Assembly: GCA_003427395.1 (NCBI GenBank)
Contig: BFEA01000033.1
Location: 5,042,324 to 5,106,323 of the forward strand
Direction: 5' to 3'
DNA length: 64,000 nt
DNA from: Chara braunii
Lineage: Eukaryota > Plantae > Charophyceae
Below the pieces are notes generated by a model. The model had not been told where the DNA came from. It saw only the letters and a list, made by a program, of their open reading frames with translations, and ran no database searches. The position numbers and the translations under genes are program-made. Of the stretch, positions 1 through 64,000 are shown in pieces; position 1 is the first letter of the stretch; each line of letters begins with the position of its first letter.

Positions 1-109
1 CTTGTCCTGTCGTTTGGCCTGTGAAGGAGGGGCGGTGCTTGCATGTGGGACTTGTCATCTAGGATCCGTTTTTGGTGCTATTGCTTGTTGCCCCCTGTTT
101 TGTTGTATT

Positions 110-365
110 TGGCTGTTCCCTTCCTCTTTTCTTTGCCTCTTTGCGCTTTGGCTGTGTGCAAGTGGGTCGATATGACACACCGGGGTGGGGGCAGCCGCCG
201 CTCAACCTACATCCATGTGGGCGGCCTTGTACGCAAGAGGTTCTGAACAGGGGGAGTTGTAAGAAAGAAGATTAAAAAAAGAACGAATTATTCTTTTTCT
301 TGTTTTCTTCTGTTTTTTCCGCCTTTGCGCTCAGATATTCATGTGACGATATATATATCGTCAAT
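110..365 (+). repeat. Repeat unit 1, homologous to ~815-1040
   Basis: Shared blocks GTGCAAGTGGGTC...GGGGGCAGCC..CGCTCAACCT...GGCCTTGTACG and GCCTTTGCG, followed by an AT palindrome. Confidence 0.8.
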
Positions 366-1009
366 ATAGATAGATGAGGAGAAAAAAAAAAAAAAAAAAC
401 AATATATGAACATCCACGTCATCCTCGGCGTGCCTGTCCTATCTGCCGGGGTGGGGGCTCCTCTTCCTGATTGGTCAATAGAATCAAGCAGGTCAGGAGC
501 AACACTAATTGTAGGACAGAAAACTGCTCTCAAATACTACCAACAGATACGGAGTTGAAGAAAGAAGAAAAAAAAAAAATGAAAAAACGAAAAAGAAGTA
601 AAAGAAAAAAAGGAAAAAAGAACAAATTGCTGAAGAAAAGAAAAAAGAAAACAAGAAAAAAGAAAATAAGAAAAAAAAATGTTGAACTTTGTCGTGACAG
701 TGACAATTGGTTTATCTGTGGGATGTGTCATTTGCTTTGTTTGACTGATAGGCCATCCTCTTCCCTTGTCCTTTCTTTGACTGGATCCCTTTCTCTTTCT
801 CTTGCCTCTGTGAGGTTTGGTTTCCTCCTTTTCTTTACCTCTTTGCCTTTTGCCTGCGTGCAAGTGGGTCCTTGAGACACTGGGATGGGGGCAGCCAGCG
901 CTCAACCTGTCATCCACGTGGCTGGCCTTGTACGTAAGAGATGATGAACATGTGGAGCTTTCCTTCCTTCTTCCCTTTTTTGTTGTGTCTTTTTTCGCCT
1001 TTGCGTTCC

Positions 1010-1081
1010 GATACACGGTGTGATGAATATATATATTCAGCCTCCTGATGAGTCGGTGAAACTCTGACAAAACCGTTTGTC
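1010..1081 (+). ncRNA. Type III hammerhead ribozyme motif HHR1, degenerate
   Basis: CTGATGA at 1045-1051, stem II GTCGG/CTGAC, then AAAAC (GAAAC with G>A). Stem III GATACACGGT/ACCGTTTGTC. Stem I contains the palindrome TGAATATATATATTCA. Confidence 0.75.
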
Positions 1082-1131
1082 ACAGCCCCTCGTTTGTTGT
1101 CCTCTTCTCCCTCTCTGCGTACGGTTTGCGG

Positions 1132-1187
1132 GGCAGCTCTGTTTGACGGCTCCTGATGAGTCGGTGAAACTCCGATGAAACAGTTTG

Positions 1188-1189
<2 letters not shown>
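1132..1189 (+). ncRNA. Type III hammerhead ribozyme motif HHR2
   Basis: CTGATGA (1153-1159) GTCGG TGAAACT CCGAT GAAAC. Stem III CTGT/ACAG, stem I shortened. Runs directly into (CA)n. Confidence 0.8.
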
Positions 1190-1247
<58 letters not shown>

Positions 1248-1282
1248 AGAGAGAGATTGTCATCCTCTTCTTTTCTTTTTTT

Positions 1283-1321
1283 GTGTCATCCTTGCGCAGG
1301 GACCATGCTAATCTTCTCTGT
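1283..1321 (-). pseudogene. U6 snRNA fragment, left of gap
   Basis: GTGTCATCCTTGCGCAGGGACCATGCTAATCTTCTCTGT is the reverse complement of the U6 ACAGAGA box and ISL. Identical to the copy right of the gap, so it may be an assembly overlap. Confidence 0.8.
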
Positions 1322-1473
1322 GTGTGTGTGTGTGTGTGTGNNNNNNNNNNNNNNNNNNNNNNNNNNNNNNNNNNNNNNNNNNNNNNNNNNNNNNNNNNNN
1401 NNNNNNNNNNNNNNNNNNNNNNNNNGAGAGAGAGAGAGAGAGAGGGATTGTCATCCTCTTCTTTTCTTTTTTT

Positions 1474-1533
1474 GTGTCATCCTTGCGCAGGGACCATGCT
1501 AATCTTCTCTGTATTGATCGAGTTTTAACGGAT
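1474..1533 (-). pseudogene. 3'-truncated U6 snRNA copy with A-rich tail
   Basis: Minus strand ATCCGTTAAAA...ATACAGAGAAGATTAGCATGGTCCCTGCGCAAGGATGACAC followed by AAAAAAAGAAAAGAAG. Confidence 0.88.
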
Positions 1534-1909
1534 CTCCCTCTCTTCCTACGGTTCACCGGGGAGTTTTCTATGACGACATAAGCACTAGTCACCCCGTGCT
1601 TTTTTTGTGTGGAGGGTGGCAAGACGCTCAGTCTGAAAGTCTTTTGGGTATGTCTAATCGGTGGTACCTTTAACCACCTCGTGAAGGGTTTTGAATCGTC
1701 TGCCCAACACTGCCTTCATTGCCTGAGGTCTTTAGGCATAAAAATGCTTAGACTAGGGCTTTCCTCGATGCGTCTATCCCTATTTCCGACCAAATTCAGT
1801 GGCAAAAGTCGTAGTGTGAGGATGCCCTTTGTGCATTCTTCTGCTTGCCAGATCGCCATCTGTCAGAAATCTGCCTTTATCCGATAGGAACGAAAGGGAG
1901 CCTCCCCAC

Positions 1910-2144
1910 TAGAACGTGGTTCTAGCATCCCAGTCACAGTGAACCCTCAGTCCGTTTTGGTTCTAGGACCAAAATCAGAGCGATTCCTAGCAGTCTGTGG
2001 TTCTAGTACCCCAGTCACAGTGAACACTCAGTCTGTGGTTCTAAGGACCACAATGGCCCACACCCAGCAGTCTTGTGGTTCTTTTTTTTTTTTTTAACTT
2101 GGAACCATTTCTCGATTAATGCGTGTCATCCTTGCACAGGGGCC

Positions 2145-2176
<32 letters not shown>

Positions 2177-2280
2177 ACGGATGTCCTGAAGGACTCAGTC
2201 TTGTGGTTCTAGAATCCCGGTAGCAGCGATTCCTACCTGTCTGTTGTTCTAAGGACCACAATGGCCCACACTCACAGTCA
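1910..2280. repeat. Degenerate GTGGTTCTAG-containing tandem repeat
   Basis: At least six TGGTTCTAG/TGTTCTAAG-like units. Hosts the U6 retrocopy. Confidence 0.7.
2083..2194 (-). pseudogene. Full-length U6 snRNA retrocopy
   Basis: Near-complete plant-type U6 (GTCCTTCAGGACATCCGTTAAAATTGGAACGATACAGAGAAGATTAGCATGGCCCCTG...TCGAGAAATGG) with a poly(A) tail. Perfect 15-bp TSD CAGTCTTGTGGTTCT at 2068-2082 and 2196-2210. Confidence 0.96.
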
Positions 2281-2309
2281 GAGGAGGACTCGCAGTTGAA
2301 AGATGACTA

Positions 2310-2414
2310 CCGTCTTCCCCCGAACACAACGCACCCTTATCTTGGCTGTACCGGAATGGAAATATAGCTTGTATACGTTCATTTTCAGGGTGCGTTATGT
2401 TCGGGGGAAGACGG
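2310..2414. mobile_element. 105-bp MITE, Tc1/mariner-pogo-like, TA TSD
   Basis: TA|CCGTCTTCCCCCGAACACAACGCACCC ... GGGTGCGTTATGTTCGGGGGAAGACGG|TA. Partly re-duplicated at ~2485-2640. Confidence 0.88.
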
Positions 2415-3576
2415 TAGCAGTCACAACAGGACTTGCAGTCACAGGAGACCTCGCTGTCACAGGACTCAGAGCTCCAAGCAGGTTCGCACCCTTATCTTGC
2501 CTGTACCGGAACAGAAATATAGCTTGTATACGCTCATTTTCAGGGTGCGTTATGTTCGGGGGAAGACGGTAGCAGTGACAACAGGACTCACAGTCACAGG
2601 AGACCTCGCTGTCACAGGACTCAGAGCTCCAAGCAGGTTCCTCCCCTCACGCCTCTCTGCCTCCTTACATCTGATGCTCGTCCTCCCTCTGCACCTGTTT
2701 TCAATAGCTGCTGTCTTTTTCACCATTCAGGCCTCTTAGCTGAGAAGGGACGCATCACTATGCTGCTGCCGCTGCTGCTGCTTCTCAGCTGAGAAGGGAC
2801 GCATCACTATGCTGCTGCTGCTGCTGCTGCTTCTTTTTAGAAAAGCAAGCTGATGTTTATTGCGGTTTTTGCATGTACTGTGCAGCTCTTCACTTTGTTT
2901 CATGTGCTGTGCACATGGTTTTACAGTACTGATACAGACCGTATATCGCACTGTACGCTGCCCTAATCACGTACTGATACAGACGTTGTATAAGGTCTCG
3001 TTTTCTTTCATGTACGGTGCACTTCCCTATCCAATGCAGCTCTTCACTTTATTTCATCTGCTGTGCACATGGCGACTTTTACAGTAGTGAGACAGACCGT
3101 ATATTGTACTGTACACTGCTCTAATCACCTACTTATACAGACCTTGTATATGGTCTCATTTTCTTTAAAGTACTGTACACTTCCGTAGCCATGATGTTGG
3201 AATTACATCTCCACTGCCCTGGAATAATTCCGATTTTCATCTACAGTACTGATGACAGACCTTATGCTTCATCCTCTATTGCTTCTTGAATAGTATTGAA
3301 AAAATTACATCCGCTGCACCCTCTGTCCTCTTGTTTATTCTCTGGCAGCTTCTAATCGTGACCAGGAATGTAATTGCATTTGCCATCATCGCTATTTGCA
3401 GGTTATATTTTTATTGGCGCCGTGTGTCTGTAAAGTTGCTGAAGCTTCCTCCTTGATTGGGTACATCTTGTGGATCTTCTTCTGAATGTCATGCCCACTT
3501 TTTCTCAGAGGATAGAGCATAAGGCATGGGTGACAGTGTCTGACGATCAGTTTTTGTGTGTGATCTCATGGTGCAA

Positions 3577-3683
3577 CGGTCTTCCCCAAATAGAACTCGA
3601 TGGTTATTTTCACTGTATTTATAGATTGGAAGTTGCCCGAAAGACAGTTACAGTTGACCGTGTGTTCTATTCGGGGGACTCGG
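3577..3683. mobile_element. Degenerate MITE, same TIR class
   Basis: CGGTCTTCCCCAAATAGAAC ... GTTCTATTCGGGGGACTCGG|TA. Confidence 0.6.
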
Positions 3684-4062
3684 TAGCCTTGGATAAGATT
3701 TCAAGCCTCCCCTTTTTCTGGTTTGCCATGCTATATCATCCACATCACTTGTATAATTCTTGTATGCCACCTGTGCCGATGAGATCATACTTCTGACGCC
3801 TGACTCAGTGAGTGAGGACTTCTCTGCTGCTACTTGTCTATTGTCTAAGGGATGTGTTCGGCATTTCGCGTTCTACACCAGAGATGCGTATACGTGGTTA
3901 CCTTTCTGTGTTCTGGTCGTCTTGTGTTTCTGCTGCCTACCCTTTTCCTTCGCCAATATTGCACGCATTCATATGTAGGGCTATATGCTGTTCGCTGTGC
4001 ACATGCGGGGAAATTATTTGACATTGTTTAATGTGGATGTGCGGGTACTCACCGACACACAT

Positions 4063-4065
<3 letters not shown>

Positions 4066-4126
<61 letters not shown>

Positions 4127-4127
4127 N

Positions 4128-4200
<73 letters not shown>
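4066..4200. repeat. (CA)n(GA)n compound microsatellite
   Basis: Directly visible. Similar compound tracts at 1189-1256 and 21176-21260. Simple tracts at 7705-7850, 12056-12181 and 53680-54095 (CTT)n. Confidence 0.95.
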
Positions 4201-4205
<5 letters not shown>

Positions 4206-7135
4206 AGATGTATAGGGATAAACAGACGAGCAGATGGATGTGAGGATGGACATAGGAAGGCGGTGCACTGTAATTTTTGCCTAGATGCGAAGCCTGGTTC
4301 TGGTATGGGTTTGTGTTATCAGGTGTACTGACGCTCGGCTGTCCGTGGAGGTCGCACGTCCAGGTTCCCGGCTTGCACATGGCATCCGTCCTTGCTTTTA
4401 TGTTTACCAGCCACCAGCCAGTTCTGTTTTGATGGCCATCCATTATGTGCGAGCCACTCCTTTTTGCAATATTCCTCCTCTCACTTTCTCTCATGTACAT
4501 TTGGGCGCCTGCCCTAACTTCCTGTGTTCCAAATGCCGTCTATGTTTCTGCAGTGCAGATCATCATCTTTGGCTTCCCCCGCGGTCTTATTCTCTTTTCT
4601 TAGTTTTTAGCATGTGTCAACTTTTTCCAGGCATCATCGAGAATTTTCTGAAATCACGGCGAGTTTTACCTCACATTGTCTCAGGCATTGTGTGCTCTCC
4701 TCTCTCATATTCTGTCGCCCTGGAGTTCTCCTGCTCGTGCTCCTAGTCCAGCTTTTATCTCGCATGTGCATGTCATGCACCCTCTCTTTCCTATTTTCAC
4801 AGGCCACGAAGTACCCAGCAAGGGCCCCCTGTATAAACTATACACCCCTGTGTCTAATACAAATGCTTGTCTTGGATGTGCTGTCTTTTGCCACTTCAAT
4901 GCCTCCTGTCTGTTTCCCCCTCTCTCTCCCTCCCTCTCTCTCTCTCTCACACACACACTTTTTCCACCCCTTGGCTTTCCTGTCTGGTCTTGTGTTCTCC
5001 ATTCGTCTGGTTACGTACTTGCTGTTGGCTCTCCTGTTCTTCTCTGTATGCCTTTCTCCTCCCTTGCACCCTATGTATGCCTCTTTCTTGTCATCCGCTT
5101 CCTTATCGTCTGGGCCAATCCTACCTCTACTAAGCTCTTTGACTTCTCTGACACATGTCAAGACATGCACGTTGCACTGTTAATTGAACTTGTTGATGCT
5201 GCAATTGTTATTGTTGCATAGCATGGACAATCTTGTTCTTGTTATCGCTTGGCTTTTTCCGAGTTTCCCACCACCACTGACAGCAGTTTGACTCTCTGGT
5301 CGAGGGAGAATTGTTTCTGGCGATAATTTTGGTTGGTGGTGTGGCCTTTGGTGGTATTTGTTGTTCGTTGGGGGGATTGGGCTCTGGTTGAGGGAGATCA
5401 TCATCTGGGAGTCGGATGATGTTTCTCTTGAACGGTTTTAGTTGGTGAGGCGGCTTTTGGTGGCATGTGTCGGCACGTGTTTATTTTTGGGTGTTATAGA
5501 CTTGTGGTTCTCCAGCATCATCTTCATCGACTTGTAAACCGTCACCATCAACGTTGACCTTGCGATCATCCCGACCATCGTCGTCATCTACATCTATGGA
5601 TTGTGGAACGCTGCCGTCTCCAGCACAACCACTGTCATCTTCTTCGCCACTGCCATCGTTGTCATTGTCGTCATCACCGTCGGCATCATCATCGTCATCG
5701 TCATCACCGTCATCATCATTGCCATTATCATCGCACTCAGAACGCGTGGTGCTTCGATCATCATCATCATCATCATCCTCGTTTCTGCGGTCAATCTGTG
5801 GCTTGCCGCTTGTAATTGCGATCACGTGGATGCTGATGGGGTTAGCCAAGCCCAGAATACACAGCTTGGTTGTTATCCTGTCACCGGAGAGGAGCACCAC
5901 TGTGCCACTCATCCTTGTTGTCATCGCTATTGTTGTCACGTTGATGGTGCACGTTTTTTCGGCAATCAATGCGGTGGTGTGTCAGTTTGCGACTGGAGAG
6001 AGGAATTTTGATAGAAGGGACACTTCTTCTGTCCTGCCTTCTTCTCCTCATCCTCCCGCTCCTCAGCCAGGACAGCAAGCTGACTCTGGCTGCGGAAGTT
6101 CTTCTGTAAGTCGGATGGGAGAAGAAACCTGTTGTGATGCTGCCTGTGGCTGTGCTCCCGATGATGCCACACTTGTTCGTACCTCCCTCTCTAGATGTCT
6201 GCGCCTGTTGAAACCACAGCAGCAATCTCCATCCTTTTGTTTGCTAACTGGGGGGGTTGAAGGCTCTCCATCCCTTTCTCTTGAGACGTGCGTGTGTGTG
6301 TCTATTTACATATTTCTACCATATCACTTTTCCGTCCTCCCTTAAACACATTTCTACGATATCACTCTTCATACGCCCTGTTACCGTCCTTGAATCCTGC
6401 TTGGTGGTCTGTGGACTACTGATCACATACGCACATAGTACTTGTGTGCCTCCGTACATCGGTGTAGGAGGCTGGCTTTCCTGGCATGTTATCATTTCTC
6501 TGCAGTAGGTTGATAAATATGTGTACCTTCTACTCTCTTGTGGAAGTGCTGTGTCAGTGGTGATCGCCTTTTCTAGATTCTTGGGGTCTGAGCTTGGGGT
6601 TGAGATGAGATGTGAGGTGTGAAGATTGGTATGCTGTATGTTGGAGGTGTGAATAGAGTCTGTAGATGTGTAAAGACCAAGTGGTTAGGTTGTGGGAGAG
6701 GGTGATGTGTGTCTGTTGGGCTTGCATTTGGGAAGGTTTCTGCCTGCTGAATCTTGTTTTGTTGCTATCCCATCTTTCCCCTTTGCTGTCTATAACATGC
6801 TTTCGCTTGTAGTCATTTATTCTTACTTTCCTTTCATTCCTGTCTATCCCTCAGTGTAGAACTTAGTGCTGACAAGTGTAAAGATGTAGCTTGCCTCTGA
6901 CATTCACCCGGGTGTGGATCGGCGCTGTGGTTCCTGCCCTGCTACCTTGCACTCTTCTCTCCTCGCTCCCATCTTATCCTCTCCGTTATCCTTTGTCCGG
7001 ATTTCTTGCTCATGCCTGGGCTTCTTCCTCATATCACCCTCTCTTAGTGCTCTTCTGTTTCTTCCCTTCCTGTGTGTCCCTCCATCTCCTTCACTCTCCC
7101 TTCCCCCTCTTCCTACTGTTCAATATCTTTGTCAG

Positions 7136-7516
7136 GTTGAGGAGTTCTTTACCCCAATAGGGTCGAAGAGGTACAGTGCATCTCATAAGGATGGAATGGA
7201 CGACACGACCGAGGCCCCCGATGAGAACACAGATGGAGTCTCAAGCTTGAGCAGGGAGATTGGGAGGGAGACTTCAGAGACATCCCCCTTGGAATCAGAC
7301 TACCCGGTTGTGGAGAGAAGAAAAAGGCTGCCCGAGCCAAAGCAGAAAGAGAAATCCGTCAGTTTGTGGTCAATCATAAAGGAAAACGTTGGGAAAGACC
7401 TTACCCGGGTCTGCCTACCAGTCTATTTCAATGAGCCGCTATCCGCTTTGCAGAGAGCATTTGAAGAGCTTGAGTACTCATATCTTCTGGATCGAGCATA
7501 CAAGCTGGGTAAACAG
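7136..7516 (+). CDS. OSBP/ORP oxysterol-binding protein, internal exon A
   Basis: Pyrimidine tract + CAG acceptor at 7133-7135 and GT donor at 7517. Encodes [61 protein letters not shown], the start of the ORD domain as in plant ORP1/ORP2 proteins. 381 nt, phase 0. Confidence 0.93.
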
Positions 7517-7699
7517 GTTCGTCTCCATGCAGTCCCTTCTCGTGTCCCCTGCCTCTTGCCTTGTTTGTTATTTTCGTGGATGATTATGGCCTTTGTTTTC
7601 TGGCATGCCTTCTCTTCTTTGATGGTTTATTCTCCCCTCTTCGTCGTCCATCTTCCGTCCATAATTCCACATTCAATCTCCGTACCTCTCGACCTTCTA

Positions 7700-7767
<68 letters not shown>

Positions 7768-10700
7768 NNNNNNNNNNNNNNNNNNNNNNNNNNNNNNNNN
7801 NNNNNNNNNNNNNNNNNNNNNNNNNNNNNNNNNNNNNTCTCTCTCTCTCTCCCCCTCTGTCTCTCTCTGTCTCTGTCTGTGGTTGTCAGTTTTCCCCACT
7901 TTCTCCATTATTACGACATTCTTCCCGGTCCTCTCTTCCTCAGATTTGTGCACCTGCTTTGGCATCTTCCGTCTTTCTCTGAGTTACCCCCTCTGTGGCT
8001 GATTGACAACTAAAAATCGTCTGGCCAGCCTTCTCCTTGCTTTTCCTAGTTGCTGTTGTGCACGTTTTCCTCCCTTTCTTGTGCTTTCTTGCTAATCTCC
8101 AGGGCCTGGAAACACTTACAGACCCATTTTAGTCGGTGATTTTTTCAAGCCTTTCTGTCATATGCCTACTATTGTGTGCCTGTGATGCATAGTCGTGGAT
8201 CTGTTTTCTGCGGATAAGTTGCACAGGATGCAAGTAGAGTCTGAAAAGAAAAGACACTCTCTCACTACTCTGGTTTGTGATGATTCGATTCCTCCCGTCC
8301 CTTCCTTTCCGCCTTTCCTCCTTATCTCCCTCCCTTTCCGATTGTGATAAATTTTGAATTGCGATAGGACTGGGCTGTTTATGCTGTGAGATGAGCTGGT
8401 AGAAGTTATACTCTGTGACACCAGCTCTAAATCTGGTATAATGTCAAGTACCTTCTTAATTTCTTAAAGCTAAAAATATGGGTTTTGCAGTGGTGCAAAT
8501 GGACTTGACAATAACGACAGCGAGTGTCAATCTAAAAATGGTTAGATGAGATTTTCGGCAAAAAATTGTGGTCCTTTTTGTTTTTTTTGTTTTTTTCCCC
8601 CCAGCTGTTCGGCTGTGTACAATTAGCTGGGTAAAACGGGGTTCATGGTCTCAGACGATCGACTTCCCAGGAATGTGTGCCAACACACCTGCGTATTATG
8701 GAAGTAAAACTCAATAGCATGTCTAGCTTCTGCTCGATTCCCAGAGCTGAAAACACTGCACTGAAATGTAATCAGTATTGCTCATCAAACAGTGTCAAAG
8801 ATGTCTTCCCTGTTTATCTGCCAGGCGAAGGCGGGTTTGATCTCTTGACTCGGTAGTACATTGGTATCAGGTTTGGAAACCATTCAAAATGTCAATAAAT
8901 AGCTTGCGTGGTTGATGATGTGAGGAGCCGTGATGTGAGAAAGCGGATTCATTGCTTCACTTCGACCCTAAGGGTTCAATAGGAGAGGGACAAAGTGGTA
9001 GACACTTCACGTCCGATCTGATGCTAGCACTCACAACATCATCTATCAAGCTGGCCCATTCTTTGACAGGCTTTTGTTCTTGTCATGGATTTGGCAGTTT
9101 TCAACGAACAGTTGGGGAGAGAGGACTGTTGCTCTTTCCTAACCCAGGATGTGAGGCCCAGTGCATCCGAGTCCATGAAATAGAGTGTATGCAGTGATGA
9201 AGCCACTGTTTCATCGAGTCACATCTGATAGCTGCTAAATAAATCAGAGTGAGAAGATGAAGGTGGAATGGCTGGTAATCGTCTCGACTCCCTTTCTTGT
9301 TTTACCCTCCATATCAAAGCTTTCTGATATGATAATTGCCCAGGTAGTGTCTGATGCTGGTAGAAGATAGTCTCTGGAGCACATATGGGTTTGCGACGTT
9401 GGCAATAGGTAGTGTCTGATGCTGGTAGAAGATAGTCTCTGGAGCACATATGGGTTCGCGACGTTGACAATAGTATTCTACCGTATCCCAAAGGATAAGA
9501 CATTGCACAATCCCGCAATTTATTCGGACATGGTACGCTCATTTCATCTGTCCGCTCATCGCGACCTTGACCTACCCTCCTGAATTTGTTGCTGGCATCC
9601 TTCATTGTCGTACCACTTGGGACCACCACTGATGGATGGTACTCTCATGCACTTCCCTTCTGAATTTGTTGCTGGCATCCTTGATTGTCGTAGCAGTTTG
9701 GACCACCACTGATGATACTCTCATACATATGTTGTCCGATCATATGGAGCTCGATGAAACACACTGTTGTATCTATACTATGATGAATCCCCTCCTGATC
9801 TTTGCAGAATTGCCAGTGCCACAGAGAAGGATTATCTTTTCTGCTTCCTGCCATGCTCGCTCGTCTACCTATATAAATCATTTGTGAATGACATCCATAG
9901 GAGCAATTGGCTAGCAAGACATCACTTCTGCATATTTGAATGATGCTTGCAAGGGGTGATAACCGTGATATCCACTTTTTGTGAGAAAAGCAATGTGCTG
10001 CTTCAAGAGGCTGGCACCCAATGATGCTGGAGTGTCCGGAAGGTGGGGCTTGGTCCTAACTTCGGTGCACCCTCTCTCTCTGGCCTCTCTCTGCACACGT
10101 CGACTTTACCACTATGTCCACCAGTCTTCCTCACGATAGTATTGGTGCGCGATTGTGGCAAAAGCAAATGATGAAGCACCTGCTATGCCCTTCGTGATGC
10201 GCAAGAGGAATCTTGTTATTTCTGTTTGCATGGTGATTTGAGGATCCCATTCTGGCTGGTGGGACAACTGATTCAGGCGCTGACACTCTTTTCTCTCTGG
10301 TTCTTTGACACTTGTGGAACTTATGTTGTCACTCACATCTATCCGTAAACTGCGTAGGGTATGCTTGGGAATCAGGTTGTTGGTATTCCTGCGGAAACCA
10401 GCGCTGGCCTGGAGATCGACAAGAGGTTGTACTGGGATGAGCCCTGCTTCGTTGATGGTCCTGGTTAAGGTGATCTTCATGCTGCTTGGCAGTGTGCATT
10501 CATGTGTCACCTCATTGAGGCTGTTCTTTCATGGGGTCGACTGCCACAAAACAGCAGTGCATATGACTCCTGTACTTTCTGGGGTGCACACCTCTGCGTT
10601 CACCATGATGGCCTGCTTTGCATGACCGTCTCTGATGAAGTGGCTTCCCTGCTATTTGGTATCCCAATGCATCATCCAACATTCCTTCCCTTCATCTGCT

Positions 10701-10983
10701 GGGCACAGTTGATGAGACAGGAATGCGTTTTTAGCAGTTTGCTATGACTTCAGACCTGCTTCCCCTCATCTGCTGGGCACAGTTGATGAGACAGGAACGC
10801 GTTTTTAGCAGTTTGCTATGACTTCAGAACTGATGTGGCAATGCCTACCCCCTGCATGTTTCCTCATTCATACACTCCAACTCTGGCCAGGGGCCGAACT
10901 TTCTACGTCCATCCCTGCCAGCACTGGTAACTTGCCTCTCACAATTGTTTTGATGAATGTTCTGGTGAGTTTCTGTGTATTCA

Positions 10984-11443
10984 CTAGGAAGATTTTCGTG
11001 ACCGGCCGGTCAGCAGGGCGTGACGCCCGGGACACCCGGGCATGGGGGAAAAAATAAAAAGGAAAAAAACAAAAAATTGGCGGTGGGGTTTTTCCGTGCT
11101 CTCCGAGAGGAGCCCAAATCTGGGCTCTCTTTTTTTTTTTGAGCGTTGGCTGTCAAGGGGGGGGAAGGGGAGTATAAATGAATGTTAAAGGGGCTAAGGG
11201 GGTTTTAAGGGGGGTGCTTTCGTGTGATTTGGTTATTTTCTTTTTTTATCTTCAGTTCCGTGAGGAATTCTGATGTGACCCTCAGCCAAAAGTTGTTTGT
11301 ATTGCAATTCTACACAACTTTCTTTTTTTTCTTTTTTGCGCTGGGGCTACCCGAGCCCATGCCCGGGGTTCATGCCCGGTCGGTCACCCGGTCGCCAAAC
11401 CCGGTGTGACGTCGGGACCCGGGCCCCCGGGATATCTCCCTAA
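10984..11443. mobile_element. Non-autonomous hAT-like element, CTAGG family
   Basis: Termini CTAGGAAGAT / ATCTCCCTAA, 8-bp flanks TGTATTCA/TATATTCA, CCGGG-rich subterminal repeats. Internal GATGTGACCCT.AG.CAAAAG motif shared with 60133-60407. Confidence 0.7.
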
Positions 11444-12080
11444 TATATTCATGCTTCACCCACATGGTGATCCTGCTCTGCTCGTTCTGCCTCTGGGCGA
11501 ATTGCCTGGACAAACTTTGTTGTTTTATCAATTGAATGAACAAGAGTGAACCTGAGATGTGTTTTCAACTCCGGTATTCACAATGTTCTTGGCTTGGTCA
11601 TCACCACCTTCAGTTCTTTCCTGACCTTGGTTCTTTCATCTATGCCCTCACTATAAATAAAATGCCAACGTAGCAGGTCTGAAATCGGTACCATACGCGG
11701 TCCCACCGGGCGATGGCCAGGATAGTCGCACATGTAACAAGTCCGTGATCCACGCTGTTGCGCTCTACCGGGCCTACGGCCCTCACAATACGAAGATTGG
11801 GCATCAAATCGGCCTGCAGGTCCAGTACTACCAGGCCAATGGCCCAGATGAGAATCTTGGCTGGAACCAGTCATCAGCCCCAAGTCCTACTGGACTGGCC
11901 GCCCACAGCCTTTCCCGTTTGTCATTCTTGCTCGTTGTTTTCGGGGGCCGCGCTTGCAATTGCGGGAGTCCTTTTATGCATGCTATTGTACTCGAGTCCT
12001 TGCCAATGAGCACCCTGGTGAAAGTGACCTGCCTCACTCTCTATTTGCTTGTGCTCACACACACACACACACACACACAN

Positions 12081-12146
<66 letters not shown>

Positions 12147-12147
12147 C

Positions 12148-12183
<36 letters not shown>

Positions 12184-13188
12184 TGTTTCTCTCCCTTTTT
12201 ATCTCACACATAGAGAGAGGCAATACCGGGGCAGTAGCAGCAAGCGATTGCATCAGTAGCATGGGCATTAGCTTGGCAGTAGAAGCAGATGAGTGATATG
12301 ACAGAACTGCAACAAGAAGTCGGGCAACCGAGGGCCAACACAGCTCACGATGCCGTCATCGAACCCCGTAAACAAATTTCTGAATACAGAGTGTGGGAGA
12401 AATATGGCACTGAACTGAATAGTTGAGGGTGAGGGTGGGTAGCCCCCCTCCCCTACCCCATGAGCATCTGCTCGTGTGTAGCTCACCATGACATCATCGG
12501 ACCGCATAAACAGCTTAGCTTTCAGCGGGGAAGAAACGTAGTACTACACTGAACAGTGGGAGGGGGGGGGGGGGGGGGGGGGAGCCATACACATGTTGCT
12601 GTGGCCTGGTAATGCTTCAGTCTGCTAGAATTCATGTCAACAGTTACCCTGATTTACACTGAATCATGAAAGCATTACCCTTCTTAGGCCTCACGAGCCT
12701 CCTCCGTCTGCCAGACCATGGTGCAGCCTACGGACTGTGTACTGGCCCCCGTTGTGGTATGTCATTGACAATATATATGAGCCATGGTCGGTTGCAGTAC
12801 TCGTGCCTCCTGCAGTGAGCTGGGCTCCTTTGCCCCCACTGGTGAGTTCATCTTTTCTGGAAATTCCACGAGTAGAGATCAACCACAACATTCAGGAGTG
12901 GAGCATTGCCTTGTTCAATTGCAAATAGACGACTGATATGTGCTAATTGAGCACGGTCACAGTACCTTTGCCTCCCATAGTCAGCGCGGATCCTTTCCCC
13001 GCTACGTTAATTCATCTTCCCAGCTCACCCATAGAGATGGGCTAGGGCATTTATGGTTTGGAACTCTGAATCACCTATAGGGATGGGTCAGGACTTTTAG
13101 GGTTTGGAATGTTATCTTGGTGAATTGGGACAGACTCACTTGCCCCTATGGAGCATGATCGTACTCCTTTTTGCGATTTGTGTGTGGG

Positions 13189-13280
13189 TGACTCGTTTTT
13201 ACAATTTGTGTGTGCCATCCTTGTACAAGGACCATGCTTACTTCTCTGTGTGGTTCCAATTTAATTGGTGTACCAAGGAT
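13189..13280 (-). pseudogene. Old, degenerate U6 snRNA copy
   Basis: GTGCCATCCTTGTACAAGGACCATGCTTACTTCTCTGTGTGGTTCCAATTT aligns colinearly with the reverse complement of U6. Confidence 0.8.
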
Positions 13281-13774
13281 GAGGGGCATAACCAATATCC
13301 TCCTGACTGCAATTTTGTAGAGGATTTTTCTAGGCTCTGTTCTCTGGCTGCTGCTAATGACTGTTCATCCCCATCGCCATAGACTTTCTGTGCTGTCCTA
13401 CTTGGCAATTGCAATGCAACATGATGCTGATCCCAGATTTCCCCTTCCTACTCTCTGGTGAAACGATTCATGTGGCCCTCAGCATCGATGTCCTGCAGGA
13501 TGCGTTCGGGGGCCGTCAGATGAAGCTGCAGCGTGCACATCCTGGTGAGAGCCTTGAGCTCTGACCTGACGGTCTTCTGTCGTTGGTACATGGACCTGGC
13601 CACTGGAGGGTCCTCGTGCTTCCGACCACTCGGGACCGTGTGGTAATCTTGTGGTGGTTCACAGCATGACTCGTGTTCTTGACATGATTTCTGTGCAATG
13701 ATGCAGATGTCCTCCATGAGAAGCGACCATCCACAGACTGTTGAGTGGTGGATCACATGTCCTCCTCCTTACTA

Positions 13775-13964
13775 CCGTCTTCCCCCGAACATAACGCATA
13801 TGCGTTGTATTCAAGTTTAAAAAAAAATCGAATAAAACACATGCATTGTATTCGAATTGCAGTGATGTTCGAATAGAACACATACGTGTTGTATTCAAAT
13901 AGAAAGCAACCTGTGCGAGGTAATTGTTTACAACGCATATGCGTTATGTTCGGGGGAAAGCCAG
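13775..13964. mobile_element. 190-bp MITE, same TIR class
   Basis: TA|CCGTCTTCCCCCGAACATAACGCATATGCGTTGTA ... TACAACGCATATGCGTTATGTTCGGGGGAAAGCCAG|TA. Confidence 0.85.
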
Positions 13965-14157
13965 TAGAGCAGGCAAGTGTGTCGAATGCTCGGTGACCTC
14001 TCCGGCATCATGACATATACAGGAACTCTAGACTAGACCGTGGGATATTGATATCTACATCAGACACGGCAGTGAGGTGTCCTACCAAGAACGCTACTCT
14101 GACTGCATGGTCGCTTGTGTCATGTCGCTCTAGCGTAGTGTAATGCCCCTGTGACAA

Positions 14158-14925
14158 CATGGTTGTCAACCGGACATCTGGATAGGGATCCAGACGGTCC
14201 AGTCTGGATGTCCAGATCCTGTGTCCGGTTTGAGGGGTCCGGTTGGGCCCCATTTTGAGAAAATTCGAAAAAAAAGTTGGGGTCCCCAGGCGATTTTCCA
14301 GTGCCTGGTGGACCCCCAAAATTTGTTGGCGCAGTTTTTGGTGCACTGTTGGGCCAACCGGACCGGCCCTGAGGGGCCTGTGCTTGCAATTTTGCGTGAG
14401 TTTCAGCGGGCCAAGGAGAAGTGTGTGTGTGTGTGTGTGGTGTCATATTCGCTATACACTCAAAAAAAGCATGACTGTGCCACTGTTTCGTCGGACTTTC
14501 ACCGACTCATCAGGATGTTGAACCCCGATAGTCTGCCCAGGATTCATTTGCCTGATGGATAAGGGTTCATGACATCGCCCAGAGTTAGTGACACCCCTGA
14601 GAAAAGTGGTCTGTGTGTGTGTGTGTGTGTGCACGACACGACAGTGTGTGTGTATGTAAGTGTGTTCAAAATAAGTCGGATAATAACAACTACAGCAGTG
14701 TGTCTGTTTGTTTGTTTGTTTGTTTTTGTTTTTGTGTTTGTTTGTTTGTTTGTTTGTGTGTGTGTGTGTGTGTGTGTGTTTAATCCGGACAGCCTGACCT
14801 GTCCATTCATAACCGGACCGTCCGGTTCCGTATGTCCGGTTGTCCGGATCGGTGTCCGGATTAATCCAGACACTGGTCCGGGCCTGGTGTCCGGTGTCTG
14901 GATGTCCGGGTCCGGGGCAACCATG
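14158..14925. mobile_element. TIR element with TCCGGA-rich ends (hAT-like) carrying the HHR3 insert
   Basis: CATGGTTGTC / GGCAACCATG termini and dense subterminal repeats. No TSD seen. A similar right end occurs at ~48848 and a similar left end at ~59976. Confidence 0.6.
14481..14537 (-). ncRNA. Type III hammerhead ribozyme motif HHR3
   Basis: Minus strand reads GGCAGACTATC GGGGTTCAACATC CTGATGA GTCGG TGAAAGT CCGAC GAAAC AGTG: intact core and perfect 5-bp stem II. Lies in a ~170-bp segment bounded by (GT)n on both sides. Confidence 0.85.
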
Positions 14926-15199
14926 ATCATAATGCAGACGTGGGGGGTAACTCCTCGTGATCTCATCTGCTATCTCCTGTCCCTCTCTATGTTGATGGGA
15001 ACTGAAGATCGTAGTATAGAAGTGTGGGGATTGCGATCTCCTCTCCTTCTCTATATTGTGGGGAAACTGAAGATTGTGATACAGAAGTGTGGGTAAGTAA
15101 CACTTTGTGGTCTCGTGTGCTATCTCCTCTCCCTCTCTATGTGGATGGGATAGTGAAGCGTCTAGACTAAAGCAATTCATTGTGGTGTGAGCCTTTGCG

Positions 15200-15660
15200 T
15201 GTTGGAAGTCCTGGCAAGCTGAGTCTGGCAGCCTTACAGGAGACTTCTCAGGTAGCTTGCAGCTGACGAGCAACTACTAGTTATTTGTCTTTTTCAGAAT
15301 GATTCAATTGTCTAATGGGCTGCAAATCCTGGCAAGCTGAGTCTGGCAGCTACACATTAGACTTCCGATGTAGCCTGCAGCTGATGACAGTGATGAGTAA
15401 CTAAAACCTTTTCAGGATTATGTAATGGGTTGCTCCGTCTTCTGAAGTGATGTGTTGGCATTTGTGGTTTTAATGCTATCCGCGATCTGCTGCCCTCATT
15501 GGCAAGGTGAGTCTGGCAGCTACACATCAGACTTCCGATGTAGCCTGCAGCTGATGAGTAACTAAACCTTTTCAGAATTATGTATAATGGGTTGCTCCAT
15601 CTTCTGAAGTGATGTATTGGCATTTGTGGTTTTAATGCTACCTGCGATCTGCGGCGCTCA
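15200..15660. repeat. Tandem duplications immediately upstream of exon B
   Basis: GGCAAG(C/G)TGAGTCTGGCAGC occurs three times, including a ~180-bp unit present twice. Confidence 0.85.
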
Positions 15661-15700
15661 TTTGCAGTGATTGGATTTTGTCATTTATACATTTTGGCAG

Positions 15701-15856
15701 GGTGATAGTGAAGGCAGGATTTTGAACGTGGCTGCGTTTGCTGTGTCTGGATATGCATCAACGGAGGGGCGGACGAACAAGCCGTTCAACCCATTGCTGG
15801 GGGAGACGTATGAAGCAGAAAGACCTGAGCAAGGTCTGCGGTTTTTTGCAGAGAAA
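15701..15856 (+). CDS. OSBP/ORP exon B
   Basis: CAG|...|GTGAGT. Encodes [52 protein letters not shown] ([12 protein letters not shown] motif). 156 nt. Confidence 0.96.
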
Positions 15857-17450
15857 GTGAGTGTTGATAACCAGCACTCACTGTTGTGCTCTGGATGTGA
15901 AGGGAACGTTGTGAATTGAATGCAGCAAATTTGTCAATATAGAATGTAAATATCTACCAAATGAAAGAGTGGACATGAAGGAGACAATGAACAAATTCTG
16001 GTAAGAGGCCCAAACCATAGGCATTTAAACATGATTGGGGATGGTAGGGTCCCATTCTCATCAGGAAAGTTTAGTGAGAGTTGATGGCCTCAAAGGTGTT
16101 CTGTGCATGCAGCATACATGTAGCAGTCCAAAGCTGTAGTAGAGTACGCGCAGGAGTTCACATGCACAGTACACGAAGCAGTTCACAAGTAGAGTAGACG
16201 GAGCAGTTCACATGGAGAGTACACACAGCAGTATGAATATGCATGCGGGTCAACTTTGCCTGCTATCTCCATCAGAAGGACAAAGCTAAACTGATGGTTC
16301 ACGTGTCTGCTAAAGTGAATCAGGTCCGCTGTTGGTCTCCAGGTGATCAATTGTCTGTTGGTGTAGCATCTTCAGACTCACTGTTGTGTCTGTGATCCAC
16401 CGTGCTTGTAGAGGTAGTAGGGAAAAGCCTCTTGTCCAAGTCCCTGTCCTCTGGACGCTTTATGCTTGACACAGAAGGCAGAGGGGGATCGCCAGTCCAG
16501 TAGGAGCGTGAAATCAAGACCATGTGTCCCATGGGGGAGGCTAAAGAGGAGAGATGACACTTAGATCTGGGGGATGGTGAGATAGCTGTGAGGCAGCAAG
16601 GGCGATTCTCTAGCTCTTTTTGACCAAGTCGAATGCATGTGAATTGCGAATGTGTCTGATGTGGAAGTCTTCTTGGAGGATATGGAACAAATGCTATTGT
16701 TTCCCTCTCCCGAGGGTGATGTTAAAACAGCCTTGCTGTCACCTCACCAGTCACTTTTTTTTTCTTTCACTAGACACTTCTTAATCTTGAAGTCAGAAGT
16801 GTGATCTTTACTGGGAAAGTGAAACTAGGCTGCGGCAACACCGTGCGATGCCAATGTTTCCTCAGCTATCACCTGCGGCCTACCTTTTGGGACTGAACTC
16901 CTTGGTCCATCCCTTGGCTGCCTCCCCTAACCAAAACAGTATTGATGCTAATCAGTTAAGCTGTCAAACCACCAGTACATCTGAGGCTAAATGAACGAGC
17001 CTAACTTTGAATTTTGCCGAGCCTGGAAGCGTCGGGTATCACTCGCTCGGAAAATTTGAGTGGTATCAGTAGCGGTCTGCGGGAAACTGAAATGCAGGAC
17101 CTGCTGCCAGAAGATGGAAGGTAAAGGAGGCCGTCATTGTCTCGTTTTCACGCATGTGCCACCTCGGGCCTGGCTGTAATTGCTGTCAGATGCATTCAGG
17201 ACACTGCTAGCCTGCGTATTATGCCCTGCAAAGAAACTGGCTGACTCTGAATTGATTCCTCCCCGCCTCTCACAGCAATGAGGTGGGGAGTGACTCGAGA
17301 AAGAGCATACAGACGCAGGGAGTCTTTCTACTAAGCTCTGGATGTAATTGCCTTCAGGTTCATCCAGGCCTGGCTCTAAGTGCAGTCAGATACATTCGGG
17401 GAAATGCTAGCAGAAATATGCCCTGAAAACCGATGGGCGTACTCACCCTA

Positions 17451-17555
17451 CCGTCTTCACCTGAATAAAATGCCCGGTAATAATGGCCGTATCTGGACTG
17501 GAATTTGCACCACATATGGCTATAATGACCGGGCGCTCTATTCGGGTGAAGACGG
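17451..17555. mobile_element. 105-bp MITE
   Basis: TA|CCGTCTTCACCTGAATAAAATGCCCGGT ... ACCGGGCGCTCTATTCGGGTGAAGACGG|TA. Confidence 0.85.
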
Positions 17556-18997
17556 TAGCACTTTCCTGGATGTATCGACTGCACTTACGGCAAGGCCTGC
17601 ATGAAGCTGAAGGCAATCACGTCCAGAGCTTACTTGAGAAGCAAAACAAAAAAAAGGAAAAGAAAGGAAAACCAGCCGGCTGAGATTTGGACATGATTCC
17701 TCCCCGTCTCTCGTGGCAAGGAGGCAGTAATCCCAACCCTGGGAGTGACTTGAGAAAGAGCAAAAACATCAGATACTTTTTCTACTAAGCTCTGATACTT
17801 TTTCTACTAAGCTCTGGACGTGATTGCCTTCAGGTTCATCCAACCCTGGCTGTAATCCCAATCTGATACATTTACGAATGTACTAGCAGAATCCCACCTT
17901 TGTTTTCTTTTCTTTTTCACTTTTACCCTGCAAGTGAGGCAGGGCGTTCTGCACCTTCTGCATCCGTGCATGTGTTGCATGCGTTTCCACATGTGCACGA
18001 CATGAACCAGCAGGACATCTTGCAGCCTATTTGCCCCTTTTCCTTGGGTGCACTGTCTTGCTTCCCGGTTGCAATGCTGGGCCTAGCCCCTTAATTTTTG
18101 GAGAGTCTCATTCTTGACTCTCAAGTTGGCTTGGGCCATGTACTGGTGGCTCAACTGTTTGCCCGGTCTTGGTGGCGAAAGATGGACGTTGTTGAGGTCC
18201 GATGACTTTTGGCCACAGATGTGAGGAGAAGCATCCCTGCTAGCGTGGGATGGTTCCAATATCCTGCCCTCTGGTGAGGCGGTAGAAGAGGCAGCCATTG
18301 TGGGTGCGCTGCATTTCGTTTTATCTCATATCAATGCCTGCCCTCTGGTGAGGCGGTAGAAGAGGCAGCCATTGTGGGTGCGCTGCATTTCGTTTTCTCT
18401 CTTATCAATGCGATTTACACTTTCCTTGCGTTAGATTGCATCCAATTATCACCTGTTTCTCTCCTGTGCTATATAGCTGTATTTGGGGTATTTTTCAGTC
18501 TAAATACAGCTATAATTACCATACGGCGTACGTTGTATTTGGGGGAAGAAGGTAGTGTCTCTGCCTGTTGGCAGTCTGAATATGTGATGGCCTTCATCGA
18601 CCTTCTTATTGTTCTGCATGTTTGTTTTGAGTGCATGCCACAGCTCGAGTGAAGGGACATGAACTCTTGCAGTATGCTGCACAATGTTTGAATATTCATT
18701 ATTCATGCCCTCCCCATGATGGCTCTTTATCTGCATTGATGACTCGGCTTCCTATTACCTTCCACATAGAGTACATACCACTGCACAAAAAATCCCATCA
18801 TGAAGCAAAAGGAAAAAGTGCGAGTGAGGTATGGCGTATGTCCTGTTCTGTTTTGGCATGTCATTCATCGGTTTATGAAGTGTGGCTCTCGTTCTTTTTG
18901 GTCTCATTGCTTTTGGCATTGGGAATTACGAAGAACACCACCTGTGGTTGGTAGTTAAATATTTCTCATCAGGGTTGGCTGGTTATTTCGGTCCCTA

Positions 18998-19102
18998 CCG
19001 TCTTCACCCGAATAGAACGTCCGGCCATTATCGCTGCATCTGGACTGAAAGTCGCCGGAACTACAGCGATGATGACCAAGCGTTCCATTCGGGTGAATAC
19101 GG
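18998..19102. mobile_element. 105-bp MITE, sister of 17451-17555
   Basis: TA|CCGTCTTCACCCGAATAGAACG ... CGTTCCATTCGGGTGAATACGG. Shares the internal ATCTGGACTG. Confidence 0.8.
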
Positions 19103-19760
19103 CAGTTACATCTATTCAACAAGAGAGCCTTCTGCTCAGCATTCTCTTCCTGTGAGGAAAGACATTATTGGATGGAAAATGCATTGTACTGTCTGCATGT
19201 GATAAGATGATTGTGTTCGCTGGAAGGGTGAGGGCCTAGCAAGCTGTAACTCGTTCTAATACGGGAACCGGCTTGAGCAGGGTGGCATGCCCCTAAAGCA
19301 AATTATGACTTAGAGATGAGTATACACACGATAGACACCTTTGTTTGTATGTAAGTCATAATATACGCTATAGGCATGGTAGAGTTCTGGCCTTCGGCCT
19401 ATAGACAGAAGCAAGGGCGTATTGAACGAACTCAATCATTGGAGTAGATGATAAAGTCCGGTCTGCTAAAACCTTGTTGAAGCTCGCACACCAGGTTGAC
19501 TGACGAGATTTGACTGTCTCTTTCTGATGGATGAGGACATTATGGCTCGGTAGTGATGCGTGGTGAAGTCGTTGGTTGGTTGGTTAACTTGAGCAATGGA
19601 TTGTTTGGTTGATGGCTTGGCGGGTGGGTGTGTGGGTGGGGGGGAAAGGGAGGTGGGCGTGTTTGGCGGGTTGTATGCCGGATTCTTGTTGTGGGGGTGG
19701 TGGTGGTGTTTCTTTTTTTTTTTTCCCCGCCGCTTGGGTGCATGTCCGGGTGGGGCACAG

Positions 19761-19928
19761 GTTAGTCACCATCCAACCATAGTTGCTTGCCATTGTGATG
19801 GGAGAGGATGGAAATTCTGGGGAGATTCGAACCTCAAAAGCAAGTTCTGGGGGCGCTCAATTCAAGTTGATCCCGTGGGAATTCTGACGCTTGCTTTTGA
19901 TGATGGTGAAGTTTTCACTTGGAGCAAG
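19761..19928 (+). CDS. OSBP/ORP exon C
   Basis: CAG|...|GTAG. Encodes [40 protein letters not shown]...TWSK and completes the OSBP fingerprint EK|VSHHP across the B/C junction. 168 nt. Confidence 0.96.
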
Positions 19929-21173
19929 GTAGAACTCTGCACAGCCCCCATTTATTCAAAACGTCCGTTTACAGTTAAGTGCGTGCCTGCGCCGAATGTG
20001 CGCACACACACACTCACTCGTGGTCCTCAACCTGTACCTCTTTTCTCATGCTCGATTCTTTTATTGCTGTCTTTCTTTCTTCCCTTGCTTGCTTTCCCCT
20101 CCAGTCACAATTTATTCATTTTGCCAGACCTTGAATTGATAACGGCCATGTCCTCTGACACGAAAGAGGGGCTGTGGTCCCTACCTGATGCTGAGTTGAC
20201 ATGATGGAGCCTGCTGCTCGCACATGTTTTGTCTCCTTTGGAAACGAACTGTATTCTAGTTTTACTGTTTTTGTTATAGAAAAGTCAAAGAAAACATACA
20301 GAAAATTTGTATTCATCAACTAGAACTCTCTTCTATTCATCAACTAGAACTCTCTGCTAGAGCATATAATTGTTTGAAAAATGAAATGTCCAGAAAAAAT
20401 GGGCAAAAAAAACTGATGTGATGTTCTGTCCATTCTGCAACTTTTGTGAAGTTCCCAAAGGGAAAGAAAGAAGAGGCAGCTGAGCGAAAGAAATGACATT
20501 GTAAAGGCAATTCCATGAATTCTTTGTATTGATGTTGGGTGGCTTCAGCCACAATTCCATGCCTGTTCATCTGTCTGTTCATTCTGTTAGTTGTCCGTAG
20601 GTTCCAGTTCTGCAGATCTTTTTTTCTCTCCTCAGAATGGTCACAGCAAAGTCCCCGAGGTCCGAAGGATGTGCTCGTTGGACTTTGTACTCGTTCATTG
20701 CATGCTAGACTTATGACNNNNNNNNNNNNNNNNNNNNNNNNNNNNNNNNNNNNNNNNNNNNNNNNNNNNNNNNNNNNNNNNNNNNNNNNNNNNNNNNNNN
20801 NNNNNNNNNNNNNNNNNNNNNNNNNNNNNNNNNNNNNNNNNNNNNNNNNNNNAGGAGGTAAAGAACATTGACAGGCTGGGCGGCAGGCCCTCACTCCTGT
20901 CTCTGCTGAGCCTGTGTGGTTGTAGTTGAGGGGCCCTCAATATTTCTTTCTTTCTATCAGTGTTGCCTACCCCGACGGTTGGTGCCCCTTGACTGATCGG
21001 CCGCCAACCGGTCGGCTGGTCGGCACCTACCTGTTGGGGGCCGTCGGCATCCCACAAAAAAAAATTAAAAAATGGGTCCAGAACCCCTAATAACCATACT
21101 TGCGGCGCACTTCTGCGGTGCGCCGTGCGCAAATTGGTGATGCGCTCAATTTTTTATTTTTAGGGATGTGTGT

Positions 21174-21260
<87 letters not shown>

Positions 21261-21262
<2 letters not shown>

Positions 21263-24200
21263 TTACGATCCTGGCCAATTTCGAGGTATACAAACATCAG
21301 AAAGTACAATGCCGTCCAATTGCAAAAAGAAATGAATGAACTTGAGAGGAGAGAGAGAGGGAAAGAAGAAGAAGTAAGAAAGAAGAAGAAGATGATGTAC
21401 TCCAGCATAGACCAATGACAAGGCTCTTGTCCCTCGCCAACCAATCTCCTCCTCCTCATCTCCTCCCCTCTTATTCAAATGAGAAATAACAATAATAATG
21501 TGGAATGGCTGAACCAGAATTAATGTCCGAATCCCACTTCTACTGCAGGCACAACATGAGGTCTGCCATAGCCATGGCCACCCTTCCTCTTCCTCTACAT
21601 ACAGGCCGAGGCTATGGCGGAGTACTGAGGGCTCTCCCTCCTGTCCAAAGGACAACCAGAAGCAGCTATGCCGCTGCCCTTCTGTCCCCAGGTCAACTCC
21701 ATGCAGCTATGCCGCTGCCCACTCAACCGCCATGCCTGACTCTGTCCCGAGCTTCCTTGATGCGGCACTACCCCCACTGGGGCCTTCCGGATGCAGCGCC
21801 TAACAAGGTGATGAAGATGGTGTCTACCATAGCCAGGTAAGTACCCCACCACTCTCCTCCTTGGTCCCCTTCTCCCGCCTCCTCCTAACGGTAGAGCTCC
21901 ACCATAGCCAAGGTGGAAGCTCCAGGCTTCTTCCTCCCAGCAGTGCTGTAGTCCCAGCGCTACAGCCAGCGCTCCAGCAGCGTGTCGCCAAACTTGCACA
22001 CTGAAGAATGAGGCCGAGCTCTTGCCTCGGCCTCTTGATGTAGCGGCCTGCTTGCCTCCTGGCCGGTGACTTCCAGGCCGCTCGGCCTCCCAAGCAACCG
22101 GTACCTCCTCCCTTTTCGGAGGGACACATTTTGCAGACTCTGATATTGTCCGTACAGGCTCTAGACTCAGACTGGATGGACTGGTACCGGCCTAGACCTA
22201 GCCTACCGCTACTGGGCCTCTAAAAATGCCAACTTTGTCTCTTCTTCTGCTTGGCCTCGAGTACCCGGCGCATCTACTGCTACTGGGTGCGATACCGGCC
22301 TACCTGCCACTTGACTGTTTTTCCGCTACTCTCATTTTCGATTCTTCTAGAAAAGGTTGAATTGAAATACATTTATTAGTTTTACAATCAGTTTTCCGCA
22401 CTACTATATGTTGAGCAACGTCTACTAATCTTCTTGCAAGGTATCCTGAATCCGATGTTCTTATTGCAGTATCTGCAACACCTTTTCTTGCACCATAACA
22501 AGATATAATATATTCTGCTAAAGAAAGTCCCTCTCTAAAGAATAGGTAAATCAATAACTCGATGCCACGACCACAGGTAAATACCGGCCCTACGGGCCTG
22601 CCAAACAAGCAAGTACCCTTGCGGGTCACACACACACCCATGCCAACAAGCACTCAGACAGGCACGCAAGTCCACAGGCACGCACACATACACACTTAGA
22701 GAACACAGCAGAATGTGGGAAACTTGGCAAGGCATCCATTCCATCGGCAGAACTTCAGAAATCAGCACTGTTCTCAGTCTGTGTTATGGCGGGTCATTAC
22801 ACTAACCCCTCCTCAAGAGCGAGGTCCCTTCGAGCAAGTAACTTAATCAGAGTCCTTGCATAATGCATCATAAGCATAAATAGCAAAGAGAGATAGGGTA
22901 TGTTCCGTAGGAGTGAGGGTGGCAGTGAATTTAGGCTGCTGTTCGGAACTAATCAATCGTTCGTATGCGTTGACGACTCGCAGGGCACTCTGCAGCAAAT
23001 CTTTCTTAGCAATCGAGTAAAAGTCATTCAATGGATGATATAGGAAGTGGACTTTGTATTGTTTGTTTCTCCCCTTCCCACTGTGCTCGACAATTCTGTC
23101 AATCTCGCGACTGCCCTTGATTGCACGAGGAATCATTGATTCTCGATATGGAAAAGTTTCGGGTGGTTGATACGGAAACAACTTCGATGCATGAAAGACT
23201 GGGTACGCGCGTAGATGAGGAGGCACGTCGATTGTGTAAGAAGAACCAAATGAATCATTCCCTACTCGGTTCACCACCTTCCACGGACCTTAGTACTGAG
23301 GAAGAAGCTTCCGTGATACACTCAGACATCTTTACCCAAACATAACTTCCCACTGTGAAAGGGTCAGGCTGGCGCTTTTTGTTTGCATGCTTAATCATGG
23401 CACTGCGTCGCCTTTCCATGGCTGCGACAACAACTTTGAGCAAACGATCAAACTTAGCGCTGTAGCCTGGCTGGCCAGGTGTCAGGCCAGGTGGCTGTTC
23501 AGGAAGCAGATAGGATAGAGGATTGCGAATTTTCCACCCCAGGTGCAGCCGGTTAGGTGTCATCCCGGTGGAGTGTATGGAGTTGTTGTACAACCCCTGC
23601 ACAATCGGCAACTCCTCATCCTAAGAGTTCTGATCAGGCACAATTAGAGCTCGGAGAAGGTGGATCACAGTCTGGTTGATCTCCTCGGCCAACCCATTGG
23701 CTTCGGGATGTCGACCAGATGTCATCGTGAGTTTGATGTCATAGATCTGGGAGGTGAAGTCCTTCCAATCTGCACTTATGAACCTAGTGTCCCGGTCACT
23801 CACGAGAGTTTTCGGGGGCTCATACTGCAAAATGTACTTCTTATGAAACTCTTTGATCACAAGGTCAGTTGGGGCGTGAGGTGGCAATGGAATCAGATTC
23901 AGAAATTTTGAAAAGTGGTCAACGATCACCATTACTTGCGAATATCCATTCCTACTCTTCTTCCCCATGTCCGTGAAGTCGATGGAAAGAGACTCACCCG
24001 GGCCATCAGGAATAGGAAGAGGATGCAACAACCCATAGGGCTTTTGCCGAGACGGTTTGATGCGTTGTGCCATTCCTTTCATTCCAGGCCATACAAATTT
24101 TTGCAGCAGACTTCCGTATGTTTTCTAAAAGTCGAAGTGTCCACTCCAACCATGAGCCAAGTCCAAGAAGTGAGTAAGGATCGACTCATGGTTGGGTACA

Positions 24201-27200
24201 CACAGTCGGTCGTGCTTCCGGTAACGTCGGATAAGTAAGCCCTTACATTTATGGAAATCAGGCTGACTGCTAAGGTCAGCCCGAATCTGCTCAAGGATGG
24301 GACTGAGTTCCGGGTCCTTGGCAGTGTGCTCAATGAGTTCCTCCTTCAAATTCTTACGGAGATCATAGGAACCAACAAGGCAAGTCATGTACTCAGGATG
24401 GCGAGACAATGCATCCGCAACGCGATTGTAACAACCTTTCTTGTGCTTAAGTTCAAAATCATACACATCAATCTCATGCAACCAACGGGTCAATGTGGTT
24501 GATGGATTAATCTGTGTCTGAATCCATTTCAAAGTCTCGTGATTTGAGAACACTTTGAAATGACGACCCAAGAGGTAGTGTTTCCAATGATTTAGTGCCT
24601 CTCTCAAGGCGTAGAGTTCTCGCATGTAAGTGGAGGCAACTACCTTGTGATTGGGCATGCGTTTGCTGTAATATTCAAGCGGATGTAAGCCATCACCGTC
24701 ATCTTGCTGCAGCACTGCACCAATCCCATACAAGCTTGCATCCGTAGTTACTACGAATGTAAGTTTGGGATCTGCAATGCGGAGCATCGGATGACTCACC
24801 AAAGCCTCCTTCAATGCTTGGAAGGCTGTTGCGCATTCCCCATCCCATGTGTAAGACATATTCTTACTTGTCAACTTGGACAACGGACGGACGATGATAG
24901 AGAATTTGGGTACAAACTTACGGCAGTATGAAAATAACGTAACTCGCGGACATTGGCCGGTTGAGGCCAGTTGCGGATGACCTCAACTTTGGTTGCCTCG
25001 GGCTCTAGGCCTGCAGCAGATAGCCGATGTCCAAGGTAGATGACGTTGTGCCTCCCAAACTCAGATTTCTCCAAGTTGAGATGGAGCTGCGCATCCTTGA
25101 GGATTTGTAACACTTCCTCAAGGTGTCTCATGTGCTCCTCCATCGACTTGTTAGAGATTAGTATGTCGTTCAAATAAACAACACCAAAGCGATTGATCTG
25201 ATTGCGGAACACCTTGTCCATGAGACTTTGAAAGGTGGCCGGTGCATTCGTGAGACCGAACGGCATGATGGTAAATTCGTACAACCCGTCGCGAGTTTTG
25301 AATGCAGTTTTGTGCTGGTCTGCAGGGTCGACTTGAATCTGGTGGTAGCCAGACTTGAGATCGATCTTGCGGAAGACCTTGCACCCACCTGCAGCATCAA
25401 GCAGATCATCAATACGCGGCAAAGGATATGCATTCTTTCTTGTTATTTTATTCAGTCCGCGGTAATCGATACACATCCGTAGTTTGCCTCCTTTCTTTGG
25501 GACAAACAGAACCGGTGCACCGAACTCGGATTTGCTTGGCTTGATCCATCCTTTCCCAATCATGTCGTCAATCTGTCTACGCAAGTCTTCCAATTCGTTT
25601 GAGCCCATTCGATAGACACAACCTTTTGGAGGAGTGCTACCTTCTATCAACTCGATTTTGTGTCGGACCGGACGCACGGAAACTCCATGCGGTTCGGCCA
25701 AGACTTAAGGGAATCGATTGAGAAGGTTGCGGATTTCTGATGGGACTTCCGGAGGTGGATCATCACTTTCAGGTGCAAGCATACCGGATTGCATAGGTGC
25801 AGCCAAAACAACAGAATTGGAAGCATAGTCGTTTGGACTAGAAGTAGATTTAGTAGAGATTGAAGTAGTTGCATTAGAGGTAGAAACAACATGCAAAGTA
25901 GAATCATTATGTACAACAAAAATAGAAGGCACATGAGCAGGCCTAACAAAGGCTATATACATTTGCTCATCAACTTTGCGCCTGTGCCACTTCTTGCATA
26001 ACTGCATTGCATTGACAAAAGTTACTTGGAACTCGCGCGACTCATCCAAGAGGACTGGACTCTTGATTCCCATGGCACCTTTGACCATGAATTGTGAGTC
26101 CTTCCATGTCGTTCTTTCACATTGGGCTTGCAACCAGCCCAAGCCAATAACCGCGTCGAAGGGGCACTGATCAAGGACATAGAAGTTCAGTTCATGCGTG
26201 ATTGTGCGGTCTGCGTCAAAGGTAGTGCGCACACCTTTCTGTATGTGTAGAGGTAACAACCTCTTGGTTGCCCACTTGGGTCCGACAAGGATTCTGCAAG
26301 GTCACTTGCTTCATCCCTAAGCGTGCCTTACGAATGCCGTGCGGTGAGAAGTAGTTGGCAGTTGCACCACAATCAACCAACACACTGATGTAACGACCAT
26401 TAATGTAGAGTTTGAAGAAGATCAACTTCGTTCTACCTTGCGCGTGTTCTTGCTTCATATGAGCCCAACGCGTCAACAAAGCATGAAAGTCAATTTCTTT
26501 CGACTCCACCCAAGGCTCCTTGTATAGGATGTGTATTTTCTCAGCCTTGGAATCAGCATCAAATGGGGTCTCAGGAGAGGTTTCTTGAGTGGGATCAGAA
26601 TCCCATGAAGGAACTGCACTTACATGTTCAGCCTCTCCATCTGTAGAGTGTGCTGATGATGTCTCTACCCCCGTTGCTGGTTTCCTTGTTGCAATCTGGA
26701 ACAATGTTGGACTGAGTGTCCCGGTTTGGTGCAATGCAGGCAAACCCCTTTCTTCACCCTGTGTTTCCACTCACTTTCACTTATCTGGAGATCTGCCCAT
26801 GGTTTGGTGGTAGGATCTTCCGGTTTGGGTGGAATCTTCGCTCCCTTGGGAAGAAGGATGGTGTTAGTGTTGTTCTTCATTACGGTTCTGGGTCCCTTAC
26901 TTTTGAAGGCAGTCTTCTTGAAGGCATTCATGGATTCTATGTCATTTACATACTCAAACTCATGAGTTGACGAAGAGCAAGATGCCTCGCAGCCTTGCTC
27001 TTGATCATCATCAAGAGAAGGATCCTCTGCGAAGGTCTCCTTATCATCCTCAAGTAGATCGTGCGCTGAAAAACGGTTGCTGCCTGGGAACCGTTTGCGG
27101 CCGGTGGTCTTTTTGCCACCCGATCCACCCGGGAGGTCTTGTGCCTCTAGCTTGACTAAGTCTCGCATGAGGGTAAGCCAATCTGTGTACGCTATGAGTC

Positions 27201-27842
27201 TGAGCCTCAGGCGATGTGTTATAGTAGAGGGGACCGTACCTTTAATCACATCCAAGCAAGACTTCGCAGTCATCTCCAAATCAGGAGTAGCAAAAAGTTT
27301 ACTGACGTACTGCTGCAGAGTATGCATGGTGCTGGTCCACTTGTTGTGCTTGAGCTTGTCAAGCTTAAGTCTAGCTTTGGATGCAGCATGTGGATCAACA
27401 TACTGTTTGATCAAGAGTTCCTCGAGTGTGGCTATAGGCGTAGCCTTCAGCCATTTGTTCAGGTCTATTCTTTTATAGCCTGCTTGCACAACTTGGATTT
27501 CTAAGGAACCCCTTACGGTGGGTTCCGCATTGGTCCCTAGGACCGACGACTGAGTAACTGGGAGTGTCCCCAACACATCAAAGTAGGATCGCATAGAGCT
27601 GATCCGGGATTCAATGTCGTCCTTTCAAACCATGTAAGGAAAGCTGCAGCTAGGACCAGCGATTGCTGGGTCCGGATTCGGGGCTGCAATAGTTCGACAA
27701 GCACTCAGACAGGCACGCAAGTCCACAGGCACGCACACATACAGACTTAGAGAACACAGCAGAATGCGGGAATCTTGGCAAGGCATCCATTCCATCGGCA
27801 GAACTTCAGAAATCAGCACTGTTGTTATGGCGGGTCATTACA
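21261..27842 (-). mobile_element. Ty3/Gypsy chromodomain LTR retrotransposon 1, degenerate, 5' LTR mostly deleted
   Basis: 3' LTR 21261-22801 (TG..CA) with adjacent PPT. gag with CCHC knuckle (26665-27594), protease LVDCGAT, RT (24871-25701, YLNDIL), RNase H TTDAS, integrase, chromodomain EIDRIVEH..QYKVHF. Residual 5' LTR at 27695-27842. GAGA flanks. Confidence 0.95.
22334..22558 (-). pseudogene. rpoC2: Plastid-type RNA polymerase beta'' fragment (NUPT-like) inside the LTR
   Basis: AT-rich. IDLPI, then after a frameshift [52 protein letters not shown]. Absent from the sister LTRs. Confidence 0.9.
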
Positions 27843-29267
27843 GAGAGAACAAAGGATTCCCTTCACAAGTATCAGAGGGGCCCATACAGGTTATCTGGAG
27901 GGTCCTCGCACCAATTTAGGAAGGACCCTCCAGCAAAATCGAGGCGGGCAGTGAATACGAAGTCGAGCACTAGCTGGCTTATTATATACTCAAGATTCGT
28001 ATTCAGGTCTCTGTTTCAGCAGTTATGTGCTGCTCACTTAGCTAGGCCCTGTTGGTCTCTGCACGTGATTCTCAGGGCTTGGCTGCAGTACTCACGAAAT
28101 GTGCAGAATTAGAATGAATCTTCTGCTAGAACGTGGAATAATGCGCCGCCATATGTTTTGTCCTTTGTGCATGTGGTGAGTAGAGGCCCTTAGGGCCACT
28201 GCACGTATTCCTAAGAAAAGAAAAACGAGAAAACAAAAGAAAAACAAGAAAACGAAAGGAAAACGAGCAAACAGAAGAAAAATGAGAAAACAAAAGGAAA
28301 ACGAGACAACAGAGACTTAGTGACCCATAACTGTGATGCATAGACCTGAATTCAAATCCAGACTATATATTCTCGGCCCACGCAGACAAACTGGAAGTCT
28401 AATGTCTATCTCTGCTCCACGAGGGATCCTTGCTAATTTGGAGGGGCCCTTCGGAAACGAGACTGGACACAATTAGGACATGCACACCCACACACACACA
28501 CATGTGCACACAGTGTTGGGGTATGGGGTGGCCCCAACTTTTTTCCCTCTTGCAGTTTGATTTTCCGAAGCAAGGGGCATGTCTGGCCATCCCACCCTGT
28601 CCTTTTCAAAAAAACAAATTGTTTTTTCCTTTGGTGATGCGCCGCATCATGTGCGCGCGTGTGCATGCGCGTGCGCTCTGGCCCCATGTGCCGCGACCCT
28701 GCGCACTGGATGCGCCGCAAGCATATGCTAATAACCCCACCAACACCCCCTTTCCCGCCCCCGACCCCCCCATACACCCCNNNNNNNNNNNNNNNNNNNN
28801 NNNNNNNNNNNNNNNNNNNNNNNNNNNNNNNNNNNNNNNNNNNNNNNNNNNNNNNNNNNNNNNNNNNNNNNNNNNNNNNNNNNNNNNNNNNNNNNNNNNN
28901 NNNNNNNNNNNNNNNNNNNNNNNNNNNNNNNNNNNNNNNNNNNNNNNNNNNNNNNNNNNNNNNNNNNNNNNNNNNNNNNNNNNNNNNNNNNNNNNNNNNN
29001 NNNCCCCGCCTAAAAAAAAAAAAACCAAAAAAAAACCTGCCGTACATCCCGCCATCCCAAAAGTTTCTCAGTGGAATTGGGCTTTATTGAGCAAGTGCAG
29101 TACAGCCCCCAACTCAGATTTGAAAAAAAATCAGTGGATGGCTGTTTTCTGATTGGTCCGCAGCCCGCTGACCGGTTGGCCCTACTGGTCGGCCGCAAAA
29201 CGGTTGGCGGTCGGGGTCGGCGGTCAGCAGCTATGCAGCCCTGCGTTGTATTGAAAAAACATATGGG

Positions 29268-31616
29268 CAGGGCTGGTCCCCGGTTGGACCGTGGGCCCCT
29301 CTGCCGCCCGGGAGCCTGCCGGTCGGACCGGCTGGTCGACTGGCCCGGCAGACCCCTGGTTGAATCCAGCGCATTAGGCTGGACGGGGGGTACTGGGCAG
29401 TGACAGGTATCCCCACGACTGCCCAGCCCCCACGAGGTTGCAGGCCCCAAAAAAAGAAAAAAATGGGGCTTTTTCAACTTTTTGGCCCCCACTTCTAGAA
29501 AACAGCGAGCGGAGGATCTCCGGATTCTCCGCCGCTTATCTTTACAGATCAGCGGCGAACAACCGCCGCGCGCGTTTTCTCAAAAATTGGGGGGCCACCA
29601 GGCCCAATATTTCGATTTGGCATAGTGTGGTCCGACAGACCACGGACCAGTTGTCATTGGCATGACATACTCGTCCATCCTCAGCCACGAGGGAATTACC
29701 ATGCAAGAGCATTGGCTCTCCTGAGGTTATATGCTTGTGCAACATGACTAATCTCTGGGGAAAGAGTTGTGGGTTTGGGTTTCGGCTCTGTCTGAGGTGC
29801 AAGCCCAAGAATGGACCTAAGCTATATTTTTCTGTCAATCTATCTAGAATGCACGTGGGTCCACTACATGTATCTGGACAGACTAGCAGGCAAGATACTT
29901 TGGACTGAGGACACTGATGACCCAGCGTATTTAAAACAGGGCTCGTCGCCGGATGGACCGGGGACCCCTACCCCATCCGCGGTCCTCCCGGTTGGACCGG
30001 CTGGTGGCCCGGGCCGGTTCCCTCCCGGTTGCCAGCAGCACATTTGTGCTGGGGCCTGAATTTTTTTTTTTGCTGGCGCGTATGTGCTCCTGAGGCCTTG
30101 TGGGGGTGGGCCCTGCCCCGCAATTTCGAAACCGGGTCCTGTAGGCCCGGATTTTCAAGTCCAAAAAGTGGCCAATCTTGGCCGCTGATCGTCGCAGATC
30201 AGTGGCAAAGATCGGCCAGCACCCCATTTCTTGAGAAAAATGGGCAGAGGATATCCGCCGCTGATCTTTGCGGAGAACCGCCACACATTTTTCTTAAGAT
30301 GTGGGTCGGATAGGCCCCTTCTCCAATTTGTCATCTTGTGGTCCAACGGACCAGTTACCATTGGCAACATCTGATGCTCTTTCACCCTCAGCCACGGGGG
30401 GAGCACTATGCTTGTGATGAGGTTGTGCGGAGATTATATCCTTCTGCAACGTCCCTGCCATCTGTGGAAACATCTGTGGAAAAAGTTATGGGTTCGGATT
30501 TTGGAATCGTGACGTCAGAGCCGTCCGAGGTGCAAACCCAAGAATGGACCTTAAGCTATATTCTTCTCTCGATCTATTTCGAATGGACCTTGCTCCACTA
30601 CATGTATCTGGACAGACTGCCAGGCAAGATACTTCCGGACTGATAACTCATCTTATGTAGAAACCAACAAACAGAAAACGCTCTGCCTCCATGAGCTGAA
30701 AACTGGAACCATAACTCTTCTGCTGTCGAGTTATACTCTGGAAGAGCTATAATGGCAAGGACGTCCTCTCATCATATCTGGTTCAGCTCGTGGGGTATCA
30801 ATATCAAATGACACACTCCACGAAGTGCTCCAGCCACGGGGGGGTCGGATAAGTGAACTTGCATACTCGACTCCTCCCCGTGGAAGCCATAGTTGCCTGA
30901 ATATGTCAATAATAACCCCCTGCCCCCCTCTGGAAGCCCCCTGAAAAATATTGCACCTTGAAAATTTTATTGCGGATTCCGACAGCTCTTGAAGAGCGCA
31001 GTCGGAATCTGCCGGAAAAAAAAAGAAGATATTTGGGCACTTTTTTTTCAAAACCGGTTTCCCAGTTCACCCCCCTGGGCTGGTCCGGCTCTGGTGGACC
31101 GGGGTAGCTCAACCGGCCGGTTGCCGGCCCAGCACTGATTTAAAACAAGAAAACAAACAGAAAACGCTCTGCCGTCGAGCTATGCTCTCGAAAAGCTATA
31201 AGTTTTGGCACGGATCTACTCCTATTACGTCTCATTCAGGCTGCAGGACTCCGACGGCCGTTGGCATAGTCCAGAGCGCCCTCTGCTACTGAATTGAAGT
31301 TCTTGGGCCACGGGCTGTTGGATAAGTAACATTGCTTACTCGACCCCTCCCCCTGAAGTTGACACCTTTGTGAATATCTCAATAATATCCCCACCTCCCC
31401 TGGGGCACCCCCCAAGACAAATTGGACCTTCAAAATTTTATTATGGATTTCGACAGCTCTTGAAGAGTGCAGTCAGAATCCGGCAAAAAAAAGAAAAAAA
31501 AAAAGAGAATTAGGCTTTATTTTTTGAGAACCGGTTTCCCAGTTCACCTCCCTGGGGCTGGTCTGGCTCCGGTTCAACCGGGCAAGCTGAACCGGCTGGT
31601 TGCTGGCCCAGCCCTG
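29268..31616. mobile_element. Non-autonomous hAT element, CAGGGCT family, outer copy
   Basis: CAGGGCTGG / CCAGCCCTG termini, TSD CATATGGG/CATATGGA. Confidence 0.85.
29937..31137. mobile_element. Non-autonomous hAT element, inner copy of the same family
   Basis: CAGGGCT / AGCACTG termini, perfect 8-bp TSD ATTTAAAA, colinear with the outer copy. Confidence 0.9.
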
Positions 31617-32604
31617 CATATGGACCGATTCCCGGTTTCTGCCTGCCATGTGCAGGGGCTGTGCTAATCTTGTGTGTGTTGTTGTAATTTGAGCACATCA
31701 TGTTCCAGATGCTGGAAAGGACGGAGTGGGACCTCAATCAGTCTTTCTCTATCTTCTCTTCATTGCTCCCATTGGCCCTTTGGTTGAGGCTTACTCCTGA
31801 GAATAGGTGTCTGAAGAACTGGCTCCCAAGAGACATCTGATAGGTTATATACTATGTAGTATGTAGTATATTATGACACTCAAGAAGTGGGCATACCTCT
31901 GCTAGTCTTCCCTAAAGGAATTTGGCCCATGGCAATGACATTCTCAAGCATAACATAGAATTAAGTAAGAAAGGTCAAGTCAGCTTTCAGAAATATGAAA
32001 ATAGGGGCTGAAGAAAGGTGAAATCAGCATTCAGAAATATGACAATGGGGGCAGAAGCAACCAGCTAGAAACGGGCAGCACTTTCCAGGTGCGCTATGTG
32101 TAGCTCTCTGGAGAAGGGTTTTGAACCGTCTTCTTGTGCCTTGTTTCCCGTCCTCGACTGTACATCACAGCTGCTCACACGGTTTTAGGAACCTGTGTGT
32201 TCGGAGAAGGAGTGGGTGCGTCCCGGGCAACAATGTGCTTCAGCCCTGATCTGATTGATTGCTATGTGATCGGAATGTAAGATTGTGTTTGGCCACAATC
32301 TGAGGATCTTCAGTTCAGGATCAAACCAACCCCCATGGCCCGCTTGTTCATTTGTACCACTATCAGAGGCATTCCTGGTGGGGCACCGGGACCTGACACC
32401 TGTGGATGGCAGGTGAACAGGATGCTGCAGGATTTTGCATCGAACGGACCAGCTGAGAAAGGGATCTGTAGGCATCTGACCTCGTAACCCTGTGGGAGTC
32501 TCCGATAGTTGTGGTTTACAAATGGTGGTTTCCGTTGTGAGTTTGGGGCAAAACTACAGGCTCTTTCCTCTTCTTTCTCTCCAAGGACAGTAAGGAAGTA
32601 GTCC

Positions 32605-32718
32605 TTTTTATTTTTGAAAAAAAAAGGATCATTTCTCGATTTATGCGTGTCATCCTTGCGCAGTGGCCATGCGAATCTTCTCTGTATCGTTCCAATTGTA
32701 ACGGATGTCACGAAGGAC
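32605..32718 (-). pseudogene. Full-length U6 snRNA retrocopy
   Basis: U6 body at 32626-32718, 3' oligo(U) retained (A run 32617-32625), then an A-rich tail. Imperfect flanking repeat GTAAGGAA..TCCT. Confidence 0.94.
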
Positions 32719-32816
32719 TGTAAGGAAATCCTCTTTTTGCTGTCCTTGGAATATGCCGTCTTCTGGTGCATCCGCAGTTTGCTATTTGTCAGAATCATCC
32801 TAGTCTTTGGTCCAGC

Positions 32817-32985
32817 TTTGTTTTTATTTTTTATTTTTAAAGGAGGATGACAGCCTTTTGATCATCTTTGAACTGACTGGCCAAGGTAAATTCAGAGTTA
32901 TTGTTACTCATCTGATTCCATTGGAACTCGAACCCAGGTCTCCATTTCAACAATTTGTGGGTGTAACCAACTGAGCTAGACCAGT
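32817..32985 (-). mobile_element. tRNA-derived SINE-like element
   Basis: Minus strand has A box TAGCTCAGTTGG and B box GGTTCGAGTTCC at tRNA-like spacing, an unrelated body, then an A-rich tail (T-rich at 32817-32838 on +). Confidence 0.65.
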
Positions 32986-32999
32986 TGCTCAGCTGTGAA

Positions 33000-34450
33000 A
33001 TTGAGAAGAGGAAGGGAGTCGACGTTAGCAAGGCCATAGTTAAGGGAATAATTTCCAAGGGGTCCATCGTTTCACCAACGCTAAGCAGCAGCAACCACGT
33101 GTTTCTTACACGTGGTGCAAGTCATGTTGGTGTGTTTGGGCCAAACACTCTGCATTTGTTGGAAAAACCTGAAAAAAGGTGCTGTCGGCTGGACTAAGTG
33201 GGATTTGTTTGGTCAGCAAGATCACGATCTTCATCAGAGGTTAGTCAGGCAGCAAGATCACGCCAGGGATGCTGATACTGCCCAATACCATGGGTTGGGT
33301 GGAGGGGTGGGGCCTGGCACTGACAAACGGTTTGCTGTACTTTGTGGATGGCCAGTTCTTAGCGCAGTTTGTTTTTTCAGGTCTCCAACCTGATGTGGCA
33401 TTTTGTGAGCCAGGACCTGCAAGCATACTTTATTAAGAAATGCATCCCCGTTCTGGAAAGGGTAGGGCTCACAAAAATAGGTTGGCAAGTTGTTACAATG
33501 AATTCTTCGGATGGCACCATGGGCCGCGCCACACTGCTGTCGAAGTGAAAAAGTACAAGTGCATCTTCCCACAGAGAATGGCAAGATGCATCAGTTACTA
33601 TGAATAACAACGGATGCATCTTACCGCTTTCTGAAGTAGATGCATTCCTCCTTTTTTCGTTTTGTGGTGAGGCCCCAGGTTATGGCCCTCGCTCCGCCAC
33701 TCACCAAGTGTGCAAAATGAGAATGAATCTTCTGCTAAAACATAAAGAGATGCACCGCCATATTTTCTCTTTTGTGCATGTGATGGGCAGTGGAGTGAGG
33801 CCCTACGAGCGGATTGAACTCCGAAAGGAGGGGGGTGGAAGTGAAGAACATTTAAATTCGGACGTGGCATCATTGATTAGAGCTTTCAACTCAACTAATG
33901 CTGGCACCGGCAATGGCTGCTGAATACTTGACGAATCATCATGAAGTGTTGCGTCAGTGGGCCAATCCCTTTTCTCAAAACACTCTTCTGTAGACTCACA
34001 CCTAAGTACTACCCAGTTGCGACTCCGATCTCTTGCTGATGGGATGCACTCTTGTAGCATCAGTATCCAGACCACCATAATCTCCCAAAACATGCTGGGT
34101 TATCTTGTGGCGCTTTCCAGGTTCAGCAAGCTACGTGTTACAACATTTCGTTGACCCCACACCTTGCTTTTTTCTTTATGGAACCGCTTCAGCAAGGAGC
34201 ATGGAGAAGAGATCCAATGAACTGACCTTCCAGGTTCTTTGATTCTCTCTATTGGTTTGGCAAGGAGCTTTGAGGAATGATCCTGTGGAAGAAGAACTCC
34301 GCTGTGCTCCCAGAAAAATCATTCCAATTGAGTGCTGCACAACCCACGTCATATTGTCGAAGTACCCTTGCAAGAAAATTGAGCCCGGCAAGTGTGGTCC
34401 AGCTGCACTCATGACGGTGAGAGACAGGGCCTCTTGGCTTTCTGAAAAGA
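33000..34450 (-). mobile_element. Probable DIRS-like retrotransposon remnant (RT-RNase H and downstream domain)
   Basis: Fragments in the expected order: IFLQGYFDN (YLDD-like), MIFLG, LLAEAVP, FIVTDAS, PNPWY. Heavily frameshifted. Confidence 0.4.
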
Positions 34451-34549
34451 CTGAATCTGGGGATTAATGTCTAGATATCTGCTGGCCGTTGTGCTCGCCT
34501 ATTCCCTATTCCCTGATCTATAGACCTTTTTTTTATCCGCTATCCAGTT

Positions 34550-35619
34550 GATGCCACATTTGCCATCATATTGGAGGGAATCATTGATCTGCGTGAGGGG
34601 AATGGCTTATGTGTCACACAAGGCAGGAACTTGGATGCGTCGAATGCGTGGTAAGTCTACAGATGTTGAGGTGCGTCAATGATGTATGAGGGGCCATCAG
34701 CTTCCTAGGACATCTAATACTTCCCAAGGCCTCTGTGCGCAGGCATCATTTTTCAAGGAAAATCTTCTTCCTCAACCCTCTCTTTAGACTTCACCTGGAC
34801 CAGGTCGCTGATCGCGAATCGTATTGGTCTTCGATGCTTTTTCGCTTGCTTTACCATTTTCTGCTGGGCATGTGTAATGTTCTCAACAGCTTTCAGCAGG
34901 TCTTCGCATTCTGAAGTGCAAATTCCCTGGTGGTTAGCCTGGATTTAGAAAGTCAATAGACGTCTATGTGGCCTCCACCCCTTGTGCAGCTCATTAGGCG
35001 CTCTGTGTGTCGAGAAACACTCAACTATTGTACGCACTGGCTACTTTGGCTAAATGCTCATCCCAAACTATTTGGTTGGCTTATGTACACGAGGAGAGTC
35101 CGTTGTAGCAGCTCGTTCGTCTGCTCAGTTTGACCATTCGTTAAGGGTGTCGGCATGTGCGTTTTGGAGGCGGGCGATCTGCAGTAGGCCGCTGTCCATG
35201 CTACTCACCTTGTTCACATGCATTGTGCCGATTATAGTCAGGTCAAGGGTCTTATTTTCAGCTAACCGCGTCTTCACGCTAGGGGTTACTAACTTTATGT
35301 CCATGAGGGTTGTCATTTTCTTATCCAGCCCCGTCTCTACCTTCTCCATATCCAACAACAAGTCCTGAAACCTCTCTTGCGTATTCGCTGTCGGTTATGG
35401 GTCAAATGGTTCTAATCTTCGGTGCAGGTGAGATCCTGGAGCCCTCATCATCAATCTGGTGTTCTGTTTGAAAATACCCATGCATTTTCTGCATCAGCTT
35501 GTTCTCGGTAGGGGCCGACTCACTATTTGGTCCCGCACTAGATTGTCCCTTCTCTTCCTCACATTCTTTCTTCCCGTCTTCCTCACCTTCCTTTCTCTTT
35601 TCCTCCATTTTCTTCTCTT
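34550..35619 (-). mobile_element. Older Gypsy remnant, host of element 2; appears to continue at 44799-~45900
   Basis: Integrase C-terminal remnant (VENITHAQQKMVKQAKKHRRP). The pyrimidine-rich sequence is continuous across the TCTT TSD. Confidence 0.55.
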
Positions 35620-38600
35620 TGTTACGATCCTGGCCACTTTTGAAGTACACATTCATGAGAAAGTACAATGCCCTTGAATGTCGTCCAATCGCAAAAAGAA
35701 ATGAATGAACTTAAAGGGAGAGAGAGGGAAAGAAGACGAAGAAGAAGAAAAAGAAAGAAAGAAAGAAGAAGAAGAAGATGTAGACCAGCAAAGACCAATG
35801 ATAATGCCTCTCTTCCTCCTTTTCTCCTCCCCTCCCCCTCTTATTCAAACAATAAATAATAATAATAATGTCAAATGGCTAAACTGGAATCAATTTTCGA
35901 ATCCCTCTTCTACTGCAGGCACCACATAAGGTCACCGTAGCCATGGCCACTGTTCCCTTCCTTCTCGAAGGCCGAGGCTATGGCGGACTACCAGGGCCTT
36001 GCCCTGCTGTGCAAAGGACAACACAAAGCAGCTATGCCCACTGCCACTCAGGCCGTCATGCCTGACTCTGCCTCAGAGCTTCTTGGTGCGGCGCAACCCG
36101 ACTGGGGCCTTCCTGATGCAGCACCTGACAAGGTAATGAAGATGGTGGCCGCTGTAGCCAGGTAGGCACCTCACCTCTCTCCCTCGTAGCCTCCCTCTCC
36201 TTCCTCCTACTGGTAGAGCTCCACCATAGCCGTGGTGGAAGCTCCTGAGCTCCTTCTTCCTCCTAGCGCTGCTCTGCCCAGCGCTCCTCCCTGCTCCAGC
36301 GCTGTAAAAGCTGGTGCTTGCTCAAGCAGCACGACGTCCAGACTTGCATACCGCAAATGAGGAGGAGCTACTCGCTCCTCCTTGAGACATAGGGGCCTAC
36401 TTGTGCTTTGGCAGTGACTTCCAGGCTGCGCGGCCTCCAAGCAACAGAGGGAAACATCAATGCAGGCTCTGGTATCTTCCGTACAGGCCCTAGACTCAGG
36501 CTACTTGGACTGGTACCGGCCTACCTCTAACCTACCACTACTGGGCCTCTAAAAATGCCAACTTTTTGTCTTCCGCTGCTCGACCTCAAGTACTCGACAC
36601 TTCTACCACTACTTGAGTGGTACCGGCCTGCCTGCTACTTGAGTGTATTTCCCGCTGGTCGCGGGCCTACCCCCGCTACTTGAGTGTTTTTTCCACTGCA
36701 ACCCTCAAAGTCACGGCCACAGGTAAGTACCGGCCCTTCGGGGTCCTCCCAAGGAAGCAAGTACCCTTGTGAGTCGCACACACTCACTGGCCGACAAACA
36801 CACAGACCATCAAGCACACACACACACACAGACTAAGAAAACTCAGCAGAATGCGGGAATCTCAGCAAGGCATTCATTCCAGCAGCAGAACTCAGAAATC
36901 AGCAGTGTTCTCAGTTTGTGTTTTGGCGGGTCATTACACTACACCCCCTCAAGAGCGAGGTCGCTTCGAGCGAGTAACTCACTCGGAGTCCCTGCACAAT
37001 GCATCATATGCGTAGATGGTAAATAGCGATCGTGTATGTTCCGTGGGAGTGAGGGAAGCAGTAAATTTCAGTTGCTGTTCGGAGACAATCAGCCGTTCAT
37101 ATGCTTTGACGACTCGTGGTGCGCTTTGCAGCCGATCTTTCCTAGAAATCCAGCAAAAAATATCTAGCGGGTGATATGAAAAATGGACCTTGTATTGCCT
37201 GTTCTTCCCCTTTCCATCGTGCTCGACAATTCTATCAATCTCGTGACCGCCATTCATTGCACAAGGGATCACTGGTTCTCGATACAGAAAAGTTTCAGGC
37301 GACTGATACTGAAACGACTTTGATGCATGAAGGACTGGGTACGTGAGCAGATGAGGAGGCACATCAATCACATAGGAAGGATCAAATGAATCATCCGGCA
37401 CCTGTTTCATTACCTGCCACAGACCGTAATACTGAGGAAGACGCTTTTGCGACCCCTCTTCTTTTTCAGAAAATTCAGACATTTTGACCCAGATGTAACC
37501 TCCCACTCTGAAAGGTTCAGGCTGGGGTAATTGTTAGCATGTTTAATCATGGCACTGCGTCGCCTCTTCATAGCTGCAACAACTTTGAGCAAGCAATCAA
37601 ATTTAGCACTTTAGCCCGGCTGGCCAGGTGTTAGTCCAGGTGTCGGATCGGGAAACAGGTAGGATAGGGGATAGCAAATCTTCCACCTTAGATGCAACGG
37701 ACGTGGTGTGATGCCTGTGGAGGACTGTATGGAGTTGTTTTATAATCCGAACACAGTGACATAAGCTTGGAATGGAAGCCCCAATAAATGGGGACAGTGA
37801 CATAAGCTTGTTTCAAGGCAGTTATAAAATCTGGCTTCTTATTCTACTTTGATTTGGAGCTGCTGTAACTTGAGCTCATCATGTTATATTAGCTGGTTTA
37901 AAACAACAAGCCCTTTATGGCACATTAGCCGCTATTCTTCTAGCTTTAGTTTAGGGTTTAGGGTTTAGGCAATTCCTCATCCCAGGAGTGCTGATCAGGC
38001 ACAATTAGAGCGCGGAGAAGTTGGATCACGGTCTGGTTGATCTCCTCAGCCAATCCATTGACTTCAGGATGTGGACCAGACGTCATCTTGAGTTTGATGT
38101 CATAGATCTTGGAGGTGAAGTCCTTCCAATGTGCACTTATGAACCTAGTGTCCGGATCACGCACAAGAGTCTTCGCGAGGCCATACTGCAGAACATAACT
38201 CTTGTTAAACTCCTCGATCACAAGGTTAGTTGGGGCGTGAGGTGGCAAATGTCAGTGAAGTCAATGGAGGCAGACTCACTAGGGCCATCAGGTATAGGAA
38301 GAGGATGCAGCAGCCCGTAGGGCTTTTGCCGAGATGGTTTGATGCGTTGACAAACTCGACACTCAACCACAAATTTTCGGGCCATTCCTTTCATCCCAGG
38401 CCAAACAATCTTTTCCAATAGGCTTCTGTAGATCTTTTCAAAACCAAAGTGTCCACTTTGACAATGAGCCAAGTCCAAGAAGTGAGTGCGAAGAGGCTCA
38501 TGGTTGGGTGCACACAACCGGTCATGCTTTCCATAGTGTCGGAAGCGCAAACCTTTACAGTCGTGGAAATCAGGCTTGACTGCGAGGGTTAGCTTTGATC

Positions 38601-41600
38601 TGCTCACAGATGGGACTCGGGTCCAAATCCTTGACAGTCTGCTTAACTAGTTCCTCCTTTAGTTTCTTTCGAGGTCGTAGGAGCTCACAAGGCAAGTCAT
38701 GTAGTCAGGGTGGCGAGACAAAGCACCTGCAACGCGATTGTAACAACCTTTCTTGTGTTTGAGTTCAAAATCGTACACATCAATCTCGTGCAACTAGTTT
38801 CTTGGTCCATTTCAAAGTCTCTTGGCACGAGAATGCTTTGAAATGACGACCCAAGAGGTAATGTTTCCAATGATCTAGTTCCTCTCTCAAGGCATATAAT
38901 TCTCTCATGTAGGTGGCGGTAGCTACCTTGTGATTGGGCATGCGTTTGCTGTAGTACTCAAGCGGACTTAAGCTGTCACCGTCATCTTGCTGCAACACTG
39001 CGCTGGTCTCGTATAAGCTCGCATCCGTAGTTACTACGAATGCGAGTTTGGTCCGCAATACGGAGCATCGGGTGACTCACCAAGGTCTCCTTCAATGCTT
39101 GGAAGGCGGCCATACATTCCCCATCCCACGTGTAAGACACGTTCTTGCTTGTTAATTTGGACAATTGACGAGCGATGATAGAAAATTCAGGCACAAACTT
39201 ACGGTAATATGACGCGAGACCAAGAAAAAAACACAACTCTCGGACATTTCTCGGTTGAGGCCATTTGCGAATGACCTCAACTTTGGTTGCCTCGGGCTTG
39301 AGGCCTGTAGCGGACAACCGATGTCCACGGTAGATGACGCTCTCCTTCCCAAACTCGTGTTTTTCTAAGTTGAGATGATGCTGCACGTCCTTGAGGATCT
39401 GCAACACTTCCTCAAGGTGTTTCATGTGCTCGCGGTAATCAATGCACATCCGTCATTTGCCTCCTTTCTTAGGGACAAACAAAATTGGTGAACCGAATTC
39501 GGATTTGCTCAGCTTGATCCAACCTTTTGCAAACATGTCATCGATCTGTCTTCGCAACTCCTCCAGTTTGCCTGAGCCGATTCGATAGACACGACCTTTT
39601 GGAGGAGTGTTGCCTTCTATCAACTCGATCTTGTGTTGGATTGGATGACGGGAACTCCATGTGGTTTGGCCAAAACTTGAGGGAATTGGGTGAGAAGATT
39701 GCGGATCTCTGATGGGATCTCCGGAGGTGGAGAATCAGAATCTGGTGCAAGCATATCAGATTGCATAGTTGCAACCAAAACAACAGGATTTGAAGTAGAA
39801 CCGTTTGGACTAGAAGTAGATTCAGTAGATGTAGAAATAGTTGAATTGGAAATGGAAACAACATGCAAAGTTGAACCTTTATGTACAACAAAAATAGAAG
39901 GCACATGAGTAGGCGTAACAAAGGCTATATGCATTTCCTTATCATCATCATGCCAGCCCGAGCCAATAAGTGCGTCGAAGGGCACTTGTTAAGGATTTAG
40001 AAGTTCAACTTATGTGTGATTGTGCGGTCTGCGTCAAAGGTAGTCCGCACACCTTTGACTGCATGCGTAGATGTGACAACCTCCGGGTTTCCCACTTGGG
40101 TACGACAAGGATTCTTTGCAAAAACCACTTGCTTCATTCCAAGCGTGCCTTACGAATGCCATGCTGTGAGAAGTAGTTGGCGGTTGCACCACAATCGGCC
40201 TACACACGGAAGCATCGGCCTTTTATGCGGAGCTTGAAGAAGGTCAAGTTCGTTTTCCCCGATGCGCACTCTTGCTTCATCCTAAGCCCAACTCAGCAAG
40301 GGACCATGAATGCCGATTTCTTCCAACTCCACCCAAGGCTCCTTGTAGAGGACATGTAGTTTCTCAACCTTGGAATCTGCATCAGATGGGGTTTCAAGAG
40401 AGGAGGGTTGAGTGGGATTAGAGTCCGTAGAAGGACCTGCACTTGTTGTCCTGGAGTAGAGCGTGCTGATAAGATCTCTAACCCCTCTGCTGGTTTCCTT
40501 GCAGTAATATGAAACATTGTTGGATTGAATGTCCCGGTTTGGTGCAATGCAGGCAGACCCCTTTCTTCATCCTACATTTCCACTCACTTTTGCTGATTCG
40601 GAGATCTACGCAAGGTTTTGTGGCAGGATCCTTCGGTTTCAGGTGGGATCTTTGCTCCTTAGGGGAGGTGAATAGTGTTAGTATTGTTCTTCACTGGGTT
40701 CCTCTAACCCTTACTCTTGAAGGCAGTCTTTTAAAGGCATTCATTGATTCTTCATCATCTGCAGTTTCATATCCGTAAGCCGAAGAGCATGCCAGGTCAG
40801 CATCGTGTTCTTGATCATCACCAAGAATAGAAACATCTACACCAGCCAGATCATCGGGCTCCAACAGGTCGTGTGATGCAAAATGGCTGCTGCCTCCATG
40901 CCGCCCGCGGCCATAGGTCTTCTTGACGCTACTTGCTGCGTGAAAGAGGTCTTGTGCCTCTAGCTTGAGTAAGCCCTTCATGAGGGAAAGCCAGCCCGTG
41001 TATTCGTAGAGTCCTAGCCCAAGACAATTAGTAATGGTCGAGGGTGTTGTGCCGTTGACAACATCTAAACATGATTTGTGTTGTCATGTCCAAGCCAGGT
41101 GTGGCAAAGAGATTGCTGAGATGTGTCATCAGGTCTTTCATACTCTTGACCCACTTGCAGCGTTTGACATAGTCAAGCCGGTATCTTGCTTTTTGTGCAG
41201 CGTGAGGAACCTGATAGCGTGTGATGAAGAGGTCCTCGAGTGCGGTGATCCCAATGGCCCTCAACCACTTGTTCATGTCCAGTCTGGCGTATCCAGCCTG
41301 TATGGCTTGGAGCTCAACCCAACTCCGTACTTCGGGCACGACATTGGTTCCCACGACAACCAATTGAGTAATCGGGGGAGTTCCCAAAATGTCAAAGCAT
41401 GCTCGCATAGCCGCGAGCCAGGAGATGAAATCGTCCTTCCCGTCGAATCTAGGCGGTAACATGGCCGCCTTTTTATGCACATAAGGAAAGCCATTACTAG
41501 GACCCAGGATCCTCAAAGACTGAAACGGGGGCTGCAGCAGTTGCAGAGCTCCCTGCACTGCTACTTTGTGCAGCAGCAGTGGAAGGTGCACCTGTTGCAG

Positions 41601-44600
41601 GTCCCATACTCATCAAGCTCAAGGATGAAGAAGAGAAGAGGGGGGCATAGGTGGTAGACAAGGCAACGGAACTCGACGCATTTGGAAGAAGCGGGGGGTT
41701 AAGGTTAGTCTGCTGCAGATCTGCTATTCGGTGCAGCTGGTCACTGTGTCTCTTTTCCATCTGGGCTATGGTATCCCACATATCTTTCACCTGATCAAAC
41801 AACTGGGACACAAAGCCAGGGAGAGTACTCATCATGTGACAATTGATCAGTGCATGCACATAAGTGACCAGATGAGGCTTTCCTTCCTCATCAGGCAGGG
41901 AGGGTACAATCTTGTGTGCATTCTGATAGAGGATAAAGAAAGAAGGTTCATCCTCTTCGTCTGCCGCATCCATTTGTGCGTTCAGACTGACTGAAGCTTT
42001 TACTGATCCTGTCACCATGTCAGCCCTGTTAGGACTGTCAACACCTAGTTCAGAAAAGATTTGGGAAAACCTCTCCCAATGAGGGCTCCCTGCCATCTTC
42101 TTCGGATGGCCACTCCGCTTTTTCTTTCTGACGCCCTCAAGTGCAGCACTCAGTATCCTCTCTCTTAGTCCGCGATCGTGTCGATACGGTCATTAGTTAA
42201 CCCAATGAAAGAAACAGCTTAAAAGCAATTAGAGGAGAAGGTAGAACTCCTAGCCAGAGGGGCAGTTCATTTGGACTGGAAAGCAGACAAAGATAAAATA
42301 AAATAAAATAAAATAATCAGAGAGATCTGATTCAACAGCCGAGTCTGGCCAGACCAAGTAGGAGATCCCCTCCTGCCTAATCTGACTCAGCTCCGTGCAA
42401 GTACAGCAAATCAGATACAAAGAGTAACTACACAATGCAAGAGAGAATCGAGTTGTGTCTAAGGTGCGAGTCAAGCGGCGGACTGTGCAGTGTCTCTGAA
42501 ACGTCGCATCTGAGGTCACCCTCAGCAGCGAGTGTCCAGGTCTGAAAGCATGAAGTCTGAGTCCCAGCAAGGTCGAGCAAGGTGGCTGGCGTCAACAGAT
42601 TTAGGCCTAAGGGGCCCTTCTTGTTTGGGCCCAGTCCCACTGGGTCCAAAAAGGTCCCAGTTGAGTCAAGATTGGGTCCCAACCAACAAGAGTACCACAA
42701 AGACCTACTTTCTGTCCCTATCGTACTGAAAAAGGAATTTCAACTTCAGAAAGAACCTATAGACTAGAGCCGTTCAGAATGAAAGAAATAAAGTACTGTA
42801 GAAAGATATGACATTGCACACAATATACTCCATCCATTCACTCGACAGGTGAGAAAGCAGTTCACACACTTCAACACAAGATCAAGACCATAGAGGATGG
42901 GGGAAGAACCCAGAATACCCCACATGCATGGGCATCCTTGTGGCACGACACTTACCTGAGCGGCCGGGCTCTTGGGATGATAACTCACCTGCCTTGTCGC
43001 ATAGTCCTCCAGACCTAATGAGCGTCCTCTACACTAGTGTCCTGTCATGTAGGAGAGTCAACTTCTACCCAGAAGGACAACGCCTAATCCCCCGTCGATG
43101 TTGAAGATTGCGATGTTGAAGATCGAGGTAGTAACTTGCAGTCTGTTGGTGCAGATATGGCTGCCACCCTCAAGCTCGTCTAACTCGAGGGGAGCCCTAA
43201 AGTCGCTCTTCGTCTTCCCTGAAGTCCAGATTCCACTTGTAGGTGCCCTTCACTGTCACCTCTCTCAAGTTGCATCACGAAGTCCCACCTTGTCTCTCGC
43301 CACCGCACACAGACACTCCAGCAACCTCGCGCGGGTCTATTGTCGACCCTACACGAGCCTGCCAGGTGGGAGCAGCTTCCCTTTGACCACGCTGCCCCAC
43401 TCAACCCTAACTTCCTGCTCTCACCCTAAGTGGTTAGGGTATGGTTATGGTGGCAAAGTCAACTCTCGCCAGCACGTAAAATCCGCTCTGATACCAATGT
43501 TACAACCCTGGCCAATTTCGAAGTACATATTCATGAGAAAGTACAACGCCGTCCAATTTCAAAAGGAAATGAATGAACTTGAGAGGAGAGAGAGGGAAAG
43601 AAGAAGAATAAGAAGAAAGAAAGAAGAAGAAGAAGAAGATGTAGACCAGCAAAGACCAATCATAATTCCCTTCTTCTTCGCCAGCCACTCTCCTCCTCCT
43701 TTTCTCTTGCCCTCTTATTCAAACAATAAATAATAATAATAAGGTTGAATGGCTGAACCAGAATCAATGTCCGAATCCCTCTTCTGCTCTAGGCACCACA
43801 TAAGGTCCACTATAGCGATGGCCACTCTTGAAGACCGAGGCTATGGCGGACTACCAGGGCCTTGCCCAGCTGTGCAAAGGACAACACAAAGCAGCTATGA
43901 CCGCTGCTACTCAGGCCGCCATGCCTGACTCTGCCTCGGAGCTTCTTGGTGCGGCGCAACCTCACTGGGGCCTTCCGGATGCAAGGTAATGAAGATGGTG
44001 GCCACCGTAGCCAGGCACCTCGCCTCTCTCCCTCCTAGTCTCCCTCTCCTTCCTCCTTCTACTTGTAGAGCTCCACCATATACGCATTGGAAGCTCCCGG
44101 CCTCCTTCTTCCTCCTAGCGCTGCTCTGGCCGGCGCTCCTCCCTGCTCCAGCGCTCGGAAGGCTGGTGCTTGCGCAAGCAGTACAACGTCCAAACTTGCA
44201 TACTGCAAATGAGGAGGAGCTACTCGCTCCTCTTTGAGATATAGCAGCCTACTTGCCTCCAAGCAACCGGTATGTCGTCCCTTTCGGAGGGAAACATCAG
44301 TTCAGGCTCTGATATCGTCCTTACAGGCCCTAGACTCAGGCTACTTGGACTGGTACCGGCCTACCTCTAGCCTACCACTACTGGGCGCCTAAAAATGTCA
44401 ACTTTTTGTCTTCTGCTGCTCGGCCTCGAGTACTCGACACTTCTACCACTACTTGAGTGGTACCGGCCTGCCTGCTACTTGAGTGTTTTTCCCGCTGCTC
44501 TAATTGTTGCGGGCCTACTCCCGCTACTTCGAGTGTTTTTCCCATTGCAACCCTCAAAAGTCATGGCCACAGGCAAGTACCGGCCCTTCTGGGTCCTCCC

Positions 44601-44798
44601 AAGCAAGCAAGTACCCTTGTGGGTCACACACACACTGAGCGACAAACACTCAGACAGGCATGCAGACCATCAAGCACGCACACACACACAGACTAAGAAA
44701 ACTCAGCAGAATGCGGGAATCTCAGCAAGGCATCCATTCCAGTGGCGGAACTCAGAAATCAGCAGTGTTCTCAGTCTGTGTTTTGGCGGGTCATTACA
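35620..44798 (-). mobile_element. Ty3/Gypsy chromodomain LTR retrotransposon 2, both LTRs present, degenerate
   Basis: LTRs 35620-36938 and 43498-44798 (TG..CA). PBS TGGTATCAGAGC (tRNA-iMet) at 43485-43496, PPT next to 36938, TSD TCTT. gag/PR/RT/RH/INT/chromodomain fragments homologous to element 1. Confidence 0.96.
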
Positions 44799-45922
44799 TC
44801 TTCTTTTTCCTCCTCTTCTGTCTCTTTGCCCTTTTCCTTCTGCTTCGTCTCGTGTACTCTGGGTCGCCCGTCTCAGGGGTCTTCAAAACCCAATCCGTTT
44901 TGCGTACTCGTTCAACTCCTAAGGGGAAGATGAAACGAAGCATCGGCTGCACGAGAAAGGAGAAAGTAATAAAAGTAAACTTTGGGTACTTCTCCACGGT
45001 GTTAGGTTGCACAACAATCAGCCAAATGTTTACTACATAGACTCCAGTTGTTTTGGCCTAAAACAGTTGACTTTGGCTTTATTATAGGCCTGGGCAACTT
45101 CACTCACAGAGCTGACTGTGTGATGGTCTGCAAGCTCGTGGCCCAACAGAAGGGTTGGCTAACGAGCGACCACGAGTTTGGTCAACTCAGCCACCATAGC
45201 TTCATATTGTAGAGGTTTGTCAATGCTATTGTGAATGTGTTATGCACGGTCTTTAGAAATTATTTAGTGTTGCGAACAGGACCACACGGCCAGGCGGATA
45301 GTCCTAAGAGTGACTCCAAACGGAGTCCGGTCTCTCTGATCTGTACAACCCACAACACTTAGGACTTGTAGTCTTGTTTCTGAGAACTTCAGTCAGTGTC
45401 TTTGCGAGTTGACCACATTCTGGCTAGCACCAGTCTTTGGGCCTAGACAGGTTCCAACTGCTGTGACTTTGAAAGGCTTCACAAAGCCAACCCACCTATC
45501 TACAAACATCCACCAGTGTTGTCAACCGAAAACCTATTGACAACAACATACATTGATGACAGCAGCTCGAGCCAGCAGGAATAGACCACTGAAATCCAGC
45601 ATCAGAGCACAACACGTGCATGCAAGGCTAGGCATACGGGGTACCTCCCTTCCGGTCTGGTCGTTGAAAATCCTCAATGGTCGCTGCAACTCACTCCACG
45701 CGATTACTTGTCGGTAAGTATCTCTTCTTCGTTCGACCCCTTCTTCGATCAGCGTCCTCTAACCCTATCCTCTTGTCAGTCAACGTCTTTCTATGCTGCT
45801 GGCACCTAATTATCTCTGCCTAACTTTTTAGCGAGACTCTCCCGTATCAGGACCACTTCTCGTACCGCTAGGATCCTGCTTGACGAAAACTTTGACCCAA
45901 AAACTGTCGCGTTGCTAGCTTT

Positions 45923-45988
45923 CGTCTTCCCCCCCCCCATGATAGTCTCCTGTGTATCGTTCCCATTTTAACGGATGTACGGAAGGAC
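45923..45988 (-). pseudogene. Degenerate 5' part of U6 snRNA
   Basis: CCATGATAGTCTCCTGTGTATCGTTCCCATTTTAACGGATGTACGGAAGGAC. The ISL region is replaced by a C homopolymer. Confidence 0.85.
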
Positions 45989-48900
45989 ACTGCGGTGGTA
46001 GTTTTGACATCATTTTTGTCATTTTCTTTGTTGAAAGGGGTGAAGGTCAGTCCGGCAATCTGCTGTTGGTTTTACTTATCTTGTGGATTTAGACCTGCAC
46101 AATAGGATGCTCAAATGCCTTGTGTGAAAGTGAAAATGACTGCATCGGCATAGACCGGCTCTGTGTGTGTCGGGGGGTGTGGAGTTAAATGGCCGTTAAA
46201 AGCCGTTTAATTCCCCCTACCCTGTTAAATTTCCGTTGAATCAAAAATGGGCGGGCTCCTGCCATTTGTTTTTCAATGGATTGGGTCTGCGGGGGTTTGG
46301 GTATGTACCCCAGCACCCCTGCATGATTAAACTAAAAAAAAAGGAACCCCCCCCCCCCCCCGGGAAAAAAAAAAAAAAACCCGTTTCGTGTGTGTGTGTG
46401 TGTGTGTGCGCACGCGTGTTGAAGATATTTATCACCTTATCTGAGTGTGTGGTGGAGTATTTGTTTGTTTTTTATGCGTTGCCACCTCTGCGGCGTAGGT
46501 GCGAGTTGAAACCAAGCGTAAAGTTTGGCTCGCAAGTGCGTCGTAGTTGTAAAGCTTCGTATGAGAAGCTTCGGGTATTTCATACCGAGTGACCTGCCTG
46601 TAAGGAAAATTCGAGAGGGACGTATCTGTAAATACGGGAAAATACAGGCCCGTACTAACTGAATTTCCTACAGCTAACCTAATTGCGAATAGCAGGCCCG
46701 GGTTACCCGTAAGACAGACAGGCCCTACAGGCCTATGCTGATAGACGGTCCTATAGCCTATAGCTGGGTAAGGTAGAGGCCGAGAGGCCGAAACTGAATC
46801 GGTACCGGGCAGTCAGTCAGTCCGGCCTAGGTCGAGTCTAGGCTAGTTTTAGTCTATAGATAGGATGGGCACATCGGTTCAGGCTTTTGGCAGTTGGTAC
46901 CGAGTACATCGCTGCTGTGCTACGAGTGAACCGGAAGTGGTGACGGCTCAGCGTGGAAGAAGACAGGCATAGCCAGACCTTCGGAGCGCCGGCCATAGCT
47001 CGGACCTGCGCTGTACGCTGCCAGCACGTAGGGGCTGTCAGAGGTCCGAGAGAAGTTGGTGCCCTGCTGGACCCCTTCTCCGGAGTGGGGCTCCAGGGTT
47101 GTGGCGCTGCAGCCAGCTGCAGCTTCTTCCTCAGAGGTCATCTTGTCAGGAGTTGGTGGGGCTGCTGCAGACTTCCATCCGGGAAGTCTTCCGACACTTC
47201 GTCATCATCAGATACTGTGGCGCTGGTCTTCTTCTTCATCCTCTGAGTGGCGCTTGGCCTCAGAGGCCTGTTTCAGGGTGGCGCTTCCCTTTGGAGGCTG
47301 TATCTGGGTGGCGCTTGATGTTTCAGGGGCTCAGGGGTGTCACGGGTGGTTACTCGGGGTTGGGGAGTGAAGCGCTGCTCATTTCTGAGCAGCGCACTGT
47401 AGNNNNNNNNNNNNNNNNNNNNNNNNNNNNNNNNNNNNNNNNNNNNNNNNNNNNNNNNNNNNNNNNNNNNNNNNNNNNNNNNNNNNNNNNNNNNNNNNNN
47501 NNNNNNNNNNNNNNNNNNNNNNNNNNNNNNNNNNNNNNNNNNNNNNNNNNNNNNNNNNNNNNNNNNNNNNNNNNNNNNNNNNNNNNNNNNNNNNNNNNNN
47601 NNNNNNNNNNNNNNNNNNNNNNNNNNNNNNNNNNNNNNNNNNNNNNNNNNNNNNNNNNNNNNNNNNNNNNNNNNNNNNNNNNNNNNNNNNNNNNNNNNNN
47701 NNNNNNNNNNNNNNNNNNNNNNNNNNNNNNNNNNNNNNNNNNNNNNNNNNNNNNNNNNNNNNNNNNNNNNNNNNNNNNNNNNNNNNNNNNNNNNNNNNNN
47801 NNNNNNNNNNNNNNNNNNNNNNNNNNNNNNNNNNNNNNNNNNNNNNNNNNNNNNNNNNNNNNNNNNNNNNNNNNNNNNNNNNNNNNNNNNNNNNNNNNNN
47901 NNNNNNNNNNNNNNNNNNNNNNNNNNNNNNNNNNNNNNNNNNNNNNNNNNNNNNNNNNNNNNNNNNNNNNNNNNNNNNNNNNNNNNNNNNNNNNNNNNNN
48001 NNNNNNNNNNNNNNNNNNNNNNNNNNNNNNNNNNNNNNNNNNNNNNNNNNNNNNNNNNNNNNNNNNNNNNNNNNNNNNNNNNNNNNNNNNNNNNNNNNNN
48101 NNNNNNNNNNNNNNNNNNNNNNNNNNNNNNNNNNNNNNNNNNNNNNNNNNNNNNNNNNNNNNNNNNNNNNNNNNNNNNNNNNNAGGGGGGCGGGGGGGTT
48201 GGGTGGGGGGGTTGGCAGGCACTTACCTGCTTTGCACTCTGTAGTTCAGGCAGCAGAGCACATGTCTTGCAGCAAATCAACCAGCACATTTAACTGGCAG
48301 ACATGCAGAGTTGCAGGCACAAGACTAAAGAAACAGAGAATTTTTTTTTGAAAAAAGTATGATTAACTTTGAACTTTGAACTTCGGATTTAGTAATTTAA
48401 CTTCATAACTCCATATATAACTTAAAAGTCCGAACTTTGCAGTTCAATTCATAACGTCAGAGTCTTCAGACTGGCAGCACTGTCAGTGCTCTCTCTCTCT
48501 CTCTCTCNCNCNCCCCCCCCCCCAAACAGGCAGCAGCGGCGGGCGCCACGTTGAAACGGCCGCTTTGAAATTGCTCGGGCCTGTGCGAAACCCGCCACCT
48601 CAAAAACCTGCAGTGTCTTGTGTCTGGACCTCTAGGCCATGTCCGGTGGGGTGAAACAACACTTAAAAATGACTCCGTTATTTTTCGAGGGGCAGCTAGG
48701 ACCCTACAAACGTCCTGGGCCGCCCCGTTTTTTTTTTTGATTTTTGCCTCAGGGGCCTCCATCCGGACATGGGGACTAGACACCGGACACCGGACATCGG
48801 ACACCGGACTGTCTGGAACCCGGTCCGGACGTCCGGGCGGTTACCATGATATTTTTTAATTTATTTTTTGCCCATTTTTTCCCCGTGAAAAAATCCTTGT

Positions 48901-49331
48901 GAAGAGAAAAACATTGCTACTGTGCTACAGCCTACAAGGAATTTTTAGGAATTTTTGGTCTTCTGTTGGAACAGCTTTGCAGTCGGTTTCACATGGGTTG
49001 TTACGTTTTTTGGGAATTTTGTCGTGTTGTGGTTGAAGTTTATAGGGCTTTTGTGGAGTTGTGGTATGGAATCTAGGGATTATGTCGTGACTTTGTCATC
49101 TCTGCCGATTTAGGTAGTAAACAATATGCATTGTACCTTCAGATTTGTTCGGGTTAGGAATTCCTGTTTCACACCTGTTATCTTTCTCTAGAGTTTTTTG
49201 AGCTTCTCCTCTTTTTGATTTTGACTTGTCAAATTTTTGAATTTTATCCGGTTCGTTTTTCACAGGGGACGGGCTCCGCTTGCTGGATGCAGCCGGAGGC
49301 CTTGTGGCCCCTGAGTTTGAAACTTGTGCTC

Positions 49332-49391
49332 ATTTGTATTTTTGCGTTGGGCACTGGGCCCTGATAATAAAGGGAAATTTTCTTAAAAAAA
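49332..49391 (+). mobile_element. 5'-truncated non-LTR retroposon tail
   Basis: AATAAA, then poly(A), flanked by the 12-bp direct repeat AAACTTGTGCTC (49320-49331 and 49392-49403). Confidence 0.75.
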
Positions 49392-49769
49392 AAACTTGTG
49401 CTCTGTTTCTGTTTTTGTTTTTTTTATAAATATATTTAAAGACGGAAAATGAGATACAACCCTATATTGTTTTGTTTTTTTTTGCTCATTCTTTGTTGAT
49501 GAAAAAAATATCCACGGGTGGTGTTGATAATACTTGATATGCATCAACTTGGCTGTTCAATGCCAGTTCAACGCAGATTCAACGAGCGTTAAATTATTTA
49601 ACGCAAACCCCGTGTTGAATCCAAATCCACACACTCAGGACCGGTTAACTGCATTGAATGATTGGATGCTAATCCCCATTTGTGGACTTCTGTGCCATAA
49701 TTTCTGTGGATTATGTGAATTGACTACAGCTGCTGTTTGTCCATGGAACGGGGTGTGGTTGGAAAACAG

Positions 49770-49910
49770 GTGACTTCGTCGATATATAATATTATCATTG
49801 GGAAACTTTATATTGATCATTATGGCACGATGAGGATCCAGGGGAACCGTGACCTTTCCTGCAAGTTGAAGTTCAAGGAGCAGTCGATCATTGATCGTAA
49901 TCCTCATCAG
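49770..49910 (+). CDS. OSBP/ORP exon D
   Basis: CAG|...|GTTG. Encodes [47 protein letters not shown] and continues exon C in frame. 141 nt. Confidence 0.95.
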
Positions 49911-50927
49911 GTTGGGCACACATTCATGTTTGCAAATTGTTGGTTGCACCACATGGTTGTCGTCTCCTCTGAGATCCGGTCTGATTGGGCATCCTGTGGT
50001 GGCGGCATTTGGATGTGTGGATGGTCAATTGAGTAGAGTTTTGCTGTGCTGCAGACTATTGAAGCCTTGGATCTTGTTAGTGCATTTCCCAGCTACTTTG
50101 CTCTGATGCGGTGTTAACCAGCATGTCCTTAGGGGCTGGTATTGCCCGCAATGGTTTACTGATCAGTGCTGGGGGCCTCAGACCTCCTCCATGCACCCAC
50201 CGATTTGAACCGGCCCCCTTGGCCACAAGAGCCAAGACTCTCAACCACGACAGACTTGTCACGGTGTACAAAAGTGGAACCTAACCGGTCTTGATATCCA
50301 CCCCACCCCTGCATGGCTGTAGTGTCCTTGCTCACACCACACTCAACACCACTCAGCAATGCTAGGCGAATGGCCAGTCAAATCCTCATCTGGAGAAAGA
50401 GGCTCAGATGTAGTGGTGGCTTAAATTTACTCTCTCTTAGTGACATCATGCATCAGATCTGGGATGGTTGCGACCACATAGATATTCCTAATTTGAAAAT
50501 ACGGTTGATACGAAGTAATTGATATCTTCTGGGTGTGGTCCGCTTTCTGATGATTGTGCCATCTTGTGGTTAGACCTGTGGTGCATCCATGATACCGCAT
50601 GGTTTGGGAGGATCGTTTTTTTGTATGGAATACTGTGAAAGTGAATAATGCAAGAGAAAAATGTAGATTGGAAATGATGCTCGCATGTAGCATGGAGGCA
50701 CGTAACGAGGCTGTTTTTCATTCTTGTTTTTAAGAAAGGAGTGCACGATATGCAAGTCAGTGCTGCATGTATGTGTAGGAGAACTGGATTTTGTTAGAGA
50801 TTGGATATTTGGGCAATACTACCCTTAAATTGGTTGAACTTCAAGCACGGGGCACCGGTAACAGTAGAAAGTAGAGTGGTCCAGAACTTATGGTGGGAAC
50901 CTTTTTCTGTGTTGCTGTTACCTTCAG

Positions 50928-51152
50928 GTGAAAGGTCTTGTCACAAACTCGAAGGGGGAGAAGCTCGCAACATTGTTTGGTAAATGGGATGAAAACATGT
51001 ACTATGTGAAGGGTGATCTAGATGCAGCAGGCAGAGAACAAGCACCAGATCCGAAGCTGCTGTGGAAGCGAAACCCTCCAGCAGAGCACCCAACTCGCTA
51101 TGGGCTCACATCATTTGCAATCACACTGAACGAGCTGAGTCCAGAACTGAAG
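50928..51152 (+). CDS. OSBP/ORP exon E
   Basis: CAG|...|GTGG. Encodes VKGLVTNSKGEKLATLFGKWDE...LLWKRNPPAEHPTRYGLTSFAITLNELSPELK. 225 nt. Confidence 0.95.
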
Positions 51153-52049
51153 GTGGGCAGGAGATTTCTTCTCTCTCAACCTCCCTCTGCTTTTCTAGTT
51201 GTGTACTGCTTGGTGTCATTTCGTTTGCACTGGGTTGCGACCATGGATCAGGGACAAAGCCCGTTCAATTGTCGGTCAAGGCTGAAATCCACACCACTAA
51301 GCCTTCAAGGATTATCACTCCTGGATAAACAGTTAGCATTCCTACCTGCCAGGCTGGAGGAGGCTGGCTTTCCTGTTACCGCCACTTTCCCTTCCCGAGG
51401 CGGGATCTATTTGCATGATTTGTAAGAGGGAAATACTGTCCCCTTGGGGAGATTTATCAGGTGTGAATTAACACTCTGAAGTTTGAGCATGATCTTTGAT
51501 TTGTTGTCACTATTCAGAAAGCTTGGCTGCAGTGAGAGGCAAGCTGAACAGAAGGACAGAAGGCGTATTGCTCGGTTTCAACTTGCATTTTGGCAAACTC
51601 CATGTCAAGCTTTGTCATGTCGTTTGATGGTTCTCACTTTGGATGCTGGCAAACTCCAAGTCAAGCTTTGTCATGTCGTTTGATGGATCTCACTTTGGAT
51701 GCTGATCAACTATGTGCTGGATAAATTGGCGACATCAGCATTTTGCCGTAGTTTCAATGGATAACGTGGGTCACAACTTGCAAATCTGCTGCAAACAGTG
51801 GTGCAAATATTGGCTCTCACATCATTTTGATGGTGCTAGGCACTGTTAGCTTTAACCATACATCAAGATTTGTGGCCAACGTCCACGATGGTGTTTCAGT
51901 TTGGAATCAACACTGGGGGACACAGATGCCCTTCCCTTTATCTATTTCGCCCTCAAAGTTGATAAATGTCCACCTTCTGTTTGCCCTAGCCTTGGGGTCA
52001 CCGGATGCAATGATGTTTCCCAACCTGCACCTCTCTCAATCACCCGCCA

Positions 52050-53000
52050 CCATTTAGTTCGAGGCCTGCATAGCAGGGCGCCCCATAAACCTCTTTCCTG
52101 TACAACAATGGATACTCGATGGCATGAATCCGCATGATCATCTCTCTTTGCATCAAGAATAACGAGTTGTATCAAGAAAGCGGTGTGCAACGATCCTGGA
52201 TCCTGCAAAGTGCTGAGGAGGTTGTCTTGGCCCTTGATCGTTCTACTCCATACACATCAGATTTTACTACAATGTTTATTAACCTGCAACATGACACGTT
52301 CCTTAGTAATGTACGAAACATTGTTCATGAGGCAAATGATTATGCCCCGAAACTGATTCCACAAGATAGGTGGCCAACATAGATGTATATGCAGTTTCGG
52401 CTCCTCCTTGTTTTAAGGAGTGGGTTAGTTCACATGACTCTGGCACTTGCAGTGTAAGACAAACGACGGCATCTATGGTTTGTGGTCTCTAACACTTTCC
52501 TCTGTGCACCAGATCGTACCCTGTGGCATCAAGTGGTCAGCATCCCTACACGGGCACTGACACTGGGCCGGGTATATTGCCAACCTTAAGCTCTATTGGG
52601 ATGAGGTGCAATTGATAGACGGATTGTGCCAGCGGGATGTGTACGCAGTACAACAATAACATCCTGTCTTGGAATAACTTTCGACCGCCTCCTGCTTGGT
52701 ATGGGCTTGAGTGGAAAGACACGATAGAGCATGATGTTTTTGGTTTGATCAAACAGTGTGCTCCTCGTCAGTGCAGCCTGGATATTCCCAGTCATACGCT
52801 ATTCCTGTGGCGTCTCCAATGTCCTTGCTCATCAGCCTCCAGATGTACTCACAGGGCAGCCGGAAATGTTTGGGCATAATACTACCAACTTTGAAGTTGC
52901 AGTGACTTAGCTGACATATAATATGTTAGCTAGATCCCATCCCTTGGTGCCATAGCCAGGGGGTGGAATACATGCGGTCATGGCCGGCAATGTCACCCAG
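52050..53000 (+). mobile_element. Penelope-like element reverse transcriptase remnant
   Basis: Ordered motifs WILQSAEEVV, SDFTTMFINLQHD, LWHQVVSIP-TGTDTGP, IANL, YNNNILSWNN. These resemble PLE RT W-I-L-K-N, DFSTLYT-IPH, QxxGIPMG, ANL and YIDD-I-LS-NN. Frameshifted. Confidence 0.72.
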
Positions 53001-54269
53001 CTTACAAACTGATTCGCCGCATTGTTCACAGGTGGCTTGCCTGTGAACTGCCGACAATCAATGTTGTGTATATAGGCAGCAGCAGTCTTCCATACATCCA
53101 CATGCTGTGGCCCTGCTATCAGGGGAATGGCGACTGCTTAATGTGGATGCTGCAGTCCTAGCAGAAGCCGAGCCTGCTGAAGGTCTTCGAATTAACTGCA
53201 GGGGATTATTGCCAGCAGCCTACGGTTGTTGATGCTGTAGAATGCATGCCACCACAACCCCATTGGGGAGGCTTGCACGAACGGGAGTTGAGTGGTCAAG
53301 ATGAGTTTCCCCTTCAGACATGCAACTCCATATGCGGTCCCACGCCCTTCAGGTGAGGACCGCCCCTGGACACTGCAGGAAAATATTTTCTATTCTTTTA
53401 TTTATCTTTCTCTAGGGTGTCTTAGATAGCAGGAGTTAGACGATGGCAAGGCCTTCCTGCCCTGCTCTAGATTTGTATGATCAATCAGCCAGCTGTTATT
53501 TGGTGGGCATTTGTGTTCTCTTTGCCATTGCAATGTCAAACTCTTCGGGGGCTTAAGCGCTTCCACACCGTCTCTTCCCCATCTGACTCTCCGTCACAAT
53601 CACCGGCCTCCTCCCCTGCATCTCCTGCTACATCCTTACCACCTCCTACTGCCTTCTGCGTCTGCCTTCTGCATCTGCGTCTTCTTCTTCTTCTTCTTCT
53701 TCTTCTTCTTCTTCTTCTTCTTCTTCTTCTTGTCTTCTTACTCGTCTTCTTGCCTCCTCCATCTCTGACGTCCTTGAGTCCGTCGTCCTCCGTGCGGTTG
53801 CCACGTGGCAACCGCCGCATCAAACTGTTTTTTTTTTTTTCGATTCTTCTTCTTCTTCTTCTTCTTCTTCTTCTTCTTCTTCTTCCCCTATCCTCCTTCT
53901 CCATCGTCATTCCCCTTCTTCTTCTTTTTCTTCTTCTTCTTCTTCTCTTCTTGACCTTCCTCCTCATCTTTTTCCCTCCCTCATCTCCAACTTCCACCTT
54001 CGTCCTCCCTGCGGTTGGCCCGTGACGACCGCCGACCGGTGCACGTTCTTTCTTCTTCTTCTTCTTCTTCTTCTTCTTCTTCTTCTTCTTCTTCTTGCAA
54101 TCGCTGTTGGCGTTGTTGGCGTTCGTCGCGATCACTGCTGTTACCGCCATCGTCATCTTTGTGCTCTTCATCTTCTTCGCCATCCTCATCGTCGCCATTG
54201 TTGCTGCCCTCATCCTCTTCCTCTTCTTCTTCCTAATCAATACATTCATAATATCGTTTGCACAGACGA

Positions 54270-57200
54270 TCTAAATTCCCATCGCGTTCGAACCGAAGTT
54301 GAGGATGAACTTCCTATAGTAATTAGCTAATCCTAGGAACGATCGCAGCTTGGTTAGGGTCTTGGACCTTGGCGACTCTTGAATCGTAGCTATATTCTTA
54401 TCCTGAGGCCACACTNNNNNNNNNNNNNNNNNNNNNNNNNNNNNNNNNNNNNNNNNNNNNNNNNNNNNNNNNNNNNNNNNNNNNNNNNNNNNNNNNNNNN
54501 NNNNNNNNNNNNNNNNNNNNNNNNNNNNNNNNNNNNNNNNNNNNNNNNNNNNNNNNNNNNNNNNNNNNNNNNNNNNNNNNNNNNNNNNNNNNNNNNNNNN
54601 NNNNNNNNNNNNNNNNNNNNNNNNNNNNNNNNNNNNNNNNNNNNNNNNNNNNNNNNNNNNNNNNNNNNNNNNNNNNNNNNNNNNNNNNNNNNNNNNNNNN
54701 NNNNNNNNNNNNNNNNNNNNNNNNNNNNNNNNNNNNNNNNNNNNNNNNNNNNNNNNNNNNNNNNNNNNNNNNNNNNNNNNNNNNNNNNNNNNNNNNNNNN
54801 NNNNNNNNNNNNNNNNNNNNNNNNNNNNNNNNNNNNNNNNNNNNNNNNNNNNNNNNGACCTGCAAATGTTCTGCAAGCTCCTCTAAGGACTTGTCGAAGA
54901 CTACGAATCTGTCAAGCCATTCTCTGAACAAGTCGTTCATGCAGGGGTGGAAAGAAGCCGGGGCATTGGTCAGTCCTATAATGATCTTCTTTTACTACCT
55001 CGATCTGGTGATACCCAGATTTAAAGTCAAATTTGGAAAAATACTTACATCCCTGCAGCCTATCCATTCTGGCCACTAGACTCTATGCATAGCCTCAGTT
55101 CACCCTCCCTTGGGCATGAACAGAACTTGTGCACCGTTCAGCGACACGCCTGGCTGAACCCACCCCTTCCCAAATAACTCACCTAACTGTTTGCCCAGCT
55201 CGTTAGCAGGTTCCTATAGATGGGACCCTGTAGTGTCTTGCTACTGGGCGTCATCTCTATCCTGTGCTTGATCTCTCTTTTATCACGCCTGAGAACCCGC
55301 GTTTCCCTCAGCATACTGTTTCAACGTTTGTCTTATCAGGGTGGTAACTTCTGACTGTTTCCTTTCTGTTTGCTCTCCCTTCTTTCCTTCTGCGGGTATG
55401 GGCTTCACTAGGGTCGTGAACACTTGTTCAGCCACCTGCTGCTTCACTACATACATGCAGACGCACTCGTGCAACACACTCGCAGTGGGGTGTCATGATA
55501 GAGCCGGATCGTGCTCTTAATCCTATCCTTAACTGGGATTCCGTAACTCTTCCTCTTTATACCTAACATCTTCATCTGCCTCCATGCCCAGGATAGTGTC
55601 GAAGGGTAAGTTCTCCTCCACTAAGAGAGTCGGGGAGTTCAACACCTTTTCTACCTTCTCCCCATTCTCCAACTGGAAGTATCCCTTCGCGCCCTTAGCA
55701 TATTCTGTCACCATGATCTCTCTGCTATTAGCCAAACTTGTGAATTATAGGCCATTCCAGATTCTAGACCTTCATGCCTGAGTGCGGCTTCCTAATGGCT
55801 CTAGGCGAGATATAACTCCTTGTGGGCCCCGGATCTACTAAGGCACCTACTTTATTTTTTATTATCCGGTGTTGCACACCCCAACCGTCGGCGACTGTTG
55901 ACTGGTCAACACTTACCGGTGTGGGGTCGTCGGCACCGCTCAAAAATTAAACAAAAGTATATGTAAATAATAATTTTAATAATAATAATAATAATAATAA
56001 AATTGGGTCCAGAACCCCTGATAACCCAACCAACACCCCCCTACCCGCCCCACATACCTGGATACACCCCCTCATCACCCCCAAACCGCCCCCCAACACA
56101 TTCATACCCCCCCCCAATACCCCCTATACCACCCCTATACCCCCCTATATCCTCCTACACCCCTCTATATTCCCCTATACCCCCGCCATCCCCAAAAGTT
56201 TCTCAGTGGATTTGGGCTGGATTTGGGCTGTACTCGCCAAGTGCAGTACAGCTTCCAACTCAGATCTGAAAAAAAAACAGTGGATGGCTGTTTTCTGACG
56301 GGTTGGCAGACCGTGGACCGGTCGGCCCTACTGGTCCTCTGCAAAACGGTCGGCAGTCGAGGTCGGCTTTAGGGAGGTATGCAACCATGTAACTATCTCT
56401 AAATCTGCAACTAACTGCCCCCGTTTGCTCTTCATCTCGGTCCAAGACCTGTGAAGGGTGATCAGCTCTTTGCCTACGTCTGCAAGGGAGCCAGTCATGG
56501 AGAGCCAGCAACTAGCGATCTTCAGGATGTCATCTGAGTGGCAGGGAAGTTCAGCTTGATGGGGAGTGAACAGCACACACTTTTAACTGCTCTGAGTTCA
56601 CAGCCACGGTAGGTGCAGCTGATCCTCCTACCTCCCTCTTGCTGGCTGATTCTGCCACACGGGGCAGAAAGGGATGATGGGGTCCTCCTTACGACAACTG
56701 AAACACCTGCCTTCGTCTGGCGCTTTCGCCGCTGGGAGTGAGACACACCCATTTGCTTCCATGGCTCTCCCTCTTCCTTCACCTGGGTGCAATGGGAATC
56801 TGTGCTGTGGGTGGTGCCCTCTGCCGCCTCTTGGTGGAGGGTAGGTGCCTCTTGCACTGCTAGGGGCTCCTCCTGCTCTGGTGGCCCTCCATTGTGGGCT
56901 ACGACAGAGGCATATTCCCCGGTGCTACTACCACTGTCGTCGTCATCCCCTATGTCTATCTTCTCGTAAGGAGCGGTCTCGCCTCCTTCCACATGGGTAA
57001 GGAGCAAGTTTTCTATTGCCCTTACCTGATAGGTGATGAGAAGGATCTTTGAACATGGCGGATTTAGCAGTAAGCTTCATATAAGCCTCCATCTCCCCTG
57101 GACGCCGAAGGCCCTGGGGCTGTAAAACATAGAACTCTGTATAAGATCATCCGGCGAACAATCCAAGATAAATGGGTTCTCAAACTAATCCGGTGAGGAC

Positions 57201-58700
57201 TATAAGCTGTTTCTCATATGCCACACAGAGAGATTGAAGTGGTGACCATAGGTGCCGCCAGGTGGCGACCCTTTCCAGGGCGGCTTTTGAGAGAAGGCAT
57301 CAGATGTCTGTCCTGCCTGACTTAGCTTTTGCAGCTAAGCTATTTTTGATCGTGTCAGGCAGGCCAAGGGCGAAATGATGGAGAGTGTTTAAGTCTGTGA
57401 CACCATGTTTCGGGCCTTGTAGCTATCTACCTTGGCCTTCAGACTAGCTACACTCTTTTAATGATACTTCTCTATATTTGTTATGGCGTTGGAGGCTTTG
57501 AGCGCTTCATTCCTATCAGTGAATTGTTCTTGAGTGCCCTCATAGACATAAGTCCTTAAAAAGGGTATTCTGGGATCAGGCTATAATGTTGCTTTCAGAC
57601 CCGGCCGCCTGTGGCTGCGAGTGCAGCCGTGTTAGCGCATCCTTCTCCATCATCATACCGACAGCCACAATCTTGTCCTCCTCCTTAATCCTCTGCACAT
57701 GCAGGTATGTTCTGACTGCGGCCTCCAGGTCGAGCAAACCCTCCTCCTTCTGCCTTTGCTAGGTATATGGGACCCTCACCTTCGTCCTGCTTTTATACCC
57801 CCGCTGGCTACCTACTCGGCAGCCAGTGGACAACTTCCCATTCCCGTTCCATTACTGTCTCCATCTCCATTCCACCCTTTCCATTTCTTTCCATCTCTTC
57901 CTCCATCATGCACTTTGTCTCCTTGATGAGCTTGTCAAAGAATTCAACGAAGGAGCCAGCAGGCCCCCTCGTCAATTCATCAAACTGCTGCTTCATCTCT
58001 CCTCTTAGCTCCTTCAGCAGCTTCCCGAATTCTGTCGCATCTGCATTTTCAAGGGTTATGGTGGCTATGGCGGCATACCCCTCCATCTCTTTTGCGGCTT
58101 TTTTGGCCTTAGGCGGTCATGCAAACTTACTCCTGCGCCATCTTGTTTTGCAATTGCATACCCCTCCATCTCTTTTGCGGCTATTTTTGGCCTTAGGCGG
58201 TCATGACAAACTTACTCCTGCACCGTCTTGTTTTGCAATTGCTCCTGCTGCTCCTTTTTCTTAGCTCACAGCCTCCCTGCGGTTTTGTTTCCAGATAACT
58301 GTTCTGGGCATCGCTTTCGCTGCAATCCTCTTCCAGCATATCCTCTTCTCCTCCTAGTGGTCCAGGCCCATAGGCAGTGTGCATGAGATGGTGGGCCAGC
58401 TTTCCTTTCATTACCGCCGCCATCTGGCCTCCTCTTCTTCTGCCTGTGTCTTTCCTTCTTCTCCAGGCAGCAGTTTCTTGTCCCGGCCCCCGCTGCCTCC
58501 TTGCACCGCCATCTTCCCCTTTGCGCCTTCCACTGGCTCTCTTTTCACCTACGTCTGGAAGCCCGTGCCTCTGAGTATGTGGAATGCCACCGCCTCTTTC
58601 CTTCTGTGTCTTCCTGGAGGCCATAGAGAATTTACTGGGTCTCACATTCTTTACTTAGCCCGTTTTCTGTAGGCGGCCCACTTTTGAGGCTCGCTGAGTC
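54270..58700 (-). mobile_element. Degenerate Gypsy element of another family, gapped and interrupted by a hAT-like insert
   Basis: MNDLFREWLDRFVV, KLRSFLGLANYYRKFI, protease-like LPFDTILGM and gag-like low-complexity remnants. Confidence 0.7.
55867..56389. mobile_element. Non-autonomous hAT-like element
   Basis: CGGTGTTGCA / TGCAACCATG termini, flanks TTATTATC/TAACTATC, homologous to the ends of 20958-29243. Confidence 0.7.
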
Positions 58701-58930
58701 TTGGAGTCCGACAACTTCCAAACTCGAGTGAAGATCCCCTTGTTGTGTGCCAACTTGCTTCCTGTTGGCAAAACTGTCGTAGGCTTAAACAAGGTCTTTG
58801 GCTTGCAGGCAGTTGTAAAGGAAATTGGCTTTTCGTGGTTCTACTTGTCAGTTTATTTTTTTTTCTGTTTGTTGATTGACATTGCCTTTTGGGGAATGCC
58901 GTCTGTGTATGGTGCGGTTGATGACAGCAG

Positions 58931-59044
58931 GAACTCCTTCCTCCAACAGACTCGAGGTTACGCCCTGATCAACGATGTCTCGAGGAGGGTCTCTATGACG
59001 AGGCTAATGCGGAAAAGCTCCGCCTCGAGCTAAAACAACGCCAG
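58931..59044 (+). CDS. OSBP/ORP exon F (not in ORF track)
   Basis: CAGCAG acceptor and GTTAGT donor. Manual translation [38 protein letters not shown] ([11 protein letters not shown] motif). 114 nt. Confidence 0.95.
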
Positions 59045-60132
59045 GTTAGTTTATAATGAGCCAACCTGACACTTTCCAGATTGAGCTGTTGGAGTCTTGT
59101 TATCTTGGTATGAAAACTATTATGCTGGCAGCAAGATGTAAAAACAGAGAAAAGAAACGTGCTTTGTGCTGCTCAGTCAAGCATTGACTTCTTGGCCTCT
59201 GTGAAATGATTTGAGAACTGTTGGCCCAAATCTCAGCACAGAATCTTGGGTCATCTCAGGTGCAGTGACGTGACATTTTTCAAGCTCTCTGTGTTCTAGA
59301 GCCTGTTGTCTATCATCTCTTGGCAGAGGGGGATTGTGTAAGACATTCAAGAGCATGCTGGATCCTGTCGTTTAGCACATGTTTAGTCCTTGATGGACTG
59401 ATGAATTCAGTGCACCCTTTGAGCGCAAGGCATGTTCTGCTGAGGAAACCTTTGAGAGTTTGTGCCCTAAACAGCATGGTTTTCTCTTCCAGTATCCCTC
59501 TTGCTATCTCGATGGTGTCCCTAGCAGAAGCTTGCATTACATAAATAAAGAGATGCCCCCTGCAGGAGCCACTGTAGTAGAAGTGGTTTTTGCACTCAAA
59601 AACATGAATCTTTTTTTTCTGGAAACATAACGAAGCTAACAACACTACAAGCCAAGTTATTTAGCGGTGCAGGAGTTTTTAGGCGTTCTGGCTGTTCCAA
59701 AGGTATTGGGTGTGCGTGGTACAGACATGATGTGAGTGGGTGATAGTCCAATGGTCTCGGTGCTTCGTTGATTTGAAAGTAAGTTTGTGACTAATAAGTC
59801 GGTACTCTATATTGACAACAGCTATCCAATGCTATTGGCATTCCCAAAATTGTGTTGCTAGTACCTTGCAATCAAGCTGGGTCTCTAGTGACCTTGTCTC
59901 AAATGAGATGGAGCAGTAAATTCTGGCTGTATGTGTGAATCTGACCTGGAGGTTTCGCAAATTATTCATAAAGACCATAGCTACGTCGGACCGGACACTG
60001 GAGCCGGACCTCCCGGCCCCATTCGAACTTCCGTAAAATCGGAATATCCAGACTGGTCCAGATCTCCTGTCCGGATGCCTGAACGGATCCAAGTATTTTC
60101 CGGAAATAAAATGTAATAATAATAATCATAAT

Positions 60133-60407
60133 CTAGGCTACCAGAGTGGCCCGGGGTCACTTGCCGGGCCGGGCCAAAAAAAAATAAAAAATAAATAAAA
60201 AAATAAAATAAAATAAATTTAATTCTAAATTTGGTGAAGAATTTCGATGTGACCCTGAGGCAAAAGCTGTTCAGTTTATTTTTCTGCATAACATAGTTTT
60301 TTTTGGGATTTTTTGGATTGTTTTTTTTTTTTTTTTTTGCTGGGGCCTTCCCTGGTCCTTGCACGGGCTGGCCACCGGGGACCCGGGCGGCCCGGCTGGT
60401 AGCCTAG
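60133..60407. mobile_element. 275-bp hAT MITE, CTAGG family
   Basis: 12-bp TIR CTAGGCTACCAG and perfect 8-bp TSD ATCATAAT. Confidence 0.92.
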
Positions 60408-60425
60408 ATCATAATCATAATAATA

Positions 60426-60467
<42 letters not shown>

Positions 60468-60543
60468 TAACAATTATAATAATGCAAGGAAAACGAGGGA
60501 TAGCGAGATGACAGAATTCCAGAATGCAAAATCACATTGAAAG

Positions 60544-61970
60544 CAGGGCTGTTCTGGCAACCGACCGGTCGAGCTGGCCCGGTCCAACCGGGACGGGACC
60601 GGACCGGCCCAAGGGGGGTCAACCGGCAAACCGGATGGCCCAAAAAAATGCCCAATTCTTTTTTTTTTTTCCCCCGGGATCCGACTGCGCTTGCCGAGAT
60701 CTGTCGGATTCTGCAATAAAACTTTGAAGGTTGGAATTTTTAATTAGGGGTGTGCCGGGAGGGGTGGTCGGATTCCGACGGCTATCGCTAATGGAGGAGG
60801 AGGAGAAAAGAGGAGGAAGAGGAGGAGAAAGAAGAAGAAAAAGACGACGAAGAAGAGGGAGGAGAAGAAGAGGAGGAGGAGGAGGAAAAAGAAAATGACG
60901 AAGAAGAGGAGGAGGAGGAGGAAAAAGAAAATGACGAAGAAGAGGAGAGGCGACGATGGCGCAGAGAGAAGGTCAGGAGGGAGGGGGGAAGGGGGAAGGA
61001 TCAGGGGTGGAGCACCGGCGGAAGATAAACGGGATCGGGCGAGCGGGAGTGGGGAGGGTGGAGAAGGGGGGAAAGTCGGAGGAAGTCGGGGGAGAAGCGG
61101 GGGGGGAGTCGTTGGAGAATCCGGGGGTTTAGTCGGGGGAGAAGGGGGGGGAAGTCGGGGCCTGGATCGCTCTTAATTGTGATCCCCTTCCCCCCACCAC
61201 CTCCATCCCCAATTCTCCCCACTTCTTCCCCGACTTCTTCCCGCTACTCCCTCGACTACCTCCCCGCTTCTCCCCCGACTACCCCCCGCTTCTCCCCGAC
61301 CACCCCCCGACTTCCCTCCGACTTTTCCCCGCTTCTTCCCCGACTTTCTCTCGCTACTCCCCTGACTACCTCCCCGTTTCTCCCCCGACTATCCCCCGCT
61401 TCTCCTCGACTACCCCCCACTTCTCCCCCGACTTCCCCCCGCTTCTCCCCCGCTTCTCCCCCGCTTCTCCCCCGACTTCTCCCGAGCGGGGGAAAGTCGA
61501 AAGAGAAGCGGGTGGAAGTCGGAGGAGAAGCGGGGAGAAGTCGGGGGAGAAGCGGGGGGGAAGTCGTTGGAGAAGGAACGAACGGATGCACCGAGTGTAG
61601 GTGAGCGGGGTTGAACGCGCGATGCGTTTTCCCCCGCTGCACGATTCTATTTCCCACTTCTCCAGCTCGCAACGGTTTCAAACAGCAGCCGATCTTAGCC
61701 GCTGGTTTGTGACGATCAACGGCCACGATTGGCCAGTATTTCGAATGAAAAAAAACGGGTCTAAGGGACCCGGTTTTAAAATTGCGGATTAGGGCCCACC
61801 CCCACGAGGCCTCAAGAGCACAACTGCGTTGCCCATTTTTTTTTTTTTTGGCCCCCAGCGAAAATGCGCTGGGGGCGACCGGGAGTGAACCGGCCCGGCC
61901 CACCGGCCGGTCCATCCGGGAGGACCCCGGTTGGGGGAGGGGTCCCCGGTCCATCCGGGGATCAGCCCTG
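60544..61970. mobile_element. Non-autonomous hAT element (CAGGGCT family, inverted relative to 29268) with purine/pyrimidine minisatellite core
   Basis: CAGGGCTG / CAGCCCTG termini, flanks ATTGAAAG/CTTGAAAT, subterminal homology to 29268-31616. Confidence 0.8.
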
Positions 61971-62299
61971 CTTGAAATCCAGAAAGTCCAACACTGTCCA
62001 GAAAGCATAAATGCACCTATATATCACCAATGGAGAACCAAAGCTCCGAATCCGAATGTCAATGAGAGCATACTCTCGCCACCACCAACAATTGCATCCA
62101 AAGCCCTTCCTCCCCCTTGGTGCTCAACGCCCAGACTACAATCACGCAGCTACAACCAGCCTACGAATTGACAATGCAACCTGTTGGCGTCAGCAGCAGA
62201 ACCGAAGTACATGCCCTCACATCATCAACCCCGTCTTTCTATCTCTCCCCCTTGACTTCATCACCCACGTCTTCTCCCGTATACACAAAAACCAGCACC

Positions 62300-64000
62300 A
62301 CCTCCACTGGCTATTCAAGCCAACCCCCACCCCGACTACGTGGGGGTTGGCTACGGCGCTGGCCTTGGCAGCGCCCTCCCTTCTCGCATGACCGCACGCG
62401 CGCACACACCTGCCCATATACTAGCGCAGCAGCCCGCGAGCGCTGGCTCCAGCAGCGTTGCCGCATCTGCGCGTAAGTGCCCGACCCCCGACACGGAGCC
62501 CCGCCCCTTCCTATATGGAAAGTGGCGGGCACTTTTCACTTGTTCCCCGCGTGAGGCCCAGTTTCCAGTAGCTTCAGTCTCAGCCAAAGTGTCTGCGCCT
62601 AGGCCCATTCAGACAGTGGCCTGGGACCGAATTGGTTAGGCATGCCAAACCACCCAGGCACAAACATCGGGTGCTCCCTGCTTCGACCACGTTGTTGGAA
62701 GAGCCTGGAAGGTTCACACATATTTTGGATTCTCACGAGCAAGGCAAATGTAACCAGCTGGCGCGTGACAACTGTTTGGCGCCCAACAAGATTTGCAAAA
62801 ATTGACGAAGTCAGGGCACATTGCGATTCAGGGGGGCCACCTTCATTTCGGGCGGGCACGGGCCTGCTGCAGGGCCTTAAGCTGAGGGGTGAACCGTTAC
62901 ACTCCCCCCTCCTTTACTTCGATAGTCCTCTGAGAGCGTGTTACATGGCGGGCTGCTTCCCTTTCAAATTCCGATCACAACTTGAGATAATTTGGGGAGC
63001 AGTCTTCATTAACTCTTCTCTTGTGAACCACCGATCCTCTTCAGGATCAGAGTGGTGTTTGAAGCGAGCTAGATATCTGCGTTTTCGGAGGGCATCCCGT
63101 TCCCGGAGGTTTGAGCACAGGCATTGGCTTGTGTTCGACGATGTCGTCAATATCCACATGTCCGTCCATGTTTGGGGGCAGCATCGATCTTCTTGAGGGA
63201 AACTGATCAGTTTCAGCGAAGGTTGCCAACATAGATGCATGGAAAACAGGGTGTGTACGGAGGTGATCAGGGATGCTAATGACATATGATGGACCATCTG
63301 GCTGATCTCCTACGATATCCAGAACGTTCCAGAGTTCGAAAAATACGGTGGCGTCAGTTTATGAGAGATTCCCAGCTCCTGTCCCAACTCAGATGACTCA
63401 CCCCAGACTCGCTCACCTGCCTCAAATACAGAGGGCCGTCTGTGTCTGTTCTCAGATGCTACCAAGGCATCCCGAGATTTCTTAATGTGCTCAACGGTGT
63501 GCTGCAGCATCTGTTCGTACTTGACGGCAAACTCTGTGCTGCCCGGTGCTGCATTTGGATGATTTTCGGGTAACAGGAAGTCACAAGCAGATCTGGGCTT
63601 TTCCAACCAAAATGCAGCTGGTTTTGGGTCTTACCGGTTGTGGTGTGCACATCATTGTTGTACAGGCAGGCGATGAAAGGTAACTTCTCATCCCAGTCAT
63701 CTCGACTTGGCTTCATATAATGCCGAAGCAAGTGCTGCACTACCCGGTTCATCTGCTCGGCCTGCTCGTTTGACTCAGGGTGGTTCCATGATGTCATTTG
63801 CAGTCGGGTGCCCATTTGTTGGGCTGTACTTACAATGGACTTCAGGAGACCGAAGTCAGGTACCCAGTTGTCCATGAACAGCTTGATGACGTGGTCAGTC
63901 CTAGCTGTCTAAGGCATAGTGATTAGTCTAGCATACTTACTGAACCTGTCCACAATGACGGAGATGTGCCTTTTCCGCTCTTGCTGGTCACAAGAGTATC
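62300..64000 (-). mobile_element. Gypsy integrase/chromodomain remnant with start of 3' LTR
   Basis: QMTSWNHPESNEQAEQMNRVVQHLLRHY..DDWDEKLP and RRYLARFKHHSDPEEDRWFT. PPT at 62902-62911 abuts TGTAAC on the minus strand (62901). Far LTR boundary uncertain. Confidence 0.85.

Follow-up and report, generated by a model that had tools for sequence, protein, structure and literature searches.

In this work, positions 1036-1192 of the window (the whole 64-kb stretch of Chara braunii DNA that was analysed) were interpreted, with a probability of about 0.68, as two 5'-truncated, inactive subfamily A copies of a short, non-coding and very common retroelement family that carries a hammerhead ribozyme, lying in the (AT)n tail of a repeat derived from a Penelope-like element (PLE). 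The sequence comparisons suggest that this family is non-autonomous and PLE-mobilised, and that its ribozyme trims the 5' end of the element RNA. The sample comprised the window and twelve more loci of GCA_003427395.1, together 454 kb of non-N DNA, and the RNA reads (fragmented oligo-dT libraries) and DNA contigs were aligned only with window positions 700-1190, i.e., with the subfamily A region.

A first-pass annotation had pointed to two hammerhead cores 108 nt apart, and both are present on the plus strand, at 1045 and 1153. The 17-mer of core and first stem II strand found there recurs at 14513 on the minus strand, against 0.22 occurrences expected by chance in the window. The features of the window are as follows:

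114-363, plus strand: second M unit, ending TGTGACG and (AT)n; five nt of this end recur in inverted orientation and give a junction palindrome without a hammerhead
710-1035, plus strand: M unit, with a Chlamys-1-type 3' UTR motif at 822-957 and the end TGTGAT followed by (AT)n; source of the word ACGGT
1024-1039, no strand: perfect 16-nt palindrome composed of the M-unit end, the (AT)n target and the first four bases of unit A1 (loop 1)
1036-1148, plus strand: unit A1, a 5'-truncated copy of the ~125-nt subfamily A element, ending TTTGACG
1045-1076, plus strand: HHR1, comprising core, stem II and the 3' strand of stem III
1149-1192, plus strand: 5' part of unit A2, a partial tandem copy that starts ~10 nt past the native cleavage site
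1533-1580, plus strand: 3' tail of unit A2; between it and the core lie a (CA)n/(GA)n tract, pieces of U6 retrocopies and a gap
14437-14611, minus strand: subfamily B element lying in (CA)n; it carries HHR3, a complete type III hammerhead (core at 14513, cleavage site after 14527)

Unit A1 aligns over 113 nt with a subfamily A copy in locus L007. Its first base lies within loop 1, 5 nt past the native cleavage site, and it is preceded by the end of another repeat and a (TA)n tract, with loose read ends before 1036. The second core, HHR2, belongs to unit A2, which is broken up beside the (CA)n/(GA)n tract by the U6 pieces at 1253-1552; these pieces seem to be duplicated across the assembly gap. 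The expectation that the copies carry mutations was correct: relative to the family, HHR1 has G12>A at 1069, C>T at 1065 and A>C at 1074, and HHR2 has C>T at 1176, the majority bases in RNA reads and DNA contigs being C at 1065, G at 1069 (the conserved G12), A at 1074 and C at 1176.

The apparent covariation of stem III between the two copies, on which the annotation had relied, has a different origin. The words themselves exist, ACGGT/ACCGT in HHR1 and CTGT/ACAG (1180-1183) in HHR2. At 1074, A was found in 2889/3148 and 4564/4939 RNA reads and in 99% of the DNA contig depth, and ACCGT (1072-1076) is a private change of HHR1 from the family ACAGT, which is carried by 92-99% of family reads. 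Its partner ACGGT (1015-1019) lies within the 3' end of the M unit, where paralogues have ACAAT, ACAGT, TTCAT or TTTAT, and the CTGT of HHR2 (1139-1142) is the tail of the preceding unit A1. The same M-(AT)n-A layout occurs in L007 with a longer A start and no pairing of the ACGGT/ACCGT type. Depth at 1006-1022, which includes ACGGT, was ~20 RNA reads and 2,900 summed contig depth, compared with thousands of RNA reads and 0.6-2.6 million summed contig depth over the core, and none of the read and contig pieces listed bridged the M/A1 junction. The chance of a 5-bp partner for ACCGT in the 32-position upstream stretch is 2% with strict pairing and 11% with G.U pairs, so such a coincidence is to be expected among many copies. 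The 5' halves of HHR1 and HHR2 are foreign and come from insertion junctions.

The palindrome ascribed to stem I of HHR1 is real as a sequence, perfect over its 16 nt, and is a junction product rather than a native stem: folded as stem I, it leaves the base of stem I open, and a similar palindrome stands at 344-363 without any ribozyme. In HHR2 no stem I helix forms, and in both copies the native stem III partner and the NUH triplet strand 5' of stem I are missing. In hammerheads, G12 acts as the general base. HHR1 has lost it and also has G at position 17, which was reported to make even intact motifs 8- to 100-fold slower (PMC3884650). HHR1 is very likely dead because it combines G12>A and G at position 17 with the lack of a stem I, and HHR2, to judge from its structure, is very likely dead as well.

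The complete copies found elsewhere belong to three subfamilies whose flanks are unrelated: subfamily A sits in (TA)n, B in (CA)n and C in (AT)n or A-rich tracts. Natural complete copies stand, for example, at L007:25777-25845 (minus strand) and L010:18734-18802. The subfamily A element, with which window positions 1038-1148 align, was found in L007, L013, L014, L016 and L017. Its native upstream strand, recovered from loose read ends before 1036, ends GCAGACTGT(N)GAGGG; it occurs in 564 + 834 RNA reads and 207 DNA contigs, at an agreement of just about 0.5 since junctions occur among them, and also in the genomic copies L017:5655, L017:19614 and L007:21195. This strand pairs with ACAGTTT to form a stem III of 7-8 bp, and one copy carries the compensatory pair GAGATTGT/ACAATCTC. 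The type III topology proposed for the window copies was thus borne out on complete copies at other sites, by covarying stems II and III, and stem III covariation among genomic copies is found in complete copies of A, B and C. In seven B and C copies, 88% of the cells of the type III structure are paired, above 500/500 shuffles and every slid register. Both partners have changed in five pairs, of which two belong to stem III and two to stem II, while the fifth closes loop 1; as this comparison covers two lineages only, it is supportive and does not amount to a probability.

The family consensus contains the core CUGANGA...GAAA with stem II, and stem III measures 6-8 bp in complete copies. Stem I has 4-5 bp around a UCA loop 1 that is invariant in the three subfamilies, while its closing pair varies (U-A, C-G, U.G). 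For HHR3, stem I had been described as near-palindromic with a 1-nt loop; the near-palindrome stands, and the supposed loop is the family's 5-bp stem with the UCA triloop, in the geometry of RF00008. HHR3 has mismatches in stems I and III and scored 76.7 bits on model R1, of which it is itself a training sequence. Comparison with Rfam, as the annotation had recommended, confirmed the geometry: the B copy in L007 has a 5-bp stem I and triloop as in the RF00008 consensus, and scored 48.1 bits, just short of the gathering score of 48.5. With Hammerhead_3, HHR2 reached 21.1 bits, and the scan of the window at the gathering score returned U6 only and no hammerhead. A model built from B and C copies gave about 20 copies in the Chara loci, HHR2 scoring 35 bits and HHR1 28 bits, the lowest of the near-full copies. 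Position 17 in subfamily A masters is a mixture of C, A and U, and the subfamily A tail resembles the subfamily B upstream strand and is complementary to the stem III strand of the A unit itself. In PLMVd hammerheads the triloop is UAA and loop 2 is of UGAGAU type (PMC2632901), and type III motifs were reported to cleave efficiently in monomeric form (PMC6155905). Master copies carry the hammerhead about 120 nt from the element 3' end. Judged by its sequence, the native ribozyme of the family is a canonical type III hammerhead that would need no dimer, because its stem I has 4-5 bp around UCA, as in RF00008 and PLMVd.

Several other sequences were found in the surroundings of these copies. Five U6 snRNA copies or retrocopies, all on the minus strand, lie at 1253-1327, 1444-1552, 2094-2194, 13184-13288 and 32618-32718. 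Exons of an oxysterol-binding protein gene were located at 6914-8002 and 19596-20204 (plus strand); HHR3 is antisense between exons of this gene, and the tandem at 1036-1192 may lie in an upstream intron of it. Decayed Ty3/Gypsy copies occupy 21260-27842, 35620-41410 and 43497-44798, and the Gypsy RT of the window matches Chara braunii CBR_g45514 at 89%. Six loci turned up in pattern scans of metagenome and viral contigs; they have only a 29-nt core and stem II in common with the Chara family and are unrelated to it. Two of these (L001 and L003) are 2.35-kb circular metagenome contigs, 88% alike and free of long ORFs, with a type III hammerhead sharing core and stem II with the family; they are probably viroid-like RNAs unrelated to it. 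In L004 (3434-3499), and also in L002, L005 and L006, an intergenic hammerhead with the identical 29-nt core lies in a phage-like contig. The viral contigs gave no match to PLE protein.

Hammerhead cores numbered 19 in the 454 kb, ~one per 24 kb, compared with 0 in shuffled DNA; extrapolated from this non-random sample, the genome would contain tens of thousands of copies. Subfamily A copies show variable 5' truncation, partial tandems and neighbouring inverted copies. Of 12 A copies, 8 have their 5' end in the interval from -4 to +17 around the cleavage site, for which a binomial test of uniform truncation, calculated post hoc, gave P about 0.0002-0.001; three start within 4 nt of the site. 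Most A copies have no 5' strand of stem III, and most B and C copies have the whole ribozyme. At other sites the core spacings are 185, 452 and ~260 nt, and most complete copies are solitary. Thousands of oligo-dT reads, 3-4:1 in the sense direction, covered the A unit; they stem from many loci, and intronic read-through may have contributed. In these reads no pile-up of read starts was seen at the cleavage site, the window lacking the first 5 nt past the site and the libraries being fragmented. No back-joint at the cleavage site was found in the RNA reads on 700-1190, from libraries in which oligo-dT selects against circles.

The probable partner is an element of Chlamys-1 type. Locus L010 contains a decayed element with an RT that corresponds to the Chlamys-1_cBra entry of Craig et al., and further copies occur in L013-L017. 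In the Chlamys-1-type elements in L010, L013 and L016, the 3' terminus is AGTTYTGTGACA plus (AT)n. That of A units is AGYTCTGTTTG(TG)ACG and then (AT)n, with loose read ends behind 1145-1148, and M units end TGTGAY and (AT)n. The 3' end TGTGACR+(AT)n is common to the family and the Chlamys-1-type PLEs, the likeness of the A unit being limited to 6-8 nt. The 3' UTR motif at window 822-957 and 121-256 is 72-80% identical to Chlamys-1-type elements and was also located at L010:12696-12809, L013:4652-4764, L016:13306-13418, L015:18581-18665 and L017:16047-16125. Because this motif is common to both, the M units derive from a Chlamys-1-type PLE. The motif is conserved and looks structured, with 31 predicted pairs, three with compensatory change, and the copy at 822-957 gave no Rfam match; it could be a protein-binding signal or an unassigned ribozyme. 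No hammerhead was found between the motif and the 3' end of the autonomous Chlamys-1 copies. A pedigree from an autonomous pLTR was seen for the M units and not for the hammerhead unit, and no PLE ORF adjoins the tandem at 1036-1192. Decayed Penelope-like RT remnants lie on the plus strand of the window at 10322-10678 and 51739-52952. On the minus strand of L007 (5497-9486) there is a Chlamys-2_cBra-type element with a zinc-knuckle ORF, GIY-YIG and RT, near which no hammerhead was detectable. PLEs are known for partial tandems, inverted copies, 5' truncation and microsatellite targets (PMC8557442).

We hypothesize that a master copy is transcribed by read-through and that its hammerhead would cut the RNA ~120 nt before the element 3' end, freeing the element from the read-through transcript. 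The 3' product would retain the TGTGACR end and could be bound in trans by the Chlamys-1 RT/GIY-YIG protein, and target-primed reverse transcription would then insert it into (TA)n, often with several insertions, in both orientations, at a single site. Most daughters would begin at or just past the cleavage site and, because half of stem III is lost, would be unable to cleave again. Junction palindromes would follow from the self-complementarity of (TA)n. Cleavage would not be obligatory in B and C, because most of their copies keep the whole ribozyme, and 5' ends near hairpins could instead result from RT stalling. We give about even odds to the broader proposal of a Chara superfamily with at least three subfamilies and, by extrapolation, tens of thousands of copies, SINE-like in character, in which the 5' end of the RNA is set by an active canonical type III hammerhead and the product is placed in microsatellites by Penelope-like proteins.

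The same element could also be mobilised by PLEs while carrying the hammerhead as a passenger or relic, acquired from a retrozyme or viroid-like RNA and without a present role, with RT stalling at stems I and II as the cause of the clustered 5' ends. Most A copies indeed lack the 5' strand, B and C copies come mostly from uncleaved RNA, no RNA start peak appears in the oligo-dT reads on 700-1190, and Craig et al. suggest that hammerheads may simply parasitise PLEs (PMC8557442). This is nevertheless unlikely, as the compensatory changes in stems II and III and the invariant UCA in three subfamilies with unrelated flanks point to selection on the fold, and three copies begin at most 4 nt from the cleavage site. 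Somewhat less likely again is a non-LTR retrozyme cycle, in which tandem hammerheads release monomers that form circles and are copied back. It would fit subfamily C best: three complete subfamily C type III hammerheads lie on the plus strand of L010 (18209-18802) at spacings of 264 and 261 nt, within the 150-450-nt range of animal retrozymes, and animal non-LTR retrozymes are PLE-derived. From its arrangement, this trimer is the best candidate for a monomer-releasing, circle-forming unit. In subfamily A, however, tandem neighbours are cut at differing points with (AT)n between them and restore no complete ribozyme, and the RNA reads contain no cleavage-site back-joint, although oligo-dT selection disfavours circles.

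Two further readings concern the ribozyme itself. The first-pass annotation had proposed a permuted type III variant in which, owing to a palindromic stem I, cleavage takes place in a dimer. This must be considered very improbable, since the native ribozyme has standard monomer geometry, that of RF00008 and PLMVd, and monomeric type III motifs cleave well (PMC6155905). It is true that in B and C two strands of stem I and loop 1 can pair with each other, leaving one central C.C mismatch, and that such a self-duplex is more stable per strand than the hairpin (in subfamily B, -7.0 against -3.2 kcal/mol, computed without a concentration term), but any stem with a UNA triloop could self-duplex. Moreover, a single junction contains the perfect palindrome, the native A sequence shows none, and most complete copies are solitary. 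The reading as type I hammerheads from the pLTR of a described Chara PLE, with the GUC after the core as cleavage site, can practically be dismissed. GAAAC-AGTTT-GTC does stand behind both cores, and Chlamys-2_cBra and PLE-X were reported with canonical hammerheads (PMC8557442). The bases past GUC, though, find no pairing partner in the strand that precedes the core, and the type I stem I is unable to form, which answers the annotation's own concern about such a fold. GUC is also missing in B and C, the upstream strand covaries with the 3' strand, and no such motif lies near the Chlamys-2-type copy in L007. We therefore retain the reading of a PLE-mobilised family with a 5'-trimming type III ribozyme.

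The suggestion that the family is undescribed and PLE-related agrees with its PLE-type 3' end and target and with the papers searched, in which no such family is described. Only one paper found deals with both Chara and hammerheads (Craig 2021); it reports canonical hammerheads in two other Chara PLE types, Chlamys-2_cBra and PLE-X, gives no account of the present family, and treats the role of hammerheads in PLE retrotransposition as an open question (PMC8557442). An abundant type III family with PLE-type ends would offer a direct test of that role. The papers searched associate type III hammerheads with LTR retrozymes mobilised by Gypsy and type I hammerheads with PLE-linked retrozymes, and a plant-type ribozyme combined with Penelope-like spreading is a little-described pairing. 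If true, the SINE-like reading would break the published split between type III with LTR/Gypsy and type I with non-LTR/PLE, and would do so in the algal lineage that is sister to land plants; it may also indicate the origin of plant retrozyme ribozymes. As a caution, (TA)n insertions manufacture palindromes and apparent covariation.

In the reading retained here, the family resembles SINE/LINE pairs, which have a 3' end in common with the autonomous partner, and R2-type elements, in which a 5' HDV-like ribozyme frees the 5' end of the element. It differs in that cleavage of a type III hammerhead removes half of its stem III, so that daughters cannot cleave again. With the type III hammerheads of RF00008 and PLMVd, the family shares the core, the topology, a 5-bp stem I with a UNA triloop and a loop 2 of UGAAA type; it differs in its 5-bp stem II with a 7-nt loop and in being a genomic repeat and not a viroid, and HHR1 and HHR2 are incomplete. 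Plant LTR retrozymes (Cervera 2016, PMC4918200) are likewise non-coding, type III, streptophyte and transcribed, but have ~350-bp LTRs, a hammerhead spacing of 600-1000 nt and about 100 or fewer copies, whereas the Chara family shows 5' truncation, microsatellite targets and, by extrapolation, tens of thousands of copies. This class was rejected for the window, where ~350-bp LTRs and a 600-1000-nt spacing are absent and the 108-nt interval is that of a partial tandem and not of a retrozyme LTR pair. No tRNA-Met PBS occurs within 1.5 kb of the three window cores, and elsewhere there are only scattered mismatched matches. Target site duplications are masked by the microsatellite flanks. With the Chlamys-1_cBra PLE (Craig 2021, PMC8557442), the family has in common the 3' terminus, the (TA)n target, partial tandems, inversions and 5' truncation; the A unit, on the other hand, has no ORF, its homology is limited to the last 6-8 nt, and the autonomous copies examined have no 3'-end hammerhead. 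A minimal dimer-acting PLE hammerhead (stem III of 0 or 1-2 bp, palindromic loop 3) was also rejected, stem III here having 6-8 bp, and so was membership in the animal non-LTR retrozyme class, a type I hammerhead being absent and the covariation of type III. Regular tandem monomers with full ribozymes are not found in subfamily A, and there is one C trimer at ~260 nt. Animal non-LTR retrozymes and PLE pLTR hammerheads (PMC7229834, PMC4209133, bioRxiv 10.64898/2026.07.22.740005) are, like the Chara family, non-autonomous, PLE-linked, short and tandem-prone, but their hammerheads are type I, often minimal and dimer-acting via stem III, while those of Chara are type III with a long stem III and unequal partial tandems. 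By analogy, the family would function most like the PLE-derived animal non-LTR retrozymes, which have type I motifs.
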